This document shows positions 1 through 64,000 of a stretch of 64,000 nt of DNA, piece after piece. The number at the start of each line of letters is the position of its first letter. Position 1 is the stretch's first letter. Below the pieces are notes generated by a model that worked only from the letters and a program-made list of their open reading frames with translations, was not told the DNA's origin and searched no databases. Made by a program: the position numbers and the translations under genes. Origin of the DNA: Rhodosorus marinus CCMP1338 (Eukaryota; Plantae; Rhodophyta); NCBI GenBank assembly GCA_029953675.1, contig JAMWBK010000003.1, forward strand, positions 1,426,001 to 1,490,000, in the 5' to 3' direction.

Positions 1-131
1 ATCACAATGTTTTCTTACTGAAGGATGTGCAGCAGTGTTGGGGGTAGGACTTGTGGTGGCTCTTGGAGATTTCGTTGATTTGGTTGAGTTCGACCGAAAA
101 GGGTCTGGGTGCAGTGGGAGCGGGAGGAGGC

Positions 132-1585
132 ATGGAGAGGAGGCTAGAGCACGAGGCTTCGGAACTTCCGTTGTTGCCACGGAGACTGTCGCTTAGTGAG
201 CTCAGTGACGGGGATCTGGGTGCTCCAATCAGTCCGCTCCGGTCTCCTGGACGCAGGCTGCTCAGAAGCGAGTCCACTAGGTTGAGAGCAAATATAGCCG
301 AACACGTGCAAAGGTGAGTAAAATGAGTCGGATAGTATTTTCAATTGGCAAACGACGCCCGGGGGGAGCGTGGGGCATCGTGTGCACACGCTCGCACGGG
401 TTCGGACATTGACGACGATTCTTTCCTGATTGCTTATGGCCCATGCTTTTGTCATTTCTCGCTCAGGGATTTAATGCCGGCGGGCCGCCTGTTTTCAGTT
501 TGCCTGGTTTCATGCGAGCTTGTCGCGGAAATTGCGGTTTTGGCATCGGATTGGAACCCAAAATGCGCTCTCCCGTTGAAGAGCTGGACTTTATATTTAA
601 TGTGTTTACAGATTGTGTATGTGAATCTTAGTTTATTGAGTATCTATTATGCGAGAATACTGAGTCGAAGTATCCGCCATGATGATCAGAGCAATGATGA
701 GCTTTCTTCTCGTGTGAGTAGCCGAAATGAGGATTCAACAACACCGCTAGGCCGGAACAATAGTAGCATAGAGGTAGAACGCCCGCGGGGAAGCGTGGCG
801 ACTACCACCGCCGTGTTAGAACGAGCAGCCCAGGTCGCAGCTGGCGTCCGCATGGTGAACGCGCTGTACTTGATCCTATTCGGAATTGGGTCAGTCCTCG
901 TTACTCAAGCAGGATCATGCGTAAGTATCTTCGCACACAGCCAAACCAGTTTCGCCCCATTGCGACCTGTACTTCGAGCCAGAAACGCGGACTAATTGAT
1001 GAGGGTGTGGGTTTTTTTTCGTCTTCATTTAACATATGCTACAATGCTACAATAGATCAAGACTGATCCGGATCTATACCGTCTCGTGCTTGCCCTCACC
1101 GTTATCTACTACGGCCTGCTTGGGTTGCCTCTGGCTTGCTTCTGTCTAATGCTTTGCTGGCTGCCGGGCTTCTTCCGATTTATACCTGTTTACCTGTCGG
1201 AAAGATGCAACAGACAGTCGCGGATGGCATCATCGAAGAGAATCGAAGATCTCCCACAGACAGATTTCGATCCGGATAATTTCGACAGTAACCATGATGC
1301 GAGTTGTGTCATTTGCTTGAATCCCTATGAACTTGGTGAAAAGTTGCGGACTCTGCCGTGCAAAGTGAGTATCTCATTGCATCTCTGGGATTGCTAAGTT
1401 ATGATTAGACTCGTGGAGGAATACTCCGGAAAGAATCGCTTCTGACGCCGTTGTGTGCTATCACAATTTCCACCGTATAGCATGACTACCATAGCGAGTG
1501 TGTAGATCACTGGTTGTTGATAGACAAGTCATGCCCACTATGCAAGCAGGACATCGATTCGGGAGAAACGGACTCGGATGTCTAG
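132..1585 (+). CDS. Transmembrane RING-H2 E3 ubiquitin ligase (4 exons)
   Basis: ATG at 132. GT-AG introns near 314-466, 921-1054 and 1365-1480. Spliced C-terminus reads [42 protein letters not shown] (C3H2C3), preceded by hydrophobic helices. Stop TAG 1583-1585. Confidence 0.88.
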
Positions 1586-1993
1586 AGGGAACGAGTGACC
1601 TTGACTAGGATGACAGAGTGTGTTGATCGTTATTCGACGAGGAATAAATTTAACTGTACATTGGGTAGATCACCATGGTTGAAAAGACAACTTTCTCGAG
1701 CACAGAAACTCCGCCGCGCTCTCAAAAGCGCATGTTCGCACAACTGTCGCAGGAGCGGAAGTTTTTCCAACAGAACTACTTGATTTGCTAGTATACATAG
1801 GGGAAAGCAGCCATAGGAGTTCAGGTTTGGTTTCGGCTGAAGATCAGATCGTCCGTGTACTGTCTCCAGCGCCAATTCGTGTTGTTCGACCCAGCCATAA
1901 GAAAACCACTCCACCTCGTACCCGAAAAATATGGGTCACGTCTCCGCTCTTACCGAATGTGTGCAAGCTTTTGGGTATTCGAATTCTAGGGCA

Positions 1994-3385
1994 TCACTCA
2001 CGAAATATCTGAACGACGCTGTCGTCCTCATCGAGAACGTAACCCGATTGTATCCCATTTACACATGCCTCTGTTGGTGAACATGTCTTTGAATAGCCGT
2101 TTGCAATCCGCTCCTCAAGTTCCTGGGTCGACATGATTTAAGATATTGATGGTGAACAACCAGAGTCTGAGCGTTTCGTAAAACTGAGTAAAGCACATGG
2201 TAGAACATGACCCTTTGAAAAAGTGTCGTACCAATGTCGCCTGACGGTAGTCGTTTGCGTTCTGAGCAGCCCCGTATGTTCGAATGATATCATCTTGTCC
2301 AAGAATATGACCTTTGAGGAGTTTGAAGATGTGGCCTCGTATCTGCCATGTCGGGGTCAAGTGTTTCTCCGCCAAGTCGAGATATCCTCTCGCCACGGCA
2401 AAAGGATCAGGCTTCGATTCCCCGCTGAACATCGTTGGGTTCACAAGAAGTGGGTATGCAGCCATAACACCATCACAACCAGTGAAAGAAAGACATTGCT
2501 CTGCAGCCTCCAACGACACAGCATCGCCTGGACAGCAAAGGAACACGAACAGGAACAACACTAGATTAGGACGGATTTTCTGGCGCGGTAAAGGGTACAG
2601 TTCCTGAGTATTCATGCTTGACCGCAATAGCTAGCCCTACCGTTTGCGATAACAGGAACGGACAGGTTTTTCTTGATTTCCCTGATGACACTCCAGTCCG
2701 CTGGGCCAGCATTTCTTCCCTTCGAATCGCGAGTTCTTCCGTGCACTGCCAACACCTGAGATCCAGACTGTTCTATCATCTGCGCGTATGCAACGCTTTT
2801 CTCGAGTTCTGGGAAAACACGTATTTTACACCAGACAGGAACCGACAGATTCTGGTGAAGAGTCGAAATCAGGCTCCTCATCAAGTCCCACTCATCCTGC
2901 AGATAGGCGCCATAGTGCCCTCTCTTCGCTATATGCTATGGATTACCACGGAAGAGAAAGCCAAAACGAAAGTATCAGAAAATGGAATCGAGAGGAACCG
3001 AAGGCGAATTGGTTTCCTTCGTTTTCCGACCGCGCGTAAGCTTCCATCGGCAAACTGCGCGCACCTGGGGGCACCCGAAGTTAATGTCAACAGCATCAAC
3101 ACAACATTCTACCAGTTTTGCAGCTTCAAGTAGAGTCTCGGGGCAGTCCCCGGCAAACTGTGCGACGAGTGGCCTGTCCCCCTCGCATGTAGTAAAAATC
3201 GTTTTTCGCAACTTTGTGTTCTTGGTGAACTGCTTTGAATTCAACATCGGCGTATATGCCAAATCAACGCCATACCTTCGCACCAGCATTCGAAAAGCAA
3301 GTTCCGACGCATCCACCATAGGGCCACATATCCATTTCGGACTTCCTATACTCCTGTAGAACTCATACCCCTCAAGCTTTTCCAT
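1994..3385 (-). CDS. DUS1: tRNA-dihydrouridine synthase, DUS1-like (multi-exon; 3' end uncertain)
   Basis: Motifs GPMVDASELAFRMLVRRYG, YTPM, DRPLVAQF, VDINFGCPQ, VPVWCKIR, LAVHGRTR, ADWSVIREIK and VPVIANG across ORFs 2975-3385, 2612-2884 and 2115-2627. Confidence 0.9.
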
Positions 3386-4903
3386 TTCTACACGCCCAAC
3401 CGCTCAAAAAACACACACAACCATCCGCTGACCCCCTGAAGTCCTAACCGCTTGCAGGTCAGGTTCTTCCCAACAGCTCACACAAACACGCCACAGTTCA
3501 CCGTAACCAGAGCCAAGTCAAGTCTCAGTGAAACACAAACCTCAGCTCTTCCCCTTCGCAGCCGCCGTCCGCTCCTCTGTGCGGCCAACGTTCCACACCA
3601 GGCGAAACCAAGTAGATAACTTTCGAAAAGGACAATACCTAAGGGTGTCCCACTGAAACGCAGTCTACTTCCTCTGCACACGATGAGGTAGAACAAGACC
3701 TAGTAGAATACGAAATCAAGGTCCGGGAAAAGAAAGAACAACAAGGCAACCCAAACCCAGCCACACCAAAGTGGGCAACTCACCTCATCGTCGCCGTTAC
3801 ACAATTGCGTCCAAAGTATACAAATGACGTCCATTCTCGACCGTCGCAATTACTTATGTCTAGAACGAGCAATGAACTCTTCCGAGTGTATGTCAGCCGA
3901 CTATAATGATTAGATCCAATCAAAGAAGAAGAATATTGATTGATATTGAAAATCTTTCTTTTGAACATTGTAAATGAAGAAGATCAATCCGGTGGCAGGG
4001 GCTTTTCGTCGCTTCCCTTCAGACTTCGGCAAGGACAACGATCCTGGAACAGAGCAGCTTCAAACATAGAATAGGCTTGTTTTTCCAGTGAAAGCTAGAT
4101 GAAGAGGTTCATTTGTACGTCGGCTGCCAATGGATTTATGCAATGGAACCTGGACGATGCAACTGATATTATATTCCCACTACGCTAATGTCTTGGCTAT
4201 TGCCACTGGGTCTTCAGCTGCGGGCGGCTTGTATATGGTTTTGACGGAAATGAACAAGTAAACTTCAATGAGGACTTTAACGAACCTAATATTTTGAGTT
4301 CTCGCGGAAAAGCGAGATTAAACAACCGAGTTGATCACATGGCCAGGGGGGTTCGAGTCATTTTCACCCTCATTACCCCGTCGTGTTCATGAGCGCACGC
4401 GCTGAAAATCCTTCTGCCACAGAAGAATCGCCAAAAAATCGTCAGCAAGTCAGTCCGAGCATAAAAAATCCTCGCTAAAAACATGGTCTGTGCTCCTGCT
4501 GAGAGTTTTCCATGTGCGAACGCATGCAACGCGCAATCATAGCTTCCTACGCAAAAACTGACCAGCCAAGAAACTTCCAGGACAAAAACCTCAGGAAAGC
4601 ATTTATGCTTTATGGGACACTAGGAATCGTTCGCGAACGAAGCCACATCCGCTTGTTGGAACATCTTTGCCTTGCTGCCGTGGCTAACGATCCGCCAGAG
4701 ATCAGCACCAGCTTTTGGAGAAGCCAGAAGGCATTGGACAGTGCAGAAAAACAGATGGAATCGGTAGGAGGGCCTCGGCAAGTGTCAGAGAACTTCATTG
4801 GCATAATTAGCACTTGGGACTGGACGCAATGAAGTTTGTCCTGGATACTTTGCTGTTCGTCTTCTGGTGTCCTGCTTAAGGTGTTTCCGTGATTCTGAAG
4901 GAG

Positions 4904-6805
4904 ATGGTGGGGTATGAGTTCGTAGGTACTGCAATCAACGAGGATGAGGATGAACTTCCGGCTTCCATGTCGCTGATGCAACGGATTGCACCATCTGTAG
5001 CAGAGTTTGAACGTGCTCGGGATGATGTTACCGGCAGTCGTCGACTGAAAGGTGCATTCTCAGGCGGGTGGGACCGCTCCGTCGTGTCCGAACAAGTACA
5101 AAACGAGTGGAAGCCTGCTTCTTTTATTTCATCACGATCAAATCGCGCCCAAGCTAAGGCGTCTACTCTGGAAGATCTGGTTGACGAGGTAAACAAGCGG
5201 TAGAGTGGCATACGAACGAAGGCAATTGTTCGCTAATCTTGGATCTTCGTTACAACTGTCCAGGAAGATATTCGGAGCCTCGGCGAGAGAATCCAGCCAC
5301 ACCAGACTGGGGCATACAACGCAGTTGTGATACCTGCTCGAGGCGCGCGAGGTCGAAGCAAAGGCTATGACCTTCTCTCGAGGACGGGCTGGAAGGTGGG
5401 GTCAAAGCTCGGCGAACAGCCAAGCTCTGCGTCGAATACTCGCACCATCGGGCCGCAGCTTCCTCCCAGTAGGACTCGTGCTCAGCAAACTGTAGACGGA
5501 GGAATCGGTCGATTTCTGGAAGACGTAGCAAAGAGGAAAGCAGATCGATATGGCGTGGGGAGCACGAAGGTAAAGTCAATGAGCACGATAATCCCGCATT
5601 CTCTCACTAGCTTGGCTTATAGAGGCTGCCTATAGATTGGAACGGTAGGAGAAAATCAACTCTGCTGACACCGCCGCTTGAAGGCGAATTTTCTACGCGA
5701 TTGGAAACTCCAAGGGAACCATTGCAACCGCAGGAGGGATTGAACAAGCTTCTGGTCCAGTGGCACAGAAAGAATTTGCGGACGATGACGACGGCGTGTA
5801 TGAACCAGACAAGCCGAGAATGGAAGAGGAAGATGATGGGCCGCAGATCGCGGGATGGACCGGGGATCTCAGGCAGAACCAGAGAGATACCAACGATAAT
5901 GAGGGTATGGAAGCGCATAGCTTTGTGCGGGGCTTCCTCGTTGCGGAGAGGTTGGATCCATATTCAGGTGGTCCATCCCAACAGGACAGTGATCATGGCG
6001 ACGTCGACTGGACGAAGTTTCGTCACAACTTTGAAGCGGACCCTTTCAAAGGAGAGCTGCAGATATCCGGAATACTCCAAAGCGAAGTCATCAGGGTCCA
6101 GAACGTCGAGCAAAGGCGGCTCGTGCTTGGAGAGAAGGCCCTTCCGCGTTCAGCTCAAGCCGAATCTAGGAAAGACAGTGACGGACACCTCGCTAGTAAT
6201 AGAAAATCTGCTGAGGGACAGAGAAAGGAGCTTATGGATTCCTTAGGAGGTGATGTGCATTCACGCTTCGTGAGCGTCGGTACAGAAAAGAACGCTCCCA
6301 CGGCAGCTATAGAAGCTGCCCCAAAAGAACGCGGCCTCATGCTCAGCGACAGTCAACGCGAGGAAGCCTTCTTTCAGCCGCTACCTCTTTTGTGTAAGAG
6401 ATTCAACGTTCCACATACGGAGTTGAACATTGCTAAGATCATTACAACGCAGCAGTGGAAGACGAGCCGGTAAGTTTGAATTCGTTTTTCTACTGTCGCG
6501 TGAGAATGAGCCGTTGGCGACTTAACGTAGAGGCTTTAGAAGAGGTTGCCTCATTGGCTTGTCGGCTTACTCGGATGTATGGCCACTACTTTTGCTTTTG
6601 TTTTAGGTTCTCATCCGCTGGCATTGAATTTGCTAACAAGGAGGCTCAGCGGAGAGGACAAGAACCGAGACAGGGTGTCCGGGAACCAGGAGTGGGCGAG
6701 AACGAGGCATTGGAACCTGAGAGCGTACTCGATGCGCCGGTTCCAAAGGAGGAGAAACCTAGCTCGGAGTTGTTTCAAGCCATTTTCGGAGAAGATTCGG
6801 ACTGA
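4904..6805 (+). CDS. GPATCH1: G-patch domain-containing protein 1-like splicing factor (multi-exon)
   Basis: N-terminal RRLKGAFSGGW...WKPASFISSRSNRA matches the GPATCH1 N-terminal motif. G-patch-like GYDLLSRTGWKVGSKLG. Later PLPLLCKRFNVP motif and C-terminal SELFQAIFGEDSD. GT-AG introns present. Confidence 0.8.
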
Positions 6806-6918
6806 TCGGCTCAACCCCCACTTGCTCAGCGCTTTCAGGCTTCATTCTGTGTCAATGCTCGTTGGAAAAGCGGAGAATCCTTCCATGTTTATTGCAAAGG
6901 ATCCTAAGTAGATAGCAT

Positions 6919-8979
6919 CTACTGGTCGAACGAAGGAAATATTTCGTCCAGGCTCTTTGTGCCGCGCGCGGTCGGATCTGTTACTCCCTCGGCCAGACCT
7001 TGACCAGCCGCGCGCTGTTGTACAATAGTAGTCTTTGAAGACTTTGGATCGCATCTGGAGCAGAGCTTACTTTCTCCACGTGCGGGGGCTATTGGTGACT
7101 GACATCGTTCGCAGCGCCTCAATTTCTCCTTGTCGGGAAGTCCGTTCTGACTTGTGGTACTCGCCCTCATAGCTCTGTCACTGGTTCTTGTCTTTTGACC
7201 GAACATACCGACCTTGTCGTTTCCCGATGGCGATGCCGGAGCCGGTTCTATCTCGTGGTGAGCGTGTCCCAAGGCAGAGTTCCGAGCAGACGAAAGCTCA
7301 TATTGCGGCTCTTCCTTCACACGTGCATGCGATTCTTTACTCTCAAGCATGCCTCTTGTCTGTCTACCCTTACCCTTCGCGATACAGCGTAAAGGCAGCG
7401 ACAAAAAAGGGCTCCAAGCTTCAGACCACTCTCGCCGTCCGAAACAGAGGCACGTCTAAAAACAGCGCCAAAGCAAAGATCGATAACAATCATTTCTACT
7501 GGTCGGCGTTCTTTACCTCGTGGGTCAGTCGTCTATCAGAAGCGAAGGTATTCTGAAGGAATTGATAAACACGGTGTAGACCAAGAGGAAAGTCAGCCCT
7601 TTGCCAGTGCTAACGCGGAGGCCGTTTACACAAGCATATCATGATTGATTGGAATGCACGTACCTTGTTCTTCGGGAGCTTAAACAACAGCCAGGAGGAT
7701 CGCAACACCCTCAGGAGTAAAAGATATCCCTTCTTTGGATGCGGGCGCTTTTCTCCTATAAATCTGCAAGCAGAGTCCGTGGAAGGAGTTACCCATTCGC
7801 GCAAACTGAACTCCTCCAGTTCGGTAATAACCTTCTTTCTCTTGACGGAGTAGAACACTCGAGTGTCCTTGCCCTTGAAAATGTGGCTTGAGCTTTTCGT
7901 GCCGGATCTGTGATACGGTTTAGCGTACACGAAAAGCTCCTCTTCCTCGGCCTCCCATACTCCTGTCTTGATAGAGGCTCGATCCACCTCCGTCTCTTCC
8001 CCGCTCCTATTAACACTTCGGGGGGCGCGAGGGCGAGAGTCTTGTTTCGCAGAAGCGGATTCTGAATTCTTCTTTCCTTTCCCGTGCTCTGGACAGTGCA
8101 TCTTCATTGACTGCTCATAGACAACGCACCCTGCGGGTTCCAAACACCGGTAGTGGTAAATCCTATCGCACGTTGACTCCAGGCATTGCACGCCAGCATG
8201 GAGTTCACCGCAATGCTTGCAAACCTAAACTCACAAGAAATCAGCGTGCTGATGAGCTCCAACTATCAAACCAACAAGGTTATCTCACTCTTTCGGGAAC
8301 CTCTACTACTTACTGTATCACGACTTCTAAGGTACGCGATTACCAACCCCGCCATCTGACCAGATCTGCTTTTGTAAACATACGGAGACCAACGACAACA
8401 ATCCTCGTGCATGTAGAAGTCTTTTGAGTCGCGTCTGCTGGGTCGCGTGCGGTAGGGTCCAGCCAGGCTATCTTCCTCCGTGGATCGTATCGCCTTTGGG
8501 CATAAAGCACAATATTTGCTTTTCTGGGTGGGAACAAGTTTCCTCGTCGGTACATTCTCTCGCTTCACGTCTTTTTGCTCCTTTGCAGGCAATCTTTCCA
8601 AAGGTTCCAAGGTTGTTGCTTGCGGATTGGTCCTAACACGCTTTCGCTCTGAATTGCGAGATTTCTCCTGGCGGGCAGGTTTTGTACGCTTCTCTGGGGT
8701 ATCCGGTGGAGGGCGTTTCCGCAGGATCCGGGCCGGTGTTTCCTCAGAATCGGCCAGGCTCGACTCAGGGCGATTTTGCTCGGTGGAATGGTTGGCGGCC
8801 TGCTTCTCTCGGGAAACCTTCTTTTCCACTACGACGTCGTTACCATCGTGTACCACGGATCCGTGAGCATAAAGAGCAGCGCTCTTTCCATAATGATAGC
8901 ATTCCTCCAAGAGAGCTAAGAATTTATTCCTAATTTTGCTCCGCTCATCCTTGCCGAACTGAAAAGCTGGCAGAGACAT
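6919..8979 (-). CDS. Extended-PHD (zf-HC5HC2H-type) chromatin protein with C-terminal CxxC...CxxC (multi-exon; start uncertain)
   Basis: CALC...HEDCCRWSP...(intron)...C...CLESTCDRIYHYRCLEPAGC...MHCPEH follows the ePHD ligand pattern. The last exon has CERC-x12-CSRC. Confidence 0.7.
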
Positions 8980-10728
8980 GCTGACGCCCGCGTTCGACAA
9001 GCTTTGGCTAGGCCAGTCGAAACCAGCTAACCGCGGTACCTATCTCGGCCACCCGAAAAAGATTGTGCACCGTACTCAGCAAACCAGCTTCATCCAACCG
9101 GCGCTGAAGGCACCAGCAAACACCGCCCGAAACCGTTTAGTTTCGATAAACGTCCAATTCAGACTAGTCTACTTCCAGCTCCAACAAGTTCTCACTAGAA
9201 ACCAGACATAAAGCACCAACTCGTGAAACACCGTAAAACCGATGGATATTATCCGTCCTCAATCAATTGACAAAGATCCAAAAATCAAGAAGGCTTGGAT
9301 CACGAAAACATGTTTTGATAGTCTATATCCACTTCCTTTCACTTTTATCTACTCCTTCACTAAGGAGTACACTACCCATACGAGCTCGGAAATCAGAAGC
9401 CGTTTCCTACCCCATCCCCGACGCGTTAGCGCAAACCCTCAAGCATGACTTAAAAGAAGACGACCCGCAAAGCCCCACCCTCGTTTTGAACGACCCATTG
9501 TCGTTTTCGCTGATTAATTTTAGCCCTTTAGCTTCTCAGGTTTGAGTTGAGAACGTGTCTGCGATTCTCGCATGTTCGAGAGTTTGGTGGTAAGGGGTTG
9601 AAACAAACTCAACGGGCGTTCATGGTTCACGCAGTTTGGAAGTCAGCAGCTCGCCCCCCCAACTGAAACTCGTACGAAAGTGCGAGTCTACGTTTTGCCT
9701 TAGCGTGAAAGTATCCGAACCGAAGCCCGTTTGCTGATAAACCCAAACAGACTCTCTCTCTCCCGCTCTCTCCCTTTCCAGGGAATTAATTGTCTTCGTT
9801 AGGAGAAGCAACTAGGCACGCCTCCTCACGAGTTCCAACTCCTCGGGAATTCGTCCACAACGCTCTCCAACTGCTTTCAGTTCGTTCGAAAACTCCCGCC
9901 AAATTTAGCCGAAGAACATGGACGGAAGAGCCCAAGCTAGGCCAGGATCTAGGTACATAGTTCAAATTTTGACCATTTTCTCAATACTCGTGCCTAAAAT
10001 ATTTCCAATTTATTCCATATATGGTAAATATAATATGTTTTTCAAAGCTGAATAATCCCAAAAATCTCAAGTTACGGCGGTAACTTCCAAACTTCCGTAG
10101 TATTTTGGGGATTTGTGATCGAGCAATAACGCAACATGTCTTGCAAAAAAAACGTATGGTTGCGTCCTAGGGTCCTGCAAAATCCTGGTGCAGATGCTAA
10201 GAGTTGTGGCGGTTGCAGGGGAAAACGCAGCATAGATCATGGCCATTTTCGCGAAGAGGAGATTCCTGGGCCCAGCTCTTGGTAAACGTAATGGCCACCG
10301 GGCATCAAACCTACGCATATGCAGGTACGGCGTCAGAGAGATGCTTGACACTGCCTGATCCCGAACGTCCCAAGAACATCTCATTAAATTTGAGTCAACG
10401 CTGAGGGTCGTTCTTTACTCATTGGCTCAGCACATACACTAAGGTACCACTGAGGGCTGAGATAGAATTCTGGGTACCTTCGCTCTGAACTCCGGCAGCG
10501 CTCTGCGCTGAAACCCAACGGCTCAACAAAATACGTTGCCTTTCTACCCTAGTGCTGGCTCGCCCCAGAACAGCGGAACTTCTTAATACAGAGTCTCAAA
10601 AGCCCTCCTAGTAGCTTAAAGGCTTCCCAAATGGACAGAGTTCACGCACTCGCTATACAGAGATCTACTAAAATTGAGGATGATTTCTGTTACTGCGTGA
10701 TAGCAACAAACAACCCAGAGCAAGGAGT

Positions 10729-13553
10729 TCAGGAATCCTCTGATGATTCGGTGTTGTTATCACTGGACGCCGCTGCAGCCTGTGAAGTCCACATCGTGTA
10801 GTAGTCACCCTCTTCGCCAATTTTCATTAGCTCGCTGTGAGTTCCCCTCTCAGTGATGACACCGTTCTTCAAGACGAGGATCTCGTCGGCGTCAGCAATG
10901 GTACTCAAGCGGTCTTCATTTTGGTTCCAAACCGGAGTGAGAATTAGACGACGTTAGTGACCAAATTTTGAACTGGATTTGCGCTTCGTCTTTCTATGGT
11001 GGATACATACGAGCAATTACGAGCGTAGTCTTGCCCTTGGATACATCATTCAACGCCGCCTGCACCGCCCGCTCAGTCCTAGTATCCAGGGCGCTGGTTG
11101 ACTCATCCAATAAGATCACCTTGGGATGTTTCAAAACCATCCTGGCAATACCAACCCTCTGCTTTTCACCTCCACTAAGTCTCAATCCTGAAATATGAGA
11201 ACAACGACAGCGCGCGAAAAGCTCTTCAGCATCTCCACGTTTGTTGGCTTTCTAGCCTGGAACCCTCTTTCGATCGAACGACGTGGAAAGCACTTGCCTC
11301 GCTCTCCTACTCTCGTACCTAACCCGTCGGGTTGATGCGAGACAAAATCTGTAAGCTGTGCAGCAGCTATCGCTTCCTGCACTTCCTCCGTAGAAGCTTC
11401 TGGTTTGCCGTAGTTCACGTTGTACTCAAGCGTATCGTTGAAAAGAACAGTCTCCTGTGCCACTGCGAGTTTTGAGGACAGAAAAGAAAACATTTCGTCA
11501 TCAGAACAAGCGATGCAATAACGGCACGACCACGAGCACAAATCGTCGCCTACCAACTCCAATGGCATGCCGCAGACTACTTTGAGTGACGCTTGAGATA
11601 TTTTGACCATCAATGAGTATTCTCCCAGCATGTACGTCATAGAAACGTAGCAGCAAGCGAACAATTGTGCTCTTCCCAGATCCAGTGGGGCCTATGATTG
11701 CAGTCGTCTTTCCGGGCTTAATGGTGAAAGAGATGTTCGACAGTTGCCCGCTCGTGCCGATACCATAGTTGAAGCTCACGTTCTCAAACGTTACTGAGCC
11801 CGAGGTAACGTCGATTGGCTGTGCCCCCGGGGCGTCGTCAACGTCCTTTGGGATTTGGCTAAGCTCAATCATCTTCTCTAGATCGGTAAAAGCCTTATCC
11901 ATTGTGCGAGAACCGCGCAGGCGGAAACCAGTTAGAAGCAATCTGATCAACTTGTACGTTGTTCTCGCAGTGGCACCGCGTATGACAAGAAGCCAGGGCT
12001 CTTAAATTACCTGTGAGATCGTTCTATAAGCACTGCCAAGCCAGTTCAACGGCCCATATAGCTGCAAGATGTAAGCGTTTATCATGACAAAATCTCCAGT
12101 AGTGAATGAGCCGCTCGCAACCCGAACCGCTGCGAGAAGCATAGCCACCATGACACCGACGTTGACGATCAGAGCTTGACCATTGTTCAATAGGCTGTAA
12201 CCAAAAAAGACGAGAGCATGAGAGGCTATCATCAACAAGGAAGCAACTGCTCACGACGGGTAGCGGATCGCACCTTAGAGAAAACTGCGTCTTCAATGAT
12301 GTGTCTTGATACTCCTTCAACCGTTCGCCGTACCGCTGAACCTCAACTTGTTCGGATCCAAAGTATTTTACGGTTTCAAAGTTCAAAAGGCTGTCAGTGG
12401 CCTTGTCAGTGACGGCGTTGTCGGCCTCTATCATTGCTCTGCGCAGCTTCACTCGCCAGTTCGTAATATACACAGAAAACACCGCGTAGCCCACCACAGA
12501 TACGAAAGTCGTCGCCGCAATAAGGGGAGAATTGAACTGGACGAAAACACCGCAGACTATCACAAGCTCAAGTAGAGTTGGACCAATTGTGAAAGCGAAT
12601 AGGCTCTGCAGCGTTGCCAGGCTCTCCACGCCTCGGTCCATGACACGCAAAACCTAGTCGTGGAAAAACCAGAGAGTCGATGAGTAGGAGGACAGCCCAT
12701 ATGTAAAGTTAAACTCCTTTGCGCGGGCGAAAGGCGAGTCCACTACCCTCCACTGCTCTCCATTTTCGCGGGTATGGCTGGAGTCGACTTACTTCTCCTG
12801 TTTTTCTCTTCAGATGATAAGATAGAGATAGACCATGCAAATGGGCGAACGTTGCTACTCCGAAGAGCCGGGTCTGGTCAAGGGAGACGAACTTCCACGT
12901 ATAACTTCGAAGCTGATTTAAGGAGTTGGTCCCAAATCGGAGGGCAACATAGGCGAGTACGGACCACAGCGCCAACGGCGGCTTAATCGAGCCTGGGGTC
13001 AGCGAGTTGACGGCAGAGCGCAAAGCTAGCGGCACAGCTAGATTACTAAGTTTGCTCTGCAGTGGAAACGGGGTTCATTGCGACACAGCAAACACACGCG
13101 AAAGTCAGCATAAGAACATTGAAACATTTTCCAGCAAACCACGTCAACAGGACGTCAAAGACAGTGCTGATCCATTAAAACCCAGGCCAGATCTTGTGCG
13201 GAAGCTCGGTAAACGCAGCAGATCAAAGCACCCTACTATGTCGCTTCCAAAACTCCGACGACAAAAGAAAAGAAGCAAACCGATCTATCGCACTTCCTCA
13301 CCAGTAGGGTAAACACAATAGACAGCACCGCCATCATCTGAAGTTTCCTGCTCTTCGGCCACATATACGGCGCAACGAACATGAGCGTTCGTTGCGTAGA
13401 ACTATTTTCCCGATCATGATTCACCTGTGTCGGCAGCAACGGACTCCTCTCAGACATCTTCAAAGAACCCTTACGACGTACACTCTTTGCATTACTCAAA
13501 TTTCTATTACCCCTCCCAAGTCTAAACGTTCCCCGACCTCCCACAAATCCCAT
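10729..13553 (-). CDS. ABCB half-transporter, HMT1/ABCB6/ATM1 type (multi-exon)
   Basis: TMD motifs [41 protein letters not shown]. Walker [10 protein letters not shown], signature [13 protein letters not shown], Walker [13 protein letters not shown]-loop IA(H)RLSTI. In-frame ATGs at 13553 and 13457. Confidence 0.92.
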
Positions 13554-13770
13554 CCCCACCAAACCGGCCTCGGCAGATTATACAGCATGCCAACCCTAGA
13601 CCGGACACCAAGTTCATTAATACCCCCCACAATGCATTGGGCAATCGAGGCTCCCCATACCACAACCAGAAGTTTCAACTAAGAAAACCGAAAGCTGGTA
13701 ACAGTCTCCCTAGTTTTTGGTTCTAAGTGTTCACAACTTGCTATTCAAACTTAGAAAAAAGGGTTTAAGG

Positions 13771-14667
13771 TAGGGTTGTCATCTCCATCCGATAAAAACA
13801 CGACCGATTGCGTCCGATATCGGACCTTTATCTAGTAACAATAGAAACTATTTTTGTGGATCCTGTCCTATATGAGTTGATTAGACCTGAATATAAAAGC
13901 AAAAAGGGTCTTTGTCCGATAAATGGTCCGATACGACCGATTGCGTCCGATATTTTTGAATGATCTTTTCACCGTTTTCGGTGCATGGTCATTTGCCGAC
14001 TCGACTAAGGTTTGATTTTCATCGATGCGCGAGGTTATGATGGATGTGTTGGGCCCAGAAGGCCATTCGGGATCATCATCATCGTCCCCGGGCGGGTACT
14101 CCGTTGGTAGAGCAGTATCGTAGGTAGTTAGTAGATAACCGGTGCGTAGTAGCGTAGACAATTGTATTGTGATTGAACTGGATCGTATGACCGTGGACTA
14201 CCCGATCGAGTACTTACGAGTTGTAAGTTACTCGGGCACGTTAGGGATCAATACCGGAGGGGCCGGTTCTGGGGAAAATTGGGGGGAGTCCAATTCTGTG
14301 AACACGGTGGGATCCCAAAAGTGGTTTTTGCCTGCTCAACCAATGCTATGACAGCCTGTCGAGTTCAGAAGTAATCATGATTCATTGCGTGATAATGGCA
14401 GCTTGCTACCGCGAGAAGTAATCATGATTCATGGTATGCTGTGAGAGTTTGTCATCCCAAAAAGTAATGATGATTCAATATCTGAACTGGAGATGATTGA
14501 CTACTAGACTAACGTTGATTGAATATCGGACAATTTATCGGACCTGTTTTTTCGTAGACTTTTAATCACATACCCCTTATTTGTATACTGTTTTTCAATA
14601 GTCTATAAACGTCAAAAATTATCCCTACCGTCCAATAAACTTTATCGGACGGCACATGACAACCTTA
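13771..14667. mobile_element. Non-autonomous DNA transposon (hAT-like MITE), ~897 bp
   Basis: Left end TAGGGTTGTCAT..TCCGATAAA. Right end reverse-complemented is TAAGGTTGTCAT..TCCGATAAA (first 12 bp 11/12 identical). TTTAAGG duplicated at 13764-13770 and 14668-14674. Subterminal TCCGATA occurs five times forward on the left and three times inverted on the right. No transposase ORF. Confidence 0.75.
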
Positions 14668-16083
14668 TTTAAGGAAAACATAGGCTACGAGTCAAATGTA
14701 AATTAAAACCAGATCGGCTAGAACTAGAATAGTTGTCTATTTCTTGCCTAATTCAGAACATACTGGTCCGAAATTTAGTCCACTCAACTCATGATTGATT
14801 ACACCATAGAAATGCCGGCCTTCTCGTTTCCGGTGGTGTAAGGCGGCAGAGTAAATGTGCATCTTTTCAAACATATGATATGTTTTATAATTATCCGCTC
14901 TTTTAGAAAATTGAATTCGTAGCTAGAGAAGGTCTAGGCATCCTCATTGGATGCAGATGACTTCGTGCCGGGTCCACAAACCGTCGGAATTTTGGGTTCG
15001 TGATTGGTGAAGGAGGCGGTGTTGAATTAGTGGCATCAAGCATCGATCCAGATGGATACAGAACTTGCTAGACGACATCCAGGAAGGTTACTGTGTAAGG
15101 GATGAACTCTACCGTTTGCTTTGGAAATAGATCCTGCATGTCCATCCAGTAGGGTGGGTGGAACACGCATCTCACGTCATTTGCGGCGTAGAGCGTTGGG
15201 GAATATGAGTGTTCTTTTTAGCTCCAAAGGACGACATCTTGAACCTTTGATAAAGTAGAAACTGTCCATGCCTGTTTCGTTTTTCAGGGGTGGACTCGAG
15301 AAGGAAGAAATTTAGATGGTGCGAATGGGGACAAACCGAACTCGATTATAATTGTCTTTTGCGTTGCGGTGCTTATGGGAGACATGATTGGAGTGGGCGA
15401 AGCCGCTAAATGCAACAAACCTCCACAATTCCTCTACAAACTTACCCAGCAAAAGCAGCAAGCGTATGGAGCAACCCCAGGATTAGATGTGAGGACGCCG
15501 AACCAAGTAGAGAGGGTCAATGGTCGAGATGTAATTCCGTTCTCAACTCGGAAGCGGCATCGTCTTCGTCCCAGCCGACTACTTCCACAGGTGGTGGTCG
15601 TCGTGCACGACGGGAGAAGTGCAATAGGAGCGTGCTGTCAGGAGAGCAACAAGCTCTTTTGTCCCCTGAGAAGATCTGCATGACTCACGCGTGCCATGAA
15701 CGGCCGCTTGTTCTACTCAAATCTGGAAACCCTTTTACACTCGAACAGCGGGGACTTTTCAACAAACTCGCAACACACGGCTTTGTTCATTTCATGTCTT
15801 ATATTCAAAATTCCTATTCTCTATCCAATCTGCAAAAGTCCAATCGTGGTAGTTCGTCAAAATCTATATATAATGTATAATAGGCAGGTCAACGCTGTAC
15901 AACGGTTTCGGTTGGATGATGCTCTGCACCACCTCATCTGAATCCGAATTTAGGCAAGGAAAAATCTCTGGACCCAACCAAACAATAAGAATATCAGCCC
16001 CACATCGGATGATACCCATTGGTGCGCCGTACATAAGAGACATCAGAATCACAGTGACGCTCTGAGCTCAGTATATGTATGAG

Positions 16084-16965
16084 CTACCAAAACAAGGGCT
16101 CCCTGACCGACGCATTCAGGATATCCTCACTGGACCTGGAAAAAAGTACATCTCGCTCCAGCAGGCTCTCGAGATTATCATCTCCGCAGTCACTAACATC
16201 GACATTCATACCCGCGAATCCCATGGCGCTGCAATCGTTCAACGGAAGTGAGTCCAATATCTCGCCGAAGAGAGCATCTCCCGAGAGCTCGGAGCCCTCG
16301 CATTCCACTGGTGAATCATCAACGGGCTTTGGAGGTGCCTCCACATCATTCTCGACCTTTGCGGGGAAGGCCTTAGGCTTTGCTTCAATGTCCTTGCGTT
16401 CCGCACTCTTCTCCACTTGTGATCTATGCATAGTTGTCTTCATCTTCTTCGCGCCTTCTACCTCGGAACTTGCAGTATTCTTCCTCTTCCTTCGGCCCCT
16501 CTTCCCATTCGCAGCTTTGAAAGCATGTGACTTCTTGTGCATGGCCAGACTAGACCTCCACTTGAAGCTTCTGCTGCAGTTCTTTTCGAGGCACATGTAC
16601 GGGGCGCTTCCAGTGTGAAACCTTTCGTGCTCCCTAAGCCCCGGAGCGGAGGAGAAAACCTTCCCGCATCCCTCTGATGAACACGGAAAACTTTTCTCCT
16701 GTACGGCTCCTTCAGCTTTCTGGGGGAGATTTCCACCGAGAACATCGTCTCCAGTGGCAAGCTGTCCCTCTCCAACCTTTTCCGTTGTCCGGTACCCGCT
16801 AACCCGAGTCGCAATAGAAAACCATTCGGCCGGTATGGCTTTCCTTGGTCGCGCTAGTTGCTGAAACTCGGGCGTCATGGGACTGCATGGTACCATATTC
16901 GTTCCTCCAGAACCGAGAGCAGAGTTCTGCATGTGAACTAAGCCCCGACCCTCCTCCCTCAACAT
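16084..16965 (-). CDS. Two-finger C2H2 zinc-finger transcription factor
   Basis: Intronless 293-aa ORF with FPCSSEGCGKVFSSAPGLREHERFH-TGSAP-YMCLEKNCSRSFKWRSSLAMHKKSH, followed by a basic NLS-like KRGRRKRK. Confidence 0.9.
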   Translation of the reverse strand: MLREEGRGLVHMQNSALGSGGTNMVPCSPMTPEFQQLARPRKAIPAEWFSIATRVSGYRTTEKVGEGQLATGDDVLGGNLPQKAEGAVQEKSFPCSSEGCGKVFSSAPGLREHERFHTGSAPYMCLEKNCSRSFKWRSSLAMHKKSHAFKAANGKRGRRKRKNTASSEVEGAKKMKTTMHRSQVEKSAERKDIEAKPKAFPAKVENDVEAPPKPVDDSPVECEGSELSGDALFGEILDSLPLNDCSAMGFAGMNVDVSDCGDDNLESLLERDVLFSRSSEDILNASVREPLFW

Positions 16966-19867
16966 CCTTTCCCTTCAAACTCCACAATCAACCCTCTACT
17001 TGTTCCTCTCGCTTGACCCTCCCTTGTATGCACAACCAACGCCTTCCAGCACTGCAACGCAAGACAAGGTAAGCGACTCTACCCTCTTATACGCTCACCA
17101 TGAAAGGAAACGTATACGGCTTCTGTCAAAGGCACAAAATAGAACCGACGCTCGAGGCGAAAGTAATCTCAACAAAAAGCCGTCTCCACTTCCCTCTTCA
17201 AACGTTCGCTAGAGTCCGCACCAAAAAAAAAAAAAAATCTGACCCAGAATATCTCAAAATTATCTCAGTTCCTACCAATCAACACTCGTTATACAATTGG
17301 TCTTTCACCATAAGCCAATTATATTCTACAACCGCACAATCTTTCGATTCTACGACTTTCTAGCCAGTCTTCTATTGGCGCATGGACTTGATATTCTTTG
17401 TCCACAAAGCACATTGTATTGATCCTCAGCAATTTTCATGGAATAGGTGCCCCTACTGCATTTTGATGATCTCTTCTGAAATTCTCTATTTTCCCAAAAT
17501 TATTCAAATATCTCACTTCCAAGCTACTCGTAAGGGGGGTTCCGTTGTCTCCAAGGAGCAGGAAAAAAATCTGCTCAATAAATTTTATTCCGATAGGTTG
17601 CACTCAGCATCATCCAATGTTAGATCGAATAGGACGAAATTGATTTCTCCTGCAAATGAAGCTCATGGCTCATAGAGTCATCGCCAAGCTCCTTATGGAA
17701 AGCGCCGAAAGGGAATAAGAAAAAACTTCCAACAATAACTGTCGTAGAACCCTTATGAAAAAAAACAAAAAACAACTCCACTCACCACTAGTACACGTTG
17801 GTTTCCTTAGGACTTGCGCATTATTGGCTCTTGCTATTGTGTTTGTGTGCACGTTTCTTGCTCAGCCGGGGCCGGGAAGGCGTACATATTAATACGATTG
17901 AACTCAGGCTCTTGGATCTGCCCCGAGCTATAAAAATATGACCGATTTTCAGAAAATAGAATGACACGATGAAAAACCCTGCAAGTACTGGGTTCCATCA
18001 AAACCTTGACAATCCTATGGTTTACTTGAAAAACTATCAGGCTTCCTGGGAGAGCCGCGGGATAGGGAAAAAGCGGGTCACAGGATTACGACCATGTATA
18101 TCTGCGCCAAAAAAAACTTTTTCGAAAATTAGTTTTTATTCCAGTCCACGCCGTACTAACTCGTTCTGATTGGATAGTCTCGTGCAATGAGAAAACAAAT
18201 TGTTTCCTGAAAATATTCTTGAATTCTCGCATCCGCATAGATACTACTTTCTACATAGATCTATTTTGGAGCCAAATGGCAGGGTCTTAACTGCAAGCAC
18301 CTCATGTATACGATGTACGTAAGCAGCTATTGATCTCCTTCATACTTGACTCGACATGGAACATGAATACTATAAATAGTTGTGTAGGTGGATTTTTATT
18401 GTATAAATGAGATATACCTTTGGGGTTGATGCTTAAGGTTAGGGCTAGCAAAGTGATGTCATACAGAGGCAGGGTTGCCCCTTGCTTGTGCTACTCCTAT
18501 ATAGCTAACGCGGTCAACATGAATATACCGTCAATTGTCCAGCCGTTGGAGCTTCCCTAGCATGCGTTTCTGCGGGAGCTGCCATTCCTTACTGTGTATC
18601 CCCTCTCCTGTATAATGTATTTGCTCTACGAATTACACTCACAAGTCAAGGGGTTGATCCCGACGCGTGGTCAACAGAAGGTCAGCTAATCGGGGCGATC
18701 ACTAAAATGAATAAAATTTTAAACAACTCAACAGCAAATTCTGTGGAAAAGTTCTCTAAGCTCAGAAACTATTTTTATTTTGGACACGTGGTGTTTCTTA
18801 GTGGCAAGTTCGGTTGAATGATTCAGCTCTTATGAATATTATTCGGAAAAGTACATTTTTTTCACTTCTCAGGAATAAAATTCAATTTATTTCTGTTCGC
18901 CTGAATTTCTATCCCAGACAAAACGAACTTGTTTCGAACACTGTTTTGGTCAATTCTATGAAGGGCGATGTTGAACGACGGTTCGGAACCTGGCTCCACC
19001 GATGGTCATCGACGTAGGGTAGAGGGCAGGCAAGGTATGTTTTGCAAAAACTTCCTCTTGGTTAAACAGCGAGCCGGCTTGGAGGCCGCACAGTTGGAGG
19101 GCGAGCGGCGTTCCAGTTTTCTTAGGGGTAAATTCGAAAGTACTGTTTTGCCCAATGGTTGTGTTCAGCGCATCGGATTTCAGGATGTAGGGACGGACGC
19201 TCCACTGAACCATGGCTCCAAATTCGCATTATTCTGGGAATTCCTCTGTCGGTATTCATGTGACCCTCGACGTCTTTTTTCAACGGGCCGATCAGACATG
19301 GCATCTATTACAAGTGCTAGCCTAATGCATAGATGTATATTCGGATAAATTTAGTAGACCATTTAACTGGTGACTACCGTACTGGCAGGTGTATTGGACC
19401 GGTTGAGGTGATAGGATCTGGTCTTGCAAGATTTTTGTCCACCTCAAAAAAAAATCAGCTGGTTCGTTGTCATAGTGTAACCCATAAAAATAATCTTACT
19501 GAGGTGAAACTATGGATTATCTGAAGTTCAATGAATCGGTTGGATCAGGATTCGATGAACTGCGAATAGGATCTTATCACGTCACCAGGCGTGTCGTCAT
19601 TGGTTGAGTCAGATTTACGCCCTCCGCGAATTTTATTGAGGCGCGAGGGACAGGACGCGCAATACGAGGTTGCCCTAGGTACCCATGCGAAGTGCATCTC
19701 ATGACGACGACGAGCGACCTCCTCGCGGCTGACAACGGGTTGTGCTATTCCATGACCATGTTTCTCGAGAAATCTTCACTGTAGTACGAACAAAGTGTCC
19801 TCCATAGCACAAGCGATTGAACTGAGCGCGATGTTTGCACCGCCTCGATTCTATGCCGTCCTGCAAG

Positions 19868-19924
19868 CGGGTGTGGTGACACAGCCGATACCCCATGACA
19901 CAATCGGCTGTGTCACCACACCCG
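19868..19924. repeat. Perfect 22-bp inverted repeat with 13-nt loop
   Basis: CGGGTGTGGTGACACAGCCGAT (19868-19889) and its exact reverse complement at 19903-19924. Confidence 0.95.
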
Positions 19925-20619
19925 TTCGTTCAGCTTGTCATCGAGGGTGTCGTATTCGTTGAGAGTTCAGACCCGCACAGTTTAGGGCTATTTTCGCTAT
20001 AGTGATGAGGATCACTCGCGTTTCCTCACTCCGTCGAGTTTGATGATGTGGTTAACTGGAAAACGAACAACCCGTGTGAGCGTCCTCAGAGATTAAGAGG
20101 GGGAATTCCAACGCCGCCTCAGTTCTCGAGGCGCGCGTTCTCTCGGTTCAGCCGAGTGCACATTTCAGTGTGCAGTGAATTGAAATGTGCTCTGTGGATT
20201 GGCGCTCTGCGTTGATCAAGTCCTCTGGTATTAAGATCATAAGGGGAGATCCCTGCGCATTCTCATCGTTACAAGTGCGACCCGACTGGAAGGTTCTCAA
20301 CAAATCACGTTACCAAAGGGACTGCCAGCAAGTCAAGGACATCAAAATCGTTACAAAAAAAACAAGGCACGAATTAGTTTGAAGTTGAGGGTTAGGCCTG
20401 GTTCGCAGCCGCGAAACACCTGCTTTTTTTTAACTGATTAGCGATCCGACTCGTCCTCTCACTAAACTGCTAAAATGTATACATCCGCTTCCATTTCCGC
20501 AGCCCCATGCCGAGCGAATGAGACGCAATAAGCAACCCAACGATTCATCCATGCACTCGTTCAGGCAGAACGTGGAAAACCGTCACGAGGAAACCCGCTC
20601 ACCTCCAGACGCAAAGTTG

Positions 20620-20679
20620 TTTTCATTTTGTTTTGTACAGTTTTCGAAATTCTTTTCATTTTGTTTTGTACAGTTTTCG
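20620..20679. repeat. 27-bp perfect direct repeat, period 33
   Basis: TTTTCATTTTGTTTTGTACAGTTTTCG at 20620-20646 and 20653-20679. Confidence 0.95.
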
Positions 20680-22966
20680 TTGTAGCCTCAACTCCTAATC
20701 CCCATCCAGAACTCCAGATATAGCCCCCCAACCCGAACAGCCCTGAGAGCAATCCCTGAACTTTTCTTTTGAGACCACTCACAAACCTTGCAAGATTCAA
20801 CATAGTTTTACTCAGGAAGGTAAACAAAAACCAATTTCTTACTTTCCAACGAAAACGAAAAAACAAACTTTACCATGGGCAACTGCGCCCCCCCTCCCGG
20901 TCCCCGTGAACCGCTGACTGCACTACCAATAATTATAGAAAAATATACGTACATACCAACCCCCCCCCCCCTCCCCCAAGGGCACACCAGGCCAAGGCGC
21001 ACCAAACCAGCGGCAAACCAGGCCAGGGGCACACCAGGCCAAAGGCACCATACACCATCAACTAATCTCCCCGACCCCGGGGCAGCATGTCTTGTTGTAC
21101 CTGTAAACAGGACATGGTCTTGCTTATAAACAACCAGCACCAACATGAAATACTCCAAAATCAATATATACTACGTAAACAAATAGTTTTTCGTAAACAA
21201 AAGTTTTCTCAGCTAAGAAGAATACTGATTTTCCACTGTTTTTGGAAGCTGTTCTCGCTCGTCGTCGTAATAGAATTATTTTTCTATTAGAAAGGAAAAT
21301 GGACCCTACCTCAAATTCCAGAAATCGATGAAATTGGGTATATGCTTAAATAGTTCATGAAAATGAACGATTTTTTTGGGTTTTTCATATCAAAAGTAGG
21401 TTCTTTCCAGATGTTGAAAGATCCTCGCGTTCATGGTTTGTTCCTTGTTTAAGCCGCCGTAATATACAGCTGGTAAAAAACAGATCACAAAAAGGTTCTA
21501 AGGAACAACTCCAACCATTCAGCTCGCTGCATTGGGATGCTGAGTGGTTGGAATTGTTTCTTGGAACTTTTTTACTAACAGTATACTGAGATAAATCTCT
21601 TAGCCTTTCTCGCCGTGGCGCCCATTCCCGCAACTGTTTTGCGGATAGGTGGGCTGTGTTCAAATCTCGGAAACCCTCTTTCTTCGCAACCGATGGACAA
21701 GAACAATCCCGTTTCCGCGAACTCCGCCCCCCCCCACAAAAAAAGAATCTCCCAAGCGATTCGATGGTCAAAAAGGCTCAAAGCCGAAACTCGATGGAAG
21801 GAATCCCCTGAAGAATATACGAACTGTCCAAATAATGGCTGCACACTCCTCGCTCGCCCTCCTTGAAGAATTCTTGACAGTCTGTTCTTTTCTCACTGAT
21901 TCTGAAGAAGCGCAAGAATCCAAGGTCTCATAGCCGATTCCCCCTCACGGTACACCTCAGATCGCGACGAACGGCTAGTGCTCGGTTGTTTGGCTAGCCA
22001 GGACAAATGTGTTTGGTACTGATCAACTGATCCGTTTATTCAGATCAGCTACTGTGGGGGATGTAAAACCCCGAAGTTTTAATTAAATCGGCGTTGCAGT
22101 TTTCCGTGGCTCGGGGGACTCATGAGTGTACTCTGTCCTTGATTGGGATGCGCTTATGCCCTTGAGTCAAACTCTATGTCTTGGAAGAGGAAGTCGTCCA
22201 TAGCTTTCAACTCTCGAGCGCCTGCGCACCAGGAGTCGGGCACGTGCCAAATCGTCCCCAGGGCAGTTTACTGGAAATTTTGTTGCTTCCGTCGCAGAAA
22301 GATTTTCTTACGAGGTCCCTGGTGCCTTGCCATCGGCGACCGAGGACGTGGAAATCTTTTGGAACCTGTGCTGTGCACGGTTTTGAAATATCGCGTTGCT
22401 TACGTCTCTTAGACGTAAACGAATTCTGAAGCTTGCGTAAAACATATGGGTGACACGTAATTGCACCGCGGTTCAGATACTGGCAAATACTAGAAAAATT
22501 TTCAGCGGGCATTACGCCAGTCTGCTTAGGAACCAGCTAGTTGGACCGGCCAGTAGAAGTCTGACGAAGTTCGCTACATCATAGGAGATGCGTGATCTCA
22601 CTATGGTCAGATGTGTTGTATGACTCTTCGTGCGATTCTGGTATAGCGATTGGAGAACGACTACCGAATATGCTCATTTGCCTGGGTGGAACCAGCATCG
22701 GAACTTCAGCTGCCCGAATCTGGAAACAGGATGGAGTCCAACACCTGATGCTCTCACCGAAGAAATCTCAACATTTAAACTACGTAGTAGATAATGTACT
22801 CGTAGATTCGGCTCTTCGCTCTAGTTGTAGTATTGCTTGGTTGCAAAAAGCGCTCTCCGCAAATTTCTGCTATGGAGGGATTCGAACCGGGCACGAGCCG
22901 GCACGGATAGGTATTTTAACCAATGCTTCGGTCGTTTATTTTGTTGTTAGTAAAAAAAAAGTGTGG

Positions 22967-25963
22967 TTAAATGCTAATGCTGTCGTAGCTGTGAATTCGC
23001 TGTTGCAACTGAAGTAGACGATCCTGCAGCGCGGCCTCTCGCACCCTTGCTGCCTTAACCTCCTTTTCCAGTTCAGAGACAGTTTTCAACCTAGGACGAT
23101 TCCCGTCCCGTGGGTCGGATCGAGAATCCCCCTGAACCTGCTTCTGCCTCTGCTCGGCTTGCTTGTGCTTCTGCTCGGCCGATTTCTGTTTCTGAAGGTC
23201 ACCCTTCGCCTGTACGTGGTTCTTTCGTCCACCACTTGGTACCTTCTTCGTTTGCTGCTGCACAGTATCGGCATGCTTTCGGCTAGAGTCTACGATGACT
23301 TTTCGTTTGGATTCCGGCTTCTCCAACGCTGTGCTCTTCTGGGACGCTGTGGACCGACCTTCAAAACCAGCTCCAGAGCTCACTGACTTAGCAGGAAAGT
23401 TCTTCGATGCATCGTCTAACTGCTCTCTTTCCTCCCGCTCTGCCATTTGGAAGAGACTAATAGGATCTATCGTAACACCAAAACCTGGAGGGCCGTCATA
23501 CACTTCCACTTGTTCTGGTGTTCGAGTCACGCTCCCAGTCAGAGTCGAGGAAGGTTGCCCACCATTTGATTCGACAGCAGCTGAGCGAAAATCGCTTCCT
23601 GTGGTAGTTCGGCTTACAGTGTTGCCGTTGGTAGCCACGTGTCCATGAGCATTTGCACCCCCAGAGGACATGCCTTGAGCGAACCCAAAACGCGAACGAT
23701 TCCTGTCTCGGGTCGACACTTGAGGACTCAAAGGTGCCTCTTGAACCCGTGCTGACCAAACCTCTCCAGATGCCAACGTGTCCTCGATACCAAGCATTTT
23801 CCCCAACCGCTGCAAGACATCGTCAAGCTCGTCGTTCGCCTCCTCTGGCACGGCGCCCGCGGTCATGGAAGATTGAACTCCTCCACTGTTCCTACAGTTC
23901 TCAAACCCGGGGGGTGGAGGATTGGCAGAATCCGCTGAGCTCCACATCGTACCAGGCGCTCTATCTCTGTTCTCCCTCTGTGCAGAAGACAAGTTTTCAG
24001 CTTGTGGAGGAACCCCCCGACGCTCAGCAGCTGGTACCTGCATGAAACGGCTTGTAGCTGGTGCCGACTGCTTCCTTCTGGTTTCTTCTGTTGGTGGCGC
24101 TACTCCAGTATCCTCGGAGAGAGGTTCCACGTAGGCTTCTCGGGTCGTACCCAATCTCTCGTACTCACGGGAATTTCTTTCCTCCAGAGGGTGTAAATCG
24201 CTCACATGGTTGCCCTTGTCAGCACTGGCGTGCCCGCTCTGAGATCTCTCTTCGATCTCACCTGACAGAAACGACCGGCCGGGGTGAAACTGCTCGTCTG
24301 CTGACAACAATGTCCCTTGCGCAAAATAACATCCATCGCCGCCGCGGGACGATGTACCGCGACCACTGCGCAAATGGCCATGGGACGTACCATGAGCTCC
24401 ATTCATTCCTGCGACTGTGCCAATGCCATTTGATCCATCCACGGCGGCACCGGCAACAAAGTTAACTCCACGGATTTCCTGTCCAATGCTCGTCCCGTTC
24501 GGGGCTGTTGTGTTTGCCATTCGACTGATTCCTCGGTTCCCATCAACGAGCGAACTTCCGTTCATTGCCCCACGCAGTGCCATTCCCTTGGCTGAATTCG
24601 TACCAAACGATTGAATCACAGGGACATTGCGCATCCCGCTGGCATTGCTCGGAGGCTGCTCCCCGAGTCCAGAGCTCGGCCCAGACGCTACTACCTTCGC
24701 ACCATACTGAGGGGCTGGTCGGGAGCTTGTGCCTGGACCACCGCTTATTCTCGGACCCACATATCCCCCTCCAACGCCTTGGACCACTCCTTGGACCGCG
24801 GGTTGGATTGCGCCTTGGATACCCCGCTCCCTTCCAACCGATTGAAACAGGTTCTGAGGTGGTGGGGGTCCCAGCTGATTGGACAGCACTTCCTCGCGCG
24901 TTAGAACGTCCTCGGGAGGTGCAGGTTCGTGCCTGTGGAGGCAACTCATGTTCCCACAGAACATAGGAACTCCTGCAGCAGCGGAAGAAACCAGGGGAGA
25001 AAACGACAACAAATCAGGCTCAGAAACGTTGTCATCTTTCGCAAGAAACAAGTCAAACTACGAAACGCGTGCGTTGTAATTCGTGTGCCAATACAAGGCT
25101 CTCGTACCAGCCCGAACAAAAGCATCACAGTACTTCGTTGTAGCTATAGCCAGCTGGAGTTCCCGCCCGTCGAACACGTCCCCGTTCAGGGACCTTACCG
25201 CTTGAGAAGCGTCGGAATCTCTGGCAAACTGTACATATGCAGACAAACTTGGCCCTCCGGGTGCATCAGGATTATAAGCAGTTGTTCTATTAACTAGAAC
25301 GAACAGGATTCTCCCAAATCGACCAAAGATTTCATTCCTCCTCAAGGTCTCCTCCCGGGCAAGGTTCAACGAAAGCCCGATAACATATACCATATTTCTT
25401 TGTACAATCCTTGCATGCTTCAAGTTCATTCGAGCCTTTTGTTCAGTTGCAACCGCAACCCTGACACGCTCCTTTTCTAGTTCTCGTTGTTTCATGCGTC
25501 GCTCCCTTTCCCTCTTTGCTTCGGCTCGCTTCCGGGCGAGCTTCGCGGCCTCTTCCCTATCCACCTCACTGATCTCAAATTTCTCCTCCTCGTACGGTGT
25601 TCGACAAGCCGGGCACCTGCTGTTATGCTCCGCTCTGATAGTATGGAGACAGTACAGGCAAATCTTGCGATTGCACAGTGTACAGGAGTCACATTATATC
25701 AAAGCGCAGTAGACGAGAGATTGTCAGTGTGGAGAATCTCAAAACTCAACGCAGCACCACAAGACAAACTGCTTCTGAAGCTAGCGCTGGGGATGTACTC
25801 TCCCGTTTCGAATACTGTCAACACACTTTCAAGTTAGAATCCGCACCTGATAGCCGCAGCGGCAAGCCCTGACTGCCAAATCCGTTGCATCGAGCTCCTC
25901 CATACATAGAGGGCAGGATGGGACGTCCTCGTCAGAGCTCGGGTACGCATCGATGGCTGCCAT
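22967..25963 (-). CDS. CNOT4: CCR4-NOT E3 ligase subunit NOT4/CNOT4 (3 exons)
   Basis: C4C4 RING CPLCMEELDATD...CRCGYQ|ICLYC...CPACR. RRM with VQRNMVYVIGL...SAYVQF. Then TTKYCDAFVRAG|VPMFCGNMSCLHRHE (C3H-type finger) and a long low-complexity C-terminus. Introns about 25846-25664 and 25107 to about 24967. Confidence 0.92.
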
Positions 25964-28484
25964 AACCTCCGATGCAATCGCGCTTGCCTTTTATACCGAA
26001 CTAGTTGGAGCCGTGGGCTGCAACGGATGAAAACAGTCTCGTGTTTCTCCTCCTTTCCGGAGAACAGAACCCCTACTTCACCACAAACAAACCCCTGCTA
26101 CTGTGGAGCACTTCCCACACGATTCTTCGCACAGTCTTGGTACGGTTAAGACGGAATGGAACAGAGTCGCAGTCCAAAACTACGTATGCACTTCCCTAAG
26201 TCACAATCCCAGTCCGATTCACGAAACGTAACGAACTCTGAATAACTTGCAGTTGACCGAAACAGTTTCCAGATCTGACCACTACCTACTCAAGCCCCCA
26301 GACTTCAATATGGTCCATATTTCAGCCTCATATCAGAAGACTTTCACTAATTCGCAACCCAGCCGCCTTACAATTGAAATCAAGACTAGCTTTCCCTAAA
26401 ATCCCATCTCAAAAGGCTAGTCCCTTGGTGAACCATCAATTACTCCTGTTCTAGCATACTGGTAAAGACATCACCACCCGTGCCGCGCAAAGACCCACAA
26501 CCCTGCCTGTCAAACCTACTCCAGCATCCCGAACAGAATCTAACCGTGCTCGGCAACTCCTTTGCCCCCCCGTGGGGTAGCTCTATATTCAGAATTCGAT
26601 AGAACTACCCTCGAACCTCCCCTCATTAAATAGCAACTCAACCTCTATATTTTCTGAATAAGAAAACAAAATTATAAGGGTAGCAATTCCTTCCAACCCC
26701 TATGCAGGAAACAAAATTTTCGTCTATTATAACTCAACTGAACATACCCCTAGGTTGTGAACTGAAGAGGGCACCTCCAAAACCCGCCATGCGTTTTTCA
26801 AGGTAAAAATTGAGGATTTATGGCAAATGACGATATCATTTGTCTCTCTTATTTTTCTTAAAAACAATTACTGGTGGTTTCTGAATCTGAGTTCCTAGAA
26901 TTTTACGGTGTACTACTTTCACAGAGCTGAAGATGCGAACATTCCAGGAAAGGAAATGGAACCCCGGTTTCTACAGTACAATAGGGAGGGTGGACGCATG
27001 AATCGTTGCCGCATGGGAGTCGAATATTTAAAACAAATTCGAATATATACCAGTATCATGATTGTTACCCCCCTCAAAACACGACGTCATCCATATAGCA
27101 TGCTGACATGGGGGAAAGCTGCGAAATGCGTCATGCGATAGTAAAAAATTTTGGTAGAGCGGCTCCTTCCAAATTGGGAAGTGAAATGGAGCTGCAGTGA
27201 GTAGTAATACTATTGCTAGTATATCTGTTCAGTGTATAAATCTATTGAAGCAAAATTGCCGTTCATTCAGACCGTAAATTGTGTGCCTATTTATGTAAAT
27301 CTAGAATGTCTTGTACCGCTTCACACTCTGTGGTTGGATGGCCCCAAATCGCATGAGATGACAAGCTTGTTGGTAGCTTACGGTACTCGTGGAATGAGAG
27401 CGAACAAGGGATCGTCTCTCATAAATGAAGCTTCTTTACCAAAATCGCACTGGTGAACGCAGGAAATGACTCCTTTACAAAGAGTCATTGCCAAGCAAAA
27501 AGAAGAAATCCGTTAGCATGGGATACATGTGATTCTCTTGGACTGTTGTTCTACCGAGAGCTAGCTCATCGCAAGTGCTTTGAAGCTATTCTTGTCCTTA
27601 ACAACCCTTGACTGGGAACACGCCTCAGTTGACTCAATGATGCTGAATTCTGGGACCACCACTCCCTCGGAACACACAACTCTGATTGAACAAAAAGAAT
27701 AGCCTTGGATACGAAAGACTTTTCTCGCACATACTTCTTACAAGGGCGTCGACAGAGATACGCGCCCTCTCGTGGGTGTGAGGAAGCACTCGTAGGACTC
27801 AGAGTTAAAAATTTCGGTTTCTGAACCCTCTACAGCTCTTGATGCTCGAAAGTCCCGGACGCAAGTCGAGAATTCCATGCCAGTTCATCCTGATACTCTC
27901 AATGCCCGTGAACCAGATTCTCAGAGCTAAAATTTCTATATCATGAATGAATTACTAGTTAAATATTTGAAATTCTATGCACAGCTTCAAAATATAGAAT
28001 ATTCTTTTCATAATATTGGAAATCGTCTTATTCTTTCCATTCATTGATCAGGAAAGTATCAATATCTTGACGAGCGCGAAGATCCGGCAGCCTAAAATTT
28101 TTTTCAACGAAAATGAAATGTTTTGAAATTTGAGTTTCGAAGGCTATAGATTGGGAAAAGAGCATCAAAAATTTGAGAATAACGGCTAGTTTAAAAACTC
28201 GGTAAGCAGAGATGAGTTAAAGCATTTTGGGCAGAATGGAACTCGGAGAGGTGGAGCAGGTGAATTGAGGCATTGAGCGTTCACCGATTTTATTGGTGAA
28301 GGTGGTAGAATTGATCTGGAAGATGTTATCTGGGAATTACTCTTACACTGAGGAATCGTGATGGTTTGACGGAGTTTGTCCTCTGGTGTCTGGGTGTCTG
28401 GTGGCTGTCTGGTGGTGGCTGTCTGGTATTTTATATGAGATTTCTTCGTGTCAGTGGTGCGAGCGTGTTTGGAAGAGAGGCAGA

Positions 28485-30088
28485 ATGAGGATGCGGGAGA
28501 ATGGGGAAACTGCGGCTACGCTTAAAAACTCAGAGGATAGACTTCAGGTGGCGAAGACTGTGTTTGAGAAGACGCGCGATGGAAGAACCATTCGCGAGTA
28601 CGAAAGAGGTCACATGCTGGGGAAAGGAGGATTTGCCAGAGTTTATCTATTCCGTGAAAAAAGTACTGAACGTGTTTATGCTGCAAAGGTCGTCACCAAA
28701 TGCGCTGTAAAAAAGCATAGGGCTCGTGAGAAGTTGATGTCGGAAATTCGGATTCATCGATCTCTCAAGCATCCAAACATTGTTCGATTCGTGCGATGCT
28801 TCGAGGACGAGAATCATGTATATATTTTGTTGGACTTGTGCGACTCTGGGAGTCTCACTGATCTCGTCAGAGCTAGAGGTCATCTTACTGAAGACGAAGC
28901 CAGACCTATCCTCCGCCAACTCATTGAAGCAGTAAGCTTCATGCACTCCCGCTGGGTGATTCACCGGGACATCAAACTAGGAAATATTCTCATTCACAAG
29001 GACTCTACGGTTCGAGTCGGTGACTTCGGTCTCGCAGCACAATTGGAGTCCGACAAGCAGCGAAAAATGACCATTTGCGGGACACCGAATTACATTGCTC
29101 CAGAGGTTTTGGACGGCGGAAGGGAAGGCGGGCATTCGTTCGAGGTAGACGTTTGGTCAATAGGAGTCGTGGTCTACACCGTGCTAGTGGGAAGACCCCC
29201 TTTCGAGACCTCCGACGTAAAGCAGACGTACCGAAGAATCAAGAACAACGACTACAAATTTCCGTCCGACTTGCGGCTATCTCGAGAAGCGAAGGGCCTG
29301 ATCACCGCCATTCTCAGCTCAGCCCCAGAACAGAGACCCCTGGTCCAGGATCTCCTCAAACACGAATTCTTTGACCCCAAGATATTACAAGTCACCCGAA
29401 GGCAGCCTAGTGGCGCTCCGCTTCACGAGCCGATGAGGGTCTGCAAATGGATCGACTATTCCAGCAAATACGGACTCGGATATCAACTACGAGATGGAAC
29501 GTTTGGAGTCTATTTCAACGATGCTACCAAAATGCTTCTCTCCGGAGCTTCGGTAGAGTACATAAACGCCTCGGGGGGGTTTGAGGGAAGGGTGCGCTCG
29601 GATGAAGCCCCTGCACATTTGAAAAAGAAAGTGACCTTGTTAAACAACTTCAAGTCGTATCTACAAGCGAGGAAGTCCTCTGGCCAGGAAGAACCAACGG
29701 GCGACGAAAATGAAGATGTAAGTCTTTCACTCAAAATGAGCACACACGCCGCCATGGGTTGACATGGGTTGAGTAACAGGAGGTCAAACCCCACCGGTAG
29801 CTGACCAATCGTCGATGTCGCTTCAATAACTATTTGCAGGGATCTGTGTACGTGAGGCGATGGTGGCACGTGAAGCATGCGTTCCTCTTTCAGCTCAGCG
29901 GGGGCGAGATTCAGGCGAATTTTGACGATAGCTCCGAGGTCGTCCTGTGTAGTCGGACTGGTGTAGTATCGTATCGATCGAAAAAGGGAAGAAGAGAGAC
30001 GTTCCTAGCAAAATCGCTGCCAGACATGCCTGACCTTGCCCGTCGTCTCAAGTACTTACAACAAAGCGTGCCAACGACTAAGAGCTGA
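28485..30088 (+). CDS. PLK1: Polo-like kinase with C-terminal polo-box domain (2 exons)
   Basis: GKGGFARV, YAAKVV, HRDIKLGN, DFGLA, ICGTPNYIAPEV, GHSFEVDVWSIG. Polo boxes KWIDYSSKYGLGYQL and FLFQLSGGEIQANFDD. Intron 29718-29839. Confidence 0.95.
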
Positions 30089-30349
30089 CTCGAATAAAAT
30101 AATCAGAATGTATCTGTTTTTTTTATCCACGCTGCAAGCTGATACTCGCGGATGTCAAAGCGCCCTGCAAACTATGTGGAGCGCTGGACAGCAATTGCTA
30201 TTCTGATAAGTAAAGGTAAGCAAAAAGAAATGTAAGTCTGTCATCGAGCGGTAATTAGCTTCTGTTCTTGTGAAAGCCGCAGACCTGCGCTTTGCACTTT
30301 GAAGCAAAGCGAACCTGTGGGCGTCCTCCGAACTTATTCCGCGGGCGGC

Positions 30350-32400
30350 AAAGGCTTTAATTTCCACAAGCGCTGGCCATTTGGTTCTGGGAAAACGATT
30401 ATCTCGGCGGTTTGGCTGGAATACTCAACCGTCAAATCGTTCGTGGTATCCGGGTCTATCCTACTCTTCAGAAGACCATTCCTTCTTCGTCAATGCATCG
30501 ACTCAAATCCCGAAGGGACAGAAAGAGCAAGGTTCGTCGGGTAGTCCTCGATGCTCTTATTTTGACATCAGCCAACCAACATTGAGAGGCGAAGGCCAAA
30601 GGAAGAAGATGGTCGCCAACCGCTGCTTTCACTGAGCCACAAATCCACAGACCCAAGAATCGAGTCCTTTGATACTCGGAAGCGTCGGCATCTCAGGAAA
30701 GGCCATCATGAATTTTAAACACGAATTTACTGGAACGGACAAAGTCTCCGATGTCTTCATATCGGACTTTGGGATCTTTTCTCTGGCACACAAGTCCCTC
30801 GGAAGCGCCCACCGCTTTTGTCCTGCCTTGGTGTTGTTCCTCAAGAAGACTCGAAGATGTCAATGCAAGAAGGATTTTTCAACTCAAAAGTAGTTTCTAT
30901 ATACAAATAGACGAGTGTCTGGAAACCTCTATCTGAAATCCCGTGCCCTGTACAAGACAGGCGAAGAATGCTCAAGAAAATCTTCCACCCTTGACACCAT
31001 GATGAAAGTCCAGAACCTTGCTAACTGTATTCGAGGACGAAGAACTACAAACACGACGCAACGAATGAACCTCGAGAATAGGGGGGGTCTGACCTCCGCC
31101 AAAGGGCTAAATCAGAAAGACAGTGGAAATGCGACCAACGACCTAGTTGATCCGCAAAGCATTCACCTTATGATTGCCCTTTCCCTCTTGAGGACATGGA
31201 CTTCATCGTCGTTGTGAGTTTTTCAGTGAACCAAGCAGTCGCGCTTTAATGAGGAGAGAAGAAACACCAGCGCTCATTTAAGAAACTTCCTGTGCTTTCC
31301 TGTCATCTCGAAAGCTGCGTGAGGATCAGATTGTGTTTGCCCAAGGTCGATGATGAACTTTGATGAACAGATGATAGGGAACGATAGCAATCCTTGTTTT
31401 GGAATGTGTCTCAGTCTTGATGCTCCGGGATGTGAAAGCTCCTGCTCATAGAGAAAGTGATTCTTCGAATCTCAGTTCGTCACACTGAGGTTTTCTGAGA
31501 ACTTGGAATGTCACAAAGCATAAAGCACTTCTCAGGAGGAAGCCTTTGGTTTTCTTCGCTTGATGATTCTCATGTTCACCGTGATAATTGAAGCGTCATG
31601 AGACGGGTTGAACGGCTCGGCTGTCATCAGCTGTATTTGCTCAAGGTCCTTGTTCCTTCACTGTGCTTATAGGAGACAAGCTCAGTGGCAACTCTTGAAA
31701 GAGGAGCCGGCTTAATCGGCTTGAGGACGACTTGAGAAGAACTTCAGAACTTCAGGCGCAAGCAGAGCGGTAGAGATAGAGAAAAGTATAGCCTAGTGGC
31801 AGATGACTCTGTTGTAGAGGACCTAGAGCAAAAGACAGGCAGGTGAACGTTGACTCGATACTAGCTGAACTTGAGCGACGCCTGCACTTACGCTTGTCAG
31901 ATTCAGAGCTGGCGAGGTAATGACAGTCGCGCGCCGAACTGAGGGGTTTGAAAGATTCGTGTACCGAGCAGCTGAAGAAAGAGCTGTACCAAATTGATTT
32001 TGAACTGTCACGCCCGGATCTACTTTCGATCGAGAAGGAGGCCCTGAGCAGTCTGAGGACCATGACCAACGAGAGGCTGTCCTTTCTTCAACCGAACGCT
32101 TAACCTCGCCAATTGTCTCATAGCAATACTCCAAAGTTGGTCCTTTTTGGAAAGGCGATTCTTCAAACCGCCTCAACAGAGTATGCTGACCTTGTGGAAG
32201 CTGTCATCGCGATAGAATTCCTCAGCTACTTTCCGCTGTGACTTCAAGAAGTCCAGACTTCGAGGTGATTTTTATTTCCCGACCAGACGCATCGCCGCGG
32301 CCCAGCATCCCAGTCGTTGGCGGAACCAGAAGAGAGAGAGTACTATTGAACCATGGATTCTGAGAAATAACCGGTTCGAGGGTCCCTAGGGGTGGCGCAA
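30350..32400 (+). pseudogene. Possible decayed coding sequence (unidentified)
   Basis: Stop-interrupted but protein-like frames, e.g. 31840-32240 VNVDSILAELERRLHLRLSDSELAR**QSRAELRGLKDSCTEQLKKELYQIDFELSRPDLLSIEKEALSSLR. No family recognised. Confidence 0.25.
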
Positions 32401-32584
32401 AAGGCTGGCTTTTCACAACCATCTTACACATTGGACGAGCGCGTTGAAAAACGATAATTTTCTTACATAGCTTGGAGAAACGAATGAGACTATTAGTTTG
32501 TGCGCAAAGAATAAGCTCGCTTGAAGCTCTCGTTTGTACGGTTTTGGTATTGCCATAGAAGGAAGCAGGGAGCGTAGCAGACTT

Positions 32585-32666
32585 TCACGAGCTTTCCTCT
32601 CCGCTGCTGAGTTCAAAGTCACTCCCGTCCTCAGGGCCGTCGTCATCCTCATCCTCGTCTTCATCT

Positions 32667-32713
<47 letters not shown>

Positions 32714-33717
32714 CTTCTCTTCATCATCTTCTTCGTCTTTCGCTGGGGATACTGCGCCCTTCTCGTGATCCGATTTTCCGGTCCCCGGGTCGTCTGTTTC
32801 GCCTTTATAAATATTTCCATTCTCAGGATCTTGCTGTTTCCTGGAAGACGGTCTTCTCCTTGTTTCGGAAATTATGTTTCCTGAGTCAATCCCTTCGAGA
32901 TCCTTTTCCCGCTCAATTTTTTGCCTCAACTTGGTCACCTGCAGAGGCGTCATTTGCATCGCTCCAGAAGCACCTTTCTCCTCCAGGAAGGAGATTAGAG
33001 CTTGATACTTCTCTGACGCCGTTGAAAGGCCGCGGAATCTCACTATAGGGACGTTAAACCCTAGGTCTCGCGTTCTCTGCATTAATTTCTTGAGCTCCGC
33101 TTCAGTTCTGGATCCGACCTTCGCAGGTTGCCTGGACGCTTTGATACTCTTCTTCTGCACCTTCTTCGCTGGGCCTACCGCCTTCACCCCCTCCTTTTTG
33201 GATCGATCTCGTTTGCGGGAAACGGAATCTAGTAGCTCATCTAGATCTTCCTCGCTGCCCTGCGATTCTTCCGGAGGCTTGGCCGCATCATCCTGACTTG
33301 CCTCATCATCTGGAGACTCCTCTTCCTGTTCGTCCTCAGCCTCGTCCTCCTCCTGGTCATCCCTTTCAGGCTGGGACGTAGTCTTGACTTCCAAAAAGTC
33401 GTCTTCAGAGTTTTCCTGTTCATTCACCACCCTTTCCAGAACGGTTCTGATCCTGCTCGCTACACGAGCCCACGAGTCGTCCTTGTCGTCCCCATACCCA
33501 AGGGACTTTCTTACGTGCTCTTTAACCTAGCCAAGCAGAATCAAGGCAAGTAGTAAAGACGGCAAGGTGAGAAACCCCTTGCTCTCTCCTCCATTTCGCG
33601 TTTGGCTGGGCGGGAAAAACGCACCTCGTTGACCTTCAAAACGTTGATGTCCTTCCCCACTATGAATCCTCGAATCAAGGACTCTAATTGTTCTGCCTCT
33701 TCGACTTCAGCATCCAT
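32585..33717 (-). CDS. HIRIP3/Chz1-like acidic histone chaperone (2 exons)
   Basis: N-terminal DEK-C-like helix bundle (LESLIRGFIVGKDINVLKVNE|VKEHVRKSLG), acidic linker, CHZ-like EKDLEGIDSGNIISETRRR, and a poly-Asp/Glu tail. Confidence 0.6.
32668..32709. repeat. (CATCGT)7 microsatellite encoding poly-Asp
   Basis: Seven perfect hexamers within the acidic tail of the minus-strand gene. Confidence 0.9.
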
Positions 33718-34548
33718 ATCGCAACTGTGTGGCTATCACGTACTAAGCGAAAAGACCTTGGCAAGCCTTCTTTCGTGATCATATACCTGTCCACAACTTA
33801 CCCCATCCTTTTCCCTATGAGCGGAGGATTCTAAAGGGGTTGGTTTTACGTCTTGAGAGGACTGGGTTAGGGTCACTCCACCTAGATACGTTTGCAGTCA
33901 AAAAGAAAAGCCGTATAGAGCTGATCCTCAGCGATTTTCGATTATCTCCAGCCGCGCTAAGAAGGTTTGTGGCATCTGCTCCTTCCGATGTCTAACCTTT
34001 GATTTCTTGTGGTCAATCAACTGAGGATAAAAGTGACTGAGGATGGAGCTGGGCATGGCACCCGCTAATATTGCTTTTGGGTGGCCAATTGCAGCGAGAG
34101 AAGAAGGCTACTAGAGCTTCTTTTCTTGCCGCAGTTTTTTACATTGTCCGCTCGTTGCCATTTTGGCCGGGATTTACATCCCACAGCTTGGAGAAACGTT
34201 CGAGAGAGCGTTTTTCTACTACACGGTTCCGCTTCCTGTCGCCTTGGCTTGGGTTTGCTGAGGTTTCAATGTAGTTTCGTATTCACTGATATTCGTGTTC
34301 TGGCGGAAACGGCAACAACCAAGTCTCTTTAAGAGTGTTAGGTTTCAGGTCGGGGCTTTCCCTCGGAGGAGATGACTCACGGGAGCTCTAGGACGATCTT
34401 CCCGAAAAGGGTGGCCGGTTGGGGGTTCTTGCTAGCAACGCTGATGGTAGCTCGAGCAGAACCAAGAGCACTGAGGACGAGCGTTTGAGCTATGTCTATC
34501 CTCAGTTGGTCTATTGTCGAATAGATAGGATGTGAATACGCGAAAAAT

Positions 34549-35758
34549 TTAGTGGCTCTCGCCGACTTTGAGCACGACTTTGCCAAGGTTTCGATTATCT
34601 TTCAGGCAAGCGTGAGCCTCTTCAGCGGCGTCAAGGTTGTACTGTTCGAAAATTCTGTTCTTGAACTCTCCTCGAACGATCTTCGGGACGATCTCGTGGA
34701 ATGCGTCCTGAAAAGGAAGAACCGTGAGAATTAGATGGCTTGTCGATGACCTTTACGGTAGTATTTCCAGCCTACCGTGAACAACGCTCCTTGGTATTCC
34801 AAAGAGCGACTTCGAAGTGTTGTGGTATAGATCGACAGTCGCTTGCGGAGCATCAATCCCAGGTCAACCCCCGCCACCTTGACTCCGCCCAGAGAACCGT
34901 AGACAACCCACCTCCCATCAGTCGCTAATGCGTGCAGGTTTGCATCCCAGTACTTAGCACCGACAGGGTCCAAGATCACATCAACAGGATTTACCTCAAA
35001 GCGAGTTCCTGCTTCCTCGGTCCACGACGGTTTTAGTCCAGTAGCTGCACCAAGCTGCATCGCAACCTTCAACTTTGCATCGGTTCTCGCAGTCGCAATG
35101 ACAGAAGCTCCAGTGCTGCTCGCAAGCTAGTAAGTTGGCAAAAACACTGTTGTCAGGTTCACGGAATCGCAGACCGGATTTCTCCAAGAAGTCCAAGGGG
35201 TCCCCCAACCTGAACTGCAGCCAGGCCAACACCGCTGCCAGCCGCGTGCACAAGAACTGTATCGGTCGCCCTGGTTCGTGATATCCGATGAACAAGCTGA
35301 TAGGCAGTTGTCCATACTTCCGGTATTGCTGCTGCGTCACTGAGCTTCATCTCGTCCGGGACGTTGGCAACACATCCTTGGTCAATTGCAACGTACTCAG
35401 AGTAGCCACCCCCCTTCAGCAGAGCGGCTACACGATCGCCGACGCGAAACTTGTGGGCCTCGTTCCCTAACGCTTCAATCGTTCCTAGACGTCCAATGTC
35501 GGAAGTCCAAAAAAGCTTTCAGCATGCATTGCGAAAAGTTTGCTAGAATTTTTCGACTGCTAGCATACCGGAACACTCCAAACCAATAATATCACTAGCT
35601 CCTGCTGGTGGGGGATAGTGCCCGTCCTTTTGAAGTAAATCAGCTCGATTCACTCCTGCATATGCAACCTTAACAAGAACTTCAGAGCCAGATGGAACAG
35701 GGACGGCACGCTCCACCATCCTCAAAACCTTGTCACGGGCGATCACGGCCCTCATCAT
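34549..35758 (-). CDS. NAD(P)H:quinone oxidoreductase, PIG3/zeta-crystallin MDR family (multi-exon)
   Basis: VKVAYAGVNRADLLQKDGHYPPPAGASDIIGLECSG, AAAIPEVWTTAY, VLVHAAGSGVGLAAVQ, VDVILDPVG, GRWVVYGSLGG, STLRSRS, NLGKVVLKV. Confidence 0.92.
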
Positions 35759-35995
35759 TCTGTCCCGACCAGGTGGAACTGAACCATTAAACGAGAGGCG
35801 ATACAACTAGCTTTCACCATTTACAAAACCTTACGATATGACGCCGCGCAATCTTGAGCCATCAGGCACATCAATAATATTCCAACCGATGGGATTGACA
35901 TCGCACTCTTCACAGATCTTCCCCAGTTGTGCGCTAGACTTCAGATACGTTGAATCCAGAGTAACATCCTGATTACCTTGGACTACTTCGCTTCC

Positions 35996-36322
35996 GGGCT
36001 ATCCCTCGGCAGTCCCCGCTATGACTTACTCAGGGCTTGTCTTTGGATGAATGTCATTCTTGAAAAAAGCCAGGGATTCAAGCTCCTCATGAAGCGAGGG
36101 TTTACAAAAATAATGGCCACCGAGCTATCCCTCGGCAGCCCCTGCCTATGCCTTACTCAGGGCATGTCTTTCGATGGATGTCATTCTTGAACAAAGCCAC
36201 GGATTCAAGCTCCTCATGAAGCGAGGGTTTGCGAAAATAATGGTTCCAACGCAGAGCCCCCGCCTATCGCCTTACTCAGGGCTTATTTTTGGATGAATGA
36301 TTCTTGAACAAAGCCAGGATTC
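35996..36322. repeat. Imperfect tandem repeat, unit ~120-127 bp, ~2.7 copies
   Basis: GCTATCCCTCGGCAG at 35998 and 36124. TTACTCAGGGC at 36026, 36153 and 36272. GGATTCAAGCTCCTCATGAAGCGAGGGTTT occurs twice. Confidence 0.92.
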
Positions 36323-37345
36323 TCACCTTGAGTAGCCCCCGTAATAAGCTGCTGCGAACGCTCCTCTCTTGCCAGGGTGTTGATCAGCTCATATCCGAAC
36401 CACTGACTCTACCGAACAACTCATGACCCTACCCAATCCTGAACCTTTCGGATTAAAATAGACTTGATGCACTGCTCTGTTGGATACCGAGAACGATCAT
36501 TCAGAGTCCAGATACGTGGACGGTCGGTTTACTTCTTCTAGAAGAGAGTACGAATACGGTTCCTGAATTTAGGCTTCAGAAGCGATAACTCGCTTCAGCC
36601 ACTTGAGTCATAAAGAGATCCGCTCTACAACCGCATCTAACAATAGTAACCCCATTCCGAACCGAGCTCCAATGACCCAGAAGTTCCCTTCGTACGGAGA
36701 CATAATCAACAAAACGACGAAACGCTCAAACCTATAAGAACATTATAATAGTATGGTCATATCCCAAACACGAGATATGGCCGATGACACCCAAACCCAC
36801 CTCATCAGGCCAAAGCTCAAAACAATAAATGAAAATGAAAAAAAACACAATTAAAACATCACTAAAAAAATGAGGTCCAAGATATTGATTGAAAAGTATA
36901 AAATCTTGACATAATCTAGCTTTCAATCAAAATATTCGTTGGGAAAGGACGATTTCCATATTTCATTTGGAAAAAAAGGAATGGGTAACCCCCGTTAAAT
37001 TTATGATGAAAATTCTGTTCTTTATCATTTTTAATTATTATTTTTTTCGCTTTCGATGGGGATGGGAGACGCGCGGGGTAGCGGAAGTGGACGGGAAAGG
37101 AATCGAAATGTGAGAGGTAGGACGTGCAAGTGGTAACCGGGGCGGGGGGACTGGGAAGTGGATGGGTAGCTGAAGGTGTGAGTGGATTTTTTTTTATATT
37201 GTGAGGGAATTGGACCTACTGAAATGATTAGAAAGTTTTCCGGTTAGGATAAGCTAAGCTTGGCTTCCTTTTATGGGGCGGTGGATGTAGGTATATCTTG
37301 AGAGTGTGTTTTTTAATGTTTGGTTTGTTCAACTGCCGTTCAGAG

Positions 37346-40300
37346 ATGGATGCTAGGTTGTGCTTCGTGGTGGATGTGGGAAGACTGGTTGTGGGTAGGG
37401 GAGATGCGAGATCGATTAGGAGAATAGGTAACTGTAGCCCGTGGAGATGCGGGGGAAGGGCGCCAATTTTGAAACGCGCGGCTGTCGTGAATGGATCAGA
37501 TGAACCCGCAGCCGAAGTACCTAAGAACGAGGATGATGCTGAGGAAGCGGACGTAATTGAAAAAAGTACGGGAGTTGATGCTGTTGATTCACGCGCTGAC
37601 GCACCTGAGACTGAGGTCGTTGATGCCCGTGACCATGTCGATGAGGACGCAGAAGAGAGATTGTCGGCCGAAGTCGACCAGACTGGGCCTGACACTGCTA
37701 CAATAGCATCCGCAGAATCAGAAGATGCGCCAACACCTGAAGCTTCGGATCAGGGAGCAGGTGAGGACCTGTCAGATGAATTGGAGGAAATTGAAAATCG
37801 GGGCGATGAGGATGCGGAGGACGCATCCGGAGATTCTGGCGAGGGCACTCAATCTCGGCCACCGGAGAAAACAAAACAGGTCAAGGAGCCGGTGAAGACT
37901 CCTCAGGGTTCGTACATAATAGTCAGTGGGCCTAAGGGATACTGGGGTCGTGTGTGCAGCGGATGTGGGGCCGTTGTCGGCCAGGTAGAGGGGTCCAGTA
38001 AGAGAGAAGCCAAAATGAAATCCGGATCAATGAAAGAATTGAGGTTGAAGTGGCAGAAACTATCGAGAACAGCGGACATCACGAGGAAGGCACTCTGCGA
38101 TCGATGTCGTCTCCTGGAGCGCGGTGACATTCGAGCGGCTCTTCGAGCCCTTGATGATGTGGACCCGTTGGTCTTCAAGAACCAGCTTCGATTGTTGAAG
38201 GGTAGGCAGGTGATGGTGTTGAAAGTAATCGATGCTCTGGACTTCGATGGCTCGTGGGTTGGCTCTTTGCGGGACCTAATTGGTGGTAACCCTATTGTTC
38301 TGGCCGTTACGAAAATGGACCTGGTGGTGGACCCAGACGACGCCGTTGGTAGGAATCGTCTGATGGCCTGGATCAATCGGAGAGTTGCGATGAAGGGCAT
38401 TCGTCCTGTTGCATCTTTTGCGGTTAGCGGAAAGCTTGGCTTGGGAGTGGACGACCTCGCCGAGTACGCTTTGGAGACCTTGAACGGTCGAAACTTGTAT
38501 GTCGTCGGGTACGCGAATTCTGGAAAGTCTACGTTGGTGAATCAACTGAAAGCTGCTTTCGCGACGAGGGCCTACTTCGTGGGCCCTCGAGGCTACGGTC
38601 GAAAGAAGGATCTCGAGCGTGCTACTGCAACTGTATCCCGCTTGCCTGGAACGACGCTCAAGTCGATCAGAATCCCGTGCTTCAAATCACACAAGCATGC
38701 TATGTGGGACACTCCAGGAATCATTGTTCCCAGGTATCGCTTTGACGGCCTTGAGGACGCTAGGATTAAGATGATCTCCGAGGAACCCACTCGACTGGAG
38801 CCCAAGATATTTAAAATGTACCCAGAAGACCTTATCGTCGTCGGGGACAACTATCTCCAGATAGAGATTACACCGGAACCTGGGAGAAGGAGAGCTGGAC
38901 CCGTGGAAATGAAATGGTACTCCCCACTCTGCACGGATGTGGAATTGCTAAATAGGGACGAGGCGCTGGCGAGGATTCCAAGGGAAAGACCAGACGATGT
39001 GGATAATAAAGTGATTCCAAGACTGACGAAGGAGTTCGTGCCCAGCGTCTCCGTTCGCGGTGGTGTTGACGCGGACATAGTCATTCAAAATCTGGGCTTT
39101 ATGGCTTTGTGGAGCCGCAATCAAGACTTTGCCGTTCGCATATTCGTCCCACGGGGATGCAACCCAACAGTTCGTCCGAGCATGCCGATTCCGGATTATA
39201 GCCGATTGCCCCCCCCTGCACAGCGAGATGCAGACGACTACAGCGTAGAAGTCGCTGGAGGTTGGCGTGATGTTTCCTCACGGACGGACAAGAACAAGGA
39301 GAGGAAGGAAATAGAACTAAAACGCATGAGAGATGCGGAAGAAAAAGCTCGAGGGGAAGACGATGGTGAATTTGACCCCAGCGATCGTGAGAAGGACGAT
39401 GATGGCGACGACGATGATTTCGAAGATGGCGATGACGACGACGATGAATTTGTTGGAGGGCGAGGGAAATCACTCCGCATGGACGATATATTCAGCGACC
39501 GGGAGTCGTCGATCAGTAAGTTCAGTTTCGAAGATGAAGATAGAAGACCACCTCGTGGACAGTCCCGCGGAGCCCCGGCTGAAGGCCGGGCGGCCAGAAC
39601 GAACCGAGCATACCGACCGTCTGAGAAAGGTGGACGGGGTGTCAGGCCGACCGAGAGCGCGGGTCCGTATTCGAGGTCGAAGGAAAGCATTCAAGAGGAT
39701 GATTTGGATGATTTCGGATTTGACATGGACTTCGACGTTGAAGCCGTGAACACGAGGAGCGGTGGTAAAGGGGACCGAAATCCGTCTGGTGTTCGAGGGG
39801 AGCCGCCCAGGCGGAGACAACCTAGCAAAGCCTTCCTCGATGATGAGGACGATGACGACGACGACGACGACGACTTCTTTGGCTTTGGGGAGGAACGGAA
39901 TCGAGCCCGTGGTCGTAACGGCGAACCCGAAGCGAAACGTGGGGAAAGCAAGTCGTCCTCGTCTTCTTTCAAACCCTCAAATGATGATTTTGAGGAGGAG
40001 GACGAGCTATTCGACTTTGAAACGGGTGGGAGGGAGTTGATGAGCCTGGACGAGGACGAGGAGGATCTTGGTGAGGAAGCCATCGTCTTTGATAAAGACG
40101 AATACGAAAAGCGAACCAAGCCGCCTCCTCCCCGAGGGGAATTTGCAAAGCGACGAGCATCTGGTGACGAGTATGTAGATGACAAGGGCAATGAAGACGA
40201 CTTGTCTGGGTCGTTCGACACCACGCCGATAGAGTTGAAGGGCAAAAGCAGAGGCCCGGCGAACAAAACGGATCAACAGTCGCTTGAGGATATGATCTTT

Positions 40301-41533
40301 GGAGAATCTGGTTCTTTGGACGGTATTGCACCTAGGAAAAGCCATGATTTGGAGGACGAGGATGACGACCCGGATTTCTTCTGGGATGATCGGAAGGGGA
40401 AAGGATCCCCCCGCGCTGACTTTGATGGCCCCGATGATGTCGTGAAATCTCAGGACGATTTCTTCTGGAAGCAGCCAAGGGCGAGCAACGAGAAGAACAC
40501 GCGGAGTGGGGGGAGGGCCTCTTCTAGGGGCCAAGGCTCTCGGAGTGAAGACTTGGATTGGTTTTCAGATATTGAGGGCGACGTCGAGGGCCGTGGAACT
40601 CGCGGCATGGGAGAGCGGCGCCAGGATGGAATGGGCACACGGAGGATTCGCTCAGGGGACTTCTTCGATGGCAGCAGATCTTCAACAAATCGTAGGAAAG
40701 GGAATAAGTCCAACCCTGAATCGCAGGATCGCCAACGGGGATCAAGATCAACAGACAGGGACGACTTTTTCAATTTTGACGACGATCTGTTTGACACGAC
40801 CGATGAAAGACCGAACCCTTCAGATTCTGGGTCTCGTCGAAAGGGAAAACGAGACTCCTCTAACCCTAGGAGGGGACCGAGTCCGGACCGCGACGATGAT
40901 TTTTGGTCTTCTGGAAAAGGACCAGAGAGCAGGAGGCCCCAAGGTAGGAGATCCGGAGGATCAAACAAATTTTCAGATGACAGAGGGCGTTCGAGCGGAA
41001 GGAGGGAGGAGGAGCCGAACTATTCCTTCGACATTGAGGACGAATCAGATTTTTGGGGCAACAAAGGAAGCTTTGCTAGCGACTCCCGGTACCGCTCAGG
41101 TGACCGAGAAAGGAATCGCAAAGGCCAGGCGGAACCCAGATCTCGAAACAGCGGTAGGCAGCCCCCAGACGATGACTTGGACAGCTTCTTAGAGGATCTC
41201 GACTTGATCCCCAAAAAGGAAAGCTCACCTCAGAACCAACGACGCGACCAGCGGGGTCGCCGCAGCATCGGAGGTTCTTCCAAAGGCTCAACGAGGGGGG
41301 ACTCGAAGCGCGACAGAATTTCGGGAGTCGACGACGAAACAGATTTTTGGTTGACGAAAACACAGTCTAACCGGCGTGATGCTTCCGACAGGGGCGGGCC
41401 GAGACCAACAGACGGTGGAGATGACGACGACTGGTTTTTAAACGATTCGTTCACACCGCCAGACTCCAAGATTGGCAAGAAACAGCCCGAGTCGAAAGAA
41501 TCGGACGACTTTATTGACTCTTTTTTTGGATAG
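37346..41533 (+). CDS. YqeH/NOA1-family circularly permuted GTPase, organelle-targeted, with very long acidic disordered tail
   Basis: Zn-finger CSGC...CDRC, then G4 TKMD, G5 SGKLGLG, G1 GYANSGKST, G2 PGTT and G3 DTPG in cpGTPase order. Intronless ORF; in-frame ATGs at 37316 and 37346 with a transit-peptide-like N-terminus. Confidence 0.88.
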   Translation: MDARLCFVVDVGRLVVGRGDARSIRRIGNCSPWRCGGRAPILKRAAVVNGSDEPAAEVPKNEDDAEEADVIEKSTGVDAVDSRADAPETEVVDARDHVDEDAEERLSAEVDQTGPDTATIASAESEDAPTPEASDQGAGEDLSDELEEIENRGDEDAEDASGDSGEGTQSRPPEKTKQVKEPVKTPQGSYIIVSGPKGYWGRVCSGCGAVVGQVEGSSKREAKMKSGSMKELRLKWQKLSRTADITRKALCDRCRLLERGDIRAALRALDDVDPLVFKNQLRLLKGRQVMVLKVIDALDFDGSWVGSLRDLIGGNPIVLAVTKMDLVVDPDDAVGRNRLMAWINRRVAMKGIRPVASFAVSGKLGLGVDDLAEYALETLNGRNLYVVGYANSGKSTLVNQLKAAFATRAYFVGPRGYGRKKDLERATATVSRLPGTTLKSIRIPCFKSHKHAMWDTPGIIVPRYRFDGLEDARIKMISEEPTRLEPKIFKMYPEDLIVVGDNYLQIEITPEPGRRRAGPVEMKWYSPLCTDVELLNRDEALARIPRERPDDVDNKVIPRLTKEFVPSVSVRGGVDADIVIQNLGFMALWSRNQDFAVRIFVPRGCNPTVRPSMPIPDYSRLPPPAQRDADDYSVEVAGGWRDVSSRTDKNKERKEIELKRMRDAEEKARGEDDGEFDPSDREKDDDGDDDDFEDGDDDDDEFVGGRGKSLRMDDIFSDRESSISKFSFEDEDRRPPRGQSRGAPAEGRAARTNRAYRPSEKGGRGVRPTESAGPYSRSKESIQEDDLDDFGFDMDFDVEAVNTRSGGKGDRNPSGVRGEPPRRRQPSKAFLDDEDDDDDDDDDFFGFGEERNRARGRNGEPEAKRGESKSSSSSFKPSNDDFEEEDELFDFETGGRELMSLDEDEEDLGEEAIVFDKDEYEKRTKPPPPRGEFAKRRASGDEYVDDKGNEDDLSGSFDTTPIELKGKSRGPANKTDQQSLEDMIFGESGSLDGIAPRKSHDLEDEDDDPDFFWDDRKGKGSPRADFDGPDDVVKSQDDFFWKQPRASNEKNTRSGGRASSRGQGSRSEDLDWFSDIEGDVEGRGTRGMGERRQDGMGTRRIRSGDFFDGSRSSTNRRKGNKSNPESQDRQRGSRSTDRDDFFNFDDDLFDTTDERPNPSDSGSRRKGKRDSSNPRRGPSPDRDDDFWSSGKGPESRRPQGRRSGGSNKFSDDRGRSSGRREEEPNYSFDIEDESDFWGNKGSFASDSRYRSGDRERNRKGQAEPRSRNSGRQPPDDDLDSFLEDLDLIPKKESSPQNQRRDQRGRRSIGGSSKGSTRGDSKRDRISGVDDETDFWLTKTQSNRRDASDRGGPRPTDGGDDDDWFLNDSFTPPDSKIGKKQPESKESDDFIDSFFG

Positions 41534-42242
41534 GCCGTTGAGCAATGGGTTGTAGATATTCTCGAATGCACGACGAAAAAGTGGAATAAAAAGAAATTCT
41601 TAGTTAGCTACTTGAGCACTGATCGTGCTCGGTTTTTTTCGTGTCCAAACGTATCTGCAGTATATTGAGCTCGAGATCTTCAAAGTGCCCAGTTCAGCTC
41701 GTGCCCTGGACTGCTCCATTAGTACACTGGGTGGATCCCTCGAGGAAGGGTTCCATCTAGTCTAGCTGCGTGTTCTGAGGTAAGTCGAAGGTTAAGTTAC
41801 AAGCGAGCCTAGCAAATTTCTCGAATGAAGGGTTTTCTTTAAGCAGTCACAGCGAGGATTGGACTTGTCAATTCCACCTGTTCAAATGTCACATCTCTCC
41901 ACAACCAACATTGCAATTCCTTCCAGCTAACACTAGTGAAAGGCTAAACCCTAGTTATTAGTTCATCTTCACGCCTTGCGTAGCGCTTCAGCCTTCAGGC
42001 TATGCTAGTAAAGTCCAGTGAAAGGCAGATACCCTTTTCACACAACATCAGTCTAAACGGATCAATTTAGATTGATCTAGCTGTTTTTTTTGTTCGAAAG
42101 CGCTGAGGGGCCAGAAATAACTCGCGTTTGAGGTCGAGAGAGATGTTCACAGGATTCGGTATTGGAGAGGCGCTTATTGACGGTGTTCGAGTTTGCTAGA
42201 CCAGACGTGGATTGACTTTGGACAGGTTTAAACGAAGAAGTA

Positions 42243-42979
42243 ATGGACGAAATGATGTCAGAAGAATTTAATAGTGCTCAGTGCTGTAGGATTTGTCATG
42301 AGCGAAGCGATGAGTTGATAAAACCATGTAATTGTCGCGGGACGATGGCTACGGTACATCAGGAGTGCATTCAGGTGAGTTCATTCAAATCTGGTGCAGG
42401 CCGTATGGTCTCTGGAGTTAAATTTTGACGGGACTCCTCGTTTGTTCCATTTGCCTACTACCGTTCTCCCTGAAAGATGTGGCTCACGCATAGAAACCCT
42501 GATCAGATGACTTGTGAGCTGTGCGGATATCCCTTTAGAATGACAGTGAGGACGAAATCCGTGTTTTGCTTTCTATTCTCGGCTGGCTTTTGGTGGAAGA
42601 ACCTTCTTCATATTACGTACATTACCTTTATAGCGAGGAGGTATGATCGATCGCTCGTTGCTGTTTGTCGTTTTGCCGGACTTCGCAACGGCTGGGGCAC
42701 ATGTGTTGCTGTGGAAGGTTGAAGGTTGATCAAATTGCTTTCTGTGGTGTTTTCGTTTGTTTTTGGCTGTACAGAATGTGGATTCAAGCTGGAGTCGTCG
42801 CCAAAGTAATCCCACACGCAAGAAAGAAGAGCTGGCCATTCCTATGGCGTTTGTGTCTGCACTGCCTCATGCTCGGACACTACTCCGTTTTCCTTTTGGT
42901 GGATGTCCCGTTCCTCGTCAAGAGATGGCTTCGATGGAGACACATAACTGCAGAGCTAGTCGTCCACGAAAAAGTATGA
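42243..42979 (+). CDS. MARCH-type RING-CH membrane E3 ligase (3 exons)
   Basis: CRICHERSDELIKPCNCRGTMATVHQECIQ|MWLTHRNPDQMTCELCGYPF (C4HC3), followed by hydrophobic segments. Confidence 0.85.
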
Positions 42980-43167
42980 ACCAAGCATACTGGTCTAATT
43001 CATCGATAACAAGCTAACAATTTCGGAGTGCTGAACCTAGAGCTAGACTCCATATAGCCGACCTTCCTCCTGCTGCACGAGAATTTGATGCCGTAATCTG
43101 CCAAGGGGCCAAACAGCCCAATAGGTGTAGCGGCCATCGTCGGTGTGTTTGTGGTTACGGCTCCTTA

Positions 43168-44139
43168 CTACACCCCGCCGGAAATGTACGTATGATATGG
43201 GCAATCACCCATCTCCAAGCTTTCTGTGGGGAAGTAGACCTTCATGGTGTTGTTAAAAGCGGCTTCGCAGAGTTGATCCTCAGAAATGCCTCGAGCTGCA
43301 GCGACCACCTCGGTGACGCATCGGATATGGCAAGGTTCGCATCGACCTTTGACGCAGGCGCCTAGCTCGAATTTCTTCTTATCTTTTGCTGGCCATTTGC
43401 TCTGTACGTGAGAGAATCCCGCGTGCGAAGGTCGAATTTCGCAGTACGGCGAGTCTGTCTCCAACATGATTCGATCGAGCGGGACAGCTGAGGCTACCTT
43501 GATGTTCTCCTCGGTTTTCAAGGAACATCCGTTTATTCCTATAAAAAGCCCCAGGTCCAGCAACTCGTTCATTTCCTCCATTGAACCAGTAAAGGAATGT
43601 ACCACTCCAGAAGTAAACCGCCCTCTATTCTCGCTTGTCATTTTCACAAAGTCCCCAGCAGCATTTCTGTTGTGAAGGAACAGCGGAAGCTTAAAACGCT
43701 CCGCCAGAATAAACTGAGCCTCGTATCCAATCTTCTGCTGTTCAATTGAACAGAAGTGGGTTCTATCATAATCAAGTCCACATTCTCCAATTGCAACCAC
43801 TTTGTCACCTCCTTCTCGGATCACTCCGCTGAGAAGATCCAGGTGAGCATTCACGTCGCCTTTGAACTCATTCGCTCGTGTAGGATGCACTCCCACTGTA
43901 CTCACTAGCATCGAGTTATCCTTTACAAAATCGAGAGCCTCCCTGCTCTGATCCAATGTCCCAGCAGTTACCATGATCTTCATCACTCCAGCCTCCATCG
44001 CTCGCGAAAGAACGCTTTCCATATCATCCAAATGCCGCTCCGTCCCATTGTACACTCCGCGGAACATTCCATCGGTAAGATTCGCTCCAATGTCAATAAA
44101 TGCTCGGCTCATCCTTCTCTTCAAACCTGATGACATCAC
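43168..44139 (-). CDS. TatD-family DNase (TATDN1-like)
   Basis: FIDIGANLTD, TVGVHPT, VAIGECGLDYDR, LPLFLHNR, GVVHSFTG, GINGCSLKT, IMLETDSPYC. Intronless. Confidence 0.95.
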   Translation of the reverse strand: MMSSGLKRRMSRAFIDIGANLTDGMFRGVYNGTERHLDDMESVLSRAMEAGVMKIMVTAGTLDQSREALDFVKDNSMLVSTVGVHPTRANEFKGDVNAHLDLLSGVIREGGDKVVAIGECGLDYDRTHFCSIEQQKIGYEAQFILAERFKLPLFLHNRNAAGDFVKMTSENRGRFTSGVVHSFTGSMEEMNELLDLGLFIGINGCSLKTEENIKVASAVPLDRIMLETDSPYCEIRPSHAGFSHVQSKWPAKDKKKFELGACVKGRCEPCHIRCVTEVVAAARGISEDQLCEAAFNNTMKVYFPTESLEMGDCPYHTYISGGV

Positions 44140-45353
44140 AAAGAAAGCTCAACCCTATCCTAACAAAAGCGGCCAAACTAAAAACGCCAGTCTTCATCGC
44201 CTTCGAAGACCAGATGCGAGATCCGACAATTCTTCCAACAGAACTCGTGAAGTATCTCAACCACCCCGGCAGGTGCAGCAATGAATGGTGAGATGATGTT
44301 CTATATCGTACGGCTCATCGATTCCCAAAGGTCCAGGTGAGGTCTGCCGCGATCTGTGGGCAGTTGCCCATCAGACTCATAGGTCACTGGCGAAGTGAGA
44401 GCTTGGTCGACAACAGTGGGACATCAAGAGGGAGGGACTCTGCGATCCAGGTCGTCTCCTGGAGGGCGCGGACGACGGAGATTAACCTATGGCGGTAGAT
44501 TAAATCTTGACGGCGCCGCAGTTTCAATTCGACATGATATGACATGATACTGCTCGACGTGCTCTCCACAATATAGCATGGCTCCAATGAGAAGACTTCT
44601 TTCTTAGCATTGAGGAAGCCCGTCGGGCCAGGGCAACTTTTTCACGCGATGGTACCCATCAGTTGGGATTGGGGAATCAAAATCCTCCAAAATCTGTTCC
44701 CTTAAGCTCCAAATCCGATGATAGCAGGTTCCTCCACTAGTTAGTACTGTCTTAGATACTCCAGCTCTAAACTAAATAACCTGCGGGCTTTATAAGGAGA
44801 TAAGATACTACTACCCGGTTCCCCGCTGGGCCAGGCAAGCGTCTCATCTGCAGTACCACATGGCGACAAAACTAGGACTTCTCGACGTATCCAACTACGT
44901 ATGCATCCAAGGAAATCACTGGTCTTTTCCTTTCGACCACCATAAAATTCATATTATTCATAGATCTTACTATATTTCTCCCGCGAAATTAAGGAATATT
45001 ATCTATGTTGAGAAAAATGCTATTTTAAGACAGCTAAGACGATTTATTTTTAATTATATATTCTTTGAGGAAGTTGATATGCTCTAAAACTGGAAAGAGT
45101 CCGCTCTAGACCCGTACGGGTTAGGTAGGGTTCAGAATCGGCAGGTGTCTTTGGTGAGAGTGGAGTGCAGGCTGTGTTGGTGGACCTGCAGCGTGGATGA
45201 TATAGAATGCAAGCATATGTTCTGAGTGTAAAGGTATGATATGTTGAAGCTTTCATCTCTTGTTGCCGTAACAATGTTCTCATTGGTTGTTGTTTTTTTC
45301 CTGTTCCTTCTTCCCTTTTTTTTGTCGTGGTTTGAAGGGTCTGTATCTGAGGA

Positions 45354-46806
45354 ATGGGGAGGCCGGTAGGAGTTGAAGCTTCAGAGAGGGCTTTCACCAG
45401 CGTTTTGACTGGCCTAGCCCCTTTAAGAGCTTTCTTCAGAGTAGTCTGGTGCGGATCAAAGATCGGCGAAAGTTTGTCCTTTACAGCATCGGAGGAACAA
45501 CTTGTTGTGCGGAGCATAAACGCAACCAGATCGGTGGCGTCGGAGTTCTGCTTTTCGAAACTCTTTTTCGACGACTATGTTCTAGCAGATTCAAGAGGTA
45601 GTAAGGTTGCCACCTCCATAGCGGCGGCAAAGTTCCTGCTCCCGGCGGTTAAAAATCCAGGGTATGTACTGCCTCTGAACCGTCCTCACCGCCGAAGGCT
45701 AGTCGATTTGCTCACATCGGGCTTGTCCAACCTCCCCTCCCCCCTCACAGCCTGGTGAAGCAGCTCACGTTCTCTTTGCTAGTCAAGGACCAAGTCCTGC
45801 TGATAGAACTGCTCCTGAAGAGCGATATTTTGAAGAGATTCCATATTCCAGCCGAGGATAGTGAGATTCTCCGAGCCGTTTATAACACGGACCGGTGTAC
45901 GTGCAACGCGTCAGTCCGGCCCAGGTTCCTCTCTGACATCTTGTCAAATTTTCATGGGAAGCTAGAGGAAATCAAGTTTGCCTGCTCATCTTCTCAATTC
46001 CGGGTTTTGAGCTTTGTGGAGGTAAATGAAGGAGACGCCCACCTAAAATGCCTTGGCGGGACAGAGTGTCATTCCATTCGCTCACACAGTTTCTCAATCC
46101 TCTACTTCTTCCAAAGGACGAGGATGAGAACACAATGAACGTCCTGCTACGAACGGAGATTGCGGTGGATGTAAAAGAATTCGAGGAATACTTTTTCCCC
46201 AAAGCCGGCGTCGTCGAGCTGACTTTTAGCTTCAAGGCGTTCCGAGCCATTCTCGAACTGGCAGAAGGTTTTGATGTTCCCCTGAGAATTTTTTTTGACA
46301 AAGGGGGTCTACCAATAGTCTTCATTATCTCATATCCGGGGACCGTGAACCAGAGCTTCGAGGCGCAGTTCATCCTTGCCACGAGGCAGCACATCACGGA
46401 CTCGGCGGGAAGCAGCAGGACAGATTTACAGTCGACAGCAGAATCCGGTAGAAAGCAGAACTCCTTGGCAGAGAAGGCGTCGGCGTCAACGGCACCCGAG
46501 AGCTCCACGAGGCGTGGTAACACAAGCATCGCTTCGTTCCTAACAAGAGGTGGTGAGTTAGTTCGAAACCGAATTCTGCGAACGGATCACAGCTGCTGTT
46601 CTGTCCGAGGGCGAACGCCAGTGCTTATGCTTGAAATATCGTTTGCCATATTCGCAGATAACGATGACGGTTCTTGGAACAGGGCTGCGAACTCCAATGA
46701 AACACCAGCACATGCAGAGAAAAGTGGAATCGACGAGAGCAGAGGGGACAGGGGAGATGACGAGGACGACGATGAATTCGTTGAGGGAACACCACCCCCT
46801 GAGTAA
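45354..46806 (+). CDS. RAD9: 9-1-1 checkpoint clamp subunit RAD9 (3 exons)
   Basis: SKIGESLSF...LVVRSINATRSVASEFCFSKLFFDDY, RPRFLSDILSNF, LRTEIAVDVKEFEEY, ELTFSFKAFRAILELAE...IFFDKGGLPI, FEAQFILAT, and an acidic tail. Confidence 0.85.
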
Positions 46807-47126
46807 TCTGGTAACTTCCCCAGTTCATCATCGCACCACTCGTGAAACATTTTTCATCACGCCATCCGCAATGGCCCTTAGGGCTGACAAGCATACCAAT
46901 TTTCGTGGCTTGAACTAGAGTGTCCATCCGTATTTATAGCTATCAACTCGGCATGTACAAGACCTTTCTAGGCAGTTTTAAAGTTCAATACTTAACGTCC
47001 TACAGGTGGTCGAAGAGGCCAATTCCGGGATGGAGTTTCTCATCTGGGCATAACAGCTGGGCAAGACCTTCCAATCACTGAGCCTGTACCATCGTATCCC
47101 CGACTGGGCGCTGTAAACGACGGCGG

Positions 47127-48069
47127 TCATCCATACCTCGGATTAGCTTTGGCCCGGCTCTGCTTGTGGTCCTTCCTTATCTGCGCGTAAACGTCTTCCA
47201 CCCGCTGCCGATAAGGCTTTGGCCTGCGGTCTTCGTCCGGGAAATAGTCATATATTACTTCGGCATTCAAAAAGTCACCCGTGGTCGTCCTGAAAAGAGT
47301 GGTCACGAATAAGATGATGTTAATTTAGAAAGTCGCCTCGAGGCAGGCGCTTTTGGAGCTCCGGGGCAACATACTCATTGAACCTCATGTAGAACTTGAA
47401 CGGTTCAGCTCCCTCCAACAACCGGACATTGATAGCCACAATACCATTCCCCTCTTGTGCAACCTCGCGAAGAATACGATGGCTCACTGAAATCGAGCTC
47501 ATGGCTAATTGGTTGGTGGTCCTTCGGTTCCTGGCGAAAATTCGCAGAAAGGACCACAATGGCTTAGTCTAGAGTCTCAGCGTAGAAGGGAGGAGCTTGA
47601 TCGCATACAAGTATGTAGAAAGGTGGATGAGCTCCACAGAATTTTTGTTCACGTAGTTCAGCCCGGCCAGCATCTTCGTCTTCCGCGAGCGTAGTGTCAT
47701 CAAGGGAAACACTGTGGTTATGCCCACAAACGCGCAAACGTACTGCGTTATCATACTCCCAACTGTCTCGATGGGGACATCCACGAAGACATTGTAATAA
47801 GCACCGCCAAGCGCAAAGCACGAAAACTGAGTGAGAAGGGCCCCGGGCCCGAATCGCTCTAACCACTTCAGGCCACTCCGAAAAACAGTAATGCGTTCTT
47901 CTCCCTCTTTATTATCAAAGATCCCAGTGACGGGCAATGACGTCTCAGTCTTCTGGCCTTTCTGATCTTTGGCGCAGGCCACACCAGACTTGAAAGTCCG
48001 ACCTCCACGAAGCCACCGTCGATGAGGCGATCCAGAAGTTTTCAAAGCGTGGCTCCATCGTTGCAGCAT
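47127..48069 (-). CDS. TMEM223/TMEM70-like mitochondrial membrane protein (3 exons)
   Basis: Arg-rich N-terminal presequence and two hydrophobic helices. Spliced FYMRFNETTTGDFLNAEVIYDYF resembles the TMEM223 C-terminal motif as recalled. Intron 47374-47290. Confidence 0.45.
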
Positions 48070-50171
48070 TGTTGTTCTGCACTAATCAGGCAAGCATCTC
48101 TCCTTCCCAGTCCGTGATTGAAGTCCGCTCCACCTACCCACGACGACCAGCTGAGCAAAATTGCACCATCTCGCCGTCGCCAATGAACAGGTCCGAACGA
48201 ACCTAAGACGTGAACAGCAGTGTCAAATGAAGGACGCATTTCTCAGTCGACAACGAGTCACGTCCATATGGGTTTGTGACCATGAGAGCGATCAGCTTGG
48301 TCAAAGCCTCTCTATCCGGTCCTTAACGATTCCTTCGACTAGGGTTTGTACCAGATGACGTTGCTCGGCACAGCTTCTGATCCACCGGAAGGAGAGGCGA
48401 AAAAAGGGATGACAGCCTGTCTTTTCCTCCCTCCTTGCAATACATTTTTGATAAAAACTCGAAAGCCATATTCATGTGAGTTGAGCAATGGGCAAGGATC
48501 TATCTGTTAGGAGTATTAATTCTTCTTGATGAACAATTTTCGTCCAGTTTCTATCGACAGCTTCTCTCAATATCCCCTCGAGCTAAAAGCCTCGAGAGGT
48601 TCATGTATTATAAAATAAAAACGCCATCCTTCCAGATCGACTAAAAATAACCACATTTGGGTCTATTACTTCCGTATCTGAAAATCTGTTCATTTTGGGA
48701 CGATTTTTGGTAGCTACCGAAACACGAGATCAGTGCTCCAGTCTAGAGTGGATCAATTATAATTTTATAAACAGAAGCATTTCAAACACAAATATTCTTT
48801 TTTTAGGAGACCTCCCTAGCCCAAATGATTGGACGTCCGGGATACGGTTTATACAATTCTGATATCCTTCCCATCAATTACGAATAAGAAATTTCCAAAA
48901 TTTCTATATCGAGAGAACTGGGGGAGGATTCAAACCTGGCATTTCCATTGCAGTCTGAGGTACCATCGTCAAGTTAAAGGAGATAACTTCGACGCAAAAA
49001 ACAAAAAAAGGGGGGGGGGGCGGAAGGGAGGAAAAACCGACAGCACAAACGATTCTTGATCCTTTTTTTTTCTAATTCAATGAGCATAGTCAACCCTGAA
49101 GCGCCGTTTCAAGGATCAAATAAAGTATCTCTGTGATTCGTCATGGGATATCTTGTATGAAAGAAAAAGTTTTGTTCGGCATCTTAAGTGGATATCTGTG
49201 ATTCGTCAAGTACAGATACCTGTATAAGGAAGCTAAAATCCAAATGAAAAATATAAGCATAGAATTTCGTCCTGTTTATATTTAGTACGTTAATATGCCA
49301 TGACGGAGATGACTATGTACAGTTAATAATTATTTCTTATATTTATGGAAGAGTAGGTGTGGGAAAAGTTCACGCTTTAGCTTAGAAACTATTATTAAAG
49401 CATGTTTATCGTGATGTGCATTTCCAAACACTCATTCCGCCGAATTTGACTCTATATTTGGGAGGGGGAGGGTTGGGGAGAGGGCGGAGATGTTTGAAGA
49501 AATTAATGGAGGCAGCCAGAGCAACTCGATCTTCTCCTACTCTCCGAGCGAACCTGGGAAGAAGGTTATAGGACGTATGGGGAAACCCTAACCGCGCGAC
49601 GCTAGGAGAAGAACGTGACTAGCCCTCTTACGGCTCTTCTAAGAAACGAAAGTTCTTTAACTTGTTCTTCCAGAAACTAGGAAGGAGGCTTGTTATCGTC
49701 CGAACCGCGGCTATCAGCCGATCAACCAACAAATTCACCCATCCCCTTCTCGCAACAATCTGCTCCGCCCGACACCGTTTCCAATCAAAACGTTACGCTA
49801 TTAGCTGTACAAGATATTGAAAGCCCTTATACCTTTAATATTTTATAGTATTTCAAGTAATGAGGAGTTGAGGAGAGGGGGGGGTCTGCAAATGTCGAAG
49901 TCCTGACCTAAGGGGTTCTTCCCGAGAGATAGGAAAAAACAAGTCAACTGAAAATTGAAGGGGTTTTTAGATGATAGATGCAGGTGTAGTGGAGAGAGGA
50001 GATCTGGCTCTAGGAGGAGAGGTTTGGGTTGTGCGGGCGGAGGGTGTTGAGTGGAGTTGTAGGCTTGATTCTTTTTGTCTGTGTTTTTTTGAGCAGCTAA
50101 ACTCGGGTTGATCTAATTTCGAGAGAGGTTTCCTTTGTTTGCGGGTTTCGGCTGACAAGTTTGAATTTGCC

Positions 50172-51539
50172 ATGACGATGGCGTTTACGGTCTCCGTTGT
50201 GGTTGAAGGGAGGTTTGTTGGCGGTGGCTCCTGCAAGCATGGCGGGGCTCGCAGATCTAGAGGGACGCGGTTCGGGTTGCGGATGCAGGAGACTAAAGTT
50301 GAGGGTGCCAAAACCGTAGAAGTTCCGACATCTAAGAAATTGGGTGTCGGGATTATTGGAGCCGGCAGAATTGGACAGGTTCACGCTGAGAACATCAACT
50401 TGAAGGTGAAGAATGCAAAGTTGGTGGGCATATCATCTGGAACGAAAAAGCTGGCGGAAGTCTGCTCCCTCGAAAATTCTTGCACGCCGTACTACGATTA
50501 TCATGAGATGCTTGAGGTAAGCAATGAAACCGGAGACTCACGACGTAACCCGCCGAAAATATTACTAGTCTAGAATATAGAGTTTTCGCTAGTACAACCA
50601 GAGCCGACAATCGGCATCTTTTTCCCATCTTGCTTACTGTGTTTGCTTGGTGCCTGCGTGTTTCTCGCCGTCAAGAACCCGGAACTCGACGCAGTCTGCA
50701 TCTGTTCCGCATCGAACCAGCATACCGACCAGATCATCGCTGCAGCGGAGGCAGGAAAGCATATTTTCTGTGAGAAGCCTATCGATACTGACTTGGCCGT
50801 AATCGATGAGGCGCTCAAGGCCGTAAAGAAAGCCGGTGTGAAGTTGCAGGTCGGGTTCAATCGACGTTTCGACTGCAACTACTCGCGAGTTCGACAGGCC
50901 GTGGTCGCGGGAGAGATAGGCACCCCACAGATATTCCACATCACCAGCCGGGACCCGTCGCCACCACCGATTGAGTACGTGAAGAATTCGGGAGGGATCT
51001 GGTTGGACTGCTCTATTCACGATTTTGACATGGCGCGTTTCCTTGTCGGAGACGACGTCGAGGAAGTGTATGCTCTGGGGGCTGTCAATATTGACAAACA
51101 AATTGAAGAGTATGGTGACATTGATACCTCTGTCATCTCGCTCAAATTCAAGAACGGCGTGATCGGGACAATTGACAACTCAAGGAGGGCCGTGTACGGA
51201 TACGATCAACGTTGTGAAGTATTTGGATCGAGGGGCTCAGTGTCTATTAACAACAACTATCCGAACTCAGCAGTCGTCTCCACTGCTGAAAAGATCCAGC
51301 GCGATCTGCCGCTGCACTTCTTCATGGATCGCTATACTGAGTCTTTTGTCACGGAGATTCGTGACTTCGTGGATTGTGTTGTTGAAGACAAGAATGTACC
51401 TGTGACTGGATGGGACGGACGTGCGCCAGTAGTCATTGCTATAGCAGCTAAAAAGTCCTACCATGAGGGACGACCGATCAAGTTGAGTGAGGTTGATTTG
51501 CCGATTCCCGAAGAGTTGGAAGGCTGGGACGGCCAGTAA
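50172..51539 (+). CDS. iolG: myo-Inositol 2-dehydrogenase (IolG-like, Gfo/Idh/MocA) with plastid-type transit peptide (2 exons)
   Basis: GIIGAGRIGQVH, HIFCEKP, VGFNRRFD, ITSRDP, GGIWLDCSIHDFDMARF, YGYDQRCEVFG. N-terminus MAFTVSVV...RSRGTRFGLRM. One intron starting at 50517. Confidence 0.85.
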
Positions 51540-52871
51540 AATCATCTACTGGAGACCTGGTTGACAACTGCAATCGGAGAAGGCACCATGCGCTGCGGGC
51601 CGGCACACACAACGGCGCTTTGCTAAGAACGATCCTCAGAGGAGTGTAGAGTAAAATCCAACCCAAAGCTTTTAAGTAAAGACGATACTCTGTGCAATGC
51701 TGGCACGCTCCGTTGTAGTCTCCCCAAAATCCTCGCCCTGTCGAACTTTTAAGTACCGGCACTTGCACTGAGGGGTTTTCACTGAAAATTGATTTCCGTC
51801 GTAAAGGAGGATTGGCACAACTTGAGCTCTCGCGTCAGAGGCATGCTGGAATAGTCAAAACTTGACGTGTCGAACGTACAGAGCATCCTAGCAATAGTAA
51901 AAGATGGCTTGCACTGCAGTTCGCACTGTCTTCCGGCACATATGCGGCTCGACGGGAGTAGCACGCAACGTGCAAAAACCGTTCAGTTTTCGCTTAGTGA
52001 TTCGGCTTGAAGGACAAAGGTCAAAACTCGACGAATCCTGTACTAGCTCCCCTGTTCTATAGCATCTATTTGGTCCCGGGTTTCTAAGTGAGCTTCACTT
52101 GGTAATGGCTAACTACGAGTGGGGCGCCATGGCGCTATAGACCCGGTACATATGCACTGCATGGCCAACTGCTCTGAAGCCATGCAATCCCACGTCGTAT
52201 GAAATACTGGCATGGGCAGGACCAGAACCTCAATGAAGTTCTACAACAATGAAGTTCTGGTCCTGAACAATGGATCTGAGGATCCACAGTCAATTTATTC
52301 AGAGCCCATCTGGGATCCGCGAGGAGCATCCTCAAACATTTCCGATTCATTTACCCAGGGATACGTTAAAATGTCCGGAAATCACAAGGCCAATTGCTGA
52401 TGACCACCTCACCAAAAGGTCCCGAATGGTGTCAAGATTTTTACTTCGTGCAGTACTTCAATAAAAACAAAAAGATTTATAAGACTTTCAGGCTGCGGGA
52501 TGGCGGAATAGAAAAATTATTCGAAAGGGGCGGCGCTCCACGGAAATCCAAATCTCACTTCCTCGCCAGATTTCGATGCTTTAGGGTTTTGAGACTCCAG
52601 AAACCACCATAAAATGAGCAAATTCAAACCAATTACATTGCCCTAAATAACGAAACGAAAACGACTTTTGGAATATATAACCAATCAAAACTTGGATCGA
52701 AACCATTCTTGAACGTACTCGATTTGATACCAATCAAAACGTCGGGTTCCGGCGGAGCCCCCTTCTCCGTTAGGGGGGGGAAATGAGAGATCCACCACTG
52801 CGACATCAACAAACAATCACCCGGTCGAAAAACATTGTTCCTCAAGAATATCTTCATTTATATTTCCACAA

Positions 52872-52908
52872 TCTCACAAATCAAACAACTGTTGTTTGAT
52901 TTGTGAGA
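52872..52908. repeat. 37-bp palindrome (18-bp arms, 1-nt centre)
   Basis: TCTCACAAATCAAACAAC-T-GTTGTTTGATTTGTGAGA. Confidence 0.95.
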
Positions 52909-54111
52909 ACTGAGGATGGGGTGGCTTGGAGGGGTTGGGGGGGGGGGCGGGAAGAAATCTTATGAGCGAGTTTAAAGGGTGCTTAAACTCCTTCATCGAC
53001 ACAAATCCGAAGGATTTTAAAACAAGTCAAAATCTCTTTTGAGGAGTCCATCGTTCCCACGAAGTGGACGGATATTTACATATTCTCTATATGAAATTTA
53101 CAAGCAATAGATTTTAGCAGATACATCTATCTCATTGTCAATCGTAGAATTCTAATTCCTCTTAGTAATCGCTTTCTCTCCCCCCCCCCCCATCCCTTTT
53201 TCCTCCTCGGCGAAACCCGGCCCTTTGATACCTGTCCCGTTTTTCATGACTATCTTCGAAGTCGACGAATTCTAAGGGTCCAAGTATGTTCGATAGGAGC
53301 ACAATATTGATGTTTTCGTGGTTGTCAGGGACGGGGGATATTATCTTCATGTTAAGTGTGGTGGACAGATTCCTTTACCCCCCTGCCAATAGTTTTCCCC
53401 TTTTTGACTTGTGAAAGTGTCCATTTGCTTTTTGTTGTTTTTTTTACTTTGTATCCAAACGCCATTTCATACCAATTTTTTTAAACAAGGTGATTCTCAG
53501 GATCGTTTGAAAGGCACTCGAAAACAAAAAAAAGGATCATGGAAAAAAAATTGGTTTTGAAGGGAGAAAATCATAGGGGTGGGAGGAGAAAGAAGGGGGT
53601 GGGTGGGGGCAAAGCTCCACCAAAAAAAATCTTATGAATGAGATCCGTTTGTTCAAAATGGGCTCTGAGAGACGTCTTCTCAGCAAATTTTTTATACTCG
53701 GAATTTTTTGGTCGGCATCGAATGGGGGGGATGGACGCTATGGCATTTTGTTTTTCTTTGATGGGGGGTTTTTTACAAGGGCTTGTTGAACTTGGATGTC
53801 TGTGAGGAGTGTTTGGATTAGGGCTTTGAGTAGGGTTTTTGGGGAAAGCGGGGGTGAATAGATTGTTTGTTTTCATTAGGATTGTATTGGGGATGTATTG
53901 TGGTGGTGATATTGTGAGGGAATAATTGGGGATGTTAAAGGTAGGAAAGTAGAAGAATTAGTTTGGTAGGAGGCTGGAGGAAGGGACGGAAAGAGTGAAG
54001 TGTGATTGGAACGTGGGATTGTTGAGAGTGGTGGTGGTTGTGGTGGTGAAAGGAAGGGGGCGAGGTCTAGTTTTGTTGTGGTATGGGTATGTCGGATTTG
54101 ATAGTGTCGTG

Positions 54112-54618
54112 ATGGAGCGAGTTGACGAAGTGCGGTCGGGAGGGCGCCAGATGTGGAATGATGTGAGCGGATTTGGAGGAAGTAGTGGCCAGTTGAGGGA
54201 ATGGAAACGTCGGGAAATGCGAAAGAGTGCATGGGCTGATGATGAGCACGAGCGGTTCGTTGCTGCTTTGAAGCGATATGGAAGGGACTGGAAGGCAATT
54301 GAGAGCTCAGTTGGGACTCGCACGGCAGTGCAGATTAGGTCCCATGCGCAGAAATACTTTATCAAGCTAAGGCGCCATAACATTTCAGAGTTCGACGCAT
54401 TGCCACCACCAAGGAAGAAGCGGAGTCGTGAGAAGGACGCCTCGTTCAGCTACGAGGATGGCGTTCATTCCTCAAGCCCCGAACTTCCCTATAATAATAA
54501 TATTATTCCCGGATCCCCAGAACAGCCGAAGCACGAAACTACGCTCACTGCGAGGGACTATGCTTGCGTCGACGCGTTGACTCTTCTAGTCTGTGCGGCC
54601 GATCGAATCAATGCATAA
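54112..54618 (+). CDS. Single-repeat MYB (SHAQKYF class) transcription factor
   Basis: SAWADDEHERFVAALKRYGRDWKAIESSVGTRTAVQIRSHAQKYFIKL...LPPPRKKR. Confidence 0.93.
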   Translation: MERVDEVRSGGRQMWNDVSGFGGSSGQLREWKRREMRKSAWADDEHERFVAALKRYGRDWKAIESSVGTRTAVQIRSHAQKYFIKLRRHNISEFDALPPPRKKRSREKDASFSYEDGVHSSSPELPYNNNIIPGSPEQPKHETTLTARDYACVDALTLLVCAADRINA

Positions 54619-56453
54619 CTTTGCTCCTTTGGCCAGGTTTTGTTTTTCACCGAATCTTGCTCGACAGGTAAATTTAAGCAGAGTTCAACACCTTAATAAA
54701 TAATAAACGAGTCGTTTTCGTTTTGTTTTCAACGTTTTGAGTTTGGAGCTCCACAGACATCCGTCGAAAAATAGTCTCATCGCACTTCACGCAAGTCGAG
54801 GCCCTGGACTCTGCACAAAAATGTCGCCGTAGCTGCGCAAAAGATGCAATACAAGAATCGCTTACTGGTACTGTCCCTGTTTCGTTCCCGCGTACTGAAT
54901 GAAGAACGAATTTGCAAAACCATTCCGGAGCGGGACTAGTCGAACAATTCACCCGCCCAGTACTCAAGCCGCTCCTTTGCTTGGCACGCTTGCGTCGAGC
55001 AGAAGAATTTAATTCCTCTTCTCCGATGAGTGTAGACGCGTCGATCCTAATCTTTTCGGTAGTATGTACACATTCAGAAATCGATTCGAGTCATCCAAAG
55101 ACTTCAACTAAGCGCGAGGCCTCCCATTAGCAGCAAAACCTTGACTATCCCCGTGAGCGAGCCCATTCCGAAACTCAAGGGTTAAGATGCTAGGGGACTG
55201 GCAACTAAATTTCTTTTCTAGAGCAGAGCTCAGCGTGCGGATGCTCACCCGAGTGGAGTTCATTGATTGATCATAAACGCCCTGGAAGACTCCCGAGGAG
55301 GATCACTAGCCCCATGACCAGAAACTATTCAATTGGTTCCTTACCTGCAAGGCTGTTTGGAAGCTTTGACGGCAATCAAGACCAGAAAACGAAATGGATA
55401 AAACAGGATCTAGCCGGATAGAGCAACAGAGCTTTCGCTCGATCTCGACAGTATGCGATGCGCTCGTGTGCATGCTGCGGAGGCGCGATACGTCATCCAA
55501 AACCAGAGGGAAAACAATATTTAGCAATAAATCGTCGATCCCATCGAGCTGGGGTTTGAGCCTACACCGATATCCAGAGCTGTACTGAGGCCCATAGGGC
55601 GTTTCTCATCGCCCACGATCGCTCGTTAACGAAGAGATCCGTCAAGCAGGACGTTAATCCACTTTCATGGGGTTAGACTTCGACTGGGTCCACGTCCGAT
55701 GTCGTAGATCGCGCTATTCTCCTCGTATTACTGGAGCTCTTTGGGAGGGGGACTAACCTGTTCCTTAGAGAGGGTCTTTAAATGTAGCTGGGTCTCAGCT
55801 ACGACCACGCGTCTAGAGACCCGTTTGCTGATATTTTCGGTTTCTGAGTCTACCTCGGGACAGCAAGCCCCTTCCCAATTCTGTGCTCCACTCCTGTGGG
55901 ATCGAGACGGCTCCTCAAAGAAGAGGTAGTCTGAGGCGTCGAAAGCGCCACCTAATGACGAGATATGCGCAAGTCCCTTGTTAGCACCAATCCCGCGAAC
56001 AAAACCGTCATTTCCAATTCCCACCCTTAAAAAGAAATCATTGAAACCCTTGAAAATTTATGGCGTTAGTCTGGTGCTGTGAAACTTCGCCGTGAAGATT
56101 GTGTTCAACGTGATCGCTGGATCGCAGCTAAAGCACTCCAGCTCGGAAAACCAGAAGCAAAGACGTGTACTATGACCTCCAAAGCCCAACGGGGTACCTC
56201 GTCCTGAGGTATCTCTCTAGTCACCATACTACAACGCGCAGACCGAGACAATGGACTGATAGAGGCTAAGTGACGAGTATACGTTCGCCCAGAACGACAT
56301 GCGCTCACGAGGACCCCAACATCGGACGCTCAGAAGCCGATACTAAGAATGCCGAAAAAGGGATTAAAGCAATTGGAAAACGCCACTTTGCTCACTTCGA
56401 TCCGAAGAAAAAGTGAGATCCAACTCAAAAATTTTTGTCGGCCAGTTTCAGTT

Positions 56454-56510
56454 GCTGTTGGCGTATGAGTCATAGCATGAGTATCATAGCATGAGTCATA
56501 CGCCAACAGC
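56454..56510. repeat. Inverted repeat with nested ATGAGTCATAGC-like direct repeats
   Basis: GCTGTTGGCGTATGA pairs perfectly with TCATACGCCAACAGC (19/20 over 20 bp). The interior is ATGAGTCATAGC/ATGAGTATCATAGC/ATGAGTCATA. Confidence 0.9.
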
Positions 56511-56979
56511 GGTATGAATCATAAGAAGGATCGTGGCGAACGCTATGAAAGCGGCTATGAAAGCGGAGAATCGGCTGGAGATGTTCACGTGAGGTGTTTG
56601 AGGGGGGATGTTTGTTGCAAAGAGCTCAACAGGCTTTAATCGTGACAGGCAGCAAGCTAGGCCAAGCTGAGGACCATTCCGGCACATAGCCTTCAGCAAG
56701 AAAGACCAAACAGAAGACATTCTAAGCTAATCACTCACCCGAATTCCAGGGGTGCCGATGAGGAGCTTTTGCCACAAGCAATATCCGCGGTTTTACTTCA
56801 ATAATGATAACGAAGCATAACCAGAACGGAAACTTTGAGACGCAGCCCTTTTTTTCTGAATTGGCATTGGGAGGGAATTTCCAGGGCCCGTGGATCGGCG
56901 TATTTGTGGCGTCGAAACATGTATGGAGTGGCGTCAAAGTGTCGCTATTATCGATCCCGTTGACTGGCCCCCAAAAACC

Positions 56980-57029
56980 ACTGATCAGCGCCAAGTCCAG
57001 GACTTCCTGGACTTGGCGCGCTGATCAGT
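56980..57029. repeat. Hairpin with 22 paired bases, 2-nt bulge and 4-nt loop
   Basis: ACTGATCAGCG-CCAAGTCCAGG-ACTT-CCTGGACTTGG-CG-CGCTGATCAGT. Confidence 0.9.
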
Positions 57030-57840
57030 CTAGGAAAGCCCGAAACCTGCAGGATTGCTTGGGCTTCATGATAAGGCGGCTGCCCTAAATAAAAGGTTTG
57101 CACTCTGACACTGGAAGGGTGCCCGATGAGGAGCTGTGTTATGTCGCCAAAGCAAATCGTCACCGGCGATGATGATTGTTTATTCATAGACAGCAACCAA
57201 GACAGGAAGGAAAACTATGCCAAGCACAACCCCATTCGCAAGGATATCCTTGTGTAAAACAAGACCAAACAGAAACCAATCAAGGCTAATCAACTACCGA
57301 AGGGTGCTGATGAGGAGCCACTGCCACCAACCCCAGAAGAAAACGCGTTGCCAAAAGTAAAAGTTTCCTGGTTTTTTATTCAGAAATGATAAAGAACCAC
57401 GTCAGTAGAGTTTACTTCTAGCGCGGGTTCTCTACTTCTCATTAGCTAGAAGAGGTGTGGCTATATCGCCACCTTCGATGCTCAATCGCCGCGAATAGAG
57501 ATGCCTGATCATCAGAGCGGGATGGATCCTTCTTGGGCGAGCGGTTGGTCGTTGCGGTTGGATAGTCGGGGTGGTTACCTTGGCGATCGGCAAGTGAGAG
57601 ACCACGGTATACATGAGGATGTTTGCTTCCTTTTTGGGGGGGGGAGTTTGTTTTTGAGTATGGCTGGAATTATTACAACCGGGAGGATGGAAACAGCCTA
57701 TGTTCTCTAGCACGATATAGGTGAAGTGCTTCGGAGAGGAATTGTAGGTGGTGGAGGGAAGGTTAGGGGGTCGTTTGGGGGCTTTGATGTATGTAAATGG
57801 GATAGGGGGATTTGTTGAGCATCGCTAGTGGAATTTAAAC

Positions 57841-60233
57841 ATGCTTCAAGTAGCTCTTCGCGGGGGTATCGAGGCGGAGGAGGTTGTTGGACGTGCCGCT
57901 GCTCGGCGGGAGGAGGTTGAACGGACACAGGGCGAAGTGTTGCGTTTGGTAGGAGATGACTTTGGGGAGGCGTTCGTGGAGAAGAGCTTGGGTACATTGA
58001 GGAGTCTGTCGCAGAGTACCGATGATGCGGAGATTGCGACGCGGGAGTGGGCAGCAAGAGCCTCCGAGGTTCAAAAGGAGAGGCGAGAGACAGCGAGTGC
58101 TGCGTCAACTCTTAAGGAGCTCAGCGAACAGCTCTCTGCTCTTGCAGAGCTCGGTGAAATCCTCCAAGAAAGTGACGTCATGGAAGCTGAAGAGGATATT
58201 GCCGTTGTGGAAGAGCTTTTCAATTTGATCAACGATGCTGGTCGACTTTGTAAAGGACGCGGTGCACGTATTTTTCAACAAATTTACGTAGAACTGCAAC
58301 ATCGAAGAGATGATGCGCTCCTGATGATGCAAAATCGACTCCTGGAGTCAATTAACCTGACTTCTTCTGCTCTCGAAGTTCGACGCTGCAGCCCGATGAT
58401 CGCCGACGCGCTCCACAGGACCAACACTTTTGAGGAAACCATCACGGAACTTATCCGCCAAGTGAGTGAGTCTGATGACATACTGTGGGCGATCCGGAAA
58501 GCCGATGTTTTCGCAGTGGCTGAAGACGGAGATGAAAGCGACTCCATATGGACAATAGAATGGAGTCAGCATCGAACCTACGCTTACGATTTCCCAGCGT
58601 CCATTCAACTGGAAGAAAATCCGCTAGAGACTGAGCTTCCAGAAGAGCTCCTAAGTGTGCAGGATATTGCCAACGTGGCTTTTAGAGTTGACGTGCTCTG
58701 CGGCGTGCTCATGACCCAACTCTTCGGTACGAGAGACTCGGAGTATGCTAATTACTTACGCGGCCTTGTCTGGGACTGGCTTGCGAGGGATCTGTTTCAA
58801 CCACCGTTGATTCTGGCTAGTGACGGGGCCAGTACGAGCTCGATTGTGAGTACGACGTCGCTTCCAAAGCGCTGTGTTGCGGCATTCTATCTCTCCAAAG
58901 TTCTCCCAGAGATTGTTGGGGTGGGAGACGTAGAAGTCGTTTTCGGGGATAGCGCGGCTGTTCTGAAGATGGTCGCGAGAGAGCTCCGCGCTGAATTGCT
59001 CTTCCGAGCTCGCAAGTCAGTGTCAAACTTTGTTCTCGACGATGAAGACCATGTGTTGCTGGCGCCCTTAGCTTCTCCCTGGCGTCCGAAAGAACGTCGC
59101 AATTCGAACTGGTTTCCGTCCTGCCTGGTCACTAGGACGTCACTGCACATAATGGAGGTGGTCAAGCAAGCGTGTGCGGACGCCGCAACTGCTTCCCAAG
59201 ACGGCGGTGAAGATCAAGTCCTACCGGAGACATTGCTATCTACCGCGATCGAGGCGCTCGAAGCCTATCGCGTGGATATCCCAATTCTTCACCAGACTGC
59301 GTTCCAGGGCTCCCTCAAGCTGAGATGCCTCTACCACAATGACTGTTTCATGCTGTCCCACGTATTTGGAAACATACGCTCCACTTCGCGACTGGTTCCA
59401 ACGTCAATGAAACTTCGGTCGTCCGGAAGCGAGGTCCTCCTTGATGCAATTGCTGACGAGAAGCAGAGACTATATCAGTCAATAGAGATTTCGTCCTTTG
59501 GCGACGGATCTCTAACACACTATGGAACGTAAGCGGAGCAAGGGTTTGGGATCTTGTTCAGCAGTCGCCACTGGAGGAAACAAGGAAGCTAATCAAAAAA
59601 AACTTATGTGCGACAAATGTATGTACTGTTGAATGCAGGCCGCGCGTAAGGAAACAGTGTGATCTGGAGTTGACGAGAATGTTCGCTCATAATCAGGAGG
59701 TGTGCCGCGTTTACGCGGCCATGCTACCCGCTGGAGCGGCCGGGAACGCGATAGCCTCCTTGTGCGCGGAATTTCTCAACGCTTTGACTGGGTCTATCCT
59801 AGCCCTTTCTGAGATAGCCGCAGAAGCATGCGACGGGCTAGCCTTTCTTCTCGCAGGCACGGTTGCAAATTGCGAGAGGCTAGCGACACCTGATCGCCTC
59901 CGTGAAGCAGACCCTGACGCCGCGAAGGGATACCAGACTGCGGTGAAAAGGGTCCATGTGTTTCAGGAAATTCTGAACATTCGAATGGAGGATATCGCGG
60001 ACCACGCAAAGCAAGGAAAGTACAAAGGTCTGCTGGACAAGGAAGAGGTGAGTCCGCAAGAATTTCACTAACAGGTCGCCAACTATGCAGAGCCAGCTCC
60101 AACTGAGCTCCTCATATTCCTCCCCTCTTAGGTGGAGAAGCTAATCCTAGCGATATTTGAGGATTCAGCGCTTCGTGTTCAGATGATCCAAGAGCTTCAT
60201 GAAGATGCCCAAGATGAAGACTGGGGGTGGTAG
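57841..60233 (+). CDS. ZW10: ZW10 kinetochore/NRZ tethering subunit (3 exons)
   Basis: Long helical protein with FPSCLVT, LYHNDCFMLSH (ZW10 HNxC motif), GSLTHYG|...VCRVYAAMLP, FQEILNIRMEDIAD and EV|EKLILAIFEDSALR. Confidence 0.8.
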
Positions 60234-61262
60234 TTGGTTGCGGCACAGCACCGGCGTGGTTGGGCAGCGTTGTGGCTGACAGTTCCAGCGCTTCCGGGGT
60301 TGTGTGATAGACTGTAACCCAGTCATAGATTCAACGACCGAGCGAGGATGGAAAGGATGGCAAGTTTTACCATTGTCAAGATGGTTGTGGCATGAACATA
60401 TCTCATTATTATTAAAATTTTGGCAGCCAGTTTTGAAGAAGTCGTTAAACATAAACGAGGTTTTGAGCTACACTCGCCCGGACTGGATTCTTTGTACTTC
60501 AGTGTTGCCTGACGTGTTCGGTGTTGTCGTTATTCCGGCCTTCCATGGTCAAGGTACACAGGCATTGCCGCGACCTCACGAAATATGTAGCCTGTGGTTA
60601 GTAACGATTCCGAGACCAGCACCAAGACTAAACCACCACCGATTGATTAGAGGGCATAAACCAGTTGATCATAACTGGAAAGGACCAGACCAACGAGTCC
60701 CATCGCCTGAAACAAGAACGGCGGCAAAAAGGACGGACAGTGACTTCAACTAACCTCGGTAGCACTCTACGACCCTCTCGATACTAGACGAGAACCTCCT
60801 CTGGCTCCCTCTATGCATGAACAAATCAAGTCCCTTGCTTTTGGGCTAGACGTTTATTTTTTTGCGGCAACAAGTATCCTCTCCAACCATAAGCTTCCAG
60901 GAGGCTAGCAGAGAATACATGGGCCGTTACTGGATCACCGCTCTCAGTAGGACGGCGAAATCGGACCCACGACCTATGTATGATTTCTCTTATATTGGCA
61001 TTGCTGTTGGGAGCAGTGGACGCTTTATGGGAACATGCTGCGCACGCATCAAAGGATCTCGAAAAAACTATTTGCGACTTTACATCTAAAAAAAATAATA
61101 TGCTCTACATAGGGAAAAAAACTTGCAAAAACGAGCGCGAGAGCACGCGTTAGCTCGGTCACTAGTGGCGAGCATCGAAGAAACTTTAAAAATTCTGTCT
61201 TGCGCTCAACATGTATAGCTATGGCACGCGGAAGCACAAAATTGGATCTAGAGCTTGTGTGC

Positions 61263-62237
61263 TCACATCTGTTCAGTTTCACTTCTTAGGCCGTCGAACA
61301 GGTCACCTGCTCGTCGCTGTAGGACCCTACGCTGGATCGCCAAGTTATCGCTCTTCACGAGCTCAAGATCCTCGATCCACTCCTTCCCGACGGTCGTCCG
61401 ACAGTTCATTATCATCTGCGCGACCTTCTTCGGACTGATGTAAGTGTCGGGGTTCGTCCTAACCACAGCCTCCTCGCGCAAGAGATTGTACAGGAATGCT
61501 TCGCTATCAGGGCCAATCGGGTGTGTCTGCAAGTACTCACTCAGCCACATGAAGTGATGATTGGATTTCTCCTTCATTCTCTGCAGAATACGGTGGGCTG
61601 CGTAGTGCGTGGCCAACGTCCTGATGGAGCGGTAATTAGGGACGCGGAGCGGGGATGACTCGTCATCCATGGGATCCACGTCCAGTATGCGTTCTTTCAA
61701 GGGCTCCAGATCTGCGCCGGGATTCATTAAGAGCTCATAGTGCATCCTGGTGATCTCTAGATTTTCCATGTCCATCAGATTCAGGTCCTGTTTCCATTCC
61801 TCCGCAAGATGCTCCCTGGAGGCTAGAATCTTCCTGGCAACCCCTGACGGCTCGATAGTGAACTTGAACTCCCTCCTGTAGTAGCCTTTAGGATGCGCGA
61901 ATACCTCAACGCCCTCTACAGACTCTGCCTCGAACATTCTCTCTATGTACCCTTGCCAATCGAAGAATTCCTTCTCTTTCTGCGTGAAGTTTTCAAAGCG
62001 ATTCAACCACTTCTCGGTGGCGCCGTCATGAAACTCCCTTAGGTAAAAGAGGACCGTCTTCACTGCCCGACGAGTTATATAGTCTTTCAAGCAATCGGTT
62101 CCTGCCTGCCTCACTTGCGGCTCGTTACCGACATACTCAATGGTCATCTTGGGCACGTTCACCCTAGCCGCGCGCGTACTCGACAACTGGGGCTTCCCAC
62201 CCCTCGGCATGAACGAACTACTCCCGACAAAAGCCAT
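61263..62237 (-). CDS. Plastid-targeted protein with two tandem RbcX-like domains
   Basis: MAFVGSSSF transit peptide. Repeat 1 LKDYITRRAVKTVLFYLRE...WL...VARKILASREHLAE. Repeat 2 ...WLSEYLQTHPIGPDSEAFLYNLLRE...VKSDNLAIQRRVLQR. Both align by eye to cyanobacterial RbcX (LQSYLTYQAVR..., WLGEFSKRHPIQESD..., LRILTVRENLAE, NGNHRRSLLER). Confidence 0.75.
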   Translation of the reverse strand: MAFVGSSSFMPRGGKPQLSSTRAARVNVPKMTIEYVGNEPQVRQAGTDCLKDYITRRAVKTVLFYLREFHDGATEKWLNRFENFTQKEKEFFDWQGYIERMFEAESVEGVEVFAHPKGYYRREFKFTIEPSGVARKILASREHLAEEWKQDLNLMDMENLEITRMHYELLMNPGADLEPLKERILDVDPMDDESSPLRVPNYRSIRTLATHYAAHRILQRMKEKSNHHFMWLSEYLQTHPIGPDSEAFLYNLLREEAVVRTNPDTYISPKKVAQMIMNCRTTVGKEWIEDLELVKSDNLAIQRRVLQRRAGDLFDGLRSETEQM

Positions 62238-64000
62238 ACCTTCTCAAATATACAACACTGATCCTGTGAACAAAGTTCTCTATATATATGTAGCAATAAG
62301 TTACCCGAAATCCGCGTAGCACAACTCAGGAGGATAGCATGAAAACAGACCAATAAAACGAATAGAGAGTCAGAATCTGTTCAATTCGTACCCAAGAAGC
62401 CTAGCATACATCACGAAACCTTTTCCCTAATCCTGCCCACCACATCCTGCCACTACAACAACAGACAACCCTTATATCGTCTTGTTTTGCAATTCATGAA
62501 CAGAAAAAATCCTAGCCTACCCTCTTCCATCTTCATCCAACACCCTACCCCCCCCTCTTTTTGGTATTTCTCTCCAACAGACATTTCCCTCATTTTTTTT
62601 ACGATTACATTGTGCTTCCCACCAAACACACCCACATCTCAAAACACATACTTCCACACATCCCTCAAAACAATCCTCAAAAGTCAAATGCACCCCATCA
62701 TTGTCGAATCTAGATTTTCGTTTTCCAAACCGCCACACCCCCTACCCCTGTAACAGAATCCATTTCCATGAGTAAGTCCTATAAAATTTTCCCTTGCATT
62801 CGTCAACAATAGTAGAGGGTAGGGTAAACAAAAACCCTAAACGTTTGTGATGAAGAAAGATGTCCTCATATTACTCATTTAATTTATGATTTCGGGTTGC
62901 TCTGGAAAAACAGAAATGGTATATCTCCCCCTATCAAATTTTGGCTAGGTTTTTAATTTGCATTTGATTTCTAAGGAGGTTAGATATGGTTTTAGAAATA
63001 GGGGGGGGGGGAAGGGGTTTGAGATGAGGTTTTTTGGGGTTAAAAAAGAGAACATCTCGGAGAGAAAAGCACAAAATACAGCAGGACATTCTGAGAAATT
63101 TTCAAGGCTTAGAATGAACTGATTGGCTTTGGTAAGATCCATTCGGTTAGGAAATTCAACCCCATTGGCAAAATTCTGCTCCGATGAACAATTCATTGGC
63201 TAATATGCAACGGATTTACCCTCGATTTGCAGACCCGATTTGCTAGAGATACGAAATATCAGGAGATATTTGATATTGATTCATCCAATCATACAACATC
63301 ATGGTATGCAAGTCTCTCATACGAACACTTGATTGGTTAGAAAGAATATCGGAATGTCCGGGGAATCCAGCCCAATGATGTAATCTACAGCTGTCCTAAT
63401 CAGCAGAATTATTCTGGAATATGAAATATCCAAATGAATTGCCCGAAGAAGCAGAGGAGTTCGTTCATCTGTCATCAGCTATGGGATATTATACATCCCC
63501 TTGGGGGTGTGAGTAATACCATCTCAGCATCACCAGCAAACTTAGAACGATGATAGGGGGCTTGGAGATTGGTTAGGAGCGTTGCGGATGTTATTGTGGA
63601 AATGTTTTCGACTACTGAGATATGTTGCCAGATAGGAATGGAATAGGCATTTGCCGAATTTTCGGGGGGAGGGGGTCGGGTTGGGGATGTGTGGAATGGT
63701 CTTGAAGTAGACCTAATGGCAAAACGAGATATAGACCTTTAAAAGCACTAGCTGCGGATCAAAATTTCCGTATGAATTTACGAACTTTTACAGGACGATT
63801 TTACAACTTATCCTTTTCATATTTTCAGGTTCCATCCCCAACCGGAAATGACATCAGACCTCGACCGCCTTCCGAAGCTTCTGCTGGTAGGGCGCTCTAC
63901 CTCTTGTACAAGATTGGAGGCATATAGCATGTGCATGTGCAAACTTGAGTTTCCCCGATACCGTTTGACCACTGTTTGGGATGAGCGGCACTTTTTAGTG

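What the first reader, a model, noticed from the sequence alone, without database searches (positions are those of the whole stretch)
61263..62237. Nuclear-encoded, plastid-targeted single-chain RbcX pseudo-dimer in a probable red alga
Canonical RbcX is a homodimer whose central cleft binds the C-terminal EIKFEF-type motif of green-type (form IB) RbcL (established). Red algae use form ID Rubisco, which is not known to need RbcX. This gene fuses two divergent RbcX-like domains, each with an insertion (about 25 aa in repeat 1, about 12 aa in repeat 2), which could form an asymmetric cleft. It may be an unrecognised red-type Rubisco assembly factor, which matters because red-algal Rubiscos have resisted heterologous assembly. 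Alternatively, an RbcX fold may have been repurposed for another plastid client.
Basis: partly seen in the sequence, partly recalled or inferred. Interest (0 to 1): 0.75.

Follow-up and report, generated by a model that had tools for sequence, protein, structure and literature searches.

The report
Fused double RbcX protein, red-plastid algae
A red-alga nuclear gene encodes a plastid-bound protein made of two fused copies of the Rubisco-assembly chaperone RbcX, and it belongs to an undescribed family found across red algae, diatoms and brown algae, groups that reviews say lack RbcX, making it a testable candidate for the missing helper of 'red' Rubisco assembly.

Summary
Window 61263-62237 (-) is an intronless 324-aa ORF in Rhodosorus (red alga) nuclear DNA.

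Each half matches RbcX on its own:
- Pfam: about 27 bits each.
- PDB profile searches: E 7e-7 and 3e-8.
- hhalign against Anabaena RbcX: 96% probability each.

The halves are homologous to each other (99.2%, E 2e-19). AlphaFold2 (pLDDT 90, pTM 0.83) gives two RbcX-type four-helix units, and every credible Foldseek hit is an RbcX chain.

An exhaustive search found 375 proteins at E<=1e-3. Every named member comes from a red-plastid lineage: four red-algal classes, diatoms, brown algae and Chrysoparadoxa. Their N-termini fit plastid targeting.

Only the N-terminal half keeps equivalents of RbcX 'corner' residues E32 and R70. The cleft tyrosine Y20 is lost in both halves. Red RbcL keeps a DITFNY tail where green RbcL has EIKFEF.

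Reviews state that red-type organisms have no RbcX homologue, and I found no paper describing this family. A role in form ID Rubisco assembly is plausible (about 0.5) but untested.

The parts
61263..62237 (-). Complete intronless CDS, 324 aa plus stop: single-chain tandem RbcX-like protein
   Evidence: ORF list. Pfam RbcX 48.3 bits. Identical annotated protein in GCA_029953675.1. Full-length transcript in R. marinus MMETSP0315, 95% identical.
62124..62237 (-). N-terminal extension, aa 1-38: predicted plastid transit peptide (MAFVG..., no D/E in the first 30 aa). The exact cleavage site is unknown; the conserved mature part starts near M31.
   Evidence: pLDDT below 60 for aa 1-38. Phe at position 3 and no acidic residues in the first 30 aa. 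In the 14 red-algal-tier sequences examined, the first Phe lies at positions 3-13 in 13, and at 31 in the Erythrolobus model, which has a longer N-terminus. An 'xFVG' motif is conserved in Rhodosorus, P0002 and Bangiopsis. Inferred, not shown.
61725..62123 (-). RbcX-like repeat 1, aa 39-171: helices 39-68, 72-83, 94-103 and a kinked 130-152/155-171. Keeps equivalents of RbcX Y17 (Y53), T19 (T55), E32 (E68), N34 (D71), R70 (K136; R in 59% of the family) and R75 (R141).
61851..61925 (-). Insertion 1, aa 105-129, 25 aa: a beta-hairpin (strands 107-114 and 121-128) at the alpha3-alpha4 junction. P130, just after the hairpin, is present in 98% of the family.
   Evidence: hhalign against Anabaena RbcX. 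AF2 secondary structure. Conservation.
61647..61724 (-). Inter-repeat linker, aa 172-197, ending in the conserved S-P-L-R motif (P196 87%; R198, the first residue of repeat 2, 95%)
   Evidence: AF2 model. Conservation.
61269..61646 (-). RbcX-like repeat 2, aa 198-323: helices 198-224, 226-238, 245-254 and a kinked 269-291/294-323. T19 equivalent T210 (94%) and R75 equivalent R280 (97%) are conserved. Corner equivalents (R220, E223, M275) are variable across the family.
61428..61466 (-). Insertion 2, aa 258-270, 13 aa: a small beta-hairpin (258-260 and 265-267) at the alpha3'-alpha4' junction
   Evidence: hhalign against Anabaena RbcX. AF2 secondary structure.

Best explanation
The gene encodes a nuclear-encoded, plastid-imported protein in which two diverged RbcX units are fused into one chain.

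In canonical RbcX, two identical chains form an arc. A hydrophobic cleft, floored by the two alpha1 helices, holds the RbcL C-terminal tail. Polar 'corners' touch the neighbouring RbcL, so the RbcL dimer is stapled together until RbcS displaces RbcX.

Here the two chains have become one asymmetric pseudo-dimer:
- Repeat 1 keeps the corner residues and gains a conserved 25-aa beta-hairpin at that corner.
- Repeat 2 keeps the scaffold residues but has lost the corner.

I propose that the protein binds folded form ID RbcL in the stroma. The cleft would take the conserved WKDI(T/S)FNY tail, and the enlarged repeat-1 corner would contact the adjacent subunit. This would stabilise RbcL2/RbcL8 intermediates before RbcS binds.

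Shown: the tandem RbcX homology, the RbcX-like fold of each half, the asymmetric conservation, and the distribution of named members in red-plastid lineages.

Inferred: plastid import, the pseudo-dimer geometry, RbcL as the client, and the chaperone activity.
For: - Each half independently matches RbcX by sequence and profile. The halves are homologous to each other.
- The AF2 model on a 116-sequence alignment has pLDDT 90.3 and pTM 0.83. It shows two 4-helix units with a long kinked alpha4. All Foldseek hits with probability of at least 0.99 are RbcX chains, with TM normalised to target of 0.61-0.78.
- It is a conserved family: 375 proteins at E<=1e-3, most covering both repeats.
- All named members are phototrophs with red-type plastids: Rhodosorus, Bangiopsis, Madagascaria, Compsopogon, Porphyridium, Erythrolobus, Cyanidiococcus, several diatoms, three brown algae and Chrysoparadoxa.
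- N-termini fit plastid targeting. Red-algal members are Phe-early and acid-poor. Many others have a signal peptide plus AxA|F.
- Corner equivalents survive in repeat 1 only: E32 is E in 55%, R70 is R in 59%, and N34 is D in 79%. Scaffold residues survive in both repeats: R75 is R in 90% and 97%, and T19 is T in 62% and 94%.
- Solved red-type RbcL structures end in WKDI(T/S)FNYTSTDT, at the position of the green EIKFEF tail.
- RbcX is the only Pfam family hit anywhere in the family.
- The canonical mechanism is described in the paper read.
Against: - There are no binding, localisation or genetic data.
- The cleft tyrosine Y20 is replaced in both repeats (Q/R or variable). Y17 is only F/L in repeat 1 and L in repeat 2, so the peptide grip, if any, differs from that of cyanobacterial RbcX.
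- The red-type RbcS betaE-betaF hairpin is reported to replace RbcX function (Joshi et al. 2015, as cited), so a need for RbcX is not obvious.
- The pseudo-dimer geometry was not inspected, because no coordinates were available.
- Most family members are unnamed metagenome or transcriptome proteins, so restriction to red-plastid lineages is not proven.
Confidence: 0.5

Rival explanations
1. The RbcX fold has been repurposed. The protein is a plastid protein that uses the pseudo-dimer cleft or the new beta-hairpin corner to bind a client other than Rubisco, such as another stromal or thylakoid assembly intermediate.
For: The cleft tyrosines are not conserved. The most conserved elements (P130, E147, D151, L152, the hairpin, and the SPLR motif) have no counterpart among known RbcX functional residues. 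AtRbcX1 co-purified with the CF1 beta subunit in plants. The red-type RbcS hairpin is said to make RbcX dispensable.
Against: Retention of the E32, N34 and R70 corner equivalents in repeat 1. All named members come from form ID Rubisco lineages. The RbcL tail motif is conserved. No other domain or partner clue exists.
Confidence: 0.27
2. The protein is Rubisco-associated but is not an assembly chaperone. It binds the extended red-type RbcL C-terminal tail to regulate the holoenzyme, for example by modulating access of the CbbX activase (which acts on that tail) or by organising Rubisco in the stroma or pyrenoid.
For: The red RbcL tail is long and conserved. My own recollection is that CbbX engages that tail (Mueller-Cajar et al. 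2011, a paper listed in the references seen). A green-algal RbcX-like protein localises to the pyrenoid matrix. Diatom members carry a conserved C-terminal GxF[EQD] tail and low-complexity inserts.
Against: The family is present in Cyanidiococcus. By my recollection, not checked here, Cyanidiophyceae lack pyrenoids, so the function cannot be pyrenoid-specific. There is no evidence for a CbbX link.
Confidence: 0.2
3. This is not a functional gene: a chance ORF, a pseudogene or an annotation artefact.
For: None, beyond each half scoring only at about the Pfam cut-off when scanned alone.
Against: There are full-length transcripts in related taxa and 64% identical orthologues of the same architecture. 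The family has 375 members with strongly conserved positions. The fold prediction is high-confidence.
Confidence: 0.01

Closest known systems
Cyanobacterial RbcX (RbcX-I; PDB 2PEM/2PEN Synechococcus PCC 7002, 2PEO/3RG6/2WVW Anabaena, 2PY8 Synechocystis, 3Q20 T. elongatus)
   Same: Each half has the same four-helix topology with a long kinked alpha4. Profile matches reach E 1e-7 to 1e-9. The T19, W40 and R75 equivalents are conserved in both halves. The E32, N34 and R70 corner equivalents are conserved in repeat 1.
   Different: - Canonical RbcX is a homodimer of chains about 130 aa long, often encoded within rbcLXS, and it serves form IB Rubisco.
- Here a single 324-aa chain holds two diverged repeats. 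It has beta-hairpin insertions of 25 and 13 aa at the alpha3-alpha4 junction and a 5-aa deletion in alpha4.
- Y20 is lost in both halves.
- The gene is nuclear with a targeting peptide, in organisms with form ID Rubisco.
Plant and green-algal RbcX-II (AtRbcX1 4GR2, CrRbcX-IIa) and RbcX-I (AtRbcX2 4GR6)
   Same: Both are nuclear-encoded, plastid-targeted RbcX-fold proteins. AtRbcX1 is the second-best PDB sequence hit of repeat 2, and AtRbcX1 and AtRbcX2 both appear among the Foldseek hits. RbcX-II already shows that the cleft geometry and peptide binding mode can drift with the client.
   Different: These are still single-domain homodimers in form IB lineages. They have no hairpin insertions and no tandem fusion.
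Red-type RbcS betaE-betaF hairpin extension (the 'built-in RbcX', Joshi et al. 2015)
   Same: It is proposed to stabilise RbcL8 assembly of red-type Rubisco, the same step I propose for this protein.
   Different: It is part of RbcS, not a separate chaperone, and it is not homologous. Its existence is the published reason why RbcX was thought unnecessary in the red lineage.
Ulva RbcX-like protein UM003_0241, which carries a Rubisco-binding motif (2026 preprint)
   Same: An RbcX-domain protein elaborated with extra features and tied to Rubisco organisation.
   Different: It comes from a green alga with form IB Rubisco. It has one RbcX domain plus a C-terminal Rubisco-binding motif, and it is not a tandem pseudo-dimer.

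Membership tests
RbcX (Pfam PF02341) | Significant match to the family profile | tested here: met
   The whole protein scores 48.3 bits against a cut-off of 27. The halves alone score 26.8 and 27.1 bits, at the cut-off. Half-profiles against PDB RbcX chains give E 7e-7 and 2.9e-8. Only 30 of 116 family members reach Pfam E<=1e-3.
RbcX (Pfam PF02341) | Four-helix fold with a long kinked alpha4 | tested here: met
   The AF2 model has pLDDT 90.3, and both halves show alpha1-alpha4 with a kinked alpha4. Foldseek top hits are all RbcX chains, probability 1.00, TM to target 0.64-0.78.
RbcX (Pfam PF02341) | Arc-shaped dimer in which two alpha1 helices floor a central hydrophobic cleft | tested here: inconclusive
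   The two halves sit in one chain, and pTM 0.83 indicates confident mutual packing. No coordinates were accessible to verify the two-fold geometry.
RbcX (Pfam PF02341) | Cleft residues Y17 and Y20 that hold the two Phe of the RbcL tail | tested here: not met
   The Y17 equivalent is F 49% / L 30% in repeat 1 (Y53 in the window) and L 62% in repeat 2. The Y20 equivalent is Q 54% / R 16% in repeat 1 and variable in repeat 2. The role of these residues comes from the titles of PDB 2PEJ and 2PEM, and from my own recollection of Saschenbrecker et al. 2007.
RbcX (Pfam PF02341) | Conserved polar corner (Q29, E32, N34, R70) that contacts the adjacent RbcL | tested here: inconclusive
   In repeat 1, the E32 equivalent is E in 55%, N34 is D in 79%, R70 is R in 59% (K136 in the window), and Q29 is Y in 62%. 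In repeat 2 all of these are variable. The feature is therefore partly kept in one half only. The residue roles come, the title of PDB 2PEK, and my own recollection of Saschenbrecker et al. 2007.
RbcX (Pfam PF02341) | Binds the RbcL C-terminal peptide and promotes RbcL8 assembly, then is displaced by RbcS | not testable with these tools
   This needs biochemistry or complex prediction.
RbcX (Pfam PF02341) | Occurs in organisms with form IB Rubisco, often within an rbcLXS operon | tested here: not met
   The host is a red alga, and by established knowledge red algae have form ID Rubisco. The gene stands alone in nuclear DNA, convergent with a ZW10-like gene. states that RbcX is generally conserved in form IB organisms.
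RbcX (Pfam PF02341) | Single-domain chain of about 110-150 aa (about 170-200 aa with a transit peptide) | tested here: not met
   The protein is 324 aa with two repeats plus insertions. The family median length is about 360 aa.

The most novel reading that the evidence does not exclude
This tandem RbcX-like family is the missing lineage-specific assembly chaperone of form ID (red-type) Rubisco. On this reading the red lineage kept the cyanobacterial RbcX after swapping its Rubisco for a proteobacterial one, then duplicated, fused and re-tooled it for the new client. Co-expressing it would allow red-algal or diatom Rubisco to assemble in E. coli or in plant chloroplasts.
Probability: 0.3. Interest if true: 0.95.

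Novelty: new variant of a known kind. Interest (0 to 1): 0.8.

Why it matters
Red-algal and diatom Rubiscos include the most CO2-specific forms known. Attempts to assemble them in tobacco chloroplasts have failed for 25 years, and the presumed missing chaperones are unidentified. [quoted passage not shown]

This result shows that a conserved, apparently plastid-targeted RbcX-derived protein does exist throughout those lineages. Its fused, asymmetric and insertion-bearing form largely escapes domain annotation: only 30 of 116 members hit Pfam, and the diatom and brown-algal members are labelled 'hypothetical' or left unnamed.

That gives a specific candidate to co-express with form ID RbcL and RbcS. 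It is also a natural example of a homodimeric chaperone turned into a single-chain pseudo-dimer with divided labour between its halves. It further raises an evolutionary question: how did a green-type assembly factor survive the replacement of its client?

Tried and rejected
- AF2 on the 5-sequence alignment gave an unusable model (pLDDT 45). It was replaced by the 116-sequence run.
- The word-indexed search with the 53-sequence profile returned only 6 hits because of the candidate cap. It was still useful for three brown-alga and ochrophyte names.
With the close alignment it found no prokaryotic relative. This is a low-sensitivity test, so it does not exclude distant bacterial relatives.
- The weak Pfam hit DUF3253 (17.8 bits, below its 22.1-bit cut-off, aa 122-152) lies in the hairpin and alpha4 region. 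I rejected it as noise.
- A subgroup with acidic N-termini and no signal (P0076 and others) looked possibly prokaryotic or cytosolic. The contig carries a mitochondrial-carrier gene, and a longer cluster member (P0198) starts with a signal peptide. These are truncated gene models of eukaryotic members.
- Model coordinates are not exposed to the scripting machine. I could not superpose the two halves or measure the cleft.
- Nine literature searches found nothing on RbcX-like proteins in the red lineage. The only 'RbcX-like' algal report is from the green alga Ulva. 'PF02341' as a search term collides with a drug code.

Full report
**1. What is in the sequence**

Window 61263..62237 on the minus strand is an uninterrupted ATG-to-stop ORF of 324 aa. 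The exact protein is annotated on a 3.35-Mb contig of assembly GCA_029953675.1, JAMWBK010000003.1. A full-length transcript-derived protein from Rhodosorus marinus MMETSP0315 is 95% identical and also 324 aa long. Orthologues at 64% identity exist in Bangiopsis sp. CCMP1999 and in one unnamed assembly. Rhodosorus belongs to the Rhodophyta, class Stylonematophyceae.

The other large ORFs in the window encode a Polo-box kinase, Rad9, a ZW10-like protein, a TatD nuclease, a C2H2 zinc finger, a GFO/IDH/MocA oxidoreductase and a large GTPase. There are no tRNA genes. This is nuclear DNA.

The gene stands alone. Its 3' end faces the 3' end of the ZW10-like gene about 1 kb away. Short ORFs overlapping it on the plus strand have no support.

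**2.

Pfam RbcX scores 48.3 bits (cut-off 27) with two stretches. Each half scanned alone scores about 27 bits, E about 6e-6.

I built a 116-sequence family alignment and split it at the linker.
- The N-half profile matches the C-half profile: hhalign 99.2%, E 2.3e-19, 117 columns. This proves an internal duplication.
- Searched against all PDB sequences, each half-profile has RbcX chains as its best hits. The N-half hits Anabaena RbcX 2PEO at E 7.2e-7. The C-half hits Synechocystis RbcX 2PY8 at E 2.9e-8 and Arabidopsis RbcX1 at E 2.9e-5.
- Global hhalign of each half against Anabaena RbcX residues 12-112 (sequence as printed) gives 96% probability and E about 2e-9.
- That alignment places a 25-aa insertion (aa 105-129) in repeat 1 and a 13-aa insertion (aa 258-270) in repeat 2. 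Both sit at the alpha3-alpha4 junction.
- Both halves also carry a 5-aa deletion in alpha4.

**3. Structure**

With only five sequences, AlphaFold2 failed (pLDDT 45). With the 116-sequence alignment it gave mean pLDDT 90.3 and pTM 0.83, and only residues 1-38 are of low confidence.

The predicted topology is:
- Repeat 1: helices 39-68, 72-83 and 94-103, then a beta-hairpin (107-114 and 121-128), then a kinked helix 130-152/155-171.
- Linker: aa 172-197.
- Repeat 2: helices 198-224, 226-238 and 245-254, then a mini-hairpin (258-260 and 265-267), then a kinked helix 269-291/294-323.

This is the RbcX four-helix topology, twice over.

In the Foldseek search of the PDB, every hit with probability of at least 0.99 is an RbcX chain from cyanobacteria or Arabidopsis. 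TM normalised to target is 0.61-0.78 and rmsd is mostly 2.7-5.4 Å, with one outlier at 8.2 Å. The remaining hits have probability of 0.18 or less.

The pseudo-dimer packing is therefore inferred from two things: the high pTM, and the fact that an RbcX protomer is not a self-contained globule.

**4. A family, not a one-off**

An exhaustive HMMER search of 1.84 billion representative proteins with the close-orthologue profile found 375 proteins at E<=1e-3. Of these, 109 reach E<=1e-10 and 18 reach E<=1e-30. Most are 300-450 aa long and many are matched across both repeats.

Named members are:
- Red algae: Rhodosorus, Bangiopsis, Madagascaria, Compsopogon, Porphyridium aerugineum, Erythrolobus and Cyanidiococcus yangmingshanensis (KAF6005476.1, 'hypothetical protein'). 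Together these represent four red-algal classes.
- Brown algae: Choristocarpus, Pylaiella and Cladosiphon.
- The ochrophyte Chrysoparadoxa, with two paralogues.
- Diatoms: Cylindrotheca, Ditylum, Striatella, Cyclophora and Bacillariaceae MAGs.

All are phototrophs with red-type plastids.

Average-linkage clustering gives at least six subfamilies, three of them without a named member. RbcX is the only Pfam family hit by any member, and only 30 of 116 members reach E<=1e-3. The diatom and brown-algal proteins carry no precomputed Pfam domain. A pattern scan of one genome per prokaryotic species found no close relative, though this test has low sensitivity.

**5. Targeting (inferred)**

I examined the N-termini of 14 red-algal-tier sequences.
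- Extensions before the first conserved helix are 49-140 aa long.
- Acidic residues make up 0-7% of the first 30 aa.
- The first Phe lies at positions 3-13 in 13 of them. In the Erythrolobus model, which has a longer N-terminus, the first Phe is at position 31.
- It often sits in an (A/G)F(V/I) context: MAFVG, MGFVG, MDSAGFVG, MEVGFV...IGFIP.

By established knowledge (my own recollection, not checked here), this is the known pattern of red-algal and glaucophyte transit peptides.

Of the 62 other members that have a start codon and an N-terminal extension of at least 25 aa, 30 have a signal-peptide-like hydrophobic core. Fourteen of those 30 also have an AxA|F site, for example GRASAFSS, TASAFVPT and GRANAFSPF. 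By established knowledge (again my recollection), this is the bipartite signal of secondary red plastids.

An apparently signal-less subgroup proved to be truncated gene models.

**6. Mechanistic reading**

In canonical RbcX, the two alpha1 helices floor a hydrophobic cleft that binds the RbcL C-terminal motif. Polar corners contact the N-domain of the adjacent RbcL, and this clamps the antiparallel RbcL dimer (titles of PDB 2PEM, 2PEJ, 2PEK and 3RG6). The specific roles of E32 and R70 come from my own recollection of Saschenbrecker et al. 2007.

Mapping these positions through the alignment onto family frequencies gives:

| RbcX position | Repeat 1 | Repeat 2 |
|---|---|---|
| T19 | T 62% | T 94% |
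| W40 | W 88% | W 66% |
| R75 | R 90% | R 97% |
| Y17 | F/L (Y53 in the window) | L |
| Y20 | Q/R | variable |
| E32 | E 55% | variable |
| N34 | D 79% | variable |
| R70 | R 59% (K136 in the window) | variable |

In short, the scaffold residues survive in both repeats, Y20 is lost in both, and the corner survives in repeat 1 only.

The 25-aa hairpin is inserted at the alpha3-alpha4 turn. By my recollection of the RbcX structure, that turn is the corner. The hairpin is followed by the family's most conserved residues: P130, R141, E147, D151 and L152.

So the fusion appears to have allowed a division of labour, with one elaborated client-contact corner and one degenerate corner.

Solved red-type RbcL chains (Galdieria 1BWV and 4F0H, diatoms 5MZ2, 5N9Z and 7YK5) end in WKDI(T/S)FNYTSTDT. 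This lies at the position of the form IB tail, so an aromatic-x-aromatic handle is still available.

**7. Comparison with what is known**

The protein is homologous to RbcX and shares its fold. It fails several defining features of the family as described:
- It is a single chain, not a homodimer.
- Y20 is lost.
- It has no link to form IB Rubisco or to an rbcLXS operon.
- Its length is more than double.

I therefore class it as a new variant of RbcX rather than an ordinary member.

The literature supports this. [quoted passage not shown] It also says homologues of Raf1, Raf2, RbcX and BSD2 'are not found' there. The 2018 Griffithsia paper says the same for RbcX and RAF1. The RbcX-II structure paper ties RbcX to form IB organisms. 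Papers from 2025-2026 still cite the assembly failure without naming a factor. Nine full-text searches found no description of a tandem or red-lineage RbcX. The searched library does not include most subscription journals.

**8. Verdict**

- The structural and taxonomic interpretation is supported, and is extended to a whole family.
- A role in form ID Rubisco assembly is the best-supported function, at about 0.5, but it is untested.
- Main rivals: a different plastid client (about 0.27), and Rubisco regulation rather than assembly (about 0.2).

Noticed in passing
Related proteins P0202-P0317, no window coordinates: In the diatom-type subfamily, 95 of 116 proteins end in F-[E/Q/D] at the extreme C-terminus, typically G-A-F-E, after a variable linker. 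This could be a self-docking or partner-binding tail.
   Followed up: partly
Related proteins P0076, P0080, P0083, P0098, P0102, P0198: An unnamed, N/K-rich subfamily ends in a conserved G-P-x-[LM]-M C-terminus. Several of its gene models lack the signal peptide that the longest member (P0198) has.
   Followed up: partly
Related proteins P0062, P0087, P0115: Diatom-type members carry long low-complexity (S/T/K/D-rich) insertions of 100-300 aa in repeat 1, in the expanded stretch before the conserved hairpin/alpha4 segment, so the insertion site is expandable.
   Followed up: no
Related proteins P0029 and P0101 (Chrysoparadoxa australica): One ochrophyte species has at least two paralogues of the family. 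Several subfamilies remain without a named organism: clusters 8, 10 and 1.
   Followed up: no
window 57841-60233 (+): The ZW10-like kinetochore gene lies convergent with the RbcX-like gene. The deposited annotation gives a 732-aa product, whereas the longest single ORF is 563 aa. A following 133-aa ORF at 59670-60071 suggests a short intron near 59533-59669.
   Followed up: no
window 62400-62760: On the plus strand, the 5' flank of the gene is a C/A- and pyrimidine-rich low-complexity tract (runs such as ccctaccccccccctcttttt). It may be a promoter or 5'UTR feature.
   Followed up: no
window 16084-51539: Other nuclear genes in the window: a C2H2 zinc-finger ORF (16084-16965), a Polo-box kinase (28386-29762), a 1411-aa ORF with a GTPase domain (37298-41533), TatD (43168-44139), a Rad9 fragment (46048-46806) and a GFO/IDH/MocA oxidoreductase (50643-51539). 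Two ORFs of 694 and 281 aa have no Pfam hit.
   Followed up: no
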